Origin: Trypanosoma brucei
Taxonomy: Eukaryota
Length of the DNA: 64,000 nucleotides
NCBI GenBank assembly: GCA_000002445.1
Contig: CH464491.1
Span: forward strand, 2,112,001-2,176,000
Reading direction: 5' to 3'
Part shown: piece by piece, positions 1 through 64,000 of the stretch
Numbering within the stretch: the stretch's first letter is position 1
Layout: each line of letters opens with the position of its first letter
The notes under the pieces: model-generated
The model's database searches: none
What the model saw: only the letters and a program-made list of their open reading frames with translations
What the model was told of the DNA's origin: nothing
Position numbers and translations under genes: made by a program

Positions 1-200
1 CTCTATCCTTCCCGTTACCGCCCGTAGTCACTGAATTTATGTCACTTCCACAGACACATTCATACGCGTGTTAGCGTATACTAACTCAAACATGCCCTTT
101 TCATTCGATTTTCTTGCCGTTATTTCGGCTCCTCTTTCTTTCTTTTCCCTCTTTCCTTCCACTCACTTCGCTGTCGCTGTTGCTGTCGTTGTTGTTCATT

Positions 201-866
201 TTATTCAGACAAACGATCTGAGTTTGTGTTGAGGAAAATAGTGCAAAATACTAGGGACAACACAGAAAACGCGAGACTGAATCCGAAAATCATTACAGCT
301 GGCCCATACTCAAAGCCAAGTGACCTTAACGTCATTTTGTAGCAAAGTGGTGACGAAACAGTGTCTACGGAAGCCTTAACGGCGACTGCAGACGCAACAG
401 TGCAAAGGGCAAGATTAAATAACATAAAGGTCTTGGGAACGAAAGCGTTGCCGAAGATCATTGTAGTGTTAAAAACAATCGCCAAGAAACATGGTATTGT
501 AAACCCCAATGCCGAGATGTGAAATACCGTCACATTTGTGACAAACTTCTTGCACAACGTCGTTTCAATATCGTGCGTCAGGCATTCCTCATCTGTGCAC
601 ACCCAAACATTCTGCCAGTCGATAAACACCTCATAATTGTCCTTCTCAAGTTTCCCTGTTGAGCTGTTGCTCCCTGCGAGCACGAGGCAAAGAGCCGCAA
701 CCAACAAAATCTCCAGTACGATATTTTGAATGCGGTACCGTTTGACTTTCACTGGGCCATATGGCGCACTGGTGTGCCGTTCAAAGGCTAAATCATCGTT
801 GGGGTCCGTTGTGGTTGTTTGTCCCCGTTCCACTCGCTTGCTAGCAACCTCACAGTTTTGAAGCAT
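201..866 (-). CDS. Small 4-TM membrane protein with a cysteine-containing first extracellular loop; amastin-like or claudin-like topology, unconfirmed.
   Basis: The 221-aa ORF has four hydrophobic segments (IVLEILLVAALCLVLAG, VFHISALGFTIPCFLAIVF, FMLFNLALCTVASAVAV, AVMIFGFSLAFSVLSLVFCTIF). The largest loop lies between TM1 and TM2 and contains Cys residues (WVCTDEECLTHD...LCKKF). The topology is my inference from the sequence. Confidence 0.45.
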   Translation of the reverse strand: MLQNCEVASKRVERGQTTTTDPNDDLAFERHTSAPYGPVKVKRYRIQNIVLEILLVAALCLVLAGSNSSTGKLEKDNYEVFIDWQNVWVCTDEECLTHDIETTLCKKFVTNVTVFHISALGFTIPCFLAIVFNTTMIFGNAFVPKTFMLFNLALCTVASAVAVKASVDTVSSPLCYKMTLRSLGFEYGPAVMIFGFSLAFSVLSLVFCTIFLNTNSDRLSE

Positions 867-1339
867 ACCAACTGCTAACTTGTGCCTGCTAATGATTTCA
901 GAGATGAGGCAAACGCTACCGAGTTGTTGTTTTTTTTTTTTGCCCTATTCCCTTTTTTCCTCTCTTCACCTTTTCTTTCCTATTTATTTTTTTCCACAAG
1001 GCGAAGTGGCGGGGGTACCACAGGTGCCATTGTATCAATGGTGAATAATGAAAGATGAAGGAACTAGCAGTTTTGTGATCCAGACACGAGGCATATACGG
1101 AACAGCGGCAGTACCGTGACGAAAGTGAAAGGTCGGAAACAAAGGAAAGGAGGTTGGGCACAGAAGTAAAAAAATCAACAAGAAATCAAACAGCAACAGG
1201 AAGAGGAATGGGACAAGAGATAGCCTTACAGAGCACTTGATGCCCACCATCTGCAACTGCCTTGCTTTCGCTTCTCTTTCTTTTCTTTCCTGCCTTGTGT
1301 TTCTTTTTTTGTTGCGTTGCATGACGTCAGCAGGCGGCG

Positions 1340-1373
<34 letters not shown>

Positions 1374-2431
1374 CCTTCTCGTTCCCTTCTGGTAACACGC
1401 TTACGAGGGGGGGAGAAGTAACGGTACATATATATATTTATTTATGGTCTCATTCCACCAAAAAAGGGCGAATTCAAGGCACTACATCACCTAATTTTGT
1501 GTTTTCCTTTTTTCATTTTTTTCATGCATTTTTTACCCCTTATCTGACGTGTACCTCTGCATTTCCCCCAGTGGCGCACAGTTTTCGGTTGCACCGTTAT
1601 TAGGTCAGATTGCGGCGAGTACGGTTGTGTGTATGCAATGAGTAAACAAATAAAGCGGACGAGGTAGGGTCCGCAACGGCCACTTCTAAACTCAGATCAT
1701 AATGGCGCAAGTCGCTTCCCAACAGCGGAACCAATTTGTAAAAGTTCCCTCCGCCTCTCCTGGCCCTTAGAAGGAAATATATATATATATATATTATGTA
1801 TGCTTAAAAAGAAACGAAAACCTCTGCTGCTGGTGGCCTCCTCTTCTCATTGGAATACTACGAGTTTTTCACTGGGGAAGAGTGGATATGAAGGGTTCTG
1901 TCTGTGTCTTCCAGAGAAACTAATGTATAGTTTTTTTTGCTTACGTTGTCTCCCCTTGTTCTCTTTCCGCCTCTATTACTACACAATGCTATCACTGTTT
2001 TCATTTCCCGTCCCCTCACATCCTCCCTCAGCTAAACAATAACCAAATATTATTCCCCCCTTTGACTCGCAAGCCTCTATCGTTTCCACTCAACATACTC
2101 CACCACTCCTCTCCTTTCCCAGCCCTAGTTCCATCCATAGACAGTCACATCTAGAAAAATTATTTTAAAAACGAACAAACAAAAGACACATACATACGTA
2201 CATCTTTGTGCGTACAATCCCTCCACTTCTTCGTATCATCAGGGCACCTCGTTACATACATGCAGCGCGCACTGTTTTAAGAGAATCAAAACATCCACTG
2301 CGTCGCTGTGGTCAGGAGGCTGTATCTGTACGAGTACGAAAAAGATAACAAACACACATACACACACACATACATATATTTATAATATAGAGCGTCAAAG
2401 GGGAGGAGTGCACGCACATAGATAAATAGGA

Positions 2432-4321
2432 TTACAGCGTCTTAAACTCCAAGTCACAGACAGACCAAATCATAATAGCGCCTTCGTCACCAACGGACAC
2501 AATTTTCTTGCCGTCGGGGGAAACACGTACTTTCGTGATATTGCAGCTGTGTGCCAAACCGACAGCGGCGCATGAGCCCTCGTCGTACCCCCAAACCTTT
2601 ACAATACGGTCAGCGCCACCCGAAACGAAAAAGCGGCCATCGGTGGACAAAGAAAGACTATTCACTTCAGCTGTCTTACTTCCGGGAACCTCGCGAATGG
2701 CTCCACAGTCCACGGAATCCCACCAGGTGATATTTTTGTTTGTCCCTGTAGTGAGCAACTGGCTTTCGTCTACGTAGTACGCTACCGCACGGAACCTTGT
2801 TTGCGAATAAATCACATCCCGACGGACGTGACGCACCAGATCCCACACGATGCAGCTACCGTCATCGCTGGCGCTGACACACTGCGTGTTATCGCGTGTA
2901 ATGGCAATGGCATTCACGATTCCCTTGTGCTCGCTCAAAGAGGCCTCAAGTGTGCAGTGAGTTTCCCGCACCTGCCATACACGAACAAGCCCGTCAGCAC
3001 CACCAGATATGATGCGTTCGGAGCTGTTGTCCGTGCACACAGCAGTAACGCCAGTAACCCCGTTGGCGGACTTCAGTCCCTCTTTTTTGTGGGCGTCATT
3101 AACAGCAAATATCAGTTTTCCACTTTGTGGGCCAAAAGCGCGAAGTTTCCCATCGTCCCAGCCAGAAACTATCATGGAACCATCCTTAGAGAACTGAATG
3201 CAGTTGCAAGTTAACCCTGCTATCTCAATGCGCAGAAGCTCTGCCGACGATGCCGCGTTCCACACTCTAATATCGGGTCCGCAGCACGTTGCGAAGAGCG
3301 CGCTAAGCCCCTCAGGGAAAACCACATCATTTATCGTGTCGCTGTGGCACGTAAGACGCAACTCTGCACGGAAGTTCCCCCCCTCAACAAGGTACACATT
3401 ACTGCTCATCGTTCCAACAAGAAACCCATGAGGAACCGTGCAAATTCCCGTAACAGAGCCTTGCACTGTTACCGTCTTAAGAATTGTCAGGTTAATCTTC
3501 GAAAGTAATGCCACTTCACCGGAACCACTTCCCACAAGCACATCACCTGAGGGATCAAGCACCATTGAAGTTATGCCACCAGACAACATCTGCTGCGGGC
3601 CGCTCATTTTGTATGCAAGAGCATCACGTTCCAGCAGCACACACATCACGTACCCAGTTGTTGTGCCGCAGTACGCGTAGCGGTCGGTCGCCTCCACAAC
3701 AACGGAGGTGATGCAGCGACGGGTGTTCCCCACATTCACGTCTTCTGCGGTCATTTTGCGATCCTTACCGTCAATAGTCCACACACGGAGTGACCCTATC
3801 CCTGCTGTGATAAGCTTATCACTGCTATTGTTGTAGAAAACAACGGTCTTGGATTCGGTATGGTGCGCAGGTGCACCGCAGAGTGGACGACCCGTGGCCA
3901 CGTCCCAAACGACGACAGCCTTGTCGTCTATTCCACCGATAGAAGCCAGGTACCGCTCGTCTGAAGAGAATGCGAGCGCCTGTACCTTCACTTTGTGGAG
4001 AAGCATGCGATGAATCATGCGGCGCTGTTCGAAATCGAAAATGCAAACGTCCGCCTGAAATCCTGGGTGAGCCATCTGCCCTGACGCAATGTAACGGCCG
4101 CTTGCGCTCACGGCCAGGTAGCTGATTTTGTCATTGTGGCCGTAAAGGAAGTCAGAGGAAGACCGGTCACTTATTTTCTGAATGACAATGCACGCTCCCA
4201 AAGCGTATATCAGATGTTCTCCATTGGGGTGCGCAAGGATACTGTTGGGAATGCGGCCGCTGTAGCCAATGACACCATCGAGGGTCAACCGCGGGGTTGT
4301 TTCGTACTCCTTCGCTGCCAT
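2432..4321 (-). CDS. CFAP52: WD40-repeat protein, an ortholog of CFAP52/WDR16 (axonemal, cilia- and flagella-associated protein 52).
   Basis: The ORF spans 2432..4438; I trimmed the start to the internal Met (MAAKEYETT...) at 4321. There is strong similarity to human WDR16/CFAP52 from memory. LDGVIGYSGRIPNSILAHPNGEHLIYALGACIVIQKI matches LDAVIGFNGHVPTGLKCHPDQEHMIYPLGCTVLIQAI, and GGIDDKAVVVWD matches GGPDDGSVVVWS. The C-terminal HSCNITKVRVSPDGKKIVSVGDEGAIMIW matches HSGNITRIRISPGNQYIVSVSADGAIL. WD repeats run throughout. Confidence 0.85.
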   Translation of the reverse strand: MAAKEYETTPRLTLDGVIGYSGRIPNSILAHPNGEHLIYALGACIVIQKISDRSSSDFLYGHNDKISYLAVSASGRYIASGQMAHPGFQADVCIFDFEQRRMIHRMLLHKVKVQALAFSSDERYLASIGGIDDKAVVVWDVATGRPLCGAPAHHTESKTVVFYNNSSDKLITAGIGSLRVWTIDGKDRKMTAEDVNVGNTRRCITSVVVEATDRYAYCGTTTGYVMCVLLERDALAYKMSGPQQMLSGGITSMVLDPSGDVLVGSGSGEVALLSKINLTILKTVTVQGSVTGICTVPHGFLVGTMSSNVYLVEGGNFRAELRLTCHSDTINDVVFPEGLSALFATCCGPDIRVWNAASSAELLRIEIAGLTCNCIQFSKDGSMIVSGWDDGKLRAFGPQSGKLIFAVNDAHKKEGLKSANGVTGVTAVCTDNSSERIISGGADGLVRVWQVRETHCTLEASLSEHKGIVNAIAITRDNTQCVSASDDGSCIVWDLVRHVRRDVIYSQTRFRAVAYYVDESQLLTTGTNKNITWWDSVDCGAIREVPGSKTAEVNSLSLSTDGRFFVSGGADRIVKVWGYDEGSCAAVGLAHSCNITKVRVSPDGKKIVSVGDEGAIMIWSVCDLEFKTL

Positions 4322-6516
4322 ATCAACACAACGGAAGGGTGGCAGTTGGACTCTGTAAAGCAATAAATATGCGTCAATGCACTGCCCGCTTTTCTTTTTA
4401 GTCCCCGCCCCTTTTTTTTGACGAGATGCTACTTTCAATTTACAGCACTCTCTATTTTATACTTTTTCTTAACCTTTGAATCGATTTTTTCCTTTGTTTG
4501 CAACTTGGACACTCTTTTCAACCGCGTGGGAAAACAGAAAGGACGAGGGGAGAAGGAACCGAATGGGTTTGCGAAAGACATCACTAAACCTTAATGGAAA
4601 ATAAAACAACAGTAGAGCGCAAAACCTGCATCCTTATTTCCAGCACTGCTGCTTCAAATCATTTAGCAATATAATCACCTCATACGACAACAACGCCATA
4701 GAATCTTTCCAACAACAACGGTGCCTCCATCGCCACCGCCTCTCATCTACGAAGACTAGCGACGTACAAGTACTGTTCACACACATGAAAGCATTTCGAA
4801 TACAGTAACCGCAAGCACAAGAGCACGGACACAAATCGACTTCTCCATCGCCTTCATTAATGTTCCAACAACCACAACAAAGAGGCACAAGAGCCCATGC
4901 GTGACCGCACTAACATACAAATGCAGACGCATATATATGCATTTATCCATCCGTGTTGATTTCTACTATCCGATCATTTGGGGTTGCGACGCTCCTATAA
5001 CTAAAACCGGACAGTAATAAGAGAAGTGAGAGTGTAGATAATGAAACAGTTGGTGCATAGAGAGAGAAAGAGAGGAAAGCTGTGCAGGGCAAATAACAGA
5101 AGAAATATAAATGACAAGCAATACAACGCACCGCTCCATCCTCTCCTCTTGTTACTACACACAGCAATGATAGGCCAGCAGTAGGAACTGTGAACAGCAA
5201 AAAAAAAACGTAGCTGTTTAAATCATAGCGATCCCATCACTTTCTTCAACATTCTCCTCCTTCTTCTTCTTTCCTTCCCTCTCTTTCTTTGTTTTTTTTT
5301 CGATTCCATGAGGAAAAAGAAGGAAAGTGAAGAAAATAGACACGACAACGACGAAAGAAAACATGAGAACAAAAGAGTGGGTGAGAAGAAAAATTTGTGA
5401 CTTTCTTCCCTTTTGTAGAGCGTAGCGGGTGCTGAAAATAACTGGTGATCAGAGAGTCAAATATGATTACAAGCGTGACGGGACAGATACAAGTGCCCAA
5501 GGGGTCTGGGTAAGAAAATATATTAACCACTTTCCCTTCGGTACACCTATCCCAATGACTTTTCCTCTCCTTTTTGTTTAATTTCCCCGTTTTTTTCCCT
5601 CCTTCACCGCGTGGCACGTGGCGTCACTTCAACTCATTATTTTCAACTACAGGGGTGGACGCCCTCCTCAGCAACAAACAATGATTGAATACAAAAAAAG
5701 CAGTAAAACGGGATATGCAGCGATAAGACAACGGGGTATGGTGTTGTTGGCGTAGGTATTCAGAGGAATAAAAACAATAACAAAAATGGGGAATTGCTGA
5801 AAGAAAGAAAGAAGGAACGCGAAAAAAAAAACTAAAACAAAAAACAAGACAACACCGTGCCACGCTTTGGCCCGGAGTGAAGCAAGCACAAAAGGTCAGG
5901 AGGTAAGTGATCGGAAGCAAAAAACAAATAAACACAAACACACGCACAAAAAAAAAGGAACAAAAAAAAGTTGCGCCCAAGCGCTGCAGACACCAATAAA
6001 AAACTCACGCAGTAGCAGGAGTGAAAAAAGAAGCGGAAAGTTAAGAAGTGAATTGAATAAAAGAAAATAGGAAATGTTCACTGCCAATTCAGCTCTCAAC
6101 CTCTTTCTCTCTTTCTCCACCCCCAAATTCCTTTTTCGCTCTACATTCCTTAAGCGGCACACGACAAAACCGGCATTAATGCTTTGCAGTGATATGCATT
6201 GGTAAAAAAAACGCATACACACATATATCATCTTAATAATCACACAGATACACACGCGAGAGTGACACACCCCAATTGTGTTCGATTGGTAAGCGTTTTT
6301 TAGCACTGTTCTTCCACTTTAATTCGTTTTCCTATTTCCTCTTTTTCCTTATTTGGCTCGTTCGTTCTTGATTCACGCTTTCGTGTTTGTCGTCTCCATA
6401 CGCAACAAACATAAACACATTCGACAAACGGACACGCCACTGGCACTGCCATCAGCAGCAACAACAGCAAAAATTTGTACAGAAGAAAACAAAAAGTATG
6501 AAACAACGTATGAAAA

Positions 6517-8694
6517 TTACACACCACAGATGAGTTGAGTAGCATCCAAGCGTCTCAGTTTCTCGCCGTACTCCATGGGAATAAAGAGAGGAGGCTCCAT
6601 CGTTTCGAAATAGTCGAAAACCCTCAACCGCGCCCTTTCATAGCTTTGAATAAGTGAAGAAGCCGCTACACATAACTCCATACGGGCATTCGAAGCTGCC
6701 GGAGCGCTGGCCAATAATGGCGTATGCACTTGGGTAGAAGACAGGGGGACATAAACACTGTTCAGTATTCCCACGGCAGCATCAATCATATCTTTCCATT
6801 CGCGCATGTCTTTGTTCTCTACACGTCGGATATAGGCGGTGTCACGCCGGATGTCATCATCGGTGCCCTCCATAACAATAGCTCCGGGTGAAGTGAGGAG
6901 GTCGAACGTTTTGCACACCGCTAATAACATACCAGGCTTAAGGTCTTCCAGTGTCGAGTTTCGCGTAAGATTTTTGTACGTCGGCAGGGCCTGAATGGCG
7001 CGGAAGCCCGGAATACATAAGTAGGAGGATTCAGCTGCGCGTACAAACACTACATGGAGAGTGACATCTACTTTTAGCGAATTGTATAACTGAGGGGCGG
7101 GAGGCCACGGTAGAGCATCTCGACTGTCACCCCCACAGTGCTCACCACTGACATCAAGACGGGAAAACTCATCCTCAGGTATGGAGGAAGCGCATAAAAG
7201 TAAGTACATCATGAGTTTATACTGATCATACCCAACAAAACTGGTTGCCCGTGGGACATCACCCAACATGCGTGCATTAAGCTCAATCAACACAGGCATT
7301 CCTTTGGTGGAGCTACCGGGGCGATTATCCACGCGGACCTCACAATGCGAGCACCCCTGTTGCAACCCGAGAGCATCAAGACACTTTAACGTGTAAGCTA
7401 CCACACGTCTTTCCTCACTGCTCGCGGGTAACTTCGACAACTCATGCACAAATTCTATGCGATCATACATCAATACGGTGGTGGTGTGTGGCACCGGCTC
7501 CCTCCCGCGGCCGCTCGTTAGGTACGACTGCATTAGCTTCTTTTCCACAGATGGCCTCAGACGGGTACTTTTCACCGGGTATGGATACTTCCAGCTCTTC
7601 CATACATCCGACACGACATGTATTCCCATGTAGCTTACAACATTGACGACGTATTCAGGGCCCTCGATGTACTCCTGCAGCAACATATGGGAGGCGTCCG
7701 TTTGCTGAGTCGTTTGAACTTCGGAAGAAACTGCAAACGCGATGTCAACATCATTTTCGTCATAGCATAGGGTGACGAATTCGGATCCTGCACCACTGAC
7801 AGGTTTCACTATAACAGGAAACATTATCCGTTCCCTCCTCATCTGCCGTTTCATTTCCCCCACATCACGTCCAGAGAACCCTTTGATATACAGCAAACCG
7901 TGCTCCTTCAATGTGTTTTGCATACTGCTCTTGTCTTGCCTTTTTGACACCGACGTTGCAGGGTCATTTCCCAGTAAAATGCGCGTCCTACGTGCGGTAG
8001 ACAACGCAGCATCAGCGCAACACGGAACCTGAGCGTGCGCACGCGCATATGTCTCTGATATTGACCTAGGCACCCTACAGCACCGACCGGAACCTCCATA
8101 CGGATAGGCGAGGCGGCGGGTGTCGGGGTCACCAAAGTGCCTTCGATGAAGGTAGTCCACAAGTGGTACTACTCCATCAACCGCGGTAACAAACGCAACA
8201 ATGTCTGAGAATCCCTCTGTAACGACCTTCCTCTGATAGAAGTCTTCATAAGCAGCCGGCCCGTCTAACACATCAGCAGCATCTGTGTCAACGAAATGTA
8301 CCTCAATCCCAGGCCCGGAGTTGATTTTTTCTGCTACCTCAGCCCATGTCAGTAAGGGATATCCCTTTGAGCGTCCGTTTAGGTTTGCTTTGCTGAAACA
8401 AGGGAGCTGCGAGCTGTCAATGGGCAGTAACGACTTGGCAAGATCCTGCATATGCTCACGCTGAAGCAAATATACCTCAACAGCTACCAGACAAGGCCGT
8501 TCTTTACGCCTCAGATCAGCTACACATGCATCTACATTCGGCCAGTGCCGGCGAACTGTGCACTGAGCAGACTCCCACGAACAACCGAAGTTGTCCACGA
8601 GATAATTTATTAGCCGGGCATAGTCTTCGTTATCGACGGTTGGAGAGGTCTGAAGAAGTTTGTCGCAGTGGCTGCACTGCTCCTCCTTCGGCAT
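6517..8694 (-). CDS. ATP-grasp domain protein, a putative amino-acid or peptide ligase of unknown specificity.
   Basis: The 725-aa ORF has ATP-grasp-type motifs in its central part: FPVIVKPVSGAGSEFV, LLQEYIEGPEYVVNVV and GCSHCEVRV...PVLIELNARMLG. The N-terminal roughly 250 aa are unassigned. Confidence 0.55.
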   Translation of the reverse strand: MPKEEQCSHCDKLLQTSPTVDNEDYARLINYLVDNFGCSWESAQCTVRRHWPNVDACVADLRRKERPCLVAVEVYLLQREHMQDLAKSLLPIDSSQLPCFSKANLNGRSKGYPLLTWAEVAEKINSGPGIEVHFVDTDAADVLDGPAAYEDFYQRKVVTEGFSDIVAFVTAVDGVVPLVDYLHRRHFGDPDTRRLAYPYGGSGRCCRVPRSISETYARAHAQVPCCADAALSTARRTRILLGNDPATSVSKRQDKSSMQNTLKEHGLLYIKGFSGRDVGEMKRQMRRERIMFPVIVKPVSGAGSEFVTLCYDENDVDIAFAVSSEVQTTQQTDASHMLLQEYIEGPEYVVNVVSYMGIHVVSDVWKSWKYPYPVKSTRLRPSVEKKLMQSYLTSGRGREPVPHTTTVLMYDRIEFVHELSKLPASSEERRVVAYTLKCLDALGLQQGCSHCEVRVDNRPGSSTKGMPVLIELNARMLGDVPRATSFVGYDQYKLMMYLLLCASSIPEDEFSRLDVSGEHCGGDSRDALPWPPAPQLYNSLKVDVTLHVVFVRAAESSYLCIPGFRAIQALPTYKNLTRNSTLEDLKPGMLLAVCKTFDLLTSPGAIVMEGTDDDIRRDTAYIRRVENKDMREWKDMIDAAVGILNSVYVPLSSTQVHTPLLASAPAASNARMELCVAASSLIQSYERARLRVFDYFETMEPPLFIPMEYGEKLRRLDATQLICGV

Positions 8695-9704
8695 ACACCC
8701 TTACCTGAAACGCGGTAAGAGCCGTATGGTGTCAGTTGATGATAAATAAATAAACAAATATATGTATACAATACCTATGCTTGTAGCCGGTCTTTCTTAA
8801 TTAACAGATGAATACTGATCTACCTTAATTTCTCCCCCTATTGGCCCAGAGGGTCAAACCAAATGTGAAGCACGGCGTGAAACACACCTCCCTAATTTAA
8901 AACTACCCACCATGCAGACAAATTAACCAACAGATAAAAAAGTAGAGAAAAGGTACTCTGAGAGCAGCGCCACATGATCGACACGTGTGCGTAAGCTTCC
9001 CTCCCCAGACACAAACACACACACCTCGCTTAAGGAAGCCACCCTCACAAAACCGAGTCTGTGCCCCCTCCGCAGCAGGCCCGTAAGATTCTTTACTAGC
9101 ATATAGTTTGTACTTCCACCTATACGACATACAAATTACAAATAGTGTTAGGACAAGATAATTACAAGCATATAGCGGGGAGACGGATGACGAAAGAAGG
9201 TAATAGTACAAGAGGAAAAGATAAAAGAAAAAGTTATGGGAGTGTGCTGCTTCGCCCTTCCTCTTCCTCTTCATCATCCGTCGTCCCATTACTATCGCAT
9301 ACCAATAATAATCCCACATTCACCTCCTCGGATCCGTCCCAACTGAACTCCGAAACAAAGCTCGCCTTCAAAAATGCCAGCTAACGTAACACTGGAAAAG
9401 AGGAACAAAAAAGTTACAAAGAGGGGAGTAAGGAACACAACAGAAGGTGTTTTTAATCAATGTCTGGCACCCACTCTGAGTCGTAACGTTCCACGGCCGT
9501 CCCTAACTCCCCTGAATTTTTTTAATGGATTAATACACCAAGGTGGAAGGTAAAGAAGAAAGTAAATGAAGGTAAAGCGCCACCTGCTACCTGGTGTGTA
9601 TACTTGTTCCGCTTCTCCCACCCCCCGCCCATCAGTCCAAAAAGCAAATACAAGTTTGCACGAGGAAATTGGCGCGGAACAATCCCTTTCCATGTTCCCT
9701 CCAC

Positions 9705-11537
9705 TTAAATTGAAAAGGCAACAGCTTCCTCAATGTAAGGCTCAACAGCTCTCACTTCTTCACAGCGGCGAGTGGCCGTCGGACCACCGTTAACTCTGTG
9801 TGAGTCACCACCGGACTTGTCATCCTCATCATCGCCTTCGATAACTTCATCTTCAAAGTAAAGCAGCTCCTTGTCGTCCTCCTCATCTGTGGGAGTCGAA
9901 CCGTTCCTTTCAAGAGTCGGTGTTGCCCTGTTCGTGCCGTTCACTGTGGAACAAGCTCTGGATGATGATTGCATTGAGAATATTGAATCAGAAACCTTAG
10001 ATTCGGAAGCCGAAACGGTGCCGTCGCGCTCTACACTCGATGCAGATTGACGGTGAAGGGGGAAAACAGAAGAAAATGAGTCCGTTTCCTCGTACTGTGC
10101 GCGCTCATCAGCACTCATCCCCATCCAAACCTTGCGCATGCGTTCAAAGAACGCACGGTTTCCACATGCCTTGCCCGTCATCATCAAGCCGTGGACATAA
10201 CACTGTTTCCAGTAAAAACGACGGAACGCAACACCGGAATGGTTGGATGCGGATATGGGTGCATAGAAGCAAAAACTAAGTGCGGCCTTCTGCAAGTCTG
10301 ACAAAAATGACCAGCGTAACATCGCCTCCTCTCGAGTAAGGCCATAGTCACGGCAGGCGTAACGAATAAACAGGTGAGCACCTCCAACCGGGTGCATCTC
10401 CATTGTTCGCTCAAAGCAGTAAAATTTGACTTGTTCTTCTTTCGGGATCATGTGCCAACTGGGAGACTCGTCTCTTGAACGCCGCAGCGTGGCATCCACG
10501 GATCCATTTTTTTTGATCACATATTTGTAGTGCTCGTGACGATAATATGTGAGGGCGGGACTTGTCATCGCCCGCACTTCCTTGAGCGCTGCCACGCCAC
10601 TCAAAACCTTTGCGGCAAAAACTCGCTCTTGCTCATACTCACGACGCAACTGGTCTTCATTATCCTCGGCCTCTTTTAAGCACTTTTGCTTCGCTTGGTT
10701 CGTTAGCTTCTTGAACGCCCGGTCAATGTGTGGCCGCTGGAATTTCGCAAGTTCTCCGATAACGTCCCGCTGCTCCTTAACCTCACTGCGCTCCACGAGC
10801 TCCTCGTTGCGAATCGGACCCTGACGCAGCGCCCACTCGTACATAGGGGGACAGACGCTAAAATCATTTCTCTTGAGCACCATGAAAGCCTGAAACAACC
10901 TAAACGACCCACCAACCTTAGCAGTAAAAAATTGACGCAAGTGTTTCTCCACATTGGCGTGGTAGTACAAGTTGATACTTATCCTTCCTGTCTTTTTGTT
11001 GGTGTACCGATCCCATTCCTCCTTTGTGGGTGGCTCCACACCGACGCTCTCAATCAATTCCACCAGATGGTCCCGGTTCTCGGGTTTCAGTATCTCGTTC
11101 TCCACCATCAGCACTATCCGGCGCGCTACAATTCCTGGTGCCTTCCTCGCTCCGTGAAAGCCGGTACTCACTAAAGAATTCACCTTATTTTTGAAAAAGA
11201 CGTACTGCTTCACATTGTCCGGTAAGTATCGGATGTGTTTTTCAACATTCGTTCCGATCGCCTGACGGTACTGGATGCGACGGTGGAAGAAAACGTCGTC
11301 GCGTATGCGGACTTCCCGACGGCTGCGTGGTTCCTTGTTGGTTTTCATGAGACGCTCACTGTTAAGGAAATTGTATTTCTTGCGATTTATTTTAACTTTG
11401 CCACGGTCTGTCCCAGGTGAAGGGTACGACGCCACCGAGCGTGTGGAAATGCAGAGCGCCGGAACGATGGCTTGAAGGTTGTTGGGACAGTGGAGGAGGC
11501 CTGAGGCCTTGCCAATAAACGACAGAGGCCTTCTCAT
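9705..11537 (-). CDS. Conserved hypothetical protein; the N-terminus looks like a mitochondrial presequence.
   Basis: The 610-aa ORF has coding-like complexity over its whole length. The N-terminus (MRRPLSFIGKASGLLHCPNNLQAIVPALCISTRSVAS) is rich in R, S and T. The C-terminus is acidic (EEDDKELLYFEDEVIEGDDEDD). I recognise no domain. Confidence 0.5.
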   Translation of the reverse strand: MRRPLSFIGKASGLLHCPNNLQAIVPALCISTRSVASYPSPGTDRGKVKINRKKYNFLNSERLMKTNKEPRSRREVRIRDDVFFHRRIQYRQAIGTNVEKHIRYLPDNVKQYVFFKNKVNSLVSTGFHGARKAPGIVARRIVLMVENEILKPENRDHLVELIESVGVEPPTKEEWDRYTNKKTGRISINLYYHANVEKHLRQFFTAKVGGSFRLFQAFMVLKRNDFSVCPPMYEWALRQGPIRNEELVERSEVKEQRDVIGELAKFQRPHIDRAFKKLTNQAKQKCLKEAEDNEDQLRREYEQERVFAAKVLSGVAALKEVRAMTSPALTYYRHEHYKYVIKKNGSVDATLRRSRDESPSWHMIPKEEQVKFYCFERTMEMHPVGGAHLFIRYACRDYGLTREEAMLRWSFLSDLQKAALSFCFYAPISASNHSGVAFRRFYWKQCYVHGLMMTGKACGNRAFFERMRKVWMGMSADERAQYEETDSFSSVFPLHRQSASSVERDGTVSASESKVSDSIFSMQSSSRACSTVNGTNRATPTLERNGSTPTDEEDDKELLYFEDEVIEGDDEDDKSGGDSHRVNGGPTATRRCEEVRAVEPYIEEAVAFSI

Positions 11538-12589
11538 TAATGATACTGCTCTAACTTTCTTTTCTTTTCCACCCCTTCTAGCTCGTACTTATGTATTCCC
11601 CCTTACCTCTCTGCTCTCTCCCTCTCGTCTGCTTACAAATACAAATAAATAAATATGTGATTAAACTTCGCGATCACACCCTTTTCTCCCCCCGGGGTTA
11701 AAAGTTAAAATACTCGAGGCGTTTGAAATTCCCCGCTTCCCTTCCAAACGCACTGATTTGTAAAAAAAAAAAAAGGAAGCACGAAACTTGGGTACAGGTG
11801 GCAACGTGCGTGCTTGCAAAACGCAACTGAGTATCCACTACTGGTTAGGGACACAGAGTACCACTGCACGTAAAAAAAAAAAAATAATAAGCGGAGGAGA
11901 AAAACAGAGTAACCCCTTATTGTTCCCCCAGTTTTCACCTTTCCAGTTGTGTTTTAAGTCAGTTTACCTCCGTTTCCCTCTGTTTTCCCCCTCACTGCTA
12001 CTTCTCTCTCCGCTCAAAAGCCGAGGGATGAGACTGATACCCAGGGGCAGCACCAGTATTATCTTCTGCTTCACAAAGAAACGCACCACAACACCGCCCA
12101 AAATGGAGGAGGTATTTGAAAAAAAGAGCAAATGGAGAAATTAATGTCGAACGTGTGGCAAGACACAGAGACCGTAAGAACAAGACCATTGGTGACACAT
12201 TTATCTGCCTCAATCACGCCAGAGCGCGAAAACACAATAAATACAGTTTGAATCTAAGACCAGAAGTGCGCGGTGGTTTTCATCACGATACCTGCAGCAA
12301 CTGTGAAAAATCATACCCGAAGTTAGATGCAGAAAAACGACCACGAAAACCGGCAGCTCCGCTCATTAGCGAATACGAAACGAAAATGCTCATACAAAGA
12401 TACAGGTCCCTCTTGTTAGCGAATGCAACGCTGCAGGATGCACCTACACGCCGCCCCTACAAGGACACTACAACGAAATGAACAACAGTGATAATAATAA
12501 ATGATAAGACTGTGCAATCCTCAGCCATACTGCAACACACAAGGCAGTAAGAAAAGTTAATGAAAACATTCACCATCAGATGCAACACA

Positions 12590-15514
12590 TTACACTTCCA
12601 CTTGGGCCCCAACGATGCCTCCTGACTTTTTTGGACGGCCACGCCGCTTTGGCTCCGTATCCACGGGCGCGACATCTCCGTTAGCCTCATCGTTCGTGTC
12701 ACTTCGAATTTTCTCACGTGACGACTCGCTCTCCGCGGTAGCGTACCGCCTTCCCTTCAACACATTATGACTGTCCTTCTTTTCTCTTTTGGGGTGGGTC
12801 CGCCGTATCGCCACCTTTTTGGTGGATTCGACTTCCTCATTAGTTTCGGCATCGGGGATGAGCTGAGTGCCTTCGCCTGAAGCTTTACTGTCGGGAGTCG
12901 GATACCACACCTCCTCGTAAGTTTTAGGTGTGCTCTTCGTCCCCTTTGGGCCCTTCTTCCGCTTAGACACTTCATTCGTCGTTACGGATTGTCTCTTGGA
13001 AATTCCATCCACACTTCCACGGTGATGTTTCCCCTTCGCGCTCTGTTTTTTCTTCGATCCCCTTGGACGCGCCCGCCGCATGGGTTCCCCACCCGTCAAC
13101 CTCGGTTCCTCGGGTTTGCCCTCATCTGCGCTTCTCTGCACATCTTCGGTGCGCAACTTATCGGAACTCCGTCGATGGTGGTGCTTCTCCTTAGTTTTTG
13201 ATGTTTTTTTTGCTCCCTTGAAGTGTTCCCGCTGCCGTGACACATTTTTCAACACCGCCGGTTCCTCACTGGGTGTATCACCCGCGGCAAACTCAGCGCT
13301 CTTGTGTGAAGATTCGCCATCAGATGTGATGCGCCGCACCTCTTTATGAGGTGTTGAAGAGCCCCTGTTTTTTCTATGGCGAGTTCGCCGCTTATGTGCT
13401 TCGCGAGAGGACTCAGTTCTTGCTCCAGATGCGTCGCCAGTAGCTTCATTCGAGGTGCTTGGACGCGTGCCGGTCATAGCGAGTGGTTCAGTTGTGTCTG
13501 GAGTGGAGTAACTTGTGGACTGGAAGTAAACGCTGTCACCAAACGGAAACCGAAGCGAACTCTGCTGCAATTCATTGAGCCACTCAAATCGCGGCCATGT
13601 GCAGCTTGTACCAACGGCTGAGGAATTACACGAATCTTTCTGGTTGCTGTCCAAAACCTCCGCAGCAACACGGGAGTCGCAACTAGAGCTAAATAAAGGA
13701 TACATCTCACAGTACCACCGGTACAACTCCTCCGGCGTTGCAGCTGACTTCGGCAAGCAGAACCTGCGTGGCATCCGCGGTGCGTGGAGTTGGCCAAAGC
13801 AACTGTACGAAAGTTGGTCCTGCAGCGGCAATTCCTCAAAGGGCCGCGGCGGTGCCACCAAGAAGGAATTTCGCTGTGGGGACGCCAAGCACCACGAAGA
13901 CAAGCACAGTAATTCATTGTGTAGACTGCTGAGCCGCTGATACGTTACAGGTGGTGGCGTTATTGCTCTCACCTCGTCACGGGCAAAAAACAGCATCAGC
14001 AGCGCCCTTCGTGTCATAATGTCAACGTACACCTCTGCCTGCAGAGCCCCAAACCCACCACACACCGTACGATAAACATCCACAATTTCATCAATTCTCA
14101 TGTTCTGGAACAAATGCCAAAGTTGTGTAAGGTGGATATCCTCCAACTCTCCATTCATTGGGTTTATTACGTTTCTTTCCTCCCCCCGCCACCAACCTCC
14201 AGTGGCGGCCCTCCCCTTCTCCTGTTCCAATTCTTCTGTGGAAATCTCGCTACCACATGAATTGTGACATCCAGTTAACACCTCGCTAGGTTCAATCATG
14301 TTTATATAGAATGTATCCGTAAGATACCTCTGGTGGCGGGCATTGCAGTTCGTTCTCCTTTTACAGTCTGCGGGAAATCCTTCTTCTGATAGGTGCGTCG
14401 GATCTTTAGCCTTCCAGCCCTCTGGCCAGTTGAGCGATACGCCATCAACAACATTTTCTGTGAGTTCATTTTCACCCATTACACCCGCCATCACACTTTC
14501 CCTCGTGTCCTCCTGAAACTCTGTCTCGGTGAGTGTGATAATCATATCATGGCTACTAAATAGTGGACGTTTTGTGGATGGGGCAACCCGCATATTCCTA
14601 TAAAAAGCGACGAACATGTGCCACAGTTCTCTTGGGTCACCAGATGAGTTACTTCCATAGTGAAGAAACTCCCAAAGAACGCCCTGCAGACCGTAGCTGT
14701 AAAAACAACTACTGTCGGAGATTCTGCGAAGAGAGTTCCAAATCATGGCAGCGTCAAAGGCAACAACACCGTTGTGACAACACTCAACGACAGCCCTACT
14801 GCAACGGGAATGTACCCGGTTGGGCGTAAAGTTGTGATGCGTAACGGGATGTTTCTCCCCGTTACGAAAACCCACGTCAAGGAGATCCTTACTCTCCTGC
14901 ACCTCTGCGCCCCTTTTGAGAACGAGTTGCAATAGTTCGATCAACTCATCATGCCACATGGCCCTGTTGGAGACAAAACGCTCCAGCATGTTACGAAGAA
15001 TCCTGTGCTCACCAATTATATTGCGGTACTGTGGTGCTGTTTCACCCTCCTCCTGCACCTTTGATACCCAACCACTATCACGGAACAATTTCCTCACACA
15101 CCATTCGTCCAGTAACTCCACATTCCGCAGCCGTTCCTCGACGTCCAAGCACGTCACTACACCCGTGTTGTGATCCTTCAACGAAAACAACATTCGCTTT
15201 AGGTCCATCGACTCCCCAGACATCTCCTCTACTTGTGTTTGTGTGGAGGACGTCCCGTGCAAATCACACGTCATTCGAACGCTCTTCGAAGAAACGGTAG
15301 CGCCAACAGCACTGGAATGGACATCGCCGCAGCTGTCAGTTGTTTCTCCCGAATGCTGCGATAGGGTGCACATGCACGCACGCAATGGGTTTTGCAGGGC
15401 ACTGGAAGCTATCCCGCATCCACTGAAACCAGCAAGGGCTGTGCGGTGGTGACGGTGATGGCACCGCATTAAAAGGGGCGACAGCGGGTTGAGCCGCAGA
15501 AAAGAGTGCCACAT
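12590..15514 (-). CDS. Large hypothetical protein with a C-terminal basic tail carrying AT-hook-like motifs.
   Basis: The 974-aa ORF has a C-terminal third rich in K, R, S and E. It contains KRRGRPKK, which fits the AT-hook core RGRP flanked by basic residues, and RRARPRGSKKK. The N-terminal 600 aa are globular-looking and unassigned. Confidence 0.5.
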   Translation of the reverse strand: MWHSFLRLNPLSPLLMRCHHRHHRTALAGFSGCGIASSALQNPLRACMCTLSQHSGETTDSCGDVHSSAVGATVSSKSVRMTCDLHGTSSTQTQVEEMSGESMDLKRMLFSLKDHNTGVVTCLDVEERLRNVELLDEWCVRKLFRDSGWVSKVQEEGETAPQYRNIIGEHRILRNMLERFVSNRAMWHDELIELLQLVLKRGAEVQESKDLLDVGFRNGEKHPVTHHNFTPNRVHSRCSRAVVECCHNGVVAFDAAMIWNSLRRISDSSCFYSYGLQGVLWEFLHYGSNSSGDPRELWHMFVAFYRNMRVAPSTKRPLFSSHDMIITLTETEFQEDTRESVMAGVMGENELTENVVDGVSLNWPEGWKAKDPTHLSEEGFPADCKRRTNCNARHQRYLTDTFYINMIEPSEVLTGCHNSCGSEISTEELEQEKGRAATGGWWRGEERNVINPMNGELEDIHLTQLWHLFQNMRIDEIVDVYRTVCGGFGALQAEVYVDIMTRRALLMLFFARDEVRAITPPPVTYQRLSSLHNELLCLSSWCLASPQRNSFLVAPPRPFEELPLQDQLSYSCFGQLHAPRMPRRFCLPKSAATPEELYRWYCEMYPLFSSSCDSRVAAEVLDSNQKDSCNSSAVGTSCTWPRFEWLNELQQSSLRFPFGDSVYFQSTSYSTPDTTEPLAMTGTRPSTSNEATGDASGARTESSREAHKRRTRHRKNRGSSTPHKEVRRITSDGESSHKSAEFAAGDTPSEEPAVLKNVSRQREHFKGAKKTSKTKEKHHHRRSSDKLRTEDVQRSADEGKPEEPRLTGGEPMRRARPRGSKKKQSAKGKHHRGSVDGISKRQSVTTNEVSKRKKGPKGTKSTPKTYEEVWYPTPDSKASGEGTQLIPDAETNEEVESTKKVAIRRTHPKREKKDSHNVLKGRRYATAESESSREKIRSDTNDEANGDVAPVDTEPKRRGRPKKSGGIVGAQVEV

Positions 15515-16190
15515 GGAAGTGTCGTACCCGTTCTGTCAAACTCTGCCCTAGACTTGTTTTGTAATTTTTTTTATTTTGATTTAAATATGAGAGTTATTCA
15601 CGGCCATAAGGAGGGAGAAAAAATGCGAAGTGTATCACAAATATAGAACTAGAAAGACGAGGTAGAAAACACACAAGATAGAGTGCCGTCAGGTGTACCA
15701 TACTTCTTTTGTCCATTGTGGTCTTCATCCGTTTTCTCGCATCTCCCTCTTTTCTTCATAAGTTTCCTCGTTGTCTTACGATTCAATAGGAACGAAACCA
15801 CATCGCACGCGAGGGGAGCCGAAGGGTTGTGACAACGGTAACGGCAACAGCAGAGAAACCTTCAACGATAGCAAAAAAAAAAAAGTGTTACCACAACTGT
15901 ACCACCAACCCCTAACTCATCAGATAGTGACAAGGAAAAAAAAGGAAAACACAGTACATATGCACTACATATATATAACGGATGTCCGCATACATATGCG
16001 TATAATTACTATTGGTACTATAATTATAATGAGAAAAAAGGTGTAAAAAATCATTTATGAGCGACACAACTCAAAAAGGATACCCCGTTAGTGGTAGAGA
16101 GAGGGGAAGGAATGTGGCGAATGGGCGCGCCAGATGAAAGCGAGAACTTGTTCTCTCTACGGTAAAGGACCAGACACACACACATACACG

Positions 16191-16194
<4 letters not shown>

Positions 16195-16232
<38 letters not shown>
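16195..16232. repeat. A (TA)n microsatellite, one of many.
   Basis: A perfect (TA)~19 sits here. Similar tracts lie at 1341..1372, 35205..35238, 47341..47368, 61953..61972 (followed by (ATTT)n) and 20166..20189. Confidence 0.95.
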
Positions 16233-16235
<3 letters not shown>

Positions 16236-16839
16236 CAAAAGAAAAAGAAAAAGAAAACAGAAAGACAACGTACGCGAAGTCGGTGGCAAAACCTTCCCTC
16301 TATGCTGGGTAGGTTGACAGAAACAAAGAAAAGAAAAAGAAACATGTGGGCTTAGTCTGGCGATAAAATAGCGGTGAAGCATCTATGGCGCGGTCGAACA
16401 ACAGGTCTCTAGTGAAGATTGTATTTTTCTAGGCTTTTTTCGGTAGATCCAAACCCACATGAGCACGTGCCACACAAATATATTAGTGTTACTGCATGTG
16501 CACAAGAAAAGCACGGCATATTTCTATATTTTTATGCGCAGCATAGGTGGTCCCCGATGTTACCACCCACATGAAGTGCTCGTCAGCCTTTACATGTTGC
16601 TGCTTCTTAGCTTCACCATGTCCGCTTTTTGACCTTGGTTCTCTTTGCGAGTAGGCTCCGATAGCAGGAATGTTGTATCATCATATCTAAAACAATAGTC
16701 GTTCACATGAGCAAATTGCTACTGCTCCTCCTCTTACCGCACGTCTGTTCCCATGAGCCCCGTTTTGTGGCTATATACATGCGCTACTCTGCCATATCCT
16801 TACTCTGTTTTGCTTCATTTCCCTAACCTCTCCTACTCA

Positions 16840-17625
16840 TTAGCCTCTATAAGAGCCCCGCCCCCTCCTCGCATTATGTTGCCTTCCTTCCCCCATTCCA
16901 GCGAAACCAGGGATTCCACCACTTTCTTGACGGTTGGAGTGAGTTGCACGACCCGCGGGTGGAAGGTTTTGCTGCGGCAATGGTCTCGGTTGTTGCTGCC
17001 GAATCTTGAAGGGCTGGGGCTCTTCGTTGAAGCGGTTCTGGATTGGGTTTTCGTGTCCCGTGCCAGAGTTCAAATTCCCATTCTTGTTATTGGGGTTGAA
17101 CACGCGCACACCACGCCGTTTGCCCGGTGAATCGCTCTCGCTGAAGCAAAGGAAGCGACTTTGAGTGTTGCCTTCGAATTTCTCACGCACTTCTTTGTCG
17201 CGCTGCGCCGCAGAATCGACAGGTCGTAGGCGCTGCAATTCAGCACAATCTCGCTCCCTCACCTCACGAGGATGGTTCAAAGTTGGTGCATCGGTGTTCC
17301 ACGAAAAAATATTCAGCCCACCTCGCGCAAGGCGGTCCTTTGACAGGCGCCGGGTATCCACCGCTTGTGTTTGGGCTTGCGGCTGCAAAGGTAAATCATA
17401 ACCTCCACCGTTCATATCGACGTGTTCGTATGCATCATGACCCCCGTAACCTGGTGGAGGCCCGTCCATGTACGACTGGGGGGCATCTCGGAGTAAATCC
17501 TCCTGACCGGCGTATGGGGACTCAAGGAAGGTCGGGTGCTTATCGTATGCATCTACATGCTGAGCCCGGCCCAATTCATCAGTGCGACCCCTCAGGTCAC
17601 TTTCATAGTCGTAGTTGGCAAGCAT
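16840..17625 (-). CDS. Hypothetical low-complexity or disordered protein with an RG-rich C-terminus.
   Basis: The 261-aa ORF is rich in P, Q, G and R and ends ...ARRGRGSYRG. It lies on the same strand as its neighbours. I recognise no domain. Confidence 0.35.
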   Translation of the reverse strand: MLANYDYESDLRGRTDELGRAQHVDAYDKHPTFLESPYAGQEDLLRDAPQSYMDGPPPGYGGHDAYEHVDMNGGGYDLPLQPQAQTQAVDTRRLSKDRLARGGLNIFSWNTDAPTLNHPREVRERDCAELQRLRPVDSAAQRDKEVREKFEGNTQSRFLCFSESDSPGKRRGVRVFNPNNKNGNLNSGTGHENPIQNRFNEEPQPFKIRQQQPRPLPQQNLPPAGRATHSNRQESGGIPGFAGMGEGRQHNARRGRGSYRG

Positions 17626-18569
17626 CTTGGTAATATAATATTTATATTATATTCTCTGCTCCAAAATAATATCACCTTTTGTCTTTATTATTCCTCACTT
17701 CTACTTGCTTCTCTTGTTTGCTCCTACCTGAGCTTTATTATGTCAAGGCGAGATTCAACGTAACTCTCTTCTAATAACCGATCGATGCGCGGCGATTTCT
17801 ACCTTACGTGAACAGTAAAGCTGAGTTATTTTTATTTTAAGAGCTTTCCACTGTTTCTATCGCTTACCTCTTAGTCACAATTCTTCAGGATGTTCTACTA
17901 TATCAGTGGCATTATAATGCAAGTGAAAAGCACACGATCAGAGACGTGAACACGTACGCACGTACAAAGAGCATAAAGTAAATGACATTGTCAAGTGATT
18001 ATTCCACTCACTCATCCGCCTTCACCACAATAATAAATTAATAACGGCGCCCACCACCCACAACTGGGACAGCCACTAAGAAACACAAAGCAAGGGAAAC
18101 CACATAACCTCACTTCCACAAAACAAAGCACGCGCACGTGCAACCCCGCCAACACGCTCACAGACAATTAGACTATAAAACGAGAAGGGGGAAAATTGCA
18201 GAAAAACAAACCAGAAGAAACAACCACAAATAAAAAGAAAAACAGTAGATAGCACCAGATAAAAGTAATCCTAAAAAATATATACATACACATACATGCT
18301 TTAAGACATGAAAATACTAAAGTAATACAAAAGTAAAAGCAAAAGTGCAAAAGTGTTTCGAAACCGATAAAAGTAAGATTGAAAACAATAATACATATAA
18401 AATTATTGAAAACATAAAAATAAGAACAAAACCCGGTCAAATTCAAAAAAAGCAAGAGCAACAAATTAATAAAAGAAGAAAATTTCAAGAAATTAAAAAT
18501 ATATATCAGAAAATCAGATAAATATTAAAGGCCGACAGCACTTAACAAGACTCTCAATAACATCCCGTT

Positions 18570-19477
18570 GACAACAAGAAATTTCATTGCAACCATAAAA
18601 TAGTCGCGCCTTCTTCACCACAGTTGGTGACTTTACAACCCATAAAGGGCCCTTACCGCGGATGCCAGATTTCTGTTGCACAAGCTTCAGACCCGTCATG
18701 ATATCAAAACCAAATCCAAGAGCATGAGCAATTTCATGTGCCGTCACGCGCATACTACTATCATGAGAAGTCAGCACTTCAGGTCCAATATTGAAAACAC
18801 CAACAGTAGGGCGATGATCCCTATACCTCGAACACGGACCTGCCCATGCTGCAGGTGAACCCATTGGACCAGCGGCACCATATAACACCATATCAGCATC
18901 GGAGACACCTGTAGTGCGGTGCTCCTGAGGAATGTTGAAGTATTTGCAAAATGTGTATACTTCAGGAACCTTTATTGGGCCTTGAACTGGTTGTACCATA
19001 AGGCGGTCGCTGTGCATCTTCAATGCATCCGGTATAACAACAGACAGAAGAGATTTCTTTTCTCTGTCAGCACGGAATCAGTTGTGCATTGTAGTACATG
19101 CCCCTAAAAATAGAGCGAGTCTGACCTTCCCTTTCACAATATTTCTTCGGGTCGTCAATATCCGATTTAAAAACCTGAAATCGAATGGGTTGCCATCCTG
19201 CCGTTGAACTCGTAACAATCGCATGCACCAGATCTCCTTTAGGTACTCGAGGCTCACCCACCACTGGAAGGTCCCGCATACTCATGTTTTTCATCAACTT
19301 GCCGAAGTCACACCGATGTGGTGGGATATTGCCTTCAGTCACATCACCACATAATATCAAACCCAATAAAAAGGGAATGACATAACGAGGGAACATAATC
19401 ACTGTCATATATACACACTCAAGCGTATCAATAGATATTTGCAAATCCTTTAAATACAGTTTGGATACCACATTCAT
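18570..19477 (-). pseudogene. GP63: GP63/leishmanolysin pseudogene: the N-terminal two thirds only, with a frameshift and a 3' truncation.
   Basis: Two ORF fragments, 19067..19477 and 18514..19023, are each near-identical to the intact copies and include HEIAHALGFGFDIM. Relative to copy 3 there is a 1-nt deletion near 19045 (cttttctctgtcag here versus cttttcctttgtcag in copy 3). Homology to intact copies stops near 18570, after the FYGCNEI region. The downstream ORF tail (SCCQRDVIESLVKCCRPLIFI) is junk. Confidence 0.8.
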
Positions 19478-20441
19478 ATAATAAAAAGAAATAGAAACAG
19501 AAATGTAAAGACATAGGAAATAAATATATATATAATAACAACAATATATTATTTGATTACTATCATTGTGAATGATGATAAAGGTGTGAAAACTCCATGC
19601 TCAAGTAAAGAGGGTTAGGAAAATAATACAAAAAAAAGGATCATGAGTGTCCAATGAGAGCAGCGCATCACACACGTGGGAATGATTTCGCCTTATAACA
19701 AGAAACAAATGAAAGGTTCATGCACATTAAATGAAAGAAACCAGTGAGAACACAGCACATGAAGGAATTACGTACATCAAAAGAAAAGCAAAGTACAAAG
19801 GAAAAAGAAAAAGATATATTCTTCAGATATGACAGTTACCGCTGTCGCAAGAGGAAAAAAAAGAAGAAAAAATAAAACAGAAGAATTGAACAAAGACATA
19901 ATATTCATTGATGAAAATTTATGATATGAAACATTAAACTGCTCTATCTACATCAAGCAGGAAACCATTTGATATTCCACACACATAAATTATTGTGATG
20001 TGCGCAACCGAAATGGAAAGATACGGAAGACAGTGCTGATATACATCAATACCGTCACCTCCAGGCAAAACAGTACCCAAAACATTATGTAGGTTTTCCA
20101 TTATTCATTTCAATATATCCACACAATTTCCAATTTAAGAGCAATAAAACAAACATTCAATATTTATGTATATATATATATATATATATGCTATCACTTT
20201 ACACTGGAACAGCAACAAGTGTCGTGTGATGTTGTCGTCAAAGAGATATGACGTGATAAATGACAGCGGTTCCCCATTCATAAAACAGCATGTTTGTACA
20301 TCATGTGAAAGAAAGAAAGATTGGTTAGTAATTCAACTGTTAATAAAGCACACCAAAACTCTCAACAAATGCCTGTGAAATCCAGCTAAGAAAGGCATCA
20401 TAAAGTAATTGCAGTAACAGTGCCGCTTACGCATAATATTA
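19478..20441. repeat. GP63 array inter-copy spacer unit, repeated at 23580..24485 and 26290..27218.
   Basis: The three spacers share long near-identical blocks by eye, for example aataacaacaatatattatttgattactatcatt, gggaatgatttcgccttataacaagaaacaaatgaaaggt and aaagcacaccaaaactctcaacaaatgcctgtgaaat. Each contains a short (TA)n. Confidence 0.85.
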
Positions 20442-22307
20442 TTATAGGGAAAAAGAAACGAAGAGTAGCATATTCCACATAAAATAACTTGAATGTACAG
20501 CCCATGATGCTGCACCTGTCCCGTGCTCTGTCTCTTCAGAATCCACTGGGGAAGGCGCTTCGGAAGATTCTTCTGAAGATTCTTCGGAAGATTCTGCAGA
20601 AGATCCTTCAGAAGATCCTTCGGAAGATCCTTCGGAGGATCCTTCGGAAGATCCTTCAGAAGATCCTTCGGATGCCACCGCCGAAGGGACGGTGACCCGC
20701 TTCAACACCTTCGAGGCACACAACTCAGACTTTTTAGGACACCGAACATAACCGCTGGAGAATGTCACATTAGATGTCACATTTCTTCCCTCGGGGCAAT
20801 CATACCATTGGTCGTCATCAACAAAACGCACCTGAAGAGTATCTGGTTCACAATTCACCTCAACACAAATATCAGCAATTGCAACTATAACGTTCTTCAG
20901 CTTGAGACCCGTAGCTTTCACACACCGTGAGTTAGGTCCAATGCGACTTCCCCACATTGCATGCGGATGACCATCAGTGCAGCCGGTATTGGAGAAGAGA
21001 CGTATGTAAGGGCAGAAATCAAGCAGTTCATTGGGGCCACCCTTATTGACACGAGAAAAGTACCGATATTGCTGGGGTATTGGAGTCCTGTATAAATAAA
21101 TGGCACATGATCCCAACCCACCCCTGTCGGCGGTACAAACATTTTCACCCTTCTTTGTCGCAGATGTACAAAACACATCAGGAAAGTTGCTCTTTCCACT
21201 CTCTATACGTGTGTGTTGCAGAAAATCACAGCCTCGTCCTTTACCAAAATGCATATCTTCTTCAGTTCCCCATCTGGCTTTGTAAAAACCCATATCCTCA
21301 AATAATGCCATAGTTAGCACACTATAACGGCCTCCATCGCTGCCTTTTATACCAGCCATCATCTCTTCCATTGCGATCCTACGCTCCCAATGCGATCTAA
21401 CCGTACCCCTGCCACCTTCATCCTCCAGTTCCACACCCGTGATATCATTGCAACCATAAAATTCCTGCGCTTTCTTTACCACAGTTTGTGACTTTACAAC
21501 CCATACAGGGCCCTTACCGCGGATGCCAGATTTGGATGCCACAAGCTTCCGCTCATTCATAATATCAAAACCAAATCCAAGAGCATGAGCAATTTCATGT
21601 GCCGTCACACGCATACTACTATCATGAGAAGTCAGCACTTCAGGTCCAATATTGAAAACACCAACAACAGGGCGTCCATCCCTCAACTTCGCACACGGAA
21701 CAGCCCATGCTGCAGGTGAACCCATTGGACCAGCGGCACCATATAACACCATATCAGCATCGGAGACACCTGTAGTGCGGTGTTCCCTGGGAATGTTAAA
21801 GTTTTTGCAAAACGATTGCTCCCTATGGACCGTGATTCGTCCCTTTACTGGTTGTACCATGAGGCGATCGCTGTGCATCTTCAGTGCATCTGGTATCACA
21901 GCATCCAAAAGAGATTTCTTCTGCGATGTCAGCAAGGATTCAGTTTTGCATTTGTAGTAGATGCCCCTAAAATTAGAGCGAGTTTCACCCACATTTCCAC
22001 AATATTTCTTCGGGTCCTCAATATCCGATTTAAAAACCTTAAATCGAATGGGTTGCCATCCTGCCATTGAACTCGTAACAATCGCATGCACCAGATCTCC
22101 TTTAGGTACTGGAGGCTCATCCACCACTGGAAGGTCCCGCATACTCATGTTTTTCATCAACTTGCCGAAGTCACACCGATGTGGTGGGATATTGCCTTCA
22201 GTCACATCACCACATAATATCAAACCCAATAAACAGGGAATGACATAACGAGGGAACATAATCACTGTCATATATACACACTCAAGCGTATCAATAGATA
22301 TTTGCAA
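20442..22307 (-). CDS. GP63: GP63/leishmanolysin (major surface protease, M8 zinc metalloprotease), copy 2, intact.
   Basis: The 621-aa ORF has the HEIAHALGFGFD zinc-binding HExxH motif, the conserved Cys pattern and a signal peptide (MFPRYVIPCLLGLILCG). It has a C-terminal (SEGSS)n tail and then a hydrophobic GPI-signal-like end (WNMLLFVSFSL). The ORF may start at a later Met; MQISIDTLECVYM precedes the signal peptide. Confidence 0.9.
   Translation of the reverse strand: MQISIDTLECVYMTVIMFPRYVIPCLLGLILCGDVTEGNIPPHRCDFGKLMKNMSMRDLPVVDEPPVPKGDLVHAIVTSSMAGWQPIRFKVFKSDIEDPKKYCGNVGETRSNFRGIYYKCKTESLLTSQKKSLLDAVIPDALKMHSDRLMVQPVKGRITVHREQSFCKNFNIPREHRTTGVSDADMVLYGAAGPMGSPAAWAVPCAKLRDGRPVVGVFNIGPEVLTSHDSSMRVTAHEIAHALGFGFDIMNERKLVASKSGIRGKGPVWVVKSQTVVKKAQEFYGCNDITGVELEDEGGRGTVRSHWERRIAMEEMMAGIKGSDGGRYSVLTMALFEDMGFYKARWGTEEDMHFGKGRGCDFLQHTRIESGKSNFPDVFCTSATKKGENVCTADRGGLGSCAIYLYRTPIPQQYRYFSRVNKGGPNELLDFCPYIRLFSNTGCTDGHPHAMWGSRIGPNSRCVKATGLKLKNVIVAIADICVEVNCEPDTLQVRFVDDDQWYDCPEGRNVTSNVTFSSGYVRCPKKSELCASKVLKRVTVPSAVASEGSSEGSSEGSSEGSSEGSSEGSSAESSEESSEESSEAPSPVDSEETEHGTGAASWAVHSSYFMWNMLLFVSFSL
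20563..20685 (-). repeat. A 15-bp tandem repeat inside GP63 copy 2 encoding (SEGSS)n.
   Basis: About 8 units of ggaagatccttc(a/g)ga with minor variants are seen directly on the + strand. They translate on the minus strand as SEGSSEGSSEGSS...AESSEESSEESSE. Confidence 0.9.
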
Positions 22308-23000
22308 TTCCTTAACTTACAGGATAGAAACTACATACATAGAATAAGAAAAGGAAATAGAAATAGGAATGCAAAGCCATAGGAAGATATGTAAGGTCAG
22401 AGTTAGAAATGTAACAACACACAAAATATTAATTTGTGTGTTACTGATAATGCAACCGAAGTTGTACTCAAGCATGAAAAAATAGGCATAATACTGCACA
22501 GTAACCGCATCTCAAAATACAGCACATGCGTGTGTATAGGATATATAACCTGCTGTCGCATCAGTACGCAATGGTGTCAATCAAACAATACTATCAGAGG
22601 TATCGGAGTGATTGCGGTTGTTGAACATCACGCACAACAGACATAGTTACCACATATTGTAAAAGGGAAGGAATCAACAAGGGAAAAGGAGAGGAATATG
22701 GGAAAGGGAAAGGGAAGGAAATGAATGTTGTCAGACAGGGATAACTGTTAGCAGTCGTTACTCGTCAATGTTAAATCAGAAGAGGTGTCAGGTAAACGTG
22801 TCTTCTCATCATAAGGTACAAGATTTCATTATGCGAGCACTTCCATAGAGACCTCTCTGTAACTCATGGTTGGGACTCGATAATCCAAAAATAACAACAA
22901 ACACAGATGTATCGCTACAAGTTAACTCTCTCTTAAAGGATATATTTATATATTATTACTAATTTTAGTATACCATACAGTATGATAACTAAATAAACAT
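22308..23000. repeat. GP63 5'-flank unit, repeated at 29118..29810.
   Basis: The two blocks are near-identical over about 690 bp, from the GP63 start codon outward. Identity ends abruptly after ...gataactaaataaa(a)cata (22981..23001 and about 29802..29822). Confidence 0.85.
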
Positions 23001-23336
23001 AGTTTCTGTAGAGAAAGTATAGGACGCATAACCATCCGTTACAGGATCCCACAACCCCCTGGAGGCAATTCTTATTCCCTGATTTACGGCCTCAGTGACG
23101 GTGGCATGAGTAACAAATTTATAACGCTCATATCCCAGGCGCACAACACGCTGCTGAATCTCACTACATATTTCTTTTATTAGTGGTTGTACATCCTCAT
23201 GCACATACGCCCGATCCCCAACGAGTGTTTGGCACACCTTTTTCAAAATGGGCTCAACGGCACTCGCTCGGAATTTAGTTCCGGGACGCGGCAGCTTAAT
23301 GGCAGGGCGCGGGGCTTCATCGTACTCGTTCACCAT
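22989..23336 (-). CDS. DYNLT: Tctex1-family dynein light chain; the C-terminus appears short relative to the family.
   Basis: The 115-aa ORF aligns to human DYNLT1 over its C-terminal half. YKFVTHATVTEAVNQGIRIASRGLWDPVTDGYASYTFSTETMFI matches [45 protein letters not shown]. Our protein stops about 9 aa before the usual end (...IVSAFGLSI). Confidence 0.7.
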   Translation of the reverse strand: MVNEYDEAPRPAIKLPRPGTKFRASAVEPILKKVCQTLVGDRAYVHEDVQPLIKEICSEIQQRVVRLGYERYKFVTHATVTEAVNQGIRIASRGLWDPVTDGYASYTFSTETMFI

Positions 23337-24485
23337 CAGCTACGTTTGACTTCCACTTCTTTCCTCTTCTTCTTTTCTCTTGTTTTGTCCCGGGTGCTCG
23401 TGTGGATACGCGTAGACGCCTTTCTTATTTCTTCCTAAAGGCAAACAAATTGGTTAATATTCTAAACGATCACGAGCACAGATCAGTAAACACCTACACG
23501 AGGAGTATACTTCGATTTTAGAAACGAACAGAAAAGCAAAAGCAATGGCAAAAAAGAATACCAAACGAAGAAATGGAACATCATATGAATATATATAATA
23601 ACAACAATATATTATTTGATTACTATCATTACGTTAGGTAAAAGATTTATGCACTCCATGCTCAAGTAAAAGAGGGTTAGGAAAATAATACAAAAAAAGG
23701 ATCATGAGAGTCCAATGAGAGCAGCGCATCACACACGTGGGAATGATTTCGCCTTATAACAAGAAACAAATGAAAGGTTCATGCACATTATATGAAAGAA
23801 ACCAGTGAGAACACAACACACCAAGAAATTACGTACATGAAAAGAAAAACAAAGTAGAAAGATAGAAGAAAGAGATATTATTCAGATATGGCTGTAACCA
23901 CTGTCGCAAGGGGAAAATAAGAGAAGAAAAAATATAAGAAAACTATTCAACAAAGACATAATATAGGCTGATAAAATTTATGATATGAAAGGTTAAGCTG
24001 CTCTATCTACATCAAGCAGACACCCATTTGATATTCCACACACATAAATTGTAGTAACGTGCGCAACCGAAATGGAAAGATACGGAAGACAGTGCTGCTG
24101 TATACAATACCGTCACCACAAGGCAAAGCAGTAACAGAAATACATTTTTCCAGCTATTCTTTCTCTCGTTTCAGCGTATCCACACAATTTCCAATTTAAG
24201 AACAAGAAAACAAACATCCAATATATATATATATATGTTATCACTTTACACTGCAACAGCAACAAGTGTCGTGTGATGTTGTCGTAAAAGAGATATGATT
24301 TGATAAACGACACCAGCTCCCCATTCATGAAACAGCGTGTTTGTACATCATATGAAAGAAGGAAAGATTGCTTAGTAATTCAAGTGTTAATAAAGCACAT
24401 CAAAACTCTCAACAAATGCCTGTGAAATTCAGTAAAGAAAGGTATCATAAAGTAATTGCAGTAAGAGTGCCGCTTATGCATCATA

Positions 24486-26207
24486 TTATAATAGGGAAAA
24501 GCAAGAAACGAAGAGTAGCATATTCCACATTAAATAACATGAATATGCTGACCATGATGACGCGCCCTTTCCTTGTCCCTTTTGTGCCGAAGTGGTTTGC
24601 TTTACCACCTTTGAAGCACACAACTCAGACTTTTTAGGACACTGAATAGAACCGCTGGAGAATGTCACATTAGATGTCACATTTCTTCCCTCAGGGCAAT
24701 TATGCCATTGGTCGTCACCAACAAAACGCACCTGAAGAATATCTGGCTTACAATTCACTTCAACACAAATATCAGCCATTGCAACTATAACGTTTTTCAG
24801 CTTTAGACCCGTAGCTTTGACACACCGCGAGTTAGGTCCAATACGACTTCCCCACATTGTCTTCGGATCTCCATTAGTGCAGCCGGTATTCGAGAAGACA
24901 CGTATGTAAGGGCAGTAATCAAGCAGTTCACCGGGACCACCCCTGTTGCTCTGAGAAAAGTACTGGTAATGCGTAGGTAGTGAGGACTTATAAGTAGAAA
25001 TTGCACACGACCCCAGCCCAGTACGGTCAGATGTACAAATATTCTCACCTTGCTTTGTTTCCGACGTACAAAACACATCAGGAAAGTTGCTCTTTCCATC
25101 CTCTACACACCTCTTTTCCAGAAAATCACAGCCTCGTCCTTTACCAAAATGCATATCCTCTTCAGTTCCCCATTTGGCTTTGTAAAAACCCATATCCTCA
25201 AATAATGCCATAGTTAGCACACTATAACGGCCTCCATCGCTGCTTTTCAAACCAGCCATCATCTCTTCCATTGCGATCCTACGCTCCCAATGTGATTTTA
25301 CAGTTCCCTCACCACCTTCATCCTCCAGCTCCATACCTGTCAACGTATCACAACCATAAAATAGTCGCGCTTTCTTCACCACAGTTTGTGACTTTACAAC
25401 CCATACACCATTCTTACCACGGATCTCATTCCTCTTTTCCACAAGCTTCAGCTCCTCCATGATATCAAAACCAAATCCAAGAGCATGAGCAATTTCATGT
25501 GCCGTCACACGCATACTACTATCATGAGAAGTCAGCACTTCAGGTCCAATATTGAAAACACCAACAACAGGGCGCTTTCCCTTGAGCCTCGAACACGGAC
25601 CTGCCCATGCTGCAGGTGAACCCATTGGACCAGCGGCACCATATAACACCATATCAGCACCGGAAACACCTGTAGTGTAGTGATCCTGAGGAATATTGAA
25701 ATTATTGCAAAACGACTGCAGTTTAGGAACCTTAATTGGGCCCTGAACTGGTTGTACCATGAGGCGATCAGTGTGCATCTTCAGTGCATCCGGTATAACA
25801 ACAGACAGAAGAGATTTCTTTTCCTTTGTCAGCAAGGAATCAGTATTACACTGATAATTGGTACCCCTAAAGTTAGAGCGAGTTTCACCCACACTTCCAC
25901 AATATTTACTCCGATCCTCAATATCCGATTTAAAAACCTTAAATCGAATGGGTTGCCATCCTGCCGTTGAACTCGTAACAATCGCATGCACCAGATCTCC
26001 TTTAGGTACTGGAGGCTCACCCACCACTGGAAGGTCCCGCATACTCATGTTTTTCATCAACTTGCCGAAGTCACACCGATGCGGTGGGATATTGCCTTCA
26101 GTCACATCACCACATAATATCAAACCCAATAAAAAGGGAATGATATAACGAGGGAACATAATCACTGTCATATATACACACTGAAGCGTATCAATAGGTA
26201 TTTGCAA
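24486..26207 (-). CDS. GP63: GP63/leishmanolysin, copy 3, intact, with the shortest C-terminal tail.
   Basis: The 573-aa ORF has HEIAHALGFGFDIM and the same architecture as the other copies. It lacks an SEGSS tail and ends ...TTSAQKGQGKGASSWSAYSCYLMWNMLLFVSCFSLL. Confidence 0.9.
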   Translation of the reverse strand: MQIPIDTLQCVYMTVIMFPRYIIPFLLGLILCGDVTEGNIPPHRCDFGKLMKNMSMRDLPVVGEPPVPKGDLVHAIVTSSTAGWQPIRFKVFKSDIEDRSKYCGSVGETRSNFRGTNYQCNTDSLLTKEKKSLLSVVIPDALKMHTDRLMVQPVQGPIKVPKLQSFCNNFNIPQDHYTTGVSGADMVLYGAAGPMGSPAAWAGPCSRLKGKRPVVGVFNIGPEVLTSHDSSMRVTAHEIAHALGFGFDIMEELKLVEKRNEIRGKNGVWVVKSQTVVKKARLFYGCDTLTGMELEDEGGEGTVKSHWERRIAMEEMMAGLKSSDGGRYSVLTMALFEDMGFYKAKWGTEEDMHFGKGRGCDFLEKRCVEDGKSNFPDVFCTSETKQGENICTSDRTGLGSCAISTYKSSLPTHYQYFSQSNRGGPGELLDYCPYIRVFSNTGCTNGDPKTMWGSRIGPNSRCVKATGLKLKNVIVAMADICVEVNCKPDILQVRFVGDDQWHNCPEGRNVTSNVTFSSGSIQCPKKSELCASKVVKQTTSAQKGQGKGASSWSAYSCYLMWNMLLFVSCFSLL

Positions 26208-27218
26208 ATCCTTAACTTATAGGACAGAAACTACATACATAGAATAAGAAAAGGAAATAGAAATAGGAATGCAAAGCCATAGGAAACATATATATATATA
26301 TATATATAATAACAACAATATATTATTTGATTACTATCATTACGTTAGGTAAAAGATTTATGCACACCATGCTCAAGTAAAAGAGAGTTAGGACAATAAA
26401 ACAAAAAAAGTGGATCATGAGGGTCCAATGGGAGCAGCGCATCACACACGTGGGAATGATTTCGCCTTATAACAAGAAACAAATGAAAGGTACATGCACA
26501 TTATATGAAAGAAACCAGTGAGAATACAGCACATGAAGGAATTACATACATGAAAAGAAAAGCAAAAACAAAGTAGAAAGAGATAGCAAACAAGGAGATG
26601 TTCTTCAGATATAGATATTACACTGCACCAACGAAGAAAAAGAAAGAAGGCAAAAAAATAAAACAGAAGAATTGAACAAAGAAGAGAATATTGATTGGTA
26701 AAGATTATGATATGAAAGGTTAAGCTGCTCTATCTATATCAAGCAGACAACCATTTGATATTCCACACACATAAATTATAGTAACGTGCGCAACCGAAAC
26801 GGAAAGAGACAGAAAAACAATGTTGCTGTATAACAATACCGTCACCACAAGGCAAAGCAGTAACAGAAATACATTTTTCCAGCTATTCTTTCTCTTGTTT
26901 CAGTATCCCCGAACAATTTCCAATTTAAGAGCAAGAAAACAAACATCCAATATATTTATTTATATATATGTTATCACTTTACACTCCAACAGCAACAAGT
27001 GTCGTGTGATGTTGTCGTAAAAGAGATATGATGTGATAAACGACACTGGCTCCCCATTCATAAAACAGCATGTTTGTACACCATGTGAAAGAAGGAAAGA
27101 TTGCTTAGTAATTCAAGTGTTAATAAAGCACATCAAAACTCTCAACAAATGCCTGTGAAATTCAGTTAAGAAAGGTATCATAAAGTAATTGCACTAACAG
27201 CGCCGTATATGCATCATA

Positions 27219-29117
27219 TTATAATAGGGAAAAGCAAGAAACGAAGAGTAGCATATTCCACATTAAATAACTTGAATATGCTGACCATGATGATGTACCC
27301 GTCAACTGTCGCGTCATTGGGGAGGACCCCTCGGAATCCTCATGGGAAGACTCTTCAGAATATTCTTCGGAAAAATCTTCAGAAGCCCCCGTAGAAGACG
27401 TCGGAGATGCCCCTTCATAAGTTTCTGCGAAAGGCGCTGCGAAAGGTCCTGTTGAAGGCCCTGGAGAGGTAACTGGGAAGGCAACTGCGGAGGGGACTGT
27501 GATCCGCCTCAGAATCTTCGAGGCACACAACTCAGACTTTTCAGGACACTGAATAGAACCGCTGGAGAATGTCACATTAGATGTCACATTTCTTCCCTCA
27601 GGGCAATCATACCAACGGTTATCACCAACAAAACGCACCTGAAGAATATCTGACTCACAATTCACTTCAACACATATATCTGCAAGAGGAACACCTTTTT
27701 TTTTTTGAAGTCTAAGCCGAGTTCCTTTGACACACCGTGAGTTAGGTCCAACACGACTTCCCAGCATTACGTTCGGATTTCCATCAGTGCAACCGGTATT
27801 CGAAAAGAGGCGTATGTAAGGGCAGTAATCAAGCAGTTCAGCGGGACCACCTTTCTTTTCGTCAGCAAAATATCGATATTGCTCAGGTATTGGAGACTCA
27901 TGTGTCTGAATGGCACATGACCCCAACCCACCACGATCAGATGTACAAAAGATCTCAGTGTCCCTGGCCTTTGACGTACAAAACACATCAGGAAAGTTGC
28001 TCCTTCCATTCTCTACACACCTCTTTTCCAGAAAATCGCAGCCTCGTCCTTTACCAAAATGCATATCTTCTTCATTTCCCCATTTGGCTCTATAAAAACC
28101 CATATCCTCAAATAATGCCATAGTTAGCACACTATAACGGCCTCCATCGCTGCTTTTCAAACCAGTCATCATCTCTTCCATTGCAATCCTACGCTCCCAA
28201 TGTGAGTTTTTCGTACCGTCACCACCTTCGTCCTCCAGCTCCACACCCTTAATTTCATTACAACCATAAAATTCCTGCGCCTTCTTTACCACAGTTGGTG
28301 ATGTCACAACCCATACATCATTCTTACCACGGATGCCAGATTTCTTTTCCACAAGCTTCAGTTCCTCCATGATATCAAAACCAAATCCAAGAGCATGAGC
28401 AATTTCATGTGCCGTCACACGCATACTACTATCATGAGAGGTCAGCACTTCAGGTCCAATATTGAAAACACCAACAGTAGGGCGTTGACCACTTACCCTC
28501 GAACACGGACCTGCCCATGCTGCAGGTGAACCCATTGGACCAGCGGCACCATATAACACCATATCAGCACCGGAGACACCTGTAGTGTAGTGGTCTCTGG
28601 GAATGCTGAAGTTATTGCAAAATGTTTGTTTTTCATAAACCTTAATTGGGTCGTGAACTGGTTGTACCATGAGACGATCAGTGTGCATCTTCAATGCATC
28701 CGGTATAACAACAGCCAGAAGAGCTTTCTTTTCCTTTGTCAGCACAGAAGCAGTTGTACACTCGTAGTATGCGTCCCTGAAGTTAGAGCGAACTTGGCCT
28801 TCCTTTTCGCAATATTTGTTCCGGTTTTTAATGTCAAAGTCAAACACCTGAACTCGGATGGGATGCCATCCTGCCGTTGAACTCGTAGCAATCGCATGCA
28901 CCAGATCTCCTTTAGGTACTGGAGGTTCATCCACCACTGGAGGTTCCCGCACACTCATGTTTTTCATCAACTTACCGAAGTCACACCGATGCGGTGGGAT
29001 ATTGCCTTCACTCACATCACCACATAATATCAAACCCAATAAAAAGGGAATGATATAACGAGGGAACATAATCACTGCCATATATACACACTCAAGCGTA
29101 TCAATAGATATTTGCAA
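27219..29117 (-). CDS. GP63: GP63/leishmanolysin, copy 4, intact, with a distinct Ser/Pro/Glu-rich C-terminal tail.
   Basis: The 632-aa ORF has HEIAHALGFGFDIM. Its unique tail is ...PSAVAFPVTSPGPSTGPFAAPFAETYEGASPTSSTGASEDFSEEYSEESSHEDSEGSS, followed by a GPI-signal-like end. There is a T11 homopolymer at 27696..27706 on the + strand (A11 on the coding strand), encoding KKK at a point where the other copies read NVIV. Confidence 0.9.
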   Translation of the reverse strand: MQISIDTLECVYMAVIMFPRYIIPFLLGLILCGDVSEGNIPPHRCDFGKLMKNMSVREPPVVDEPPVPKGDLVHAIATSSTAGWHPIRVQVFDFDIKNRNKYCEKEGQVRSNFRDAYYECTTASVLTKEKKALLAVVIPDALKMHTDRLMVQPVHDPIKVYEKQTFCNNFSIPRDHYTTGVSGADMVLYGAAGPMGSPAAWAGPCSRVSGQRPTVGVFNIGPEVLTSHDSSMRVTAHEIAHALGFGFDIMEELKLVEKKSGIRGKNDVWVVTSPTVVKKAQEFYGCNEIKGVELEDEGGDGTKNSHWERRIAMEEMMTGLKSSDGGRYSVLTMALFEDMGFYRAKWGNEEDMHFGKGRGCDFLEKRCVENGRSNFPDVFCTSKARDTEIFCTSDRGGLGSCAIQTHESPIPEQYRYFADEKKGGPAELLDYCPYIRLFSNTGCTDGNPNVMLGSRVGPNSRCVKGTRLRLQKKKGVPLADICVEVNCESDILQVRFVGDNRWYDCPEGRNVTSNVTFSSGSIQCPEKSELCASKILRRITVPSAVAFPVTSPGPSTGPFAAPFAETYEGASPTSSTGASEDFSEEYSEESSHEDSEGSSPMTRQLTGTSSWSAYSSYLMWNMLLFVSCFSLL

Positions 29118-30463
29118 TTCCTTAACTTACAGGATAGAAACTACATACATAGAATAAGAAAAGAAAATAGGAATAGGAATGCAAAGCCATAGGAAGATAT
29201 GTAAGGTCAGAGTTAGAAATGTAACAACACACAAAATATTAGTGTGTGTGTGTTACTGATAATGCAACCAAAGTTATACTCAAGCATGAAAAAATAGGCA
29301 TAATACTGCACAGTAACCGCATCTCAAAATACAGCACATGCGTGTATATAGGATATATAACCTGCTGTCGCATCAGTACGCAATGGTGTCAATCAAACAA
29401 TGCTATCAGAGGTATCGGAGTGATTGCGGTTGTTGAACATCACGCACAACAGACATAGTTACCACATATTGTAAAAGGGAAGGAATCAACAAGGGGAAGG
29501 GAGAGGAATATGGGAAAAGGAAAGGGAAAGGGAAGGAAATGAATGTTGTCAGGCAGGGATAACTGTTAGCAGTTTTTACTCGTCAATGTTAAATCAGAAG
29601 AGGTGTCAGGAAAACGTGTCTTCTCATTATAAGGTATAAGATTGCATTATGCGAACACTTCCATAGAGACCTCTCTGTAACTCATGGTTGGGACTCGATA
29701 ATCCAAAAATAACAACAAACACAAATGTATCGCTATAAGTTAACTCTCTCTTAAAGGATATATTTATATATTATTACTAATTTTAGTATACCATACAGTA
29801 TGATAACTAAATAAAACATAACGAGAAGTGAATCAACCCTCCTTTACATCGAAACACCTTACGAAACAAGTATCTCGTTAGAAAACCGTAACGTGTCCGC
29901 AGCATGCTAAACGTCGCAGCAACTGTATTTGATATCATGCGAGAAACTGGAAATATGTTGTAAAAGAGAAAGAAAGGGAGAGAAAGCATGAAGAGTGAGG
30001 ACGGGACAGAAGAACTGAGAATGGTTGTCGAGCAGTAGTGACAGAGTTAGAACGCAGGGTCCTTTTGTGGTGAACTGCTCCTGTGTTCAGGAACCCAACT
30101 GCAGAGCACGCAGGTAACCCCTATTTTAGACACCGTGCGTCACATACATTATTAATCGGTCTTGTGGTGGAAAAGTAATGCCTGACTGGCGTTAGCGAAT
30201 ACGAGGGTTTCGGCTGCGTATATCGGCACTGACACGTCACAACGTGCTGATAGTGCTTCACCTTTTATCATGGCGGGTTACTTAACTTTAAAGCAGGGAT
30301 GTAGTACGGTCACCTCCCCATTGTGTAAACCTAAACCTCCTTACTCCCATTGTGGCTATGTAGTTTGCAAACAGACTTGTTGATTTTCCATTTCTTCTTC
30401 TTAGCCTTTTGACGTGGTGCTGTCAACTGGTTGAGCAGATTCGATGTAATTCACGCCCTCGTC

Positions 30464-33106
30464 CTACCAAGGTATTTCCCTAAAATCCTTGAAGAACTTT
30501 CCATATACTTTGCGATCACTATAAATGAGATCTAAGCACCGAGCAGCGGCATCGACCTCGTCCAAAGGACACAGCTGATGCTGGTCTGCGCGTCGCTCCT
30601 TTTTGGCCTTTGGTGATTCATCTGTAATCCAACCCGTGTCTACGGAGTTCATATAAATTCCATCTTGAGCATAATCCTCACCACTAGTTCTCGTCATCAT
30701 ATTGAGAGCCGCCTTTGCCATGTTTGTGTGAGGATGTGTCACCTGCTTGAACCGGTAGAACTGTCCTTCCATAGCGGAAACGTTGATGATGAAGCGTGCC
30801 TCATCCGTCACCGGATCACCAGTACGGTTTAGGAGTGCGGGTTTAAGCTTACTGTTGATGATAAAGGGTGAGAGAGCATTTATGGCCATAACCTCTGCTG
30901 CTTCGCTGCCTTGCACCTCTGCCAGTTTCATAACCCACGAGTTCGTCACGCGGTGGTCGCTCTCCTCAGCAGCCGTGTCGTAACGATCAAAAACAGAAGA
31001 TTTTGAGGAACCCACAACAAGAGGTGATCTCGCGATAGCAACCAGAACACCGCTGTGACCAGTTGCGTTGGTGTTATAGTAGGCCGTAGCGTCACCTGTG
31101 GTAATCCTCTCGTCCAGAAAAGGTTGCCGCTGAGGGTGATGTTCAATATGCAGCGGCTCTCCAATCGTTACCGACGAGTGACTAAGAAAATACTGGTGCC
31201 ACTCCCTGGATGCCGCGTCGTCGTATAGTGTCTTGTGCAGGTCTAGAGGGGGATGCGATTCCACATGCCGTAAATGCTTCGTGTACTCCCTCGTTCGCGC
31301 GATTGTCTGCGCAGCGTTGTTGATTATCGCAAATAACTTCCCAAACTTCTGCATTACAAAGGCACAGAACTGAGTGACCAGCCACATGTCACGCAGGTCC
31401 AGCGAAAAGAGATGAAGCCGGTGCGCCCACACACAGTAGTCCGCCTCTCTTTGAAACCGTGCCACTGCCTCATGAGCAAAGCGAGTGGTGCCTATTAATT
31501 CCGCACCACACCTCAGAAGGGAAAGTGCCATGGCAAAGCCGATTTTAATGCGGCAACCCGTAAGCAGCACAACCTTTCCCCGCAAATCCCGAGTCATCAA
31601 ACGCTTGTTGAAGTTATACTCACCACACAAGTGGCACATACTGTAATAATACGGGTGCAACTTATCATACCGCACACGACAGGTGTGGCATGCAATGGTT
31701 CGACTAAGCTGCAGTGCTTCATCACAAGGTATAGGACGACCGGCCGCATACTGTTGTATATCTTGGAAGACAGAAAAACTGTCGGGTTCCTCATCATCCG
31801 ACACCGGTGGCCGTGTTGGAAAATCGGAAGGTGACTCCCCCAATTCACGGTAACGTCGCTTACTGTACAACCTACGAGCTATAAATAAGTTGAGGGACGC
31901 ATCAACTGACCACTGAACACCGCTTCCATTTCCACCTGCCTTTGCGTCAGGGCTGGTGAGCGTGCCAACACTGTCGTTGGTCACGAACAGATCAATTGGT
32001 TCCCCCCGACTAACTGCACGTTCAAACACGTGAAGGGCATCTGTTACGGGAAGGTTATGTTTTAATGCCTTTACCACATCAACAGATGCACGATCCAACG
32101 TACCGCAATTACGGAGGCAGGTAAGGTCTCGCATTGCCCCTGAATCGGCCACAACTATGTCCTCATCAGAAGGAATACCGCTCACGAGTTCACCAGCTTT
32201 TTTCCCCCCACAATCACGATTATTGCTGCCCCCACTGATGCCATTCATGTTTTCGTCATCATTGTCATCGTCTCCCCCAAGCGTGAAGAGTTCACCGCAG
32301 AGTCTTGCAATCCGAAGCTTTATCGTTGCTGTATACATCTCCTGCTGCAACAAATCAGTTCCCGGTGGTGCGGAACCACCAATAAGAACGGGGGGCATTT
32401 GCGTCCCAAACGAATGCGGTAAGTAGCGGTAAACCTGAGCCACAAGATGTGAGGCAGTAGCCCAATCCATCGCAGCGGAACCCGCAGTGTACATTGCTTC
32501 AAGACGTATAATATTCTCAAACGCACCAATTTGTGATATTATCTGACGATCGTGGGTGGACAAGCCGTCATGGCAATCCTCACTCCTTCTAGCACCTTGC
32601 CCGTCAACGGTATCCGCAGGGCCGCTCACACGGTCACGAATAAGCGACACAACCCGATCAGATCCCTCATTTTCCTGGTGCTGAAGGAGACAGAGAGCCT
32701 CCTCCCTTTCACGCTTCATTTCGGTGCGACGAATCGCTTCAATGTCTTGCATACGTTTATAACGCTTACGATAACTCTTCTCCTCATTCATAATGGCCTT
32801 GTACACGTCACGGTTCTCACGCTTTGTCTTGCGGTCTCGTGTAATCATCGTGTACAGTCTGCTCTCGTGCAGGTACGGATCCCCGACAAAAAGTGATGGA
32901 TCGTGAAAAAGGGTACGAACAACTTTTGTTGCAGCATGAAGCTCATCCAATGTAAACCCCCAACGCGCCTCACGTGCCGCTAACGTCATTTCCTCTCCTG
33001 CCACCTCCTGTGGTAAAGACTTTCCCTCATCCCCGTCACTCATTGAGTCAACCTCCGGGGACGGTTTACCACCGATTACCTTGCGATATTCAACAAGCAA
33101 AACCAA
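30464..33106 (-). CDS. Large protein with a C-terminal short-chain dehydrogenase/reductase (SDR)-like domain.
   Basis: The 880-aa ORF contains KVVLLTGCRIKIGFAMALSLL, a Rossmann TGxxxGxG-type motif. Downstream lies NNAAQT and a ...MAKAALNMMTRT... region resembling the SDR YxxxK segment (Tyr not conserved). A C-x2-C...C-x2-C cluster (CHTCRVRYDKLHPYYYSMCHLCGEY) precedes the SDR part. Confidence 0.55.
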   Translation of the reverse strand: MVLLVEYRKVIGGKPSPEVDSMSDGDEGKSLPQEVAGEEMTLAAREARWGFTLDELHAATKVVRTLFHDPSLFVGDPYLHESRLYTMITRDRKTKRENRDVYKAIMNEEKSYRKRYKRMQDIEAIRRTEMKREREEALCLLQHQENEGSDRVVSLIRDRVSGPADTVDGQGARRSEDCHDGLSTHDRQIISQIGAFENIIRLEAMYTAGSAAMDWATASHLVAQVYRYLPHSFGTQMPPVLIGGSAPPGTDLLQQEMYTATIKLRIARLCGELFTLGGDDDNDDENMNGISGGSNNRDCGGKKAGELVSGIPSDEDIVVADSGAMRDLTCLRNCGTLDRASVDVVKALKHNLPVTDALHVFERAVSRGEPIDLFVTNDSVGTLTSPDAKAGGNGSGVQWSVDASLNLFIARRLYSKRRYRELGESPSDFPTRPPVSDDEEPDSFSVFQDIQQYAAGRPIPCDEALQLSRTIACHTCRVRYDKLHPYYYSMCHLCGEYNFNKRLMTRDLRGKVVLLTGCRIKIGFAMALSLLRCGAELIGTTRFAHEAVARFQREADYCVWAHRLHLFSLDLRDMWLVTQFCAFVMQKFGKLFAIINNAAQTIARTREYTKHLRHVESHPPLDLHKTLYDDAASREWHQYFLSHSSVTIGEPLHIEHHPQRQPFLDERITTGDATAYYNTNATGHSGVLVAIARSPLVVGSSKSSVFDRYDTAAEESDHRVTNSWVMKLAEVQGSEAAEVMAINALSPFIINSKLKPALLNRTGDPVTDEARFIINVSAMEGQFYRFKQVTHPHTNMAKAALNMMTRTSGEDYAQDGIYMNSVDTGWITDESPKAKKERRADQHQLCPLDEVDAAARCLDLIYSDRKVYGKFFKDFREIPW

Positions 33107-33762
33107 AAGGAAGAAGTGGGTGATATCCGGCGAAAGAAATAAGTAGAAGTCAAAATAAGATACAGAGAAGTTGGTCAGGCAGAGAGAGAAAGAATAACCA
33201 GAAACGGCGACTGTCCTTCGGCGTTAATCCACCTATAGGCGTTAAGGACTCCGTTATTTTATCGTTTCACTTACTCAACCGTTTATACACACACGCGCAG
33301 CTGCAGAATGAATGCAACCGTGCAGTGCCCTTTTTTGACTCATTATTTTTCCCCGGACGATGCACATTTCATACGTAAATAAAGTAGCGAATCACTTTAC
33401 ACTTGATGGAAGATCTGCACAAACATAACAAACCTTCACCAAAAAGCTCTGTCTGCTTGATACCGCCACGAGGTCGCGAAGGGTTGCAGTGGACTAAGAA
33501 AAAAAAAAGATGAAACGAAGGGGAAAAAGTAAAACCGACAAACATTTGCCGACCGCCACCAAATGCCTCCTAATCTGAATCGAAGCGGTACGCCGCATCA
33601 AATTACTGAGCCCACAACATGTTATTCCCTTCCTTGATCACAACAACCATTCCGCTCACAAACACGCCTGGCAAATGAAGTGCCCCCGTTGACCAACAAA
33701 ACAACAGCGAAGACGTCATCACATCGGCTCCCGCTAGCCACTACCTCCATACTTCTTTAACA

Positions 33763-35091
33763 TTACATGCCGCCACCCATCATTGCCGCTAAATCCATTC
33801 CCCCTCCCATACCCATATTTTCCAACATCATCTGTTGCATCATTTGATTCTGCCGCATCTGTTGCAGCTGCTTTCGCCTTGCTTCTTCATCCGCCATGCG
33901 GCGCTCCGCGATCTGCGAACGGTAACGCTCCAAATACCTTTGCACCTTGCTTGTGCACTGTGGTACATGCGATAGAAGTTGCACGAGCACCTCAGCACGA
34001 TCCCGCAGGACCTTGTCTGACGCACGGCACCAAATTTCGAACATGGTAGAAATTATGTCTGTCTTTTCCGCCACGTTATGGAAAAACTTCGGCCCTTCTT
34101 TGCTGTCGAACATAACCAACAGAATTGAAAGAACGGAATTGATTATACGTGGATCACTTGTTGCGGAAAAGTTTTCGGCCAGCCGGCAGAGGTTTTCTTC
34201 CTCTGCCAACTCTGCGTGGCCTATGCCCGATCGAGCGAGGTAGCGGATCGTCATGATGCAATGTTCCGCAACACCCTGATTGTTATGCTCGAGAAGGCGC
34301 AAGAAATACGAAATTCCGCTGTGCCCATCAAGTCCGCGCCCAATCACAACAGCACCAGCGCGTAGTGCACAGACATTTGCAAATATGCCTGTAAGGGAGC
34401 TGAGGAGCACAATTGAGCTCTGTGGATTCAGCACACGGAGCATCTTCACGGTTGCTGGAATGCGAGCCAACGCATAAGCTCCCTCTGACCCGACAGGGAC
34501 ATCCGTATCGAGTATAACCTCCGAATCGTCTACACGCGTGAGTGTGTGCAAAACCTCCGCCGTCTCTTCGAGAAGTGGTTGCAACCCCTGCCGGTGTGCC
34601 TCGCTCAGTGTCGTAAGAAGAGTACGATAACCGCCCAACATGTACAACTTTCGATGGCCCGCTGCGTCGGCGCCGAAAATGACAACAAGTGCCTTGATCG
34701 CCGCTCTTACAACAGTCGCGTTGGAGCCATCTTTTTGCAAGGCGGCGAGACGCACAAGTGTGGAGCCATGTCTTTCAGCAGAGAGGCGAGTCATACCTTT
34801 CTTCTGGGCGGATTCTTCCTTTATTTTGGAAACGATTTTGGCAATGGCAGTCTCGCTCTCACATCCCGTCTGAGCCGTACTAATTGCTTTGAAGTCAGCA
34901 TCCAGTGATGATAGAAGGTCGTACCGCTCGTGGTAAAGTGAAAATAGAGAGGCGAAGGAGAGGGCCGCGACACCTCCACGGAAGAGGAACTTCCAAATTT
35001 CTGGGTTGATCGGCGACTCCATACCACACTTTATAATTTTCCCTCCTCTTATTTTGTTCTCGCCTCCCTTGCTCCTTTTCGACAGCAACAC
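33763..35091 (-). CDS. Hypothetical protein, possibly helical-repeat (ARM/HEAT-like), with a Q/M/G-rich C-terminus.
   Basis: The 442-aa ORF is well formed. The C-terminus reads RRKQLQQMRQNQMMQQMMLENMGMGGGMDLAAMMGGGM. The body has repeated hydrophobic and Ala-rich helices. I can call no domain securely. Confidence 0.45.
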   Translation of the reverse strand: MLLSKRSKGGENKIRGGKIIKCGMESPINPEIWKFLFRGGVAALSFASLFSLYHERYDLLSSLDADFKAISTAQTGCESETAIAKIVSKIKEESAQKKGMTRLSAERHGSTLVRLAALQKDGSNATVVRAAIKALVVIFGADAAGHRKLYMLGGYRTLLTTLSEAHRQGLQPLLEETAEVLHTLTRVDDSEVILDTDVPVGSEGAYALARIPATVKMLRVLNPQSSIVLLSSLTGIFANVCALRAGAVVIGRGLDGHSGISYFLRLLEHNNQGVAEHCIMTIRYLARSGIGHAELAEEENLCRLAENFSATSDPRIINSVLSILLVMFDSKEGPKFFHNVAEKTDIISTMFEIWCRASDKVLRDRAEVLVQLLSHVPQCTSKVQRYLERYRSQIAERRMADEEARRKQLQQMRQNQMMQQMMLENMGMGGGMDLAAMMGGGM

Positions 35092-35201
35092 AAGTTTACC
35101 GATTAATGATTACTCGTTATGTGACTAACTCACTCTTCTACTTGTGCGATAGTATTAACCACCCTTAGACACCAATAGGGGAAAATGGTATAAATAAATA
35201 A

Positions 35202-35241
<40 letters not shown>

Positions 35242-35616
35242 TTATTTATGGGCAGTCAATCAAAAAAGACGCACAATACAAGTGAAAAAAAAAAATCAGT
35301 GCACCATGAGGTGTGTAACGAACCGAGTGCGCTGAGATATTGATGGTGAAAAGTGATAAGTGGCAGGTGATTGGGGGGAGGAATGTCGATATGTCTCATC
35401 CCTCACAGCCGCTTCGGATGTCGTCTGGCATATATCAAAAGTAAACAGACATATATATTCATGTAGCGAGAGCAGAAGCCGGAAAAGTGAACTTGGATGC
35501 GGATAAAGCATTGAACATACTCCCTGAGGGAAACGAAAGATGGAAGGATAGAAAACACCGTATCATACCTCACTCCTGGCAGAGAACCAATGCTTTGATC
35601 TGTGCATTTGTAGATG

Positions 35617-36183
35617 CTAAAGATACGGCGCCACCGGCCGCTCTGCAGCGCGTTCTTCCTCAGTCTTAACCATGCTATTCTCATAATTCAAATATTTTTC
35701 CCGGGCCATAACATCCTCATCTTTCCGGTTCGCAAGATAATATCGCATCAAACTTTCCTTGTCGAAGAGTGGCTTTGGCATAATTTTCGAGTTTTGCGTT
35801 AATGAAGGGGGAAGCAACCCCGCCTTCGCCAGAAGTGCCCATGGTTTCATCGACAATCGGCATCGCTTAACACCAAACCAATACTTAAAGGCATCGATAT
35901 CCACCGTTGTTAACATAAACAAGTGACGGTCCTGTGCCACAGGGGTATCAGGGGACCAAAGAGACTTCTGCGGGTGTGGGCAGTGCTTTCCAAGATAATG
36001 CAGCAATCGAATATCGGAGTTGCGCCGCTTGTGTGTGTGCTCCACTACGAGATCGTACGACTGGAATTTCCATACAACATGATGTCCACGCATGCGAATG
36101 ATCGGTGCCCCAGGTGCACCCCATAACTGTGGTGAGCGCCGCTTAATTACAGCCCTCGCAAGCACCGTTTCTGTCACTTGCAT
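35617..36183 (-). CDS. Small conserved hypothetical protein, possibly mitochondrial.
   Basis: The 188-aa ORF is on the same strand as its neighbours. The N-terminus is basic (MQVTETVLARAVIKRRSPQLWGAP) and the C-terminus is acidic. I recognise no domain. Confidence 0.4.
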   Translation of the reverse strand: MQVTETVLARAVIKRRSPQLWGAPGAPIIRMRGHHVVWKFQSYDLVVEHTHKRRNSDIRLLHYLGKHCPHPQKSLWSPDTPVAQDRHLFMLTTVDIDAFKYWFGVKRCRLSMKPWALLAKAGLLPPSLTQNSKIMPKPLFDKESLMRYYLANRKDEDVMAREKYLNYENSMVKTEEERAAERPVAPYL

Positions 36184-37677
36184 GTTGCAACGTGTGTAAC
36201 TTCTCAGAAGTTATGTTATGGAATGCCAAAGCACTTTAAACGGCACCAAAAAAAAAAAAAGAAAAAAGAAAGAGGCGAGACTGTGAGAGGAGAAGCGCTA
36301 AAGAACACGGAGGCTCAAAGGCGCGCGCTCAACCTGTCACTTCCTAATGCTGTGGGCACGATACTTCCCCTCTACCCTACAAAAAAAAAAAAAAGATTCT
36401 TTTCTGTCTATAAAGTCGTTTTCAACTGGAATGAAAATAAGGTTGAACAAAAACGAAGAAGAAGCAAAGTGGGGATGGTTTCTTTTTCTTTTTTTTCCCA
36501 CACCCATCGACAAGAGAAAAAAACATCACACACTTCACTTGAAGCAGAAAACTTCCAGTGGCAAGTTGCACTTCCCAAAGGTACAAACCGAGTGAACGCG
36601 TACACGCAAGCACGAAAAAGCATGGGATGAAAGGTGCAACTCCTCCCTCTGCATACATTATGGTTGAACAGTAAACGGTGGTACAAGTATATAAAGCGTA
36701 CAGTAAATAGTTCAAGACACACCACATACTTTTTCACAAGGCAAAAAAGAGGGGGGAAAAAAAAGAGAACAAAAAAAAGCGGTAAAATATTTTTTAAAAA
36801 ACGGATGGCAATACATCAGCCTCCATATATAAATATACACGTATGCACACAGGTATTTGTATTAAAATGTGATTACATTAAGGGGCAATTACAGGGTAAC
36901 CATAGACAAATTTGACTTTACCTGTGGTTTACTCTCGGTACAAGTAAAGAAGAAAAGCGAAGGGAAAAAAAAGGAGGAAGAAATTCCTCCTGACCTCAAC
37001 ACACGACAGTAACAATTAAGACGAAGACACTCCCAGTCACATCAACCGCCGCATAAATTTTTTGTAGTTAATTCTCCTTCTTCCCCTAATTTCCATCTTG
37101 AATCCTTTTTTATACGCATCGCTGAAAAACCAGCTTTTCGCCCAGGTCAAAGCATTAACCCTCAGTACGGTCTCAGTCACAAATACAAATGGTGCTTGCG
37201 TCTCCCTCCTCCATCAGGAACCACATGAGTTCAAGAAAAAGGGGGAATTAAAAAAAAATAATTGTCGGGTTAGAATTGGAAAGGGGAATTGAAAGCGGAG
37301 TGAAGTGGAAGGGAAGAAAAATGACCAACCTAATCGAATATGTACAAATAACACTTAAACAATTATATATAATAATATACGTTGGGTACAATACAATGGC
37401 GTGATTGTTGAATCAAAGCAATAATACAAGAAATAAAAAAAAGAACAAAACATCACAGCCAGTGAAAGAAACAAAAACACTACGAGACACAACCACACAC
37501 GCCAACAGGGTTACCTTTCTTATTTTTTTTTTTGTTACGCCCCCTTTGGGGTTGTTTTTGCTGTTACTGTCATTATTTCTTTTCTTTTCTTTTCTTTTTT
37601 TCTAAAATTTCTTTCGGAAAAAAAAAACCCCCGTTTCTGCCCTGCCGTGTGTTGTTAATGTCGAGCTCACGGAACCT

Positions 37678-38397
37678 TCATACACGACGCAGTCCCCGCC
37701 GCATACCGACAGCGAGAGCCAAATAACCCAAAACCCCCGGCGCAACCCCACCGAATCCGAGTTTTGTCGACACATGTCGCATTCGATTCTCCACAAGATA
37801 ACTTAAGTCGTCGGCATTTACCACACCATCACCATTGGCATCAGCAAGTTCTTTTACCTTTCGCTTGAAAGCCGCCTCCAGCAGCTGTTGCTCGATAAAA
37901 TTCCTCTGCGCCAAAAATTGCAAACCGGTGTAGACGGTGGCTCCGGCCAGTGTAATGAAATATTTCCTCGCATACACGCGTCGAATAACGCGACCGGTGA
38001 GGTATCCGGAGCCAATACCAACCAACCATTGACCAGCCCATGGAATTACCGTGTCGAGAGTGTCGCTGTTGTTACGAATTGCTCCTTTTAGTTTGCTTTC
38101 GTATATGGTTTGAAGGTCCCGTGGCGTGACATGTCCATCACCATCGGCGTCCAGCGCCTTGACAAGTCCTTCCGACATGCGCCTTCCCGCATCGCTCTCC
38201 ACAAACATGCGGACATCCTCATGGGAGGACATTCGGCCAATGAGTTTATCTTTCAAATCAAAAATGTAATTGAAGAGTGGAAGTGTCTCATCTTGTTTGT
38301 GTGGCCTCCCAAATGTTGCAATGTAGTCGAGAGCATTTTCCAAATCTTTAGAATTTAACATTTTCTGCCGCTGTTGCTGGTGTTGTTCCGTCGCCAT
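37678..38397 (-). CDS. EF-hand calcium-binding membrane protein.
   Basis: The 239-aa ORF has two canonical EF-hand loops, DADGDGHVTPRDL and DANGDGVVNADDL. They flank hydrophobic and glycine-rich putative TM segments (VIPWAGQWLVGIGSGYLTG, FITLAGATVYTGLQFLA). There is another hydrophobic C-terminal segment (VAPGVLGYLALAVGM). Confidence 0.6.
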   Translation of the reverse strand: MATEQHQQQRQKMLNSKDLENALDYIATFGRPHKQDETLPLFNYIFDLKDKLIGRMSSHEDVRMFVESDAGRRMSEGLVKALDADGDGHVTPRDLQTIYESKLKGAIRNNSDTLDTVIPWAGQWLVGIGSGYLTGRVIRRVYARKYFITLAGATVYTGLQFLAQRNFIEQQLLEAAFKRKVKELADANGDGVVNADDLSYLVENRMRHVSTKLGFGGVAPGVLGYLALAVGMRRGLRRV

Positions 38398-38399
38398 TT

Positions 38400-41300
38400 T
38401 TTTTGTTTTTTGTTTGTTTGTTGCTTGTGTTGTTTTGTTTTGTTTTTGCTTCCTAGTAAAAAAACTTCCACACGCACAAGTTATTCCACCCTTTTGGACC
38501 TCTGTTCCTTTTCTTTTTGTCTATGGATATGTTAATATGTATGGCCTTCAAAGGGGTCTTATGAAAGCAAAATAATAATAATAATAATGTTGCCTAAAAC
38601 CTTGAGTTTCCTTCCTTTTTCCCTTAATTAATAATGTTTGCACTAATAACGCAGTAGGGAAGCTGAAGGGGTGTGCAATTGAGAAGATTGAGGGTAAAAG
38701 AGAAAAAGAGAAAAAGAAATATAATAACCCCGCGCATAAGCGTGAAGGACAAAGTGACTGGAAGGGAGAAGGAAAATAAAGAAAAGGAGTGTGAAAAGAG
38801 GGGAAATAAGAGGGGGGGGAGGAAATGAGAGGAACCGTTAAATAGAAGATAGTGAAAGAACGTAAAAATTATTAGTATAAATAATAAAAAGAAACGTAAA
38901 TTTATTAAATGCTCTTCGTGGTGGGTGAAAGGCTACCATCATGCTCAGGGATCATGAAGAAAAGAAGCAGAGGGATTATTTTTTTTTTTTGCGGCATACG
39001 TGTGTTTGTGTTTTTTTTCGGAATGTGGGGAAGTGGCGGGAATTTGTTGTTTTTTTTTTTTTAAAAAAAAGAAAAAGAAAAACAGAAAGAGGAATGAAGC
39101 GCGTTGGAGGGGGGGGGGGGTGGCGGGCACAAGTGGTAATGAACAGCTACATCCCCACAGTTCAATAAACTCGTTTAATGTTGAACGGAGAATAATGAAT
39201 GGTAAAAACAGACAGACAAACAACAACGAAAAATAGAAGAAAAAGACGGAACAAAAATGAATATCGAAGCCCATGGCTTATCTCCACAATACGCAAATAT
39301 ATAAATATATAAATATATTTACATGTATTTATTGACTCCCTCCCCACACACACCTTCCTCCGTACCTCTGTACGCAAAGAAAAGAAAAAAAAAGAAAAAA
39401 TGCGAATGACCGCAGCCATCCACAACTCAAGTGAATGACGAAACAAACGAAAAATAATTCCTCCACTGGGGTTTGCCACCACTCGCAACCCGCTAGTCTC
39501 CCAACCACAATAAATGGAAACAATAGTAAGTGCAATGAGTAGAAAAAACAAAAAAACAAAAAAACAAAAAACAAAAAACAAAAAACATACGAATTGCAAT
39601 TTTAAAAAAAAACGACCAAAAAAGCGGGTAAAACAGGGGAGGATGGAAAGAAAGAGTTTAAGTGCCTCCTGCACTCCTTTTGTTCATTTATTTCCTTTTG
39701 GTTTTTTTTTCGTTTATTCAACGGTACAAACCGAAATATCTGTGTATTATTAGTTACTTTTTGTTCTCCTAAACCTACACTCTCAAACCAAGCAAACAAA
39801 CACAAACACAAGCACACACATACGTACATGAATTAATAACAATAACAATAATAATAGCACTCTGTTTTGTCGTGCATATTATATGTATGATGTATAACAT
39901 ATTTTCTCAAACAAAACAAAACAAAACACTTCAAGCAGTATCCTAAGCGCAAATTTTTTTTTAAAAAACGCCCGTAAAACCGAAAAAAAAACAAAGGGGA
40001 AGAGGAAGGGGGTGGGTGAATACCACCGGCATTGCCAGGTTGAATCAGTACCTCAAGCAACAGTTTGTGATGTATTAATTCAAATATTCGTGCGTGAAGC
40101 GTATAATTGAGTTTCTGGACACGCAAGCGGTGGGAATATGCAACACAAAAGAAAAAAAAGAAAGAAAAAAAAGAAAAAAGTGGTGTGGCATATAACGCAG
40201 TGAAACGGTACAGCAAAAACAGAAGGAATCGCATGAGGCATTCAACAAAAGTAGAAAAGGAAACAAAAGAATGAAACGAATTATTCGCCAACGCGAGTTT
40301 GAGTAAAAGGAAGAGATAATAACAAGTGGTTAACAGCTCGCCTCCCCTCCTCCTATACATACATAAACACATGTGCCTTTCCCCCAAAAAAAACCTTCTC
40401 AAAAAAGTAAGAAACGAAAAAAAAAAGTAAGAAGAAAAAAAAAACACCGAAAACGAGTGAGGAACAAAAAAAAACATCAAAGTAAATTTTAAAAAAAAAG
40501 AAAAGAAAAAAGAAAAAAGAGAAGACAAGCGGAACTCCAAAAGGTCCATTATTTCTCCTCCTCCGTCCCACCGGAACGCACCATTTGCAACAACAACAAC
40601 CAAAAAAAAAAGAAAAAAAATGAAACAAATAATGAGCCGCTCTCATGCAAGAGATAAAAAAAGGAGACGGGGGAGGTCGTATAAACAAGAGTTCGAAAAG
40701 AAACTAAAACGAACAAAAAGAAAAAAAGAAAACAAAAGAAGATATATGCGGTTATTAACAACTTGTCCCGCAGTACGTCCCGCAATATTTCAACATTTGG
40801 CCCCAGTTTGGATAATTTCATCAGACAATTTCATCACCGAACTCCTCATGACTAAATTGACCCAATGCAATTCTCATTATTATTTTATTATTTTGCTCTT
40901 TGTTGTTTCTTTTTTTTTTTGTCGACTTTCTTCACAACCTCAAAACTGTGAAATTCAAAGTGATCACTGTTGTTTGTTTTTCTTTGTTTATTGTACCCAT
41001 GTGAGAAGTACCAAATAAAGCAATGAAAGCAACAACCCCAGCAATAATAGTAATTAGTAATGAGAAAAACAGGAGAGATAATAAAAGAACTTTGAAAAAA
41101 AAAAAGAAAGAGAGAAATAAATACAACAAACAAAACACAACATCAATAAGAAGTAACAATAAATATAATAATTATAATAATTATAATTATGGTAATAATG
41201 ATGATAACAACAACAACAACAACAAATGGCCTAAAGGATGTATCACAGAGCTAACAACTTCCATGCCCCATCCAGAAAAAACTTCCAACTTTGGGCCACA

Positions 41301-41969
41301 TAATGCAAAAGAAGTGACGTAAGAGGTGAGAAGAAAAGAAGGATTTAAAAAGAAAAAAAAGTAAAAAAGAAGTAAAAAAGGATTACGGCAAACAACAACG
41401 ATGAAACCATTGGCCACCTTTTCAAAGTAAGTTTTATTGTTTTCATTTTTTTTTTCATTTTTTTAATTTTTTTTTTTTAAATCTTTCTTTTCTTCTCACC
41501 TCCTTCTTTGGCATACCCCCTGCCGCGGACTGTCACCTTTGCAGAAACTGGCAAGGTACTCGTCCTTTTAAAAAAAAAAAAACAATAAAAGATCAAAAAG
41601 AAAATTTTCGACTTTATCGAACTCTTTTACATGCACCATCAGCTGTGCTTCATTCTATCATTAAATATTTTTCTTTCTTTTGTTCTTTAAATATTACTCG
41701 AACACGTCAATAATTCCCAACAACTGCAATTGAGCCTCACAATACGCCTTGCCTCCTGTTACCGACACCGATGCGACACAACAAAGCCACATGTATATAT
41801 ATATATGTATATATATGTATATATATGACTACAAATACGAACACAGAATTTTTTTTCAGAAATCAGAGTAAAAACGTAAAAAGAAAAAAAAAGATGTTAG
41901 TAAATAAGGTTTCCCCCATCACTATTAGACGCGCCCTTATATTATACATAATTTCTTCCTAAACACACA

Positions 41970-42007
<38 letters not shown>

Positions 42008-43362
42008 TATATTATTATATATATATATTGCCTTATCCCGCCACTAAATAATAATCCATTAATCCACTAACCGACCCCGCATTAATGTCAAGACGATTTC
42101 TTCCCTCATTATTTTTCGTTCATTATTTTTTTTTAAATAATTTGCATATTCTTTCGTTTCTCTTCTTTTAAAAAAAAAAAAAATACTTTAATCATCCCTT
42201 AAAATACGGACAGTCGCGCAAAGCGGATAATGACAGTAACAACAACAACTACTACTACGTAAACGCCAGTATAATTTGCTTTTCAACTTTTTTTTTTTTT
42301 TACATCTGTACCGCAGTAATTGACACCAAAAAAAAAAAAGGTACACACGCAATAATGTGGGGGGGGGGAGAAAAAAAAAAACAGAAAGTTGTCAAAACGG
42401 TAAAAAAAAAAAAATGATGGGCGTCGCCCGCTCCTCCTCCTCCTCCTCTTCCACCTCCTTTTCACACACATCAGCAAATGTAAAGGCAACCGCAAATGGT
42501 AATTTTTCACACATATACACACAAAAAACAATAAATATTGTTGTTATTATTATTATTATTATTAGTTTTCTTTTCTTTAAAAAAAAAAAACATTTGCCGC
42601 AACGTACATACAGGAAAACATATGTGCGGAAAAAAGTAAGGAGGAGGAAATGGTGGGACCAAAATAAAGAAAAAACAAAAAAAAGAGAACAACAACAACA
42701 ATAATAATAATAATAATAACAGTGTTAATAGTAAGATATTATGAACTACATTAATAACGACAATAATAATAATAATAGTAATAATAATTTTAATAGTGAC
42801 TTACAAGGGGGGAAAAAAAAAACCACGGCGCGCACAGACACACAAACACATAAAAACATACACGTGTATGTGTGTATGCCTTCCCTGCTCTATTATTATT
42901 CTTTTTTTTTTTGTAAAATAATTAATTATATATTTTGTTATCATTAATTTGTTTTCTTTTCTTTGTTTCAATATATTTATTTTTCATTCCCTTTTGTTTG
43001 TCCGTTTTGTCAAAAATGCGGGACCCGTATATTTACATCTTTTGTTCCCACACATTCTTTCTTTCCTTCTTTTTTTCCTGCCCCCCCCCACCTCCCCTCA
43101 ACTGTAATGTAACTCACATCACATCACACATTACATGCGCTCAAACTTCACCTGGTCAAAAAAAAAAAAATGATGATAAAATGGGAGACAAACGTAAGAA
43201 CAACAACAAGAAGAAATAAAGTGAAATAAAAAGAAAAGAAAACATCCCGTCAATTTTCCATTTTATTCAACTGCTTGTGCATTTGATCTTATTTCTTTTT
43301 CTTTTCTCCCTCTTTTTCTCTCTTGTCATTATTATTTCTTCACTTCCCCTCTCCATTCCTCC

Positions 43363-43397
<35 letters not shown>

Positions 43398-45590
43398 GGA
43401 GGGGGATGATTTGTTTTTCCCTCAACATATGAAGGCACATCGCCGTTAATTATATAATTGTACTCGTATTTGTATACGCTTGCATGCCTTTACTGCGGCG
43501 TCTCCCTCCCCTGCTCTCCTTTTCCTTTTCCATTTCCTTTAAAAAAAAAAAAGAAATTGTCGAGAAGAGGAACTCCGAAACAAAAAAAAAGGGAGGGAAA
43601 AGACAAAATAAAGAAGATAAAAGCAAAGTAAAGTAAAGTAAAAAAAAAAAAGTAAAGAAAAGAAAAGTAAAATAATGGAAGCGAGGGCGGAGGAAACCAC
43701 TCAATGCAGATGAGCGTGTGAAATATGTGCAAAGGAAACCAAAACCAAAAAGGGGGAAAAAAAGGAAAGAATGGAGGCTGGTGTGCGACTAAAGATAAGA
43801 TCATACAAAATTATGTCAAAATATGAAAACAAAAATTCCCTTTGTCGTTCTTTCTTTTTTCTTTTTTGTTTGATTTCACTCCAGCAGACATATATATATA
43901 TTTTTTTTTAATAATTTTCCTTCTACCATTACCACCATCCAAACCTTTCTCTTCACCCTCTTCCTTTTAACTTCTCTACATGAAACATACAGAAAATATA
44001 TACATTTACCGTATATTCCATGCGCAACATGTGCATATTCCGAATCCGTACACTCGTATACATTTTTATTTTCATTTTTATTTTTATTTTTATTTTTTAA
44101 AAGGGAAAAGAAAAAAACACAAACACAAACACTTTTTAAAGGCCATTTTCGCATTTCCCTCCACCTCCTGCGTCATGTCATATCAAACTGAAAGCGCAAC
44201 CACACATTTTCAAACACGCAACTCGTGATTAATTGGCACGCAACCATTACGACTTTTTTTTTTCACAAAAAAAAAAAAGAAAGAAAATATCAAAGAACGG
44301 GGAAAAGAAGAAGTCCCTTCCCTTCCCATCCCATTTCTCTCGATCTCTTTTTTTTTTGTTGTTTTTGCTTATTTGTTTGTTTCTTTTGTTTTCTTTTTTC
44401 TTCCCCTCTTTCCCTCTTCTTATTTTAATTTTTTTTTTTAAAAAGAAAAAGAAAACAAAAGTTGATTCGTTTCCAATAAATGTCACCACAGCGTCGGTGG
44501 ATGAGGAGGCACTAAAGTGACGTAAGTCGGAGGTGGTAGTGAAGATTAAAAACACGGGAAAAGCGAAAGGGAAAAAAAGAAAAAAAGAAAAGGGGAAGGG
44601 AAAAAAGAAAAAGAAAAAGAATTAATTCCGATGCCACGTCATTACCAAAAATAGGCGTTTTTTTTCTTTTATTTTTCTTTTTAATTTCCTCTTTTTTACT
44701 TCTTCAAAACCTTACAATCCGCAGGGGCGTGTTTTCGTCAAAGTAATAACGACTAAGCCTCCATCACTACGGCAAGCAATGAATTTAAAAAAAAAAAGAA
44801 TCACAAAAATGAATAAAGAATTCAGCGCCTCACAACATAATTGTAGTAATGAAAAGTAATAATGGCTGATACACAACTTCCCAACTTCCTCCTCTCTCTC
44901 ACATGTGGTCGTTCATACTTTTGAATTTTACAAATAAAGACGAGAAGAAAGCAAAAGGAAATCCAACAATAAAAAACAAAAAGGTAAAAAAGAAAGAAAG
45001 AGAAGAAACCCCCTTTTTTTTTCCTGCTGTTTGACACTTATCTTTTCTTTTCTTTTTTTTCTTTTCTTTTCTTTTTTCTCCTCATGCCCCGCCATGTTAT
45101 TCTTCTTTTTTTCCTCCTCCTCCTCCTCCTCCTCCCATCCACATGGTAAGAACAAACACACATACAAAGACACAAACACAGAAGACAAAGGAAAAAAGAA
45201 AAAACAACAACATTATAAAAGGAGAGAAAACAGGTAGCGGTGGCAGTCATAACAGCAGCAGCATCAACATCAACAGCGACATTAACAGCGACAAAGGTAA
45301 AACCATCCCACTAAAAGAATAGTTACTTAGAAAGAGAACAAAAGAAAATGACAAAACAGGACGAAGGCGTGCGCGCGTGTAGTTATCTTTTTTTTTTTTA
45401 AAAAAAAAGAAAAAGGAAAAAAAGGAAAAGAAGAAAGCGGAACAGTCAGTGGGGAGCGGCCGAGCCTGCGGCGTATTAGTGAAGCAAAGGGTCAAAAAGC
45501 ATTTTTTACCGGCAAAAAAAAAAAGTTTCTTATCGGCCAAATCAATAATATCACAAACACATACCACAAAAAAAAAAAAAGGTAACTGAC
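38400..45590. repeat. A roughly 7.2 kb ORF-free, extremely low-complexity and microsatellite-rich region.
   Basis: There is no ORF with coding-like complexity in any frame. The region is packed with A/T runs, (AAAAAC)n at about 39531..39595, (TA)n at 41781..41830 and 41966..42030, (TTA)n and (CAA/TAA)n at about 42540..42790, (AAAGT)n at about 43620..43660, and (ATTTTT)n at about 44060..44100. It also holds homopolymers G12 at 39109..39120, G10 at 42359..42368, C9 at 43081..43089 and T15 at 43383..43397. Confidence 0.8.
38761..38835 (-). promoter_or_regulatory. Polypyrimidine tract on the minus strand, the likely trans-splice acceptor region for the EF-hand gene.
   Basis: A polypurine run on the + strand (gaagggagaaggaaaataaagaaaaggagtgtgaaaagaggggaaataagaggggggggagg) is polypyrimidine on the coding (minus) strand. 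It lies about 370-440 nt upstream of the ATG at 38397. That this drives SL addition is inference from general kinetoplastid biology. Confidence 0.4.
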
Positions 45591-45593
45591 ACC

Positions 45594-47237
45594 TTAAGAG
45601 AGTAAGCACAGCGGAACTATAACGGCGCCCACGGGGCAATGATCACTCGGACAGTTTGGTGCTGGAAGATTTGTGCTTGATGACAGCCTTAACACATCTG
45701 TACAACCAAGATGCCTCTTGTCTATGAGAATGTGGTCATATACTTTACCTTTACCGCCATCTCCCGGATCCACAAATGATACACGCCGCGGATGGCGTTC
45801 CCTGTAAATTTCATAAACATCCGTTAGAGCCAATGAGTGCCCGGCTGCAGGGGCCGTGAAACCGCTACATGTACCACCACCTCCCGCTCCACAGGGCGAT
45901 TCAACCATTGGGGTCCCTGATTTGCTATTTTCCACATCAACATCAGTGTCGCGTGAAATAGGACTAAAAGCACCAGTTTCCCTACCAGGTGTTCCGCACC
46001 ATGCACCAACATTACTGCTTTCGGGGAGCGAGCCGTTCAAAGCATACGCGATCGGCGGCTCCCACGACTCGGAGTTAAAGTCACCACCGAGCACAACTGC
46101 TACGATTGGACACTCTCCATTTGAGTTTTCTATGTGACTCTCGTGTTCCCCCTTAACTTGTTCAATATAACTCATTACGCGGTGCAGCTGCCACAACTGG
46201 CACCGTGAGCCGCTCCAAAGGAGGTGAAGATTGCACACCACATATATTACATTTGGTTTGTTCAGATCACGCAAAACGGTTATAAGAGCTACATTGTGGG
46301 ACATTCTCCGCAAACTCCGTCGTTCACTTTGTGTGAGGGTCTTATCAGCATTAGCTATTTCATTGAGTCGAATGGGAATAACTTCAAGTAACTCAAAGCG
46401 GTCCTTCAAGAAAAATGTAGCAACACCCTCCAAATCAGACCGCGGTGGCTCCACCGTTTTCTCAGCAGCGACATCATTAGAACGGCGGCTCTCCACAGTT
46501 CCTGAAGGGGAAGGCTTGGAAGACGAAGTGGTCACTTCTTGGAAAACTACGGCCTGAGCTCCGTCAGTTGAAGAATCAAAACTTGTATGGCGAGGTCGGC
46601 CCGACAAATCTGTGACCACTACATGGTTACCGATGAAGCCATGCTTTTCCCGCAAATTCTCGCCCAGTAAGCCGGGTTTCCCAAACACATCAACACTGAT
46701 TTCTTGTAGCAAAATGATGTCAGGATCTGCCTGAAGTAACTCCTGTTCTGCAAATCCACAGCGGTAGTCCTCCGCGAGGGCAAACGGAGGGCAGCGCGGA
46801 TAGCGCTGCATGGAGAGAAACCGCTGCGCTAAAATATTGTAACATACAAGCCTAACGACTCCGTTGTTTGACAATGCCTGTGATGAGACACCCAAATCTG
46901 TCTTGGACCATCCACGGAAGACGGTTCTATTGCTGTTACAATCCCCTTCAATGGCCTCTGGACAATCGTTCTGCAGTGTCTCGACACATAAACTGAGAAA
47001 ACTCCCGCCGAGCAATTTTTCGCGTCGTTCCTGAAGTGTTGTCCGATGAGTCGGTGATGCTGTTGATACTCCCAACGAAGGGAAACCTTCTGCCACTTGG
47101 TCATCAGTTGGTTGGAATGATGCGAGTCCAGAAGAATTCGTGTCATTCCGTGTCATGGGTGGACTGGATTCATCCTTTCCGATATCGAGGAAATGATGCG
47201 GGATTGCAAGTGGGGAGTTAGGCATTGTTGTATACAT
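45594..47237 (-). CDS. Endonuclease/exonuclease/phosphatase (EEP) family nuclease, CCR4/nocturnin/PDE12-like.
   Basis: The 547-aa ORF has EEP catalytic motifs: LVCYNILAQRF (compare CCR4 VMCYNVL), IILLQEI, LGGDFNSE and CPSDHCPV (the terminal SDH motif). The N-terminal roughly 130 aa are Ser/Pro-rich and unassigned. Confidence 0.7.
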   Translation of the reverse strand: MYTTMPNSPLAIPHHFLDIGKDESSPPMTRNDTNSSGLASFQPTDDQVAEGFPSLGVSTASPTHRTTLQERREKLLGGSFLSLCVETLQNDCPEAIEGDCNSNRTVFRGWSKTDLGVSSQALSNNGVVRLVCYNILAQRFLSMQRYPRCPPFALAEDYRCGFAEQELLQADPDIILLQEISVDVFGKPGLLGENLREKHGFIGNHVVVTDLSGRPRHTSFDSSTDGAQAVVFQEVTTSSSKPSPSGTVESRRSNDVAAEKTVEPPRSDLEGVATFFLKDRFELLEVIPIRLNEIANADKTLTQSERRSLRRMSHNVALITVLRDLNKPNVIYVVCNLHLLWSGSRCQLWQLHRVMSYIEQVKGEHESHIENSNGECPIVAVVLGGDFNSESWEPPIAYALNGSLPESSNVGAWCGTPGRETGAFSPISRDTDVDVENSKSGTPMVESPCGAGGGGTCSGFTAPAAGHSLALTDVYEIYRERHPRRVSFVDPGDGGKGKVYDHILIDKRHLGCTDVLRLSSSTNLPAPNCPSDHCPVGAVIVPLCLLS

Positions 47238-47337
47238 GAATGAAATGCCCCACTAATAAGTCTTAAAATTACCTATCCTTCCCCCGTTCCCTATGCGTTC
47301 AACTTCTCTTCTTTTTTTTCTCTCTCTTTTTTTTTCT

Positions 47338-47368
<31 letters not shown>

Positions 47369-48092
47369 CTTGATTCCCGCTCTATCGGTTTCTTCTTTCC
47401 CTCTCGTGCCCCTTTTCGAAGCCCTTTCTCACGGGAAAAGATACAAAATATCTGTGTGTATCTATGTACGTGTACAGAAAGGTATTGCTTTCTTTCTGAC
47501 CGAGCTGCGTATCGAGTGATATAAACCGTCGGGTGAGCGGAAGGGGGAAAAGTAAAAATGGGAGAAATAGAAATGGAAGCGCGAGCGGGAGAAAGGGGGA
47601 GTGAAGAAAAGAAGGTGAGAGGACGAACTTTAAAATTTAAAAAAAAAGAAACTACAGCAAATAACATGCACAGAAGAAAAAAACGCAACAGAAAGTGCCT
47701 ACGTAAATTCGCAGGATAATATAATTTCACTTGGAAACGACCCGAACATGAGCCAAACTATATGTTCTCTACAGCGTGCTGTGCAACGTATATCTATAGA
47801 TCCGGAACCGCAGAGCGGTGCAAACTTAGATGAGCAACAACGAGGAAACAGTCCCTCACATGTATGTCCACCGTAAGTGGAAACACCCGGCTTGCGCGAG
47901 CCCGAGACGCCTGTTGCGCGTTTCATACGCTATTTTTCAGGTAATCGCCCGAGTATATACGATAGGTAACGCCCCTATGGTTAAATGTACAGGATACTTC
48001 AAAGGGGGGAAGAAGGGAGAGACAAGTAACGAAATAACAAAAACAAAAACAAAAAGTAAAACGCGCGCGAATATTGTGTTCTGCGCAGAAAA

Positions 48093-48905
48093 CTACCGGC
48101 TCCTGCCATATGAAGCATGGATGGTACCCTTCAAATTATCATATTCCTTCTCACGTGACTCTAGAAGTTGTCGAAGCTCCCGTAGCTTCTTCTCTGCATT
48201 AAGTTTCGCCCGTCCCTCCTTTGTGGAAGAAAGTTTGTCCTCACCTAGAAGTCCATAATTAAGTGCCTTTAGGTACTCGTGGCGCTTCTTTAGGCATTTT
48301 ATGGACTCTTCTTGCTGTTCATATTCAGTCCTCAGCGCAGCGGCTTCCTTTTCAGGTACATTGAAGAGCACCTGCTTCTGTAGTGCGGCGCAGCGTTCAT
48401 GAAGTTGAACATCTCGCTTTTCTACAGCCCTCCACTCCTCATTCAGCTCCTTCAGCCTGTCGCGCAGAGCATGTTGTTCATTGTATTGCTTACTACGAAG
48501 ATCATCTCGGACGCGCTCATCTGCCTGTGCTTCAACTATGGCGGTGGTTAGGTTTGAGTGAGCGATGCCCAATGACTCTACCTCCATGTTGATTTGCCTT
48601 ACTTCTTGCAACACTGCAACAGTTTGGTTGTGCAAATCAGCTACATCTGGGTGCCTCACCATGCTTCCGCCATTAGATCTAAGTTTTGCTAACTTCCTAC
48701 GAAGCGCTGCATTTTCGCGAGTGAGCCGTCGCTTTTCTGCATCAGACTCACTTTCCCCGCTCTTACCATCTGCCCTACCGGCCTGTCGTGCGCGAAGCAC
48801 ATCTAACCGCACACGTTCCCTCTCCAACTGCTCTGTGTACGATTTCAACTCCCTCTCCAATCTCTCTACATCTCGCTTCACCAATCCCCCTCTAAGTGCC
48901 CGCAT
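48093..48905 (-). CDS. Coiled-coil hypothetical protein.
   Basis: The 270-aa ORF is rich in E, R, K and L with a heptad-like pattern throughout (LERELKSYTEQLERERVRLDVLRARQ...). Confidence 0.45.
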   Translation of the reverse strand: MRALRGGLVKRDVERLERELKSYTEQLERERVRLDVLRARQAGRADGKSGESESDAEKRRLTRENAALRRKLAKLRSNGGSMVRHPDVADLHNQTVAVLQEVRQINMEVESLGIAHSNLTTAIVEAQADERVRDDLRSKQYNEQHALRDRLKELNEEWRAVEKRDVQLHERCAALQKQVLFNVPEKEAAALRTEYEQQEESIKCLKKRHEYLKALNYGLLGEDKLSSTKEGRAKLNAEKKLRELRQLLESREKEYDNLKGTIHASYGRSR

Positions 48906-49941
48906 GGGACACTAGCGGCCAAGGGGACACTCACGGCAGTGACTCAATAACAATTACGTCACCGCACAAAGTGATTCGATTGGGGGGGGGAATGGGAAGA
49001 AAAAATAAACTAAAAAAAACGAAACACCCAAGCGTTACTGTTCACAGTTGTGTTTCACGTTCCGACTTATGGCACCCAAGCAACCATGAACAGTGATTTA
49101 TTATTATTTTTTTGTATGTGTGATAGAGAGAAAAAGAAAAAAGGGGAGATTAGCGAAAGGAAGGCAAGAGTATATGGCAAACCATGCGGGGCGCACAGTG
49201 GAGAAGACAAAACGAGGCAAACAGAATTATATGCCCAATATTGTGCCCACACGAGGGCGAAGAAAAGCATGTAGTAACGGCTACCATGGAAATGGCAATA
49301 GAGCCATAAATTATCTATGTAAACTGAGAAAGCGGAAGAATGCGTGTAAAAATTTACACCTTGCAGAGAGCACAAATAGCGGAGAAATGCAGCCCAATCT
49401 ATTGTTCATATTTTTTTTTATTTATATCTTGTATTTTAGCCATTCTCCAAGAACGCTGAATCCACCTATCCCCGTTATCCCAACGGACGCAGAAGGGGAA
49501 GACGACCTCGCAGAAAAAAAAACGAAAAAGAAAAGAGCACAAAGGTAAATGAATATTAGTTATCCCCGTCACCCGAGGTCCATCCCTTCACGGCATCTCC
49601 ACACGCACGACACAAAAAAAAAACACGGGTCTAAGGAATAACGTGTAGACGAAAAACCGGGTGAGTAGAAGAACGAAGAGAGGTAACAAGAATAAAAGTT
49701 GCAGAGTAATTCCTTTTTCCTTCATTTTCCGCGTATTAAAGTTCCTTCTTTTAAGAGGGAGGAAATATTTACGAAAAAAACAAAAACACAGTCAAGAGGG
49801 GAGATCGTACGTATAGATATATATGTACATACATACACATATATACGTACTCATGTAAAATTACCTGTTCATGTGTTTGGATCATCGTCTCCACTGGCTA
49901 AATTGGGGGCCCTCATCGAATAAAAGACGCTACAGAGGTAT

Positions 49942-52458
49942 CTACGAACCACAATTCAGGCATCCCCCATCACCGTCTGTGTCTGGGGGTCCGTTGAGAT
50001 TAGGAGCTCCAGCATTTGAATGGTTCGCCGTCGGCTTCTCCCCAGCCCGCTTCCTTTTTCCTCGGCCCACACTTCCGTGTACTTCCTCTTTACTTTGCTT
50101 ATCCGGCTTCGGCAGTTCTTTCATTGCCTTGGGGTCGAGTGTAAATTTGATGGCATCAGCGGCAGGTTGAGAGCGTAAGTAATACATACCGGTCTTAAGG
50201 CCTTTCTTCCACGAATAGAAATGCATAGAAGTGAGTTGACTGGAGGTGGGTGTTCCCAGAAAGAGATTTAGGCTCTGGCTCTGATCGATATACCTCCCCC
50301 GGTCGGCTGCCATGTCAATCAAATCCTTCTGTCGGATCTCCCATACGACCTTGTAAAGCTCTCTGATCCGTTCCGGTATCTCCTTGATGCCGCTAACAGA
50401 GCCATTTAATGCGATAATCTTTCTTCGCATATCATCGTTCCACAATTGAAGCCGAATGAGCTCCTTTACAAGGTGTTTGTTTACAACTGGAAACTCCCCG
50501 CTTAAGACCCGGCGCACGTAGATATTGGAAGTAAAGGGTTCGATGCACTCATTGTTACCAAGGATCTGCGACGTAGATGCCGTTGGCATGGGCGCAACTA
50601 ACAGCGAGTTACGCATACCAACCTTGACCACACGCTCCTTGAGGCTATCCCAGTCCCAGAGTCCGCAGTGTGAATGCACAGAGTCCTCGTTCATACCTCT
50701 TATCCTACGCTCCTCATCCCACAGATCAAACTGCAGTTTCCCTTCCGAAGCAGGGCTTCCTTTAAACGTTTCATAGGGCCCGTCCTTTTCAGCCAATTCC
50801 GTACTTGCTTCCACAGCTGCAAAGTAAATGGTCTCGAAGATTTGTCTATTCAACTTCTTTGCCTCGGGGTGTGCGAATGGCAGGGAAAGCAGTGCAAACG
50901 TATCCGCCAGTCCCTGGACACCGATACCCACAGGGCGATGCCTCAAATTACTGTATCGGGCCTCACGCACTGGATAGTGGTTGCGATCAATCACCCGGTT
51001 AAGATTTCTGGTCACAACCTTTGTCACCTCCTTCAATGCAACGTAGTCAAATGCGCCATCCTTCACAAAACGCGGAAGGGCAATAGAGGCTAGGTTGCAT
51101 ACGGCCACCTCGTCCCTCGAAGTGTACTCGACAATTTCCGTGCACAAATTTGAGCATTTTATCGTGCCGAGATTTTTCTGATTAGACTTGAAATTACATG
51201 CATCCTTGTAAAGCATAAAAGGAACCCCCGTTTCCACCTGAGACTCAAGGATAAGGAACCACAGTTCCTGGGCCTGAATAGTTCTTACGCCACGACCTTC
51301 CCTTTCATATCGCTCATATAAATCAGTAAACTCTTGGCCATAACAGTCACTCAAAAAGGGGGCTGTGTTGGGGTCCATAAGCGTCCAAGTCCCATGACTC
51401 TCAACTCGTTCCATAAACAGGTCAGGAATCCACAGACCGTAAAACAAGTCCCGCGCACGCTGATCCTCCTTGCCCGTATTTTTCTTCAGAAGGAGGAAAC
51501 CAAAGATATCCGCGTGCCAGGGCTCCAAATAAATAGCAAAGGCGCCCTTGCGCTTGCCACCGCCCTGGTCAACATAGCGAGCAGTGTTATTCCACACACG
51601 AAGCATGGGGACCAGACCATTCGACGTACCATTTGTCCCGGCGATGTAGCTCCCCGCTGCGCGAATGTTGTGCATGTGGATCCCGATCCCACCAGCTGAT
51701 TTGCTGATGATCGCACACTGTTTGAGTGTGTCGTAGATGCCATCAATACTGTCTTCACGCATAGCTACAAGAAAGCATGAACTCATTTGTGGGAATGGGG
51801 TCCCCGCATTGAATAACGTTGGAGTAGCGTGGGTAAAAAACCCTTGCGACATGTAGTCATATGTCTCCTTCACACGTTCCAAGTCCTCTCCATGGATACC
51901 GAGGGCAACACGCAGGAACATCTGTTGTGGACGCTCCACCACTTCCATAACTCCCCGCCCCTTATCGACACGAAGGAGGTAAGAACGCTCAAGTGTCTTG
52001 TACCCGAAATACTCAAAATCAAAATCCCGCTCGTAATTAATGATTTGCTGCAACGCCGCAGAGTGCTTATTTGCGATATCCCACAATTCTTCTGATATAA
52101 GGGGAGCATGCCGCCTCGTTGCCTGCGAAACATGTTCGTGTAGCACCCTAAAAGAATCCAGTACACTTTCTGTCGTCGTCTTGTGCAAAGCTGTTACAGC
52201 CAACCGGCCAGCCAGCAGACCGTAATCGGGATGCTTTGTTACGCAATAAGCAGCAGTTTCAGCCAGCAGTTCATCCAACATTGAGGTGCTCATACCTTCC
52301 CGCACCCCCTCCCCCACTACACGAACAAGGTCATCAACATCAACATAATAAGAATCAATCCCGGACATAAGGTTGACGATGCGGCTGCGCACGACTTTTT
52401 CATCATACGGTTCCACAGACCCATCACGTTTGGTCACAAGCTTCACCGTTTCCAACAT
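49942..52458 (-). CDS. RNR1: Ribonucleoside-diphosphate reductase large subunit (RNR1/R1).
   Basis: The 838-aa ORF has an N-terminal ATP-cone ([20 protein letters not shown]). It has the class I R1 active-site motif [26 protein letters not shown] and C-terminal Cys residues (...GGCLNCGS). Length and order match eukaryotic R1. Confidence 0.92.
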
Positions 52459-53492
52459 TATTTTAGGTACTGCAAACGAAAAATTTTTTAAAAAGCCGCT
52501 CTGCTTCCTATCTCTCTGTTGAAAACCAACGTGTTTAACTGCAAAATAATATTTATAATGATAATTATCATTATTATTGAGGCGTGAGGGAAAGAGAGGA
52601 GGGGAAGAAAGAAGAAAGGTTCAAACAGTACATCTCAAGCATATGAGGAGCAACCTCATGTCAGTCATTGCATTGGTCACAGACGTTGTTTCTCCTTCCC
52701 CCCTTTTTAACACACAAACATAAAAACTCGAACACGCGCGCCTCCTTCACATGTTTATCGCAACCACCTAACACCTTGTGTTTAACTGGAAACAGGAAAA
52801 GATAGATAAAAGGGGGAAAATGAAGTCACAAACAACAAAGACGTTAAAACACGGGTAAATATACACAACTCGGCCGTCTCGCTACCGTGTGGAAGTCGAG
52901 AAACGCGTACAATCGCCATCACGCCAGGAGGGAACGAAATCTGCTTCATAGATGCGCACGTACGTGCAGTTGTAAATAAGGGAGGTGTTGCAAATAGCAG
53001 CAGAAAAAGGAGAAAAGGGAGGTAAGTAACCTCGGTGCATTGCTAAACATGGTGGGAGGCACATAAAATAAGACAAGCTAATCCCTTTTCGCCTGCCTCA
53101 AAGTCTGGTTCCTCATTTTTTTTTCCTTTCTTTCACTCTCCCGCCTCGCGATGTGCGAGGGACTGAATAGAAAAGAACCACTGGTACGCATTAAATTTTG
53201 TTTTGTTTTTTTTTTAAAGGAAAGGAAGAAGGGACGTCAAGTTCTTTTCAAGGAATCCCCACTGCCAGTTAACCGTTTCACTCCGTCCTCCTCCTCCTCC
53301 TCCCTCGCCTCTTTCCTTCGGCGCTCCTTTCGGTCATTAGCCCACACATGTGTACGCTCACACACCCCATATGGTACTTAACAAATGAAGAAACTAAGAG
53401 AAAGCGTACCCCTCACCACACAGACAAAAATACACTCCCTTTCCCCTTTCCTCCCTTCTTCCCTAAAAAGAAAAAGTGAGAAACATGGGACA

Positions 53493-54149
53493 CTACCCGA
53501 GCCGCCTAATAAGGCACCAATTCAGCACAAACACCTGCACAGGCCTTCTTCCCACGCACCGTAACATATAGATACCCTCCGGTAAAATCACTCGCACCTT
53601 TTCAACTTCCCCTTCCCTAACAGAAGCAATACTGAGCCACTTATTAGAAGGACTCCTCAACCCAAACAAGTCGGCCGCCATTATCTGCAGCGAAACCCTT
53701 CCATCACTTCCATCGTGTGATGAGGAACTGGAGGTCGTGGGTGACCGTGATGCAACACTTGTCAGTTGCATGCGTTTCTCCACTTCTAGCGTAAATATAT
53801 TGCCCTGCCGAATTTCGAACGCATCACCCTTTTTCACAATTGACATAGTCTCCGTAAACCAATATTCACTATTCAAGCAGCGGGGAGGTGGTTTGACGAG
53901 GCGTACCGTATTTCTGTTTTGCATAAAGCTAATGCGCTTTCGTGGCGGTGATGAGACACCAGTGTTTCCCTGTGAAGACTTCTTAGCGCTAGACCTCTGC
54001 ATAGACACCACCATTTTCTTCTCTTTTTCCCCCTCCTTCTTTGCTTTGCCTTGCGTGTATGTATGTATGTGTGTGTGTGTGTGTGTTATTATGTGCTGAA
54101 CCGCGCTACCGTCGTTGTGATATTCCCGTGTGCCTGTGTGAATGGCCAC
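53493..54149 (-). CDS. Hypothetical protein; the true start is probably the internal Met at 54014.
   Basis: The 218-aa ORF has its first 45 codons running through a (TG/CA)n microsatellite (HTHTHIHTYT). The Met at MVVSMQRSSAKK (nt 54014) is a more plausible start. I recognise no domain. Confidence 0.3.
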   Translation of the reverse strand: MAIHTGTREYHNDGSAVQHIITHTHTHIHTYTQGKAKKEGEKEKKMVVSMQRSSAKKSSQGNTGVSSPPRKRISFMQNRNTVRLVKPPPRCLNSEYWFTETMSIVKKGDAFEIRQGNIFTLEVEKRMQLTSVASRSPTTSSSSSHDGSDGRVSLQIMAADLFGLRSPSNKWLSIASVREGEVEKVRVILPEGIYMLRCVGRRPVQVFVLNWCLIRRLG

Positions 54150-55773
54150 TGCCCTCCCCTATAATTGCTGACTATATAGACCTTTTCCCCTTTTTTTACC
54201 CACCTCACTTTGTTACCTTTCGGTTGATAGGACCCCGCTCCCGTTGCCACTCGTTAAATGGTTATTATATTTTTCTTGGAATTGGCCCCTGGTGTATCCC
54301 CTTTGGCTTCCTCCCGCTCGACTGCCCTCGGTTACAAACAGTTTGGTTGATAACCGACATTCCACAAGTACGGCCACAAACCCGGACAAGAAAAAAAAAA
54401 CAGTTCAAAAAGCAGAGGAAATGAAGGAAAAGTAAAGGCAAACACGCCCACAAAGTGGCCTCTAAAAGCGCATGCACATGTGCAAATACAGAGATAGAGG
54501 AAGTGTAGACAAAACGAAGAAATACGATGCGCAACACCGGTCCTTCCCTTCTCGCTGCATCCAAAAAATTAACTGCTTCCACTTCTGTGCCATGCCCACC
54601 TGAGAAGGGTTTCCAACAAGCGAGTGGGAGCTCAATACAAGAGGATATGTCTCTTCCACCCCAATAGCACTACACAGTACAAAAATCAGTAGCACTGTTT
54701 TACACACGCAACGTACATGACGAAACAACAACTGTTACACAAGCCTGAACCCTCTGGCATAAATAGAAAAATATGGACCTTCCACTTGTGTGCGCGATCA
54801 AATCCGCGCCTGTTTTTTTTTGTTTCAGACGGTGGCAGCCAGTGGGCCCAACGGCATAGAAAATTCTCACCTAGTAGTCGACCCACCGTCATCAAATCTG
54901 TTGGAGGAAGTTAAACATTGCCAGAAATAGAATTCACCTGCGCCAACTTTCTTCCTCGACCCCACTGCACCCTCTACTGTTTGTTCAGTTGGAGGCACGC
55001 CACTTGTTAGAACTTGGACTTCTGCGGAACACATTGAGTCAACACCAACAACTTCCAGCGAATGCCTCCTCATGTATGTTTTCCCTTTTGTTTTAAACTG
55101 CGTGGACGTTGCCTGATTTGTTTGTTTGCTTGCTTGCTTTTCCCTTCCACATTGTTTAATATTATTTTCATCCCATTGACTAAGATAGTTGCTGCAGTGC
55201 TGCCACACCACCACGTGAGCGCAACGCCTTTTCCTTTTGAGTCCTTCAAAGGAACGAATGAAACACCACGGCACTCGAGGTGGTTTTGGTGACGCATGGA
55301 AAATGTCCCACCAACTTCTGTCTCACAAACTGAAGGCAGACAATGTTAACCAAATAGTGGAAGGACAATGCAACCAGATCCGTGCAAAAAGATCAAAAAA
55401 ACAAGGAACTGGGCCAAACGTGGGCATACGCACTCCATTAAAGTGAAAATCACAAAGAAAGTAAAACGCATGCAGGGCACGGTAAGAACTTTAAAAAAAA
55501 AACAGCAGAAAGTCACGGGGCACGACAGTTGCACAAATAACTGCTATAAACGACGAGTAACATCTACGTGCCGCCAAAACAAATACTCAAAAACTAAAAC
55601 AGGTTATTGGCAGCCCCAAGCGAGGGACTCCTTAACCGAATTATCCCCTCCCATTCGATAAAGAACAAACGGAAGAAGGGAGACATGCAGGTATTTATTT
55701 TTTCTTTGTGCGGTCTATGGTGCGGACAGAACGGATAAGGAGTAACACATACCTGCAGATTATTCCTGCGGGG

Positions 55774-58620
55774 TTACACCAGGGAGTGCTCTATTTGAAG
55801 GGGTACACCGGTGCCGGGGTCACGTATTAAAGTATAATCTCTCTTGAACTCCTCGGAATCAAAAAAGGCATTTAGAGCCTCCTTTGATACATTCATTGTG
55901 CAATGCTCCAGCTGCATTACGTCAATACGCACGCGTGTCGGCTCCACGCCACCTGACATTTGCCGCTCGAACGCCCGAATAGCATGGACAGCAACCTTTA
56001 TGTGATGCTGAATGAGAGGCAGAGGCTCCGTATCGGAATCGAAGTATTTACGAAACCTGTTCTCCATCGCACTCCGCAGACTGTACTTTTGAGTCTGAAT
56101 AAAGCAGCGTAAAAATAGTGATATTGCGGCATTAACATCTTCGTCGCGAACGAAGTCACGAAGGTGCAACCGCGCATGAGCTTCGGAAAGGCGTATCACT
56201 GACTCCATATGCCTAACAGTGATCGCCACACCACCATGTTTCGACTCCTGTCGGAGTTCCGTGTAGAGCCGCGCAATTGTGTTTGCATCGATATTGGAAA
56301 CACGGGGGTGACAGTGTGCCTTGGCATAAAGAATATACTTTCTCAGCAATTGCTGCGGCAGCGGTTTATCACTTGACGGATCTTCATCTTCATTCAGTGG
56401 CTCGTTGGCGAGAGAGTTACGTAGTTGCTGCAACTGCGCCTCTACCACCCGGCGTTCCTCTTCTGTGGATGCGTTCTCCAGCGCGTACCGTAAACTGGAC
56501 AGTCGTTCCTGCAGTTCTCGCTCACTGCGCCGGCTCTCCTGTTGCGTTCGGGGATGGTTTCGAATGTGTGAATGACATATAAAAGTTGCTAACTTTTCGT
56601 CCAACTCCACGTTAACCTCGTCACGCACAACAAAGAGGAGATCGAAACGCGAAAGAATTGGTGTTGTAAGATTGACGTTAGAGTCAAACGATATGGAGGG
56701 GTCGTACCGCCCCCCTATAGGATTGGCCGCAGCGACTATGCTACACCGTGCTGAAAGCGTAGTGACAATACCACCACGAGCAACGGATATGGTTTGCTGC
56801 TCCATCGCTTCATGAATTGAAGTACGGTCTTGATCAGACATTTTGTCAAATTCGTCAATAAGGCAGCTGCCCCGGTCTGCAATAACAAGCGCGCCACCCT
56901 CCAACACAAAATCCCCCGTAACACCATCCCTATGCACGGAAGCCGTAAGCCCAACGGCTGTGGAGCCTCGACCCGTTGTGAAGACTGCGCGATTTGCCGT
57001 CTTCTCCACAAATTTGAGGAACTGAGATTTGGCACAGCCGGGATCACCAACAAGCAACACGTTAATGTCCCCTCGAATACGATGTGATTGATCGCCACCC
57101 ACGTCTTTTGGCACACCACCGAGCATCCCCAAGAGAAGACCAAGTTTGATGTCTTCACGCCCGTGGATGCTCGGAGCAATTGAGCGTAACAACTTCCGCT
57201 TGACACGCGGGTGCTTAGCCAGGTCCATTATTCGGACCCGCTCATCGTCAGGCAAGCGAAAACTATCGACCTCAGCGGTGCGACGCACCACGTTATTCGC
57301 GTGTAGCAAAGTTGTGAATACGGGAAAGCCCTGACGACTGTTTAGAAGCGGGTCGAAATTGTTGCGGTAGATTCCTGTGACGTCCACCTCCTCTCCAGGG
57401 TTCGCGCGGTCAATCAAGTCGTTCGTAAGAATGACCTCCAGGCTCCGTGGAAGCCGACCAGGAGGTACCTTCCCGGGTGATTCCTGCAGTACAATCGTCT
57501 GATGGTTGCGATACTCTGTGAGGGTCATGTTTACACGAAAGGGGCCCTTACTGTGGCAACTAGGACACAAACTGACGCGTTGCTCCTTATCTCCCCGCTG
57601 GTATATGGGACCAATAATGTAGCTGCAACGCACACAGTCGTACCTAACCGCCTGCATCTGGGGGTAAACGGGGGAACGCCGGATGACCACTCCCTCAACG
57701 CGCACAAGGACATTCATGTGTATCTGACGAAAGTCACGAATTGGGTCACACAACGGTAGGTCACATATTCGGACCAGAATGTGTTTATGGACTTTTCTGT
57801 AATGTGGAAACAGTTTAAAAGCAAAGTAGTTTGCTGCATCCTCCAGCAGTTCAATCATCACGTCGGGAACATCGACAAGCCACAGCGCCAACACAGAATC
57901 GTAGACGCGACTCAAATGGCTGTAGCTTAGCTGGAAGCTCTGCTCATTCTCACGAGCCATCAGATGCACCTTCTGTTCATAGACACAGACGCCATTTTCC
58001 ACATAGTTTAGGTAAAAGTTGTAGATACGGTTCTTCACAACGTGTCGAGGAAGTTCCTGAGAGAGCCACTCCACCAGGTCACACTGAGGTTGCCGCCAGT
58101 CAAAATCCATGGGGCCCAGCTCCCCGCGAACGTACACACCATCGTCATTGCCAGCGGTAGTGGTAACATCCTCATCCTCCTCATCGCCACCGGCACCTCT
58201 CCCTCCCACGCTTCCCTCCGCTGTAAAACCACTTCCGTCGCTACCAGTGCTAGGAATAGAATCCTTATCTACATCACTGAAGACACCCTCCTCCAATTGT
58301 CTTCGCTCCTCACGCAACCGCTGTTCCATTTCATTTCTTCTGTCGAGCAACGCATCAACAGCCAACCGGCCGGAGTCTGATATGACAGAAATATCGCTAT
58401 TGTCGTCAATCCAGTCGTCGTCCTCTACATCATCTTCAAGGACTTCGCTCTCCTCATCAGGGTGAAGATAATCGCGCTCGTAGTTGTCACCGAAGAGGTC
58501 CTCGCCTAGTTCTTCCTCGTCTCGTTCACTATCATCATCTTCTTCGCGCCCCCCGACGTCGTCAGCGCCTTGATGACGTGACGTGTCACCCTCCCGCCTG
58601 CGCTTGCGGTGAGGAGGCAT
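55774..58620 (-). CDS. MCM2: MCM family replicative helicase subunit, most like MCM2.
   Basis: The 948-aa ORF has Walker A GDPGCAKSQFLKFVEK (MCM2-type GDPGTAKSQFLKY), Walker B CLIDEFDKM and the arginine finger ILSRFDLLFVV. It has the C4 zinc finger CVRCS...CPSC. The long acidic N-terminal extension with a basic NLS-like start (MPPHRKRRREGD) is typical of MCM2. Confidence 0.82.
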   Translation of the reverse strand: MPPHRKRRREGDTSRHQGADDVGGREEDDDSERDEEELGEDLFGDNYERDYLHPDEESEVLEDDVEDDDWIDDNSDISVISDSGRLAVDALLDRRNEMEQRLREERRQLEEGVFSDVDKDSIPSTGSDGSGFTAEGSVGGRGAGGDEEDEDVTTTAGNDDGVYVRGELGPMDFDWRQPQCDLVEWLSQELPRHVVKNRIYNFYLNYVENGVCVYEQKVHLMARENEQSFQLSYSHLSRVYDSVLALWLVDVPDVMIELLEDAANYFAFKLFPHYRKVHKHILVRICDLPLCDPIRDFRQIHMNVLVRVEGVVIRRSPVYPQMQAVRYDCVRCSYIIGPIYQRGDKEQRVSLCPSCHSKGPFRVNMTLTEYRNHQTIVLQESPGKVPPGRLPRSLEVILTNDLIDRANPGEEVDVTGIYRNNFDPLLNSRQGFPVFTTLLHANNVVRRTAEVDSFRLPDDERVRIMDLAKHPRVKRKLLRSIAPSIHGREDIKLGLLLGMLGGVPKDVGGDQSHRIRGDINVLLVGDPGCAKSQFLKFVEKTANRAVFTTGRGSTAVGLTASVHRDGVTGDFVLEGGALVIADRGSCLIDEFDKMSDQDRTSIHEAMEQQTISVARGGIVTTLSARCSIVAAANPIGGRYDPSISFDSNVNLTTPILSRFDLLFVVRDEVNVELDEKLATFICHSHIRNHPRTQQESRRSERELQERLSSLRYALENASTEEERRVVEAQLQQLRNSLANEPLNEDEDPSSDKPLPQQLLRKYILYAKAHCHPRVSNIDANTIARLYTELRQESKHGGVAITVRHMESVIRLSEAHARLHLRDFVRDEDVNAAISLFLRCFIQTQKYSLRSAMENRFRKYFDSDTEPLPLIQHHIKVAVHAIRAFERQMSGGVEPTRVRIDVMQLEHCTMNVSKEALNAFFDSEEFKRDYTLIRDPGTGVPLQIEHSLV

Positions 58621-59273
58621 AGAAACGCTTACGCAAAGAGCAGAGCCCCTGGAGCCGCTATAACTTCAGCTAGCTTTTGAAATGCTTTACGAAAAGAAAG
58701 ATGTAAAGAAAAAATGAGGAAGGAATGGTAACCACATCCATTCCTTAACAGTCCTTCTGGGCACCGTGCCTCATACCAGTAATATCACTTTTCCTTTTTC
58801 TTGAGTGGGAGGGGTGTCCTTCACTGATGTCAAAATCCGTCAAAAGTCACAGCGTATTGGTCACACGTCCACTAAAGTGAAACTTCTCGTGCTCAATAGA
58901 TCCATACATCTCCTTACAGATGCCGACCCGGAGGCACCGAGCACAAGGGCTTGAAGTTGTTTAAAGAAGCATAAAAACACAGGACAAAAATGAGAAATAA
59001 AAAAAATATCTGTGAAAACCATTGCAAAAATAACACTCAAAAAAAAAGTGGTGCTACCACATATTTCCTCTCCATGTGAAAGGAGGTGAGCAAGCCCCGT
59101 TAAACATGGGCATTGGTGAAAGAAAATAGCATCCACAAAGCACACAAAAGTCAACAGCAACGGCCACAATAGCACAATAAATGCTCTGTGGTGTCGCCCA
59201 GTGCTTGTGTCTTTGATAATATTATTCAAAAGTATTGGCGGATTGTTTCGGCCCTGCGGCAGGCCTCCACCAT

Positions 59274-61046
59274 CTAAACACCAATGTCACAGGCAGTAAC
59301 CCTGTCACTGCGCAGCGTTGTGAAGAACCAATCGGCATTTTCAACCTCCTCAATATTTACAAACAGCCCTCCGCCGAAAACGACGCCCTTTTCATCCTCG
59401 AAGGGGCACCCTCTTAAGTAACCCTTGCATCGTCTACGTGACCTCACTGTGGCCCCGTGCTGAGCCACCAGCTCTTGCGGAACCCACAGAGCGGAAGTAT
59501 AACGACGCTCCCAAGCACGCAGTGCGAGGAGACTTTTCAGGGTACCGCTGTATGGTTTATTCAAAATATCATGAGGTATGTAACTTGGCCACCATTTCAA
59601 GGCTTCAGCAGGAACCTTCACATCCGACATGTTGTAGATGACAAACGGGCGGCCGGAGGCACTGTACATGTGTTCCACGCGGAAAGCGTCCGGTGACAGC
59701 GTCCATCGGTCGCTTAAATAGTCTAGAAATGTTGCTGGTATCCACATCCGTGAAAGGGTCTTTTTCGCGCACTGGGCTCGTACACACTCCCAAGCGCACG
59801 AAATTCCAAAAACAGGAGCCTGGTTAAGAAACATTGTTGGGGTCTTCATTATCATCTCTTCGAGGTGCAGTGGGTCTTCAAACTGCTCTACGTTGAAGAA
59901 GCAACTGCTGCTCTGCATACCACAATGAGTGTCATGAATTCCTGGTGTGACGAACGTTATGCCCTGTTCCCGTGGCTTCAAGCGGACGACACCACCAACT
60001 TCATCCGTGTGGAGTACAAAGTAGGGATTGGCGTACCCCCTTAGAAGCGCAAAGCGCTGAAGGGCCTTCTGAAACTCGCGATTGGTGCAGTGGACGGTAG
60101 CCATGCGGGACAGACTGAACAGCACGGGAAGGGAAAGTTTTGCTACCTCTTCCGCTAAACAGCGGTGCCTGACAGTACTTACTGGCTCTCTAGCAAGGGA
60201 GGAAAGGAACGGAAAACCACTGACCTTCATTTGGCCAATCGTTACGCCACCAACTGCCAAATCAATTTCCTTTTTCGTCGGAAACACATCGGCGTCCTCA
60301 AACTGGTCGGCGCAGAAGTACTCCACGGCGTGCGCACCTCCCTTTCCGGAAAAGTACGACGTAAGTATGGGAGGATAGTCCCTCATTCCCTCCCTTGAAA
60401 CATTTACGCCAAATGAAGCGCCTTCTGCCATGGTAACCCATGTGCGAGAAACATAACCGCAGCGCAGGGCCTTTCGACGCATAAGTATAGAGATAGGACG
60501 GGGAAACGGTTGATTTGTGAGGGAATGGGGTTCATAAAGAACACAATCGCTTGGGTTGTAGCGCCCCTGGAAGGGTGTTTGCTCCGCGTTGATTAAGCGC
60601 CTGCTGCTGCAGCCCTCACCCACCCAGTAGGGGCTCCTAAAACAAGCTTTCCCGGCTATCAACTTCAACGCTTTAACACGAGATTCCCCAAAGGGAGCTC
60701 CAACGGATGACAGAGGGAAGGATCCGTGTAGTCCCGCAGCGATGTTGCCCTTGTAGTCTTCGAAGAACTCCACATCCGTCGTGTGAGCGGCGTTAACCAG
60801 TATACGATCGTGGCCAAGAGCTGCAAGGTCAGTAACAGCACATCCCGGTATTAACAAAACGTCGCACAAAATAGCGTTCGGAAGCAGTGTGATTCCTTCT
60901 TTCAGGCCTTTCACCAGCCTTTTGGGAACCCAAACATTACTCTCCAGTTTGTATCGACTAGCGAATACGATGAGGCCGCGACAAATCTCCTCAGGAAAAA
61001 ATGCACCGGTGAAAAGGTGAGGTGTTTTCCACCTCCATTTGGTCAT
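59274..61046 (-). CDS. Conserved hypothetical protein.
   Basis: The 590-aa ORF has coding-like composition throughout and lies on the same strand as its neighbours. I recognise no motif. Confidence 0.5.
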   Translation of the reverse strand: MTKWRWKTPHLFTGAFFPEEICRGLIVFASRYKLESNVWVPKRLVKGLKEGITLLPNAILCDVLLIPGCAVTDLAALGHDRILVNAAHTTDVEFFEDYKGNIAAGLHGSFPLSSVGAPFGESRVKALKLIAGKACFRSPYWVGEGCSSRRLINAEQTPFQGRYNPSDCVLYEPHSLTNQPFPRPISILMRRKALRCGYVSRTWVTMAEGASFGVNVSREGMRDYPPILTSYFSGKGGAHAVEYFCADQFEDADVFPTKKEIDLAVGGVTIGQMKVSGFPFLSSLAREPVSTVRHRCLAEEVAKLSLPVLFSLSRMATVHCTNREFQKALQRFALLRGYANPYFVLHTDEVGGVVRLKPREQGITFVTPGIHDTHCGMQSSSCFFNVEQFEDPLHLEEMIMKTPTMFLNQAPVFGISCAWECVRAQCAKKTLSRMWIPATFLDYLSDRWTLSPDAFRVEHMYSASGRPFVIYNMSDVKVPAEALKWWPSYIPHDILNKPYSGTLKSLLALRAWERRYTSALWVPQELVAQHGATVRSRRRCKGYLRGCPFEDEKGVVFGGGLFVNIEEVENADWFFTTLRSDRVTACDIGV

Positions 61047-61473
61047 GACCCTTCAAACTACACCGCTGCCAACAGGGAATACGAAAAAAAAAAAGTGAGC
61101 AACAACCCGCAACTTGTGTTCGATCCTTACCACACTTCTAGCATGTTGTGGGGAAATAGAGACAGCATTTACCTTTTAAAAAAAAAGATAGAAAAATGCG
61201 GCACAGATGAGATGTCATCCAGTACAGAGGAATAGTGAAGGCAGGTGGAAGGCAGCGTGAGATAAAATCAATATCGCGCAACGGATAGTGCCTGATCCCT
61301 ACCTTTAACAACGTAGCGTTGCTTCGGCATTGTTTCCCGAGAACAAAAGTGTACATCGCACTTTGTAGGCCCAACTCCAGCGGCCTGCAAGGGAGAACCG
61401 ATGCTTTTCTCACACCTTCACCCGTACCTGTGGTAGTTTTGCGTTGCAAGGAAAAGTCAACCCTGCGAGCGAA

Positions 61474-61953
61474 TCAATCACTGATGCTAAAGGTGGCCCT
61501 AAATTCCCTCATCCGGGCTTCGAGGTATTCAGTCAACTCCTTCCCGCTTGCCACGAGTTCTTCAGCAATCTGTTCCCGCTCCAGCGCGTACCTCTTCACT
61601 GAACGACTGTGTTTCCTGAATTCCTCATGTAGATTCGCCACAGCCGGGTCAACCAGCAGAACAGAAGAGTCAGGGCTTTGCCCAACATTATACGGCGTCG
61701 CAGTAAAAGCATTTTTACAGAGCGGTGGGCGTCCCCGCTTCTTGCGATCGGGCTGCAGGGTCCCATTCCCCTGGTTATCCACCAAATTACCGTCTGAATC
61801 CGTGCCTGATAACTGGACTGCTATTTCGTGAAGACGGTCGAAGCCCTCTTCTATCTTACAATCCAAAACCCTCAATCGTCTCAGGTACCGCCACGCATCC
61901 GAACGAGTGTGCTCCGTGCTCGCAACAAACAATTCGAGTTGGTTTAGTTCCAT
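61474..61953 (-). CDS. Small hypothetical protein with an AT-hook-like motif.
   Basis: The 159-aa ORF contains RKKRGRPPL, which has the AT-hook core. The start codon abuts a (TA)n microsatellite. Confidence 0.4.
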   Translation of the reverse strand: MELNQLELFVASTEHTRSDAWRYLRRLRVLDCKIEEGFDRLHEIAVQLSGTDSDGNLVDNQGNGTLQPDRKKRGRPPLCKNAFTATPYNVGQSPDSSVLLVDPAVANLHEEFRKHSRSVKRYALEREQIAEELVASGKELTEYLEARMREFRATFSISD

Positions 61954-63120
61954 ATATATATATATATATATATTTATTTATTTATTTATTTCGTGAGTGA
62001 GTGAGAAAACGCCGGAGTGTAACAACGCTTATCGGTGTGATGATTGTGCTCGTGACAATACAGTTAGTTTAATCCAGCAAAGCGCAATCTGGGTATAATC
62101 CGTCCCACCCGCCCGCATACGCGGCCGCCGCCCAGTGGGGAACTTGTGGGTCCGAAACCTCTTCGTTTCCTTGTCGTTGTTGGATGTAATTGATGTGGTG
62201 CATAGTGAAATTGCAAAAGGGGAAGGAATGGCAAAGCAGTTGGTTATGTAACTGAAGTGAACACATGTGGTATAAACGACATGTACAAGCGAGCCCACAG
62301 TCTCTCGATGAGCCCACTTAGGGATAATTGGAAACATTCCAGATGCCCAACTCCTCTGTGGAACAACACTCGAGTAACAAAAGGGAAGAGAAACTGATGG
62401 ATTCCTCAGACAAACAACGCGAAAGGAAGTAACAACAACACAGTGCGGTAATGATAATGGTTGAGTAAAAGCAGCTTAAAAATCGGGCGCCTCACAGGTG
62501 CCTCACGCACGCGAAACATCGTATTATACCAAAGGATTTGCAATAACCCCCCCCCATAAAACCAGTGTCGCCTTAACATGCTGGGGGTAACGGAACACTG
62601 TGTTTGTACAACCGGGCCCCCTCTCACTACCGCCTATCCATTAAATGGCATTTTTAATTCTATTGAACTACGACGTATGCTTTCCACATTTCTGCTTTAC
62701 TCTTTTTTTAAATACCCGCCCCCTCAATTGTTTATTAGTAGTGTAGACATGCCCCCCCCCCTCCCTTCCTGGTCCCGAACGGCCGAATTAACCCTTTCCC
62801 TCAATAGTAAACACCACCCCCTTCACCCGCATAACATGTAAGGCCCCCTCACCGAAAGCACCGATCGTCAGATTTGTTATTTAAAATATTTAAAAGCCCT
62901 TCTTCACATCATTCCCCGAGACCCCCCTCCACAAAGAGTAAAGATGCCAACACACACACACACAGGGCCATGCAGAAGGTAAGAAAAAAGGGGGAGAAGT
63001 GTGTCCATATGGACGGACCATCGACCGCGTGTTCTGCTGCCAACGTAGCGAAGGGACAAGAAGAGAGCAAGGAGTGTGATCAGTCGAAAACGTATTTACT
63101 CTCGACAAACACGACGACGT

Positions 63121-63987
63121 TCAGCTGGATCTCCCGTCCCACTGCCATTGTGGCGAAGGGAGTCGTTCACTCCTTAACTTGTACACGCCAATGGTATCAT
63201 TTCCAGCGTATACAAGCCCCATATCTTGCGGGCTCCAGCGACGCACCTCTCTGCGAACGGTGTAGTCCTTCACAAGTTTATAGTGAGTGTAGAGGAGTTC
63301 GTGAAAACGCCAGTCACCTGTCGAAGCTACATCACCAATGTAAATGACGACCTTGCCACCTGCTTGTGTGAAGTACTCCAAAGCTTCGAACGCCATGGAG
63401 CTCTGCTCCTCCTTGGGAGAGCCGAATGGGGGCCAAGAGAGTAGTAGCACACTTGTAGGACACTGCAATGAGAGCAGAGCAACGGGTCCCCCGAGCGACA
63501 CACACACACTGTAAGGACAATTCAGTGCAACCTCGTCAAAGGCGTATATGGGAAGCTTTTTCTTGGGGTAAAAGCACGCATGCACACCCTCAAACGAAGA
63601 GATGCCCAAAGCAGGATCTGGATCCCTTGGCGCCGCCGGTACGCCATTGGCAACACGGTTAAAAATGTGTTCCACGTACCCAACGCCACTTCCCACACTC
63701 ACAATACAACTCATCTCAGGAAGAGCCCTGTACGCAGCATCCAATGCATCCTTCACGTGTTTGGGAGATACGAGACTCCAAGCGAATGCCGTTGATGCAA
63801 TACGGTGTGCCTCGTACGTCAGTGGCACCTTCAAAATGTCCGGCAGTTCCCTACGACACCGATCAATTTCATCTTTAAAGATTTGGTAATCATCACCAGA
63901 GGCGTCAAAGATGGCATCGACCAAGTACGCTATGTGTGGAAAGTAACACATAAGAGAACATCGGGGGCAATTACGATAGTAATACAT
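63121..63987 (-). CDS. Hypothetical protein, possibly an SAM-dependent methyltransferase-like fold.
   Basis: The 288-aa ORF contains IVSVGSGVGYVEHIF, weakly resembling methyltransferase motif I (hhDhGxGxG). Its start lies near the window edge, so the upstream context is not visible. Confidence 0.4.
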   Translation of the reverse strand: MYYYRNCPRCSLMCYFPHIAYLVDAIFDASGDDYQIFKDEIDRCRRELPDILKVPLTYEAHRIASTAFAWSLVSPKHVKDALDAAYRALPEMSCIVSVGSGVGYVEHIFNRVANGVPAAPRDPDPALGISSFEGVHACFYPKKKLPIYAFDEVALNCPYSVCVSLGGPVALLSLQCPTSVLLLSWPPFGSPKEEQSSMAFEALEYFTQAGGKVVIYIGDVASTGDWRFHELLYTHYKLVKDYTVRREVRRWSPQDMGLVYAGNDTIGVYKLRSERLPSPQWQWDGRSS

Positions 63988-64000
63988 CTCTCCTACCCTT

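Follow-up and report, generated by a model that had tools for sequence, protein, structure and literature searches.

The 64-kb window examined here (the whole stretch of DNA analysed, to which all positions refer) contains what is very probably the chromosome 11 TbMSP-A (GP63-1) cluster of Trypanosoma brucei brucei TREU927, assembled by nested duplications. Copies 1 and 3 of the array share one short-flank junction, so the array reads as a 2 × 2 nested duplication, whose junctions carry microhomology. The cluster is not new, having already been annotated, and is tidy to dissect.

Results

Identity and gene content of the locus

Protein look-up returned exact matches between window ORFs and the TREU927 chromosome 11 entries EAN79735 and EAN79737-EAN79740, and homologues of the window genes in other strains carry the names MSP-A or MSP-A3. 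Jackson et al. 2010 (PMC2854126) list the locus as tandem array 126 and count 4 copies for T. b. brucei. Tb11.02.5610, Tb11.02.5630, and Tb11.02.5640 were named MSP-A, with 528 vs 16 RPKM in bloodstream vs salivary-gland parasites (PMC3998935), and are expressed more in bloodstream than in procyclic forms (PMC2771046). The array lies within a single minus-strand polycistronic transcription unit, with an oxidoreductase-like gene on one side and a conserved hypothetical gene on the other. LaCount et al. 2003 is said to be the source for the TbMSP-A (GP63-1) family of T. brucei. In the papers examined, neither a junction-level reconstruction nor the truncated Tctex nor a link to the unplaced Tb11.0300-0410 contig was found.

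A first-pass annotation had described a tandem GP63/leishmanolysin array with a dead, truncated end copy, which was borne out by Pfam and protein identity (Table 1). The three intact genes stand head-to-tail on the minus strand, as it had proposed, and were all assigned to Pfam Peptidase_M8 when searched as the TTG-started ORFs 20442-22307, 24486-26207, and 27219-29117. These ORFs stand, but their starts had to be moved from the upstream TTG codons to the ATG codons at 22271, 26171, and 29081 (copies 2, 3, and 4). Measured copy spacing (2863, 3900, and 2910 bp) agreed with the proposed 2.8–2.9 kb with one interval of 3.9 kb, and the foreign gene reported between copies 2 and 3 was identified by Pfam as Tctex-1 dynein light chain.

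In the proteins of the intact copies, the N-terminus is hydrophobic, the HExxH...H...M active site is complete, and the C-terminal tail is hydrophobic as is typical of GPI-anchored GP63, from which anchoring would be predicted. In copy 4, HExxH, the third His, and the Met-turn residues were all found, and the C-terminus of the protein is extended by an acidic, Ser-rich stretch and has a hydrophobic tail. The Ser/Glu-rich extension is absent from copy 3, which aligns with leishmanolysin 1LML (E 3e-83) with every zinc ligand kept, and copy 2 contains a Ser/Glu repeat (12 nt × 9.6 at 20558-20672; TRF). The exact 609-aa sequence of copy 2 had no match in the protein collection, so its deposited gene model may differ.

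Table 1 Features of the MSP-A array, listed in the direction of transcription; Pfam E-values of the intact copies refer to the TTG-started ORFs
Feature	Position	Strand	Description
U1'	29821..30052	-	extra ~230 bp upstream of L; L001 9076-9315 matches window 30052-29820
Long 5' flank (L), copy 4	29196..29820	-	ancestral position, downstream of oxidoreductase gene; order oxidoreductase, GP63 kept in T. vivax
Common 5' segment, copies 3, 4, and 1	26172-26285, 29082-29195, 19409-19519	-	by alignment
MSP-A copy 4	27219..29081	-	620 aa, intact; Pfam PF01457 E 4e-131; probably Tb11.02.5640; identical to EAN79739/XP_828851
3' spacer, copy 4	26294..27218	-	presumed MSP-A 3' UTR and intergenic sequence; 90.6% identical to 23583-24485, 85.2% to 19520-20441
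Junction J-beta, copy 3	26286..26293	-	3' spacer (TA)n joined to common 5' segment
MSP-A copy 3	24486..26171	-	561 aa, intact; Pfam E 2e-136; probably Tb11.02.5630; identical to EAN79738/XP_828850
3' spacer, copy 3	23583..24485	-	runs on into Tctex upstream region (23337-23582)
Tctex-1 dynein light chain (EAN79737)	22989..23336	-	115 aa; Pfam PF03645 E 1e-24; between copies 2 and 3
Junction J-gamma	22998..23001	-	Tctex codon 113 fused to start of long 5' flank; 4-nt microhomology TATG
Long 5' flank (L), copy 2	22386..23001	-	96.9% identical to 29196-29820 (covers only the stretch upstream of the common 5' segment)
Common 114-nt 5' segment, copy 2	22272..22385	-	polypyrimidine tract (77% C/T over 52 nt), then AG at 22332
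MSP-A copy 2	20442..22271	-	609-aa ORF, intact; Pfam E 2e-126; probably Tb11.02.5610
3' spacer, copy 2	19520..20441	-	from self-matches
Junction J-beta, copy 1	19520..19525	-	same junction type, (TA)n shorter; window 26682-25351 aligns contiguously with 19896-18590
MSP-A pseudogene copy 1	18580..19408	-	codons 1 to about 277; alignments, frame arithmetic, Pfam on both fragments
Junction J-delta	18579..18580	-	GP63 homology stops; joined to unique pyrimidine-rich intergenic region

Duplication junctions

All self-matches within the array had a BLAST E of 0, so chance is not an issue. The 5' flank of about 690 bp that had been ascribed to copies 2 and 4 only was recovered as 22308-23001 (~694 bp), matching 29118-29820, and the jump from the upstream region of copy 3 into the 3' spacer was located 78-86 bp above the ORF start. 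This junction, J-beta, consists of (TA)n joined to CTTCCTATGG and occurs twice, upstream of copies 3 and 1; its presence at copy 1 had been missed earlier. How the spacer originally continued can be read at 23583, from which it runs into the Tctex upstream region. The common 5' segment is presumed to be the trans-splice acceptor region, by analogy with the general trypanosomatid model of mRNA processing.

J-gamma was defined from an alignment of three sequences: window 23120-22880, window 30100-29700, and the full-length Tctex of L011, a contig of T. equiperdum OVI (window 23618-22998 is 97.4% identical to L011 716-1337). Aligned with the 125-126-aa orthologues, the window Tctex-1 is without the conserved C-terminal HVNVVLYALYWE; it is cut at codon 113, exactly at the boundary of the long 5' flank, which encodes the FI-stop that terminates the ORF. 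J-beta and J-gamma support, at nucleotide resolution, the earlier proposal of at least two duplications with different breakpoints. U1' marks the left edge of a larger duplicated unit; it is repeated also in T. b. equiperdum IVM-t1, behind an unrelated block, and identity between TREU927 and T. b. gambiense DAL972 falls from 99% to 92-95% within 30200-29901, at the U1' boundary.

The terminal fragment

The fourth copy had been called dead, with a 1-nt deletion near 19045 and a loss of homology near 18570, just after the zinc-binding region. It is indeed truncated and frameshifted, but the frame is broken by two 1-nt deletions (between 19091/19090 and 19063/19062; net loss 2 nt), with TGA at 19067-19069 as the first premature stop, and alignments place its end at 18580. 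The break does lie past HExxH (residue 225), yet 17 residues short of the His that forms the third zinc ligand (residue 294), which leaves the active site incomplete; also missing are the Met-turn, the C-terminal domain, a 3' UTR/MSP-A 3' spacer of its own, and the first AG after the polypyrimidine tract. Peptidase_M8 was detected by Pfam in fragment 18514-19023 (E 1.6e-37) and weakly in fragment 19067-19477. The intergenic side of J-delta is the region upstream of a 261-aa gene at 16840-17625.

As to when the events took place, IVM-t1 (L001) also has J-gamma, J-delta is identical in DAL972 (L002) and IVM-t1 (L001), and the truncation at 18580 is common to all three genomes, while the frameshifts occur in TREU927 only and the frame is open in the other two.

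Mosaic similarity among copies

Among paralogues, identity is 80-89% for all coding sequences, 85-91% for spacers, and 97% for long flanks, against more than 99% for single-copy flanks between strains. Synonymous divergence among copies is patchy (0.03-0.58), and the copies of other strains are patchworks of TREU927 copies, so that the gene conversion or recombination suggested earlier is supported by all three observations. Duplication of a pair predicts copies 4 and 2, copies 3 and 1, and spacers 4 and 2 to be closest, which was not observed, the closest spacers being 3 and 4 (90.6%); since this pattern defies simple pair duplication, later conversion has to be invoked. For array 126, a PHI test gave p = 1, yet GARD found 6 breakpoints (Jackson et al. 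2010, PMC2854126).

Discussion

Model of array formation

As the junctions show, a 2.9-kb tandem duplication, whose unit begins 114 nt ahead of the ATG and reaches to the (TA)n that ends the 3' spacer, created the short-flank junction. A larger segment, from the long 5' flank to the inside of the downstream Tctex-1 gene, was duplicated as well, fusing Tctex codon 113 to the start of the long flank via TATG; this produced copies 2 and 1 and a Tctex minus its last 12 residues. The duplicated tract stops at GP63 codon 277 (18580), against unrelated sequence, leaving copy 1 as a fragment, whose frame was later broken by the two 1-nt deletions, in TREU927 only. Thereafter, recombination or gene conversion among MSP-A copies, some of them outside the window, probably shuffled bodies and spacers into mosaics. 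The larger duplication and the truncation at 18580 may have come in either order or have been one complex event. The direction of the larger duplication is supported by the T. vivax locus (oxidoreductase, one GP63, 125-aa Tctex), by the T. cruzi locus (GP63, then 125-aa Tctex), and by the break of the T. brucei Tctex exactly at the flank boundary.

Alternative explanations

Copy 1 might be alive, encoding, where its frame is open, a secreted N-terminal GP63 half of ~295-300 aa that would have a signal peptide and HExxH and be without an anchor. Its ORF does run unbroken from the ATG to just beyond the breakpoint in DAL972 and IVM-t1, the DAL972 copy has been annotated as a Peptidase_M8 gene of 295 aa, and sequence has been exchanged between the fragment and the intact copies. 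However, conversion from intact copies can passively preserve an open frame of ~900 nt, and together with the losses listed above (third His, Met-turn, entire C-terminal domain, and 3' spacer, and in TREU927 also the frame and the first AG) this makes a functional copy 1 very unlikely. It is very improbable that the truncated copy 1 and the truncated Tctex mark a translocation or synteny breakpoint instead of the ends of local duplications; on that reading, another chromosome would have received the ancestral Tctex-RPS14-P27 block, and the GP63 fragment would be one side of a reciprocal exchange. Gene order agrees with such an event insofar as T. vivax and T. cruzi have RPS14 after Tctex and then genes of 112 and 241 aa, where the window has GP63 copies and then unrelated genes. 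Against it, Tctex codon 113 is fused to a duplicate of the sequence that precedes copy 4, which is the mark of a duplication junction and not of a translocation partner. The first RPS14 locus found in the T. brucei clade (L008-L010) proved to be paralogous and unrelated, without remnants of GP63 or Tctex; the ancestral block itself exists in the clade, with GP63-array sequence in the same orientation on both sides, and continues into the terminal array.

It is an even question whether the four-copy order is partly an assembly artefact and the true chromosome holds several MSP-A sub-arrays split by a duplicated block of ~17-25 kb (full-length Tctex, RPS14, a 108-aa gene, P27, genes of ~300, 933, and 510 aa, and uS10). 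The pseudomolecule would then have jumped between sub-arrays via the shared L-flank, GP63, spacer, and Tctex repeats, and the block with three MSP-A genes would have dropped into an unplaced contig. In contig L011, a GP63 3' spacer is followed by a Tctex of full length (125 aa), RPS14, the 108-aa gene, P27, and others; its far end is 99.3% identical to L001 1989-4008, and L001 runs via the 510-aa gene to U1', long flank, GP63, truncated Tctex, pseudogene, and 261-aa gene. None of the block genes lies within the 64-kb window; other assemblies and an unplaced TREU927 contig carry, outside it, a full-length Tctex, syntenic genes over ~17 kb, and three further MSP-A genes. The TREU927 block genes are known only from one separate record under consecutive accessions (CAJ17005, 17006, 17009, and later CAJ17015, 17016), with the three MSP-A genes CAJ17011-13 (Tb11.0360-0380) between them, and no main-chromosome EAN accession exists for the block genes. 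The DAL972 array is interrupted by a gap of 100 N, IVM-t1 has fewer copies, and genes that border MSP-A arrays in other assemblies are absent from the window, so the concern about assembly voiced in the first-pass annotation was justified. Between-strain identity falls at the U1' boundary. On the other hand, the novel junctions recur independently (J-gamma in IVM-t1, J-delta in IVM-t1 and DAL972), and the short-flank junctions of copies 3 and 1 are unlike in the length of (TA)n and in the sequence around it and are therefore not one sequence assembled twice. IVM-t1 and OVI disagree upstream of their shared segment, so those assemblies are themselves imperfect, and the unplaced contig could lie elsewhere or be the other homologue. 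The MSP-A region is probably larger than what the window covers, and the window may present it in collapsed form; the reference is probably incomplete or collapsed at this point.

Comparison with other arrays

The array belongs to the TbMSP-A family and locus, with no difference in kind. TbMSP-B on chromosome 8 of the same organism (Tb927.8.1610-1640) likewise comprises four head-to-tail GP63-family genes within a polycistron, its copies sharing 99% identity in DNA as well as in protein and being active in both life stages (PMC2034397), whereas the window MSP-A proteins are only 73-81% identical and mosaic, and a truncated pseudogene and a foreign gene are part of the array. With ISG65, BARP, and other arrays (Jackson 2007; Jackson et al. 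2010), the array shares coding sequences more variable than flanks, gene-conversion mosaics, subspecies-specific isoforms, and assembly-dependent copy number; it differs in being interleaved with a larger segmental duplication that duplicated and truncated a non-family gene (Tctex-1). The corresponding locus of T. vivax and T. cruzi (oxidoreductase - GP63 - Tctex-1 - RPS14 - P27) has the oxidoreductase, GP63, and Tctex in the order and orientation of the window but no long-flank/Tctex junction, with a single GP63 and a full-length Tctex in T. vivax and with one full and one partial GP63 and two DUF423 genes in T. cruzi. Leishmania GP63/MSP genes also form tandem leishmanolysin arrays, in which it is mostly the 3' UTRs and C-termini that set the classes apart, with post-transcriptional regulation by life stage; copies are far more homogeneous within a class than those of the window, the chromosomal context differs, and the sequences are only about 30-36% identical.

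For gene expression, the proposed architecture would mean that each intact copy brings its own mRNA-processing and regulatory sequence. The 114-nt segment ahead of the ATG would supply the trans-splicing signal, and the ~0.92-kb 3' spacer behind the stop would act as the MSP-A-type 3' UTR responsible for mRNA abundance in bloodstream forms.

Array layout and identity

Four homologous units were delimited on the minus strand between 18.5 and 29.9 kb of the window, as direct-repeat families lying 2863, 3900 and 2910 bp apart; the self-BLAST matches of the array have E = 0, so that chance is irrelevant. The copies are numbered from c4, which adjoins an oxidoreductase-like gene, through c3, a truncated Tctex-1 gene and c2 to the pseudogene c1 next to a 261-aa gene (see table). 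With at least three head-to-tail paralogues on one strand and common intergenic units, the locus is a tandem gene array in the sense of Jackson (2007/2010). The first-pass annotation had proposed three intact leishmanolysin genes head-to-tail on the minus strand, a unit spacing of 2.8-2.9 kb rising to 3.9 kb between c2 and c3, and a different gene embedded in that interval, and all of this was borne out by Pfam Peptidase_M8 matches on all three ORFs, by the measured distances, and by a Tctex-1 family dynein light-chain gene within the extra 1 kb. Overall, its observation was correct save for small details, and its interpretation is supported and can be sharpened. All ORFs of at least 150 aa in the 64 kb lie on the minus strand, which fits a single trypanosomatid polycistronic unit. 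Within the same minus-strand gene cluster, one stretch is AT-rich (38000-45600, GC 0.32-0.38 vs 0.45-0.50 elsewhere) and gave neither an Rfam match nor a tandem repeat; an ATG-initiated ORF of at least 150 aa is absent from 40549-45594, and the Rfam scan of the whole window returned zero matches.

Features of the MSP-A array in the window and related unplaced TREU927 records
Feature	Position or accession	Strand	Remarks
c2, Peptidase_M8 ORF	20442-22307	-	Pfam E 1e-126 to 1e-136 (range for c2-c4)
c2, eukaryotic ATG start	20442-22271	-	609 aa
c2, tandem repeat (TRF)	20558-20672	-	12 nt x 9.6
c3, Peptidase_M8 ORF	24486-26207	-	
c3, eukaryotic ATG start	24486-26171	-	561 aa
c4, Peptidase_M8 ORF	27219-29117	-	
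c4, eukaryotic ATG start	27219-29081	-	620 aa
c4, weak repeat (TRF)	27320-27384	-	24 nt
c1, two adjoining short ORFs	19067-19477, 18514-19023	-	match to N-terminal third of Peptidase_M8
Tctex-1 family dynein light-chain gene	22989-23336	-	between c2 and c3; Pfam
Block proteins, unplaced	CAJ17005 (Tb11.0300), CAJ17006, CAJ17009 (Tb11.0340)		CAJ17005, P27; CAJ17009, 510 aa
Further MSP-A genes (n = 3), unplaced	CAJ17011-13		taken to be Tb11.0360-0380
After the MSP-A trio, unplaced	CAJ17015, CAJ17016		CAJ17015, second P27

Exact protein look-ups assigned the window to chromosome 11 of T. brucei brucei TREU927 (a 5.26-Mb record): c3 corresponds exactly to XP_828850 and c4 to XP_828851 ("Gp63-1 surface protease homolog"), and exact matches were likewise obtained for Tctex, for the oxidoreductase-like gene upstream and for the 261-aa gene downstream. 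The closest homologues in other strains carry the names major surface protease-A and MSP-A3, and MSP-A gene IDs were provisionally assigned to c2, c3 and c4 from accession order. Genes Tb11.02.5610, 5630 and 5640 are labelled MSP-A, with 528 RPKM in bloodstream vs 16 RPKM in salivary-gland parasites (33-fold; PMC3998935); MSP-A mRNA is likewise higher in bloodstream than in procyclic forms (PMC2443814), by 2.3- to 4.2-fold for cultured bloodstream over log-phase procyclic cells (PMC2771046). In the genome paper on T. b. gambiense, the array appears as number 126 ("gp63, Tb11.02.5640"), with four annotated copies in T. b. brucei, two in T. b. gambiense, and six GARD breakpoints (PMC2854126). 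The feature was therefore known beforehand, and the object is an annotated, previously catalogued gene array.

Encoded proteins

The products of c2, c3 and c4 score 423, 456 and 439 bits, respectively, against PF01457 (gathering cut-off 21 bits) over profile positions of about 26-527 of 529. When c3 was aligned to leishmanolysin (1LML, E 3e-83), HEIAH fell on chain residues 165-169 (the HExxH ligands), the H of SHWERR on residue 235 (third ligand), and the second M of EEMM on residue 246 (Met-turn); all three motifs are found in c2, c3 and c4, each of which thus has a complete metzincin active site. In L. major numbering, the zinc ligands are His264, His268 and His334, and the Met-turn residue is Met345. 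The N-terminus (MFPRYxIPxLLGLILCG) and the C-terminal tail (SSYLMWNMLLFVSCFSLL) are both hydrophobic, which makes c2-c4 compatible with putative GPI-anchored ectoproteases, as judged from the predicted proteins. The three diverge most just before the tail. Here, the 12-nt repeat of c2 encodes (SSEG/SSEE)n, c4 has its own, different acidic Ser-rich stretch, and c3 is without any; TRF found nothing apart from the c2 repeat and the weak c4 repeat. Because repeats and acidic stretch differ among the copies, the length of the C-terminal stalk is copy-dependent.

Unit boundaries and junctions

Upstream of the ATG, 111-114 nt are common to all four copies; within them, a polypyrimidine tract (77% C/T over 52 nt) is followed by AG, probably a trans-splicing signal, with the candidate acceptor AG at 22332, 26232 and 29142 in c2, c3 and c4, respectively. 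Upstream of this common segment, c2 and c4 continue into a long flank of 616-625 bp (96.9% identical), and c1 and c3 run via a (TA)n tract into the end of the 3' spacer (presumed MSP-A 3' UTR plus intergenic sequence). A 5' flank unit common to c2 and c4 only, and a jump of the c3 upstream region into the 3'-spacer unit, had both been noticed before and are upheld by these alignments. In the short-flank junction, ...TTATTATATATAT(AT)n is joined to (G/T)TTTCCTATG; the spacer end of c3 itself leads into the Tctex upstream region instead (...TATATATATTC followed by ATATGATG), which is the original continuity. Since positions 26682-25351 are contiguous in alignment with 19896-18590 and share the same junction, the short junction represents one event, present in two copies.

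The distal end of the c2 long flank lies inside Tctex, where the window reads ...ACAGAAACTATG followed by TTTATTTAGTTATCATAC...; upstream of c4, the corresponding sequence is ...CTCGTTATG followed by TTTTATTTAGTTATCATAC..., and the full-length T. equiperdum Tctex continues at the same point as ...ACAGAAACTATG followed by CATGTAAATGTCGTG.... Alignment of the three places the junction at codon 113, with TATG microhomology. Owing to this duplication junction, the Tctex gene (annotated "dynein light chain, putative", 115 aa) is without its last 12 residues (HVNVVLYALYWE), which are conserved from Leishmania to T. vivax and are here replaced by FI-stop. The T. brucei C-terminus thus reads ...STETMFI-stop, and the orthologues of T. 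vivax, T. grayi, T. rangeli, T. cruzi, T. melophagium and Leishmania end in ...ST(E)SMHVNVVLYALYWE. With profile positions 2-90 of 95 matched in Pfam, the Tctex-1 domain falls short of full length. A full-length, 125-aa Tctex is present in T. equiperdum OVI (contig L011, 999-1376) and was not found in the protein sets of TREU927, T. b. gambiense DAL972 and T. b. equiperdum IVM-t1.

The terminal copy

Homology of c1 extends from the common 5' segment to 18580, equivalent to codon 277 of c2, and ends abruptly there, past the HExxH motif (residue 225) and 17 residues short of the third His (residue 294). Consequently, the active site is incomplete, and the C-terminal domain, anchor signal and MSP-A 3' spacer are missing; the 3' fragment scores 130 bits to PF01457 at profile positions 123-274 only. 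The loss of homology in mid-protein, reported earlier near 18570, holds as to the protein, with the position corrected to 18580. A single 1-nt deletion near 19045 was an inaccurate call: the alignment shows a pair of 1-nt deletions (19091/19090 and 19063/19062) that disrupt the frame, and the first gives rise to a premature TGA at 19067-19069. DAL972 (contig L002) and IVM-t1 (contig L001) have the identical truncation junction and downstream sequence, yet their reading frames are open, and the DAL972 counterpart is called as a 295-aa gene; hence, the truncation is old and the frameshifts are TREU927-specific. At the first AG that follows the polypyrimidine tract, c2-c4 read GTATGTAG and c1 reads GAATGTGG (19449-19470, minus strand). 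If this AG is the splice acceptor, c1 has also lost its normal trans-splice site.

Mosaicism and divergence between strains

Coding sequences are 80-89% identical in every combination, the long flanks 97%, and the three 3' spacers 85-91%, with spacers 3 and 4 being the closest; the spacers also match those in L001 and L011. The three TbMSP families are told apart by their 3' UTRs (PMC2034397). Sliding-window Nei-Gojobori estimates gave a synonymous divergence that varies from 0.03 to 0.58 along the gene and an overall dN/dS of 0.40-0.50, with none of the well-diverged windows exceeding a dN/dS of 1; positive selection was accordingly rejected. The oxidoreductase gene is 99.3-99.7% identical between TREU927 and DAL972; identity declines to 92-95% from about 30050 onwards and to 71-93% within the GP63 gene. 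The pseudogene shows the same drop, and the downstream 261-aa gene is at 99%. Identity among nine MSP-A proteins of four strains is 72-86%, without obvious orthologous pairs, and in 60-nt windows the closest TREU927 relative of the non-927 copies changes repeatedly, with at times none close. Such a pattern is expected where diverged copies from a larger pool undergo recombination or gene conversion, processes described in general for T. brucei arrays (PMC2854126), and the patchy synonymous divergence and switching relatives agree with the first-pass view of an array evolving in this way. MSP-A copies are strongly divergent between strains, in contrast to the MSP-B array, whose copies are 99% identical.

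History of the duplications and completeness of the reference

In T. vivax, the gene order is oxidoreductase, one GP63, 125-aa Tctex and RPS14, and in T. cruzi GP63, 125-aa Tctex and RPS14 (the T. congolense contig L012, 7.3 kb, is too short to reveal the GP63/Tctex arrangement). By this order, the c4 and c3 pair is ancestral in position, and c2 and c1 behind the clipped Tctex are a derived duplicate. The simplest history would begin with tandem duplication of a single-gene 2.9-kb unit, followed by duplication of the segment from the long flank to Tctex codon 113, with the duplicated tract ending at GP63 codon 277, and by frameshifts in TREU927; the second and third of these steps may have been a single complex event. 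The earlier claim of at least two duplications with different breakpoints is thereby substantiated, the short-flank (TA)n junction being distinct from that at Tctex codon 113. A simple scheme in which the pair was duplicated once predicts c4-c2, c3-c1 and spacer 4-spacer 2 as the closest pairs, which were not found, and is tenable only with later conversion.

RPS14 and the genes for 108/112-aa, P27 (241-aa) and about 300-aa proteins, which lie 3' of Tctex in T. vivax and T. cruzi, have no counterpart in the window. A translocation or synteny break was dropped as an explanation, because L011 and L001 place the ancestral block between GP63 arrays. L011 carries, in order, a GP63 3' spacer, the Tctex upstream region, full-length Tctex, RPS14, the 108-aa gene, P27 and further genes, and its far end is 99.3% identical to L001 1989-4008; L001 goes on with a 510-aa gene, about 230 bp corresponding to window 30052-29821, the long flank, GP63, truncated Tctex, another long flank, the pseudogene and the 261-aa gene. 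Nor did the T. brucei RPS14 locus (L008-L010) hold GP63 or Tctex remnants as a reciprocal product; it is an unrelated paralogous locus. The T. equiperdum block between the MSP-A arrays (L011 1-12387; L001 1-9300) comprises RPS14, 108-aa, P27, about 300-, 933- and 510-aa genes and uS10, and the window lacks it. For TREU927, the only source of block genes is a record of its own, the unplaced Tb11.0300-0410 contig (consecutive accessions CAJ17005-CAJ17016), which also holds the three further MSP-A genes and the second P27; none of these has a main-chromosome accession. The DAL972 array contains a 100-N gap (L002 11398-11497).

As each of the junctions was found in at least one other assembly, they are real; how many MSP-A genes TREU927 truly has, and in what order, is not readable from the window. 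Chances are about even that the TREU927 pseudomolecule is incomplete or collapsed at the array. A wider reading falls slightly short of an even chance: chromosome 11 would be collapsed in both TREU927 and DAL972, the real region having at least three MSP-A sub-arrays, between which lies a duplicated block of about 17-25 kb, and gene bodies that are hypervariable cassettes without one-to-one orthologues between strains. The block in this arrangement would carry full-length Tctex-1, RPS14, P27 and others, including genes that the main reference gene set lacks, and the MSP-A proteins are 72-86% identical vs more than 99% for the single-copy flanks between strains.

Further irregularities were observed in the other assemblies. 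The DAL972 GP63 adjoining the oxidoreductase is split into 186- and 474-aa ORFs (L002 9439-11335; annotated as 444 aa), for which either a frameshift or a sequencing error may be the reason. A 583-aa protein with a faint PPR match only (L001 91-1842) belongs to a cluster with members in IVM-t1, a 2.1-kb OVI contig and short Logan contigs and zero TREU927 or DAL972 entries. IVM-t1 and OVI are discordant upstream of their common uS10 segment.

Significance

The genes of MSP-A, a surface protease family of the bloodstream stage, have already been annotated and catalogued, and the significance of the array itself is modest. Added here is its nucleotide-level history; the clipped Tctex-1, the microhomology junctions and the evidence of a reference assembly incomplete at this locus are by-products worth keeping. 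Where they are built on the reference, MSP-A copy number, expression estimates and knock-out designs are likely incomplete, as are those for the Tctex-1 light chain and for the genes of the unplaced Tb11.0300-0410 contig. The divergence of MSP-A between strains against near-identical single-copy flanks may merit a population-level look and, if the gene bodies are indeed hypervariable cassettes, would suggest that a surface protease of the bloodstream stage has been diversifying over the long term.

Follow-up and report, generated by a model that had tools for sequence, protein, structure and literature searches.

How do tandem protease genes that share a catalytic domain come to carry C-terminal tails that differ from copy to copy? 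The question is raised by a locus on chromosome 11 of T. brucei TREU927, analysed here as a window of 64,000 nucleotides that holds three full-length Peptidase_M8 genes (copies 2, 3 and 4) in an array lying entirely on the minus strand (Table 1). Copies 3 and 4 match exactly the TREU927 proteins named 'Gp63-1 surface protease homolog', related proteins carry the name major surface protease-A, and the genes of the window are the same genes as TbMSP-A (Gp63-1). TbMSP-A was reportedly described by El-Sayed and Donelson in 1997 and by LaCount et al. in 2003. An extended Ser/Glu-rich C-terminal region with a short hydrophobic end taken as a GPI signal is credited to LaCount et al. 2003 in the passage of PMC6963732 that deals with it. 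TbMSP-A is reported to be expressed in bloodstream forms (PMC2034397, PMC4413820), and PMC7895675 describes it as a protein without a known function. The Ser/Glu-rich stalk as such is therefore already described, and its variation between copies is real but largely ordinary.

Table 1. Features of the TbMSP-A array; positions refer to the window, and tails run from ...LCASK to the hydrophobic end
Feature	Position	Strand	Details
Truncated, frameshifted TbMSP-A (implied 'copy 1')	18580..19522	-	residues 1-277 only, without tail; found by self-BLAST
TbMSP-A copy 2 CDS	20442..22271	-	609 aa from first ATG; Pfam Peptidase_M8 E=2e-126, residues 66-521
Copy 2 GPI-signal-like end	20445..20507	-	SWAVHSSYFMWNMLLFVSFSL; Kyte-Doolittle mean of last 14 residues 1.46
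Copy 2 tail	20508..20708	-	67 aa, net charge -14
Tctex-1 family gene	22989..23336	-	Pfam PF03645 E=1e-24; lies within the array, separating copy 3 from copy 2
TbMSP-A copy 3 CDS	24486..26171	-	561 aa; identical to XP_828850.1 / EAN79738.1 (exact look-up)
Copy 3 tail	24558..24608	-	17 aa, net charge +3
TbMSP-A copy 4 CDS	27219..29081	-	620 aa; identical to XP_828851.1 / EAN79739.1 (exact look-up)
Copy 4 GPI-signal-like end	27222..27290	-	SWSAYSSYLMWNMLLFVSCFSLL; 98.6% nt identical to its copy 3 counterpart
Copy 4 tail	27291..27515	-	75 aa, net charge -8

An earlier note on this DNA had described the tails as low-complexity, Ser/Glu-rich spacers of 30-90 residues that separate the folded protease from an end resembling a GPI signal. 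The peptides it quoted are present where it placed them and the description is sound, as is the length range for copies 2 and 4; copy 3 falls below that range. The tail begins after the last disulfide-bonded M8 element (...CPKKSELCASK) and ends at a GPI-type C-terminal signal that is conserved in nine of nine family members; the signal opens with G-T-G-x-S-(S)-W... and continues with 14-15 hydrophobic residues. In copy 2 the Pfam M8 match stops at residue 521. AlphaFold2 gives pLDDT values of 85-97 for residues 68-520; over residues 521-593 the value drops to about 30 and secondary structure is absent, after which a helix is predicted at 589-608, the C-terminal GPI-signal-like segment. The tail is probably a hydrophilic, intrinsically disordered stalk, acidic in most cases, that precedes the GPI-type signal, a reading that the pLDDT of about 30 fits, and the G-A-A directly upstream of the GPI-signal-like segment of copy 2 is a candidate for the omega, omega+1 and omega+2 positions. 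GPI anchoring itself is something that we infer for TbMSP-A, and the O-glycosylation or phosphorylation of the stalk suggested in the earlier note would, like any other modification, be hypothetical. The alignment with leishmanolysin (1LML) stops at the same Cys motif, eight residues before the end of the chain, and Leishmania GP63 therefore lacks a comparable stalk.

The tail of copy 2 had been read as a 15-bp repeat encoding about eight SEGSS units. The period is 12: self-identity is 0.667 at lag 12 (0.337 ± 0.039 in shuffles) and 0.31 at lag 15, and TRF reports a near-perfect run at 20558-20672 with period 12, 9.6 copies and a score of 167. In this register the tail reads VLKR VTVP SAVA, six SEGS units, then SAES SEES SEES SEAP SPVD SEET EHGT GAA. 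The six SEGS units differ from one another at synonymous third positions only; the run is a recent local amplification of one unit, and the earlier suggestion of repeat slippage holds. That the run, or its unit count, results from mis-assembly or collapse strikes us as very unlikely. The copy 2 protein is missing from a protein collection in which its TREU927 neighbours, copies 3 and 4, are both present, and MSP-A arrays are clearly hard to assemble: in gambiense DAL972 a 100-N gap directly follows the single MSP-A copy, and in the T. equiperdum OVI contig a tail is broken by a 10-N gap. However, the run spans only 115 bp, its units carry distinguishing synonymous differences, and independent assemblies show SEGS-type runs at the equivalent site: SEGS SAGS SEGS in gambiense, SEGS SEGS SEGH SEGF SEGT in T. 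equiperdum OVI and SEGG SEGS SEGS in T. equiperdum L001.

The tail of copy 4, previously called non-repetitive and completely different from that of copy 2, is neither. It aligns with the copy 2 tail in frame over 63 codons with 54% amino acid identity, individual units of the two can be matched as well, and its lag-12 self-identity of 0.545 (codon shuffles, 0.285 ± 0.031) was reached by none of 5000 shuffles; TRF finds a period-24 match at 27320-27384. In the 12-nt register it reads ILRR ITVP SAVA FPVT SPGP STGP FAAP FAET YEGA SPTS STGA SEDF SEEY SEES SHED SEGS SPMT RQLT GTS. Since it both aligns in frame and keeps a strong 12-nt periodicity, the copy 4 tail is a set of about 15 old, decayed units of the array that is amplified in copy 2, as a nucleotide alignment proposed in the earlier note bears out for a 12-nt unit. 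The alignment also disposes of the idea that the tails differ because the same nucleotides are read in different frames: the two tails score 122 in frame and 15-24 out of frame, the alternative frames contain stop codons, and the gaps in the nucleotide alignment are all multiples of three, mostly of 12. We found nothing in these comparisons that favours this explanation and give it practically no weight.

Copy 3, VVKQ TT|SAQK GQGK GAS, retains only the opening linker plus one or two units at the far end, and the nucleotide alignment shows the rest of the array to be absent through an in-frame gap (BLAST breakpoints 24599/24609 and 24559/24560). Its short tail may reflect a secondary deletion or the ancestral state, the tails of the outgroups being short too; the mosaic structure of these genes, described below, permits no reliable gene tree.

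The same register extends beyond the window. Nine TbMSP-A tails from four subspecies, 17 to 75 residues long, follow a single tetrapeptide pattern, S-[EAP]-[GEV]-[SPTA], that in nine of nine starts at the residue after CASK, and their length differences correspond approximately to whole units. Ser is the first residue in 75% of 105 units, the most decayed arrays included, and the other positions have much higher entropy. Landmark units (VTVA, SAVA, SPVT, SEES, SPED/SPVD and xxGT) occur in the same order across genes, and both register and ordered landmarks are common to the TbMSP-A of T. b. rhodesiense, T. b. gambiense and T. equiperdum. At the DNA level, lag-12 identity is 0.479 against 0.289 in T. 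equiperdum and 0.510 against 0.306 in T. b. gambiense (0/5000 shuffles each), and the SEGS unit of copy 2 matches that of gambiense at 12 of 12 bases. No tail contains a stop codon or frameshift. In T. congolense and T. vivax, the closest homologues lack the array and have short, non-repetitive tails.

The protease cores had been called almost identical. Those of copies 2, 3 and 4 share 76-82% amino acid and 83-87% nucleotide identity (dN 0.11-0.15, dS 0.28-0.37), with internal patches as low as 62-77% nucleotide identity, several of them almost as divergent as the tail. In the four-gamete test 67% of informative site pairs fail, neighbouring sites being less incompatible (p=0.0005); used on five sequences, this test of recombination is weak (p=0.076). 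The core is a recombinant mosaic, made up in part of invariant blocks and in part of divergent cassettes. Homogenisation holds for the signal peptide, for some internal blocks, for the GPI signal and for the flanks, not for the core as a whole. The tail lies between well-conserved stretches, with 90-97% identity over the last 40 codons of the core and 88-98% over the GPI-signal codons. The proposed contrast between a divergent tail and a homogenised core thus survives in its first half: the tail is the most divergent segment (between copies 2 and 4, 62% nucleotide identity, against 83% for the core). Unrelated tails, acquired independently on a core kept near-identical by gene conversion, would agree with the 90-99% nucleotide identity of the segments adjoining the tail, but copies 2 and 4 carry homologous tails that stay in register with each other, and the core is neither near-identical in protein sequence nor in its patches; we regard this model as highly improbable.

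Taken together, we consider it quite probable that a single coding minisatellite, with a 12-nt unit encoding S-[E/A/P]-[G/E/V]-[S/P/T/A], underlies the copy-specific tails and appears in them in three states. The array changes by point substitution and by whole 12-nt units being gained or lost; it is amplified in copy 2, decayed in copy 4 and nearly all missing, in frame, from copy 3. After GPI addition the stalk would join the protease body directly to the anchor, which would give the paralogues tethers about 50-58 residues apart in length, with a charge of +3 (copy 3), -8 (copy 4) or -14 (copy 2). These differences could alter the reach of the catalytic domain within or above the bloodstream-form surface coat. 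Stalk length and charge may be selected or merely tolerated, and any function for them would be conjectural.

A neutral linker, with differences in tail length, charge and sequence that are by-products of slippage and drift and a sole requirement for some hydrophilic residues before the GPI signal, has in our estimate slightly less than an even chance. Paralogues with next to no array persist as intact ORFs (copy 3, and the family member P0004 with two units), homologues in T. congolense, T. vivax and Leishmania function without one, tail composition drifts between genes from Ser/Glu-rich to Pro/Ala/Ser/Gly-rich, and dS in the tail is saturated. The retention of Ser at position 1, of frame and register in every tail and the lack of stop codons and frameshifts argue against neutrality, although a recent common origin could also explain all three. 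The comparison of dN/dS proposed in the earlier note gives about 0.4 for the core and, as an unreliable estimate, about 0.32 for the tail, where dS is saturated at 1.2 and the repeat alignment is ambiguous, so that selection is inseparable from drift.

Repeat antigens are common in parasites, and a tail that acted as a decoy or as a variable epitope, being repetitive, exposed and immunodominant, could be driven to differ between copies and strains. All ten tails observed are different, and bloodstream-form expression is reported (PMC2034397, PMC4413820). On the other hand, the tail omega of about 0.3, unreliable as it is, does not exceed 1, a membrane-proximal stalk beneath the dense VSG coat would presumably be poorly accessible to antibodies, and we found no serological data. 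We therefore judge diversifying immune selection to be improbable.

A minisatellite-encoded stalk has partial parallels elsewhere. Procyclin genes vary from copy to copy in the number of repeats that they encode, and GPEET is a phosphoprotein. Procyclins (EP, GPEET) resemble the TbMSP-A tail in placing acidic, repetitive, unstructured repeats directly before the GPI attachment site (for EP repeats and GPI anchoring, PMC8591177), but there the repeat is approximately the whole mature protein of an insect-stage coat, whereas in TbMSP-A it is a tether on a 450-residue bloodstream-form enzyme, and the EP or GPEET units are unrelated to S-x-x-x. The chromosome-10 GP63 genes of Leishmania are likewise tandem paralogues told apart mainly by their 3' UTRs and C-terminal ends, and intragenic recombination or fragmental gene conversion generates the variation of their cores, which is located at the protein surface (PMC6367770); the TbMSP-A core mosaic follows the same pattern. 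Their C-terminal classes, however, differ by anchor type (GPI site, TM-like end or none) and not by a variable-number repeat stalk. The TbMSP-A tail is also like the Ser/Thr-rich stalks of GPI-anchored surface proteins such as fungal adhesins and T. cruzi mucins, in which low-complexity, hydroxy-amino-acid-rich, variable-number repeats that evolved by slippage link the functional domain to the anchor. Those stalks are heavily O-glycosylated; the TbMSP-A units differ in being much shorter (4 aa) and Glu-rich.

In the literature searched, which covers papers other than the two primary ones on TbMSP-A (El-Sayed & Donelson 1997, LaCount et al. 2003), we found no mention of the 12-nt/tetrapeptide register, of homology between 'repetitive' and 'non-repetitive' tails, of unit-wise length variation (17-75 aa) across paralogues or subspecies, where the primary papers may note copy-to-copy differences, or of the substitution in copy 2 that follows. 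The HExxH motif, third His and Met-turn of copy 2 are all intact, but the family-invariant Cys at residue 355 is replaced by Arg (codon 21207-21209). Copy 2 may therefore not be fully functional, which would weaken any functional reading of its amplified stalk.

The Tctex-1 neighbour is also present at the T. equiperdum locus L001. At its downstream edge the TbMSP-A array ends with the truncated copy, which tblastn reports as two HSPs in different frames and whose truncation point recurs in T. equiperdum and T. b. gambiense.

Three full-length Peptidase_M8 genes (copies 2, 3 and 4; listed below) lie within 18.5–29.1 kb at this locus, which is the TbMSP-A array of chromosome 11: in an exact look-up copy 3 matches XP_828850.1 and copy 4 XP_828851.1 at every residue, both being T. 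b. brucei TREU927 'Gp63-1 surface protease homolog' entries, and the nearest relatives in other subspecies carry the name major surface protease-A. Copy 2 is the only one of the three whose protein has no exact match in the public protein collection, so that the look-up led to no second contig carrying it; its identity is 72–80% to every other MSP-A protein of the T. brucei group, versus 53% to T. congolense. As LaCount et al. (2003) are summarised in PMC6963732, the C-terminus of TbMSP-A, in contrast to those of MSP-B and MSP-C, is extended, rich in Ser/Glu and closed by a short hydrophobic segment. We find both features in copies 2 and 4; copy 3 has the hydrophobic end, and its tail is not Ser/Glu-rich. 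Tails were bounded by ...LCASK, where the protease core ends, and by the conserved S-W with which the hydrophobic end begins.

Features of the TbMSP-A locus, in window positions
Feature	Position	Strand	Remarks
TbMSP-A copy 2	20442-22271	minus	full-length Peptidase_M8
TbMSP-A copy 3	24486-26171	minus	full-length Peptidase_M8
TbMSP-A copy 4	27219-29081	minus	full-length Peptidase_M8
Copy 2 tail	20508-20708	minus	67 aa
Copy 3 tail	24558-24608	minus	17 aa
Copy 4 tail	27291-27515	minus	75 aa
Copy 2 core, codons 26-521	20709-22196	minus	mosaic
Copy 3 core, codons 26-521	24609-26096	minus	mosaic
Copy 4 core, codons 26-522	27516-29006	minus	mosaic
Tctex-1 family (dynein light chain) gene	22989-23336	minus	interrupts the MSP-A array between copies 3 and 2
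Truncated MSP-A copy, residues 1-277	18580-19522	minus	array end; frameshifted in TREU927

The tails are built from one 12-nt repeat. The earlier note had taken copy 2 to carry a 15-bp repeat encoding about eight SEGSS units and copy 4 to have a non-repetitive tail. The tail peptides that it quoted are present in copies 2–4; the period and the unit count it gave are wrong. In copy 2, TRF returns a period of 12 with 9.6 copies (20558–20672), and self-identity is 0.667 at lag 12 as against 0.31 at lag 15. Counted in tetrapeptides from the residue after CASK, the register reads VLKR VTVP SAVA, SEGS six times, SAES SEES SEES SEAP SPVD SEET EHGT GAA. The tail of copy 4 is repetitive too: its lag-12 self-identity is 0.545 versus 0.285 ± 0.031 in codon shuffles, none of 5000 shuffles reaching the observed value, and TRF places a period-24 array at 27320–27384. 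Its register is ILRR ITVP SAVA FPVT SPGP STGP FAAP FAET YEGA SPTS STGA SEDF SEEY SEES SHED SEGS SPMT RQLT GTS. Altogether, 12-nt tandem periodicity exceeds chance in four genes, for each of which the observed lag-12 value is matched in 0/5000 codon shuffles.

Nor are the tails unrelated, as had been supposed. At the nucleotide level those of copies 2 and 4 stay in one frame along the whole alignment, in which gaps are 12 nt long, and they share 62% nucleotide and 54% amino acid identity over 63 aligned codons; the copy 4 tail is therefore the same array in a decayed form. This answers the first check proposed in the note, whether the copy 4 tail is a degenerated repeat of the copy 2 kind; the unit that decayed is 12 nt long and not SEGSS. 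That the tails could instead be the same nucleotides read in different frames is contradicted by the alignment scores (122 in frame versus 15–24 in shifted frames), and the shifted frames hold stop codons. The six SEGS units of copy 2 differ from one another at synonymous third positions alone and are identical at 12/12 bases to the T. b. gambiense SEGS unit at the equivalent position. On this comparison between genes the decayed state would be the older, and the perfect run of copy 2 a recent local amplification.

Copy 3 enters the alignment with a single large in-frame gap, retaining VVKQTT as its first linker together with the final one or two units, its remnant SAQK GQGK GAS being aligned with SEET EHGT GAA. 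Its short tail may be derived or ancestral. The outgroup homologues are short-tailed as well, and mosaicism of the core defeats tree-building for the polarity of this tail; the remnant in-register units favour deletion.

We extended the comparison to nine MSP-A sequences of the T. brucei group, drawn from TREU927, T. b. rhodesiense, T. b. gambiense DAL972 and two strains of T. equiperdum. All nine tails are different, and all follow one tetrapeptide register from the first residue after CASK, with the pooled consensus S(75%)-[E 37%/A 28%/P 18%]-[G 44%/E 22%/V 20%]-[S/P/T/A] (n = 105 units). Landmark units come in a constant order: VTVA, SAVA, SPVT, SEES, SPED/SPVD, xxGT. Between the paralogues and subspecies compared, the number of units in this single register runs from 0–2 up to about 15 and tail length from 17–20 aa (copy 3 and the family protein P0004) to 74–75 aa; in composition, copy 2 and T. 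equiperdum are Ser/Glu-rich, T. b. rhodesiense and the family protein P0005 Pro/Ala/Ser/Gly-rich. At the DNA level, the T. equiperdum and gambiense genes have a 12-nt periodicity likewise. Tails vary by gain and loss of whole units and by point substitution in a 12-nt coding repeat, with frame and register kept in every copy examined. Slippage or unequal exchange probably generated both the SEGS run of copy 2 and the gap in copy 3, which is itself a probable deletion. When the C-terminal 144 residues of copy 2 were searched against proteins for repeat-number variants, low-complexity words swamped the candidates and one match came back, P0056; its contig is 1.7 kb long and has a gap of 10 Ns within the tail, so that it serves as a qualitative example alone.

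In the nearest T. congolense and T. vivax homologues the tails are short and non-repetitive, and the alignment to Leishmania 1LML stops at the equivalent Cys motif, 8 residues before the end of the chain. Judged from these sequences, the repeat array is a T. brucei-group-specific addition.

The cores were said to be near-identical, with divergence concentrated in the tails. Over 496 codons, however, they share 76–82% amino acid and 83–87% nucleotide identity, with dN of 0.11–0.15, dS of 0.28–0.37 and omega of about 0.40. Windows of 20 codons resolve a patchwork along the copies: blocks at 93–100% nucleotide identity, third positions included (the putative signal peptide, the active-site block, residues ~300–340, the final 40 codons of the core and the putative GPI signal), are separated by patches at 62–77%, in which third positions have diverged too. 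Among the nine proteins, the nearest relative changes every 30–60 residues along each gene; residues 375–405 of copy 4, for example, are 93–97% identical to the family proteins P0007 and P0008 and 40–53% to other members. When the four-gamete test is run on the T. equiperdum gene and copies 2–4, 67% of informative-site pairs fail, and incompatibility is lower between neighbouring sites than between distant sites (p = 0.0005); a five-sequence recombination test over a shorter region was not significant (p = 0.076). Such a mosaic pattern, ascribed to fragmental conversion, has already been described for Leishmania GP63 arrays (PMC6367770), which the TbMSP-A cores resemble.

The homogenised parts are the gene ends and the adjoining UTRs. 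Between copies, dS is ~0 in the putative signal-peptide codons (the first 25 of each copy) and putative GPI-signal codons (20445–20507, 24489–24557 and 27222–27290), as against the core values, and the UTRs adjoining the gene ends are 86–90% identical. The claim of concentrated divergence holds locally, the tail having strongly conserved sequence on both flanks, and fails for the gene as a whole, the core itself being mosaic. Among several variable cassettes the tail is the most extreme, and it is the sole one that varies in length. Its own dN/dS was computed and is uninformative, with dS saturated and the repeat alignments ambiguous.

The Pfam PF01457 match (E = 2.1e-126) covers residues 66–521 of copy 2 and profile positions 57–526 of 529, and the match to 1LML has E = 1.7e-77. 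The zinc site and Met-turn (H225, E226, H229, H294 and M305 in copy 2 numbering) are invariant across a 38-sequence alignment, and HEIAHALGF is found in copies 2–4 and in the truncated copy. The conserved Cys columns are complete in copies 3 and 4, with TGT as the codon for the Cys355 column. In copy 2, residue 355 is Arg (CGT, 21207–21209, minus strand), versus Cys in 37/38 aligned trypanosomatid GP63 proteins, which would leave one disulfide partner unpaired. In an AlphaFold2 model of copy 2 built from the same alignment, pLDDT is 85–97 at residues 68–520 and ~30, without secondary structure, at 521–593, followed by a terminal helix at 589–608; a helix is also modelled at residues 10–19 of the hydrophobic N-terminus MTVIMFPRYVIPCLLGLILCG.

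At the extreme C-terminus, 9/9 family members share the pattern G-[AT]-[AS], SW[AS].[HY]S.Y and 13–15 hydrophobic residues. By rule of thumb this is the layout of a GPI signal: G-[A/T]-[A/S], an 8-residue polar spacer and a hydrophobic stretch at the very end. We infer from this pattern that TbMSP-A is GPI-anchored, in agreement with the published description (PMC6963732); experimental examination in PMC2034397 covers TbMSP-B only, and our literature search for MSP-A surface-proteome, GPI or phosphorylation evidence and gene IDs returned nothing usable. With the conserved Gly as omega site, the mature protein would keep the entire array, which would join the enzyme directly to its anchor.

The tail is probably a disordered, hydrophilic tether, with a net charge of −14 in copy 2, +3 in copy 3 and −8 in copy 4. 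It would place 50–58 extra residues between protease body and anchor in copies 2 and 4 compared with copy 3 or Leishmania GP63, and a longer tether could raise the catalytic domain higher in the bloodstream-form coat. Across the 105 units, the Ser at position 1 is retained much more strongly than any other position, which hints at constraint or modification; shared origin is an equally possible explanation. An S-x-E spacing is seen in SSEG units. One could go further and propose that the periodic Ser, which often has an S-x-E context, is a regular site for phosphate or O-linked sugar, and that the paralogues, from the +3 copy without a stalk to the −8 and −14 copies with stalks of ~60–70 residues, hold one protease fold at varying depths within the VSG coat, each reaching different substrates; we consider this unlikely. 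Were it true, the stalk-depth system would be new to the T. brucei group and missing from the closest homologues seen in T. congolense, T. vivax and Leishmania, and it might give a handle on the function of MSP-A, which is still reported as unknown. Expression of MSP-A has been reported in bloodstream forms, with up-regulation towards stumpy forms.

The nearest mechanistic analogues of the tail are the procyclin EP/GPEET repeats, which stand directly before a GPI anchor, and the Ser/Thr-rich stalks of other GPI-anchored proteins. The tail feature is real and beyond chance, but the gene family and this property of it were already known, and what is new is minor descriptive detail. In secondary literature on TbMSP-A we did not find the tetrapeptide register, the homology of the tails, the variation in unit number or Cys355Arg described, and the tandem-array study of Jackson (2007) concerns the chromosome 8 MSP-B array only. 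While current understanding is not overturned by the tail and mosaic results, the C-terminal differences of TbMSP-A become one variable-number tetrapeptide stalk and not unrelated sequences, which offers a simple experimental handle, and the tails could supply copy-specific epitopes or PCR length markers for paralogues and strains. Like Leishmania GP63, the family is a recombining mosaic; the picture of a homogenised array whose tail runs free does not apply.

The array is more complex than a simple tandem. In the T. equiperdum MSP-A locus (L001) the same Tctex-1 gene (13019–13366) comes after a single full MSP-A copy. A higher-order duplication of 4.5 kb with 86% identity (29820–25351 versus 23001–18590) contains upstream spacer, gene, spacer and the 5′ part of the next gene; the array has therefore grown by two-gene units and not by single-gene units alone. 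Assemblies differ in the number of full MSP-A copies: the present one has three, T. equiperdum L001 has a single copy, and gambiense DAL972 has one copy together with a 100-N gap. The truncated copy keeps HExxH and lacks the third His and the Met-turn; in T. equiperdum and T. b. gambiense (L001 14091–14903; L002 11587–12417) it is in a single frame with the identical truncation point, and it looks like an old array-edge relic common to the subspecies. P0004, P0005 and P0007 (UniRef, strain 927/4 GUTat10.1) are three further distinct TbMSP-A proteins attributed to the window's own strain, 70–85% identical to copies 2–4 and encoded nowhere in the window, which suggests that there is a second, very different haplotype or that some copies were left unassembled. 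All long ORFs of the whole window lie on the minus strand, and within this single gene cluster the stretch at ~39500–45500 is gene-poor, with 32–38% GC, dense A/T-rich low-complexity sequence and short tandem repeats.

What the first reader, a model, noticed from the sequence alone, without database searches (positions are those of the whole stretch)
22981..23336. A Tctex-type dynein light chain gene embedded in the GP63 array, ending exactly at a repeat junction without the conserved terminal beta-strand
The 115-aa ORF aligns well to Tctex1 through ...WDPVTDGYASYTFSTETMF. It then terminates (MFI-stop) about 9 residues before the family's conserved C-terminal strand (...YCIVSAFGLSI in human DYNLT1). 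That strand is the one swapped in the Tctex dimer. The last three codons, the stop and the following about 340 bp of 3' sequence belong to the block duplicated upstream of GP63 copy 4 (29470..29822). Identity between the two blocks stops within one codon of this point (22998..23001). So the array duplication breakpoint sits inside, or at, the 3' end of this gene. One reading is that the native C-terminus was replaced during array expansion, leaving a truncated or chimeric and possibly non-functional light chain. The other reading is that this lineage's Tctex is naturally short and the breakpoint copied its last codons to the copy-4 flank.
Basis: partly seen in the sequence, partly recalled or inferred. 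Interest (0 to 1): 0.6.

Follow-up and report, generated by a model that had tools for sequence, protein, structure and literature searches.

The report
Truncated dynein light chain at GP63 junction
This Trypanosoma brucei copy of the outer-arm dynein light chain LC2 lost its last beta-strand where a duplicated GP63 flank was joined onto codon 113, so it is a rearrangement casualty rather than a naturally short protein, though an intact copy elsewhere in the genome is not excluded.

Summary
A 115-aa Tctex-family ORF lies at 22989..23336 (-). It ends MFI-stop exactly where a ~0.7-kb block, repeated upstream of another GP63 copy, begins.

Thirteen orthologs, from T. vivax and T. cruzi to Leishmania and bodonids, are 112-126 aa and end ...MHVNVVLYALYWE. 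Only T. brucei (TREU927, equiperdum IVM-t1) stops at Met113+FI. So the short end is derived, not family-typical.

The gene is the ortholog of Leishmania outer-arm dynein LC2 (PDB 9y6s chain 6g).

The ancestral order, seen on one T. vivax contig, is 880aa-GP63-LC2-S11-LSM-P27-...-510aa-485aa-GP63 fragment-261aa. The window lacks all nine genes S11..485aa. It reads 880aa-block-GP63-GP63-LC2'-block-GP63-GP63 fragment-261aa. That fits recombination, or assembly collapse, between two old GP63 sites.

AlphaFold folds the T. vivax protein (pLDDT 76) but not the truncated one (pLDDT 51).

The T. brucei axoneme structure 9e5c contains a paralog, not this protein.

Unresolved: whether an intact LC2 survives next to S11 in T. 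brucei. Every assembly I could reach breaks there. Moderate interest.

The parts
22989..23336 (-). LC2' ORF, 115 aa. Tctex-family, T. brucei ortholog of outer-arm dynein light chain LC2. Identical to XP_828849.1 and very probably Tb927.11.7740.
   Evidence: ORF. Pfam. Exact identity to EAN79737.1/XP_828849.1 of TREU927 chromosome 11. Orthologs. PDB ortholog 9y6s_6g. Identifier inferred from accession arithmetic (XP_828562.1 = Tb927.11.4870) and from Godar 2022.
22998..23336 (-). Codons 1-113: the part that is homologous to LC2 of other kinetoplastids. It is 87% identical to T. vivax and has no frameshift or internal stop.
   Evidence: Alignment. Codon comparison.
22995..23001 (-). Junction J2: TATGTTT is shared by the LC2' copy and the array-leading block copies. 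Microhomology is at least ATG. The T-run has 3 T here and 4 T in the other block copies.
   Evidence: TREU927, IVM-t1, gambiense and OVI copies side by side.
22308..22997 (-). Block copy 1: supplies F114, I115, the stop codon and the 3' flank of LC2', and is also the 5' flank of GP63-C. The distal ~610 nt are shared only with block copy 2. The proximal ~80 nt are shared by all GP63 copies.
29118..29820 (-). Block copy 2: 5' flank of the first GP63 (A), downstream of the 880-aa gene. In IVM-t1 a third copy extends 215 nt further, to the equivalent of 30037.
23337..23583 (-). Unique 5' flank of LC2'. It lies between the end of the GP63 3' spacer repeat and the ATG.
   Evidence: Repeat families D7 and D10-D12 end at 23583. 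Alignment with IVM-t1.
27219..29117 (-). GP63 copy A (Peptidase_M8), upstream of LC2' in the direction of transcription.
24486..26207 (-). GP63 copy B, immediately upstream of LC2'.
20442..22307 (-). GP63 copy C, immediately downstream of LC2' and block copy 1.
18514..19477 (-). GP63-D': a 5' fragment (about aa 1-285) with a frame break. Homology to GP63 ends near 18580. A degenerate GP63 fragment sits at the same place, upstream of the 261-aa ortholog, in T. vivax.
   Evidence: T. vivax L018:6421-7071.
30464..33106 (-). 880-aa adh_short-domain gene, the conserved upstream neighbour of the GP63-LC2 pair.
16840..17625 (-). 261-aa gene. In T. vivax its ortholog lies nine genes downstream of LC2. 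Here it follows GP63-D' directly.

Best explanation
What it is. The ORF is the T. brucei copy of the outer-arm dynein light chain LC2, a Tctex2-type protein. Its Leishmania ortholog, LtaP28.1020, is built into the 24-nm outer-arm repeat of the axoneme.

Ancestral state. In the ancestor of trypanosomes the gene was 125 aa and ended ...MHVNVVLYALYWE. It lay between a GP63 gene and the ribosomal protein S11 gene.

What happened (inferred). In the T. brucei lineage a duplication started in the 5' flank of the first GP63 and ended inside LC2 at Met113. It was probably joined through an ATG/TATG microhomology. The junction fused codons 1-113 to GP63 5'-flank DNA. That DNA supplies Phe-Ile-stop and a new 3' flank.

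Consequence. The product lacks strand beta4, one of the three strands of each monomer's own sheet. It is therefore predicted not to fold or pair like a Tctex light chain. It is most likely a non-functional, or at least non-axonemal, by-product of GP63 array expansion.

Wider context. Recombination between two old GP63 sites, one upstream of LC2 and one upstream of the 261-aa gene, then shaped the region. In this assembly the nine genes S11..485aa between those sites are absent.

Shown versus inferred. Shown: the truncation relative to all orthologs, the coincidence with the repeat boundary, the synteny break, and the ancestral gene order. Inferred: the order and mechanism of events, loss of function, and replacement by the paralog Tb927.9.12820 in the outer arm.
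For: Truncation is derived.
- Thirteen orthologs of 112-126 aa all end HVNVVLYALYWE-like. Only the two T. brucei sequences stop at M113+FI.
- T. vivax LC2 aligns end to end with L. tarentolae 9y6s_6g and with Chlamydomonas LC2 7kzm_F.

Breakpoint.
- Block identity starts at F114/M113.
- The distal block is otherwise found only as the 5' flank of the first GP63.

Synteny.
- Upstream genes (188aa, 442aa, 880aa) are conserved with T. vivax and Leishmania.
- Downstream of LC2, S11-LSM-P27 follow in T. vivax, T. cruzi, T. melophagium and Leishmania. They are absent from the window.
- One T. vivax contig carries LC2...510aa-485aa-GP63 fragment-261aa-974aa orthologs in one direction.
- IVM-t1 keeps S11..485aa and then has [215 nt + block-GP63-LC2'-block-GP63-D']-261aa.

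Fold.
- With comparable shallow alignments (15 and 14 sequences), AlphaFold2 gives pLDDT 76.5 / pTM 0.71 and a helix-helix-beta1-4 fold for T. vivax. It gives pLDDT 50.9 / pTM 0.42 with no sheet for the 115-aa protein.
- Beta4 is part of the monomer's own sheet (PMC5834530).

Function.
- The T. brucei 96-nm repeat structure 9e5c holds Tctex folds 5p and 5y only. Chain 5p has 4 copies and is the ortholog of L. tarentolae LtaP35.2930, i.e. Tb927.9.12820. The LC2 ortholog is not in the model.
- In L. tarentolae the LC2 ortholog is present in 4 copies and is listed as outer-arm LC2.
- Godar et al. report that Tb927.11.7740 is not strongly ciliary in TrypTag.
- About 9-10 lineage-specific amino-acid changes lie on the T. 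brucei branch against about 3 in T. vivax.
Against: - The first 113 codons are intact in two alleles that differ by 2-3% in the flanks. They differ by 3 non-synonymous and 3 synonymous changes (dN/dS about 0.3). This does not show decay.
- Just after the junction, in the frame set by the 4-T version of the block, the sequence reads MFYLVIILYGIL. IILYGI resembles the native VVLYAL. It ranks among the top four of 128,000 six-frame positions with a 6-residue profile. This hints that the block might begin with native LC2 3' sequence.
- The parent copy expected next to S11 after a duplication cannot be inspected. A preprint table lists a second T. brucei identifier, Tb927.11.7707, for this orthogroup.
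- Absence from 9e5c may reflect modelling from an incomplete proteome.
- The TrypTag statement is second-hand.
- The assignment to Tb927.11.7740 rests on accession arithmetic.
Confidence: 0.6

Rival explanations
1. Harmless partial duplicate. The 115-aa gene is only the truncated extra copy made by a segmental duplication. The real T. brucei chromosome still carries an intact 125-aa LC2 directly upstream of S11. The reference assembly shown in the window has collapsed, or represents a deletion haplotype of, the ~20 kb between the two GP63 sites. This agrees with the best explanation on how this copy arose. It differs on whether the organism has lost LC2.
For: - A tandem duplication ending inside LC2 should leave an intact distal copy.
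- S11..485aa exist in T. brucei: on the IVM-t1 contig, and as P27 = Tb11.0300 and Tb11.0400, which carry old-style identifiers rather than Tb927.11.x ones in the two papers read, so I infer they are not placed on the main chromosome.
- Every assembly reached breaks at the repeats. IVM-t1 starts inside S11, OVI ends in the block, and gambiense has an N-gap.
- A second identifier, Tb927.11.7707, is listed with 7740.
Against: - No T. brucei LC2-like protein other than the 115-aa form is in a 5.8-billion-cluster protein collection. That collection does hold the neighbouring Tb11.0300/0400 proteins.
- Godar et al. found only two Tctex-type hits in T. brucei.
- The LC2 ortholog is not in the T. brucei axoneme model 9e5c.
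Confidence: 0.35
2. In-place decay. The block downstream of Met113 is the native LC2 3' end and 3' UTR. A one-T deletion in a T-run, plus older indels, destroyed the last strand. This LC2 3' flank, already joined to a GP63, was later copied to the head of the array.
For: - All four array-leading block copies have 4 T and then read MFYLVIILYGILKL... in frame with the ATG. Both LC2' copies have 3 T.
- IILYGI and VVIFGL are the top hits of a 6-mer profile of ortholog C-termini.
- The best local DNA match of the block to the Leishmania slice falls on the C-terminal coding stretch of LC2.
Against: - Profiles of 8, 10 and 12 residues do not rank these peptides.
- The DNA alignment scores are within the range of control intergenic regions and shuffles.
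- VVIFGL lies in a GT-rich polypyrimidine tract.
- The change from 87% identity to no recognisable identity is abrupt at one codon. That fits a breakpoint better than decay of 12 codons next to 113 well-kept ones.
- The scenario needs more rearrangement steps.
Confidence: 0.12
3. Functional short form. T. brucei uses the 115-aa protein as it is, in a dynein or in another role, without strand beta4.
For: - The ORF is intact in two diverged alleles with dN/dS about 0.3.
- Most T. brucei-specific substitutions are conservative.
Against: - Loss of a core sheet strand.
- The AlphaFold model loses the sheet.
- The protein is not in 9e5c.
- It is reported as not strongly ciliary.
- Six differences are too few to show selection.
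Confidence: 0.1

Closest known systems
Leishmania tarentolae outer-arm dynein light chain LC2 (LtaP28.1020; PDB 9y6s chain 6g; L. mexicana LmxM.28.0950)
   Same: Ortholog. HMMER E 3.6e-44 against the 115-aa query, with about 65% identity to another Leishmania (Mundinia) ortholog. The upstream neighbours are the same (188aa, 411/442aa, adh_short gene).
   Different: The Leishmania protein keeps ...MHVTVAVFGVYWE. It is followed by S11 and is modelled in four copies per 96-nm repeat. The T. brucei copy stops at M113+FI, is followed by GP63 flank DNA, and is absent from the T. brucei model.
Chlamydomonas reinhardtii outer-arm LC2 (PDB 7kzm chain F) and inner-arm Tctex2b (8glv chain AS)
   Same: Same Tctex fold and similar sequence (E 1e-14 to 1e-17). 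Full-length trypanosomatid LC2 shares the terminal ...LY[WY]E with Chlamydomonas LC2.
   Different: The T. brucei copy lacks that end. Sequence scores alone do not separate LC2 from Tctex2b. The LC2 assignment rests on the Leishmania structure table.
TbLC2, Tb927.9.12820 (PDB 9e5c chain 5p)
   Same: Tctex-type light chain of T. brucei, axonemal, 124 aa.
   Different: It is a paralog, about 27% identical. It is orthologous to L. tarentolae LtaP35.2930, which is placed in inner-arm dynein f, and it keeps the full C-terminal strand. It appears four times in the T. brucei model, where Leishmania has the ortholog of the present gene.
Partial gene copies at breakpoints of tandem or segmental duplications
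   Same: A gene cut at a duplication junction acquires a few foreign codons and an early stop. The junction carries short microhomology.
   Different: Here the cut gene is a conserved single-copy axonemal component, and the partner intact copy has not been seen.

Membership tests
Tctex-1 family (Pfam PF03645) | Profile match above the curated cut-off | tested here: met
   87.1 bits against a cut-off of 22.8, E 1e-24.
Tctex-1 family (Pfam PF03645) | Complete domain, including the C-terminal strand beta4 | tested here: not met
   Only profile positions 2-90 of 95 are matched. Twelve native residues are replaced by FI. Beta4 is residues 113-123 in the T. vivax model.
Tctex-1 family (Pfam PF03645) | Helix-helix-beta1-beta2-beta3-beta4 fold | tested here: inconclusive
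   AlphaFold2 gives pLDDT 50.9 and no sheet for the 115-aa protein, against 76.5 and the canonical fold for T. vivax. A prediction is not a stability measurement.
Tctex-1 family (Pfam PF03645) | Strand-swapped (beta2) dimer that binds an intermediate chain | not testable with these tools
   Needs biochemistry. The dimer topology is taken from PMC5834530.
Outer-arm dynein LC2 orthogroup of kinetoplastids | Closest similarity to LC2 orthologs, and conserved upstream synteny | tested here: met
   85% identity to T. vivax. Best PDB hit is 9y6s_6g. The 188aa-442aa-880aa-GP63 neighbours are conserved upstream.
Outer-arm dynein LC2 orthogroup of kinetoplastids | S11 gene immediately downstream | tested here: not met
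   S11, LSM and P27 are absent from the window. The GP63 flank follows instead.
Outer-arm dynein LC2 orthogroup of kinetoplastids | C-terminal ...[FY][AG][LV]YWE | tested here: not met
Outer-arm dynein LC2 orthogroup of kinetoplastids | Physical presence in the outer dynein arm | tested here: not met
   No identical or near-identical chain in T. brucei 9e5c. The Leishmania ortholog is present in 9y6s. Absence from a model is weak evidence.
Decayed pseudogene | Frameshifts or stops within the retained homologous part | tested here: not met
   Codons 1-113 are open in TREU927 and IVM-t1.

The most novel reading that the evidence does not exclude
T. brucei has lost its ancestral outer-arm dynein light chain LC2. 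The loss came from a GP63-array rearrangement that cut off the last beta-strand. The outer arm now uses the Tctex2b-type paralog Tb927.9.12820, published as 'TbLC2', at that site. The protein called TbLC2 would then not be the ortholog of LC2. The outer-arm light-chain set would differ between T. brucei and Leishmania because of a surface-protease gene expansion.
Probability: 0.3. Interest if true: 0.6.

Novelty: new member of a known kind. Interest (0 to 1): 0.4.

Why it matters
The gene is annotated simply as 'dynein light chain, putative'. It has been treated as a possible Tctex-type light chain of T. brucei.

If it is a truncated by-product, three things follow.
- Orthology tables that equate it with Leishmania or Chlamydomonas LC2 mislead functional work.
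- The name TbLC2 is attached to a paralog.
- T. brucei and Leishmania outer arms may differ in a light chain, which is relevant to their different beat regulation.

The locus also shows how expansion of a surface-protease family can damage a conserved housekeeping neighbour. It further suggests that the reference chromosome 11 sequence lacks about nine genes at this place, either as a deletion haplotype or as an assembly collapse.

Tried and rejected
- Remnant of the native C-terminus elsewhere in the window: tblastn and pattern searches found none.
- Non-coding alignment of the block with T. vivax, T. cruzi, T. melophagium and Leishmania flanks, to decide which block copy is native: scores were no better than controls.
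- T. congolense: no LC2-like protein came back. The contig carrying P27 starts only 1.2 kb upstream of it. The 974-aa ortholog is not on record.
- T. brucei sequence upstream of S11: the IVM-t1 contig begins inside S11. Look-ups of Tb11.0300 and of the window's own protein found nothing on record. T. b. gambiense has an N-gap in the array and T. equiperdum OVI ends in the block.
- Tb927.11.7707: no paper mentions it. No second Tctex-like sequence lies in the two intergenic regions where the numbering would place it.
- The T. brucei axoneme paper (PMC12165780) is not held, so the basis for assigning chain 5p could not be read.
- dN/dS between species: synonymous sites are saturated.
- A weak tblastn hit at 60348-60512 turned out to lie in a Tc-38 (p38) gene, not a Tctex domain.
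- Chromosome 4/8 duplicon idea: dropped, because the locus is on chromosome 11.

Full report
**The feature.** The minus strand carries a 115-aa ORF at 22989..23336. It matches Pfam Tctex-1 at 87 bits, but only over profile positions 2-90 of 95. Its sequence is identical to XP_828849.1/EAN79737.1, 'dynein light chain, putative', on a 5.26-Mb T. b. brucei TREU927 record, which I take to be chromosome 11 from its size and from the Tb11/Tb927.11 identifiers of neighbouring genes. XP_828562.1 is Tb927.11.4870, and the present protein is 287 accessions later. Godar et al. found only Tb927.9.12820 and Tb927.11.7740 as LC2-like proteins. From these two points the gene is very probably Tb927.11.7740. 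That assignment is an inference.

**The repeat junction.** Window 22250..22997 aligns with 29060..~29820 at 93-95% identity, then similarity collapses. Read on the coding strand, the LC2' copy is ...GAA ACT ATG TTT ATT TAG TTATC.... The copy upstream of GP63-A is ...CTCGTTATGTTTTATTTAGTTATC.... The two share TATGTTT apart from one extra T. F114, I115, the stop and the whole 3' flank therefore belong to the block. Homology to the other copy ends at 23001. The same junction is present in T. b. equiperdum IVM-t1, whose allele differs by 6 of 345 coding positions and by 2-3% in the flanks. Array-leading copies from TREU927, IVM-t1, T. b. gambiense and T. equiperdum OVI all have four T. Both LC2' copies have three.

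**Is the short end natural?** No. Thirteen orthologs are 112-126 aa and end MHVNVVLYALYWE or a close variant. They come from T. vivax, T. grayi, T. rangeli, T. cruzi, T. melophagium, Leishmania (Mundinia) and several unnamed sequences at 60-66% identity that I take to be other kinetoplastids (bodonid-like). Only the two T. brucei sequences end TMFI. T. vivax LC2 aligns end to end with L. tarentolae chain 9y6s_6g and with Chlamydomonas LC2, which ends ...YGLYYE. No remnant of the missing strand is detectable elsewhere in the window.

**What the protein is.**
- The best solved relative is 9y6s_6g from the L. tarentolae 96-nm axonemal repeat (E 3.6e-44, four chains).
- The accompanying preprint lists LtaP28.1020/LmxM.28.0950 as outer-arm LC2 with 24-nm periodicity. 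Its T. brucei counterparts are given as Tb927.11.7707/Tb927.11.7740/Tb927.9.12820. The L. mexicana deletion swims slowly (PMC12637542).
- The T. brucei 96-nm repeat structure 9e5c holds two Tctex folds, 5p and 5y.
- Chain 5p has 124 aa and four chains. It is clearly the ortholog of L. tarentolae 9y6s_9M (LtaP35.2930, equated with Tb927.9.12820), not of the present gene.
- So the LC2 ortholog is built into the Leishmania model but not into the T. brucei model.
- Godar et al. state that Tb927.11.7740 is not strongly ciliary in TrypTag.

**The missing strand.**
- In the Tctex fold the topology is helix A, helix B, beta1, (beta2'), beta3, beta4. Beta1-beta3-beta4 form each monomer's own sheet, and beta2 crosses to the partner (PMC5834530).
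- The lost segment is beta4, residues 113-123 in the T. vivax model. It is not the swapped strand.
- With comparable shallow alignments (15 and 14 sequences), AlphaFold2 gives T. vivax LC2 pLDDT 76.5 and pTM 0.71 with the canonical fold.
- It gives the 115-aa protein pLDDT 50.9 and pTM 0.42, with the sheet region modelled as helix or coil.
- This supports the expectation that the truncated chain cannot adopt the family fold. It does not prove it.

**Gene order.**
- Upstream synteny is conserved: 188aa, 442aa and the 880-aa adh_short gene.
- A GP63 gene between the 880-aa gene and LC2 is present in T. vivax and T. melophagium. GP63 genes also lie upstream of LC2 in T. cruzi. None is present in Leishmania. 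GP63-LC2 adjacency is therefore old in trypanosomes.
- Downstream of LC2 every other species has S11, an LSM-domain gene and P27. The window has none of them.
- One T. vivax contig (L001 plus L018, 5.8 kb apart) carries, in one direction: 875aa, GP63, LC2, S11, LSM, P27, 300aa, helicase, [gap], 510aa, 485aa, a degenerate GP63 5' fragment, then the orthologs of the window's 261aa, 974aa, 610aa, ATP-grasp and WD40 genes.
- The GP63 fragment upstream of the 261-aa gene (window 18514..19477) is therefore also ancestral.
- IVM-t1 keeps S11(3' end)-LSM-P27-300aa-helicase-PPR-S10-510aa-485aa. It then has [215 nt + block]-GP63-LC2'-block-GP63-D'-261aa.
- The window reads 880aa-block-GP63A-GP63B-LC2'-block-GP63C-GP63-D'-261aa. 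It lacks all nine genes S11..485aa.
- These genes do exist in TREU927. P27 is Tb11.0300 and Tb11.0400, which differ by one residue and carry old-style identifiers rather than Tb927.11.x ones in the two papers read, so I infer they are not placed on the main chromosome.
- The window is thus either a deletion haplotype or an assembly collapse between two GP63 sites in direct orientation.

**Most likely history (inferred).**
- A duplication started at the distal end of the first GP63's 5' flank and ended at LC2 codon 113. It was joined at ATG/TATG microhomology and created LC2'-block.
- Recombination among GP63 copies at the two ancestral sites then produced the present arrangements and copy-number differences. 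TREU927 has two plus two GP63 copies. IVM-t1 has one plus one.
- Such a duplication should initially leave an intact LC2 next to S11.
- Whether that copy survives could not be determined. IVM-t1 starts inside S11, OVI ends in the block, gambiense has an N-gap, and TREU927 gene positions are not indexed.
- Against survival: no other T. brucei LC2-like protein is in the protein collection, and 9e5c lacks it.
- For survival: the logic of duplication, the systematic assembly breaks, and the unexplained identifier Tb927.11.7707.

**A rival for the origin of the sequence after Met113.**
- In the 4-T block copies the frame continuing from ATG reads MFYLVIILYGILKLVIIYKYIL-stop.
- IILYGI resembles VVLYAL. 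A second peptide, VVIFGL, lies ~95 nt further on. Together they are the four best hits of a 6-residue profile among 128,000 six-frame positions.
- This could mean that the block begins with decayed native LC2 3' sequence.
- However, longer profiles do not rank them. DNA alignment scores do not exceed controls. VVIFGL lies in a GT-rich polypyrimidine tract.
- The abrupt change from 87% identity to none at one codon fits a breakpoint better. I give this rival about 0.12.

**State of the retained part.** Codons 1-113 are open in both alleles. They differ by 3 non-synonymous and 3 synonymous changes. Polarised with T. cruzi and T. melophagium, the T. brucei branch carries about 9-10 amino-acid changes against about 3 in T. 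vivax. This is compatible with relaxed constraint, but the numbers are small. Synonymous sites between species are saturated.

**Verdict.** The feature is a truncated chimeric copy of a known gene, made by a known kind of process. Its interest lies in the possible loss and replacement of outer-arm LC2 in T. brucei, and in the evidence that the reference sequence is missing about nine genes here.

Noticed in passing
window 17626-30463, compared with L001/L018 (T. vivax) and L009/L003 (T. b. equiperdum IVM-t1): The TREU927 sequence lacks nine genes that lie between LC2 and the 261-aa gene in T. vivax and IVM-t1: S11, LSM, P27, 300aa, helicase, PPR, S10, 510aa and 485aa. P27 of TREU927 exists as Tb11.0300 and Tb11.0400, which I infer are not placed on the main chromosome. 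This is either a deletion haplotype or an assembly collapse between two GP63 sites.
   Followed up: partly
window 18514-19477; L018:6421-7071: The truncated GP63 fragment upstream of the 261-aa gene has a degenerate counterpart at the same position in T. vivax, with the HExxH motif lost. The fragment is therefore old. In T. brucei it is 85-90% identical to the live copies, which suggests gene conversion.
   Followed up: partly
L003/L009 against L014: The IVM-t1 contig differs from TREU927 by about 3%, by substitutions, across the 261aa-974aa region. T. equiperdum OVI is 99.3% identical to TREU927 in the 880-aa region. It is not clear whether IVM-t1 shows a diverged haplotype or a paralogous copy.
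   Followed up: no
L013:19008-19107 (T. b. gambiense DAL972 chromosome 11): The gambiense assembly has a 100-N gap between GP63-A and the GP63-D' fragment. The LC2' region is not assembled there.
   Followed up: no
PDB 9e5c chain 5p against 9y6s chains 6g and 9M: The Tctex2-type chain present in four copies is Tb927.9.12820-like in the T. brucei model. In the L. tarentolae model the four-copy chain is the LC2 ortholog, and the Tb927.9.12820 ortholog is assigned, by elimination, to inner-arm dynein f.
   Followed up: partly
window 59274-61046 (-): A 590-aa ORF with an N-terminal Tc-38 (p38) domain (E 8.5e-33). A weak tblastn similarity to Tctex proteins inside it is spurious.
   Followed up: yes
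window 20442-20700 and 27219-27500 (-): GP63-C carries a (SSEG)n-type serine/glutamate repeat near its C-terminus. GP63-A has a different acidic, serine-rich tail, and GP63-B lacks both. The four copies are not equivalent.
   Followed up: no
window 22700-22745 and 29510-29560: A purine-rich GGGAAA/GGAAA microsatellite inside the block differs by a 6-nt indel between the two copies.
   Followed up: no
T. congolense: No LC2-like protein of T. congolense IL3000 was returned, although its P27 (TcIL3000_11_8230) and 974-aa ortholog (TcIL3000_11_8200) are in the collection and are numbered only three genes apart. LC2 may be missing or unassembled there too.
   Followed up: no
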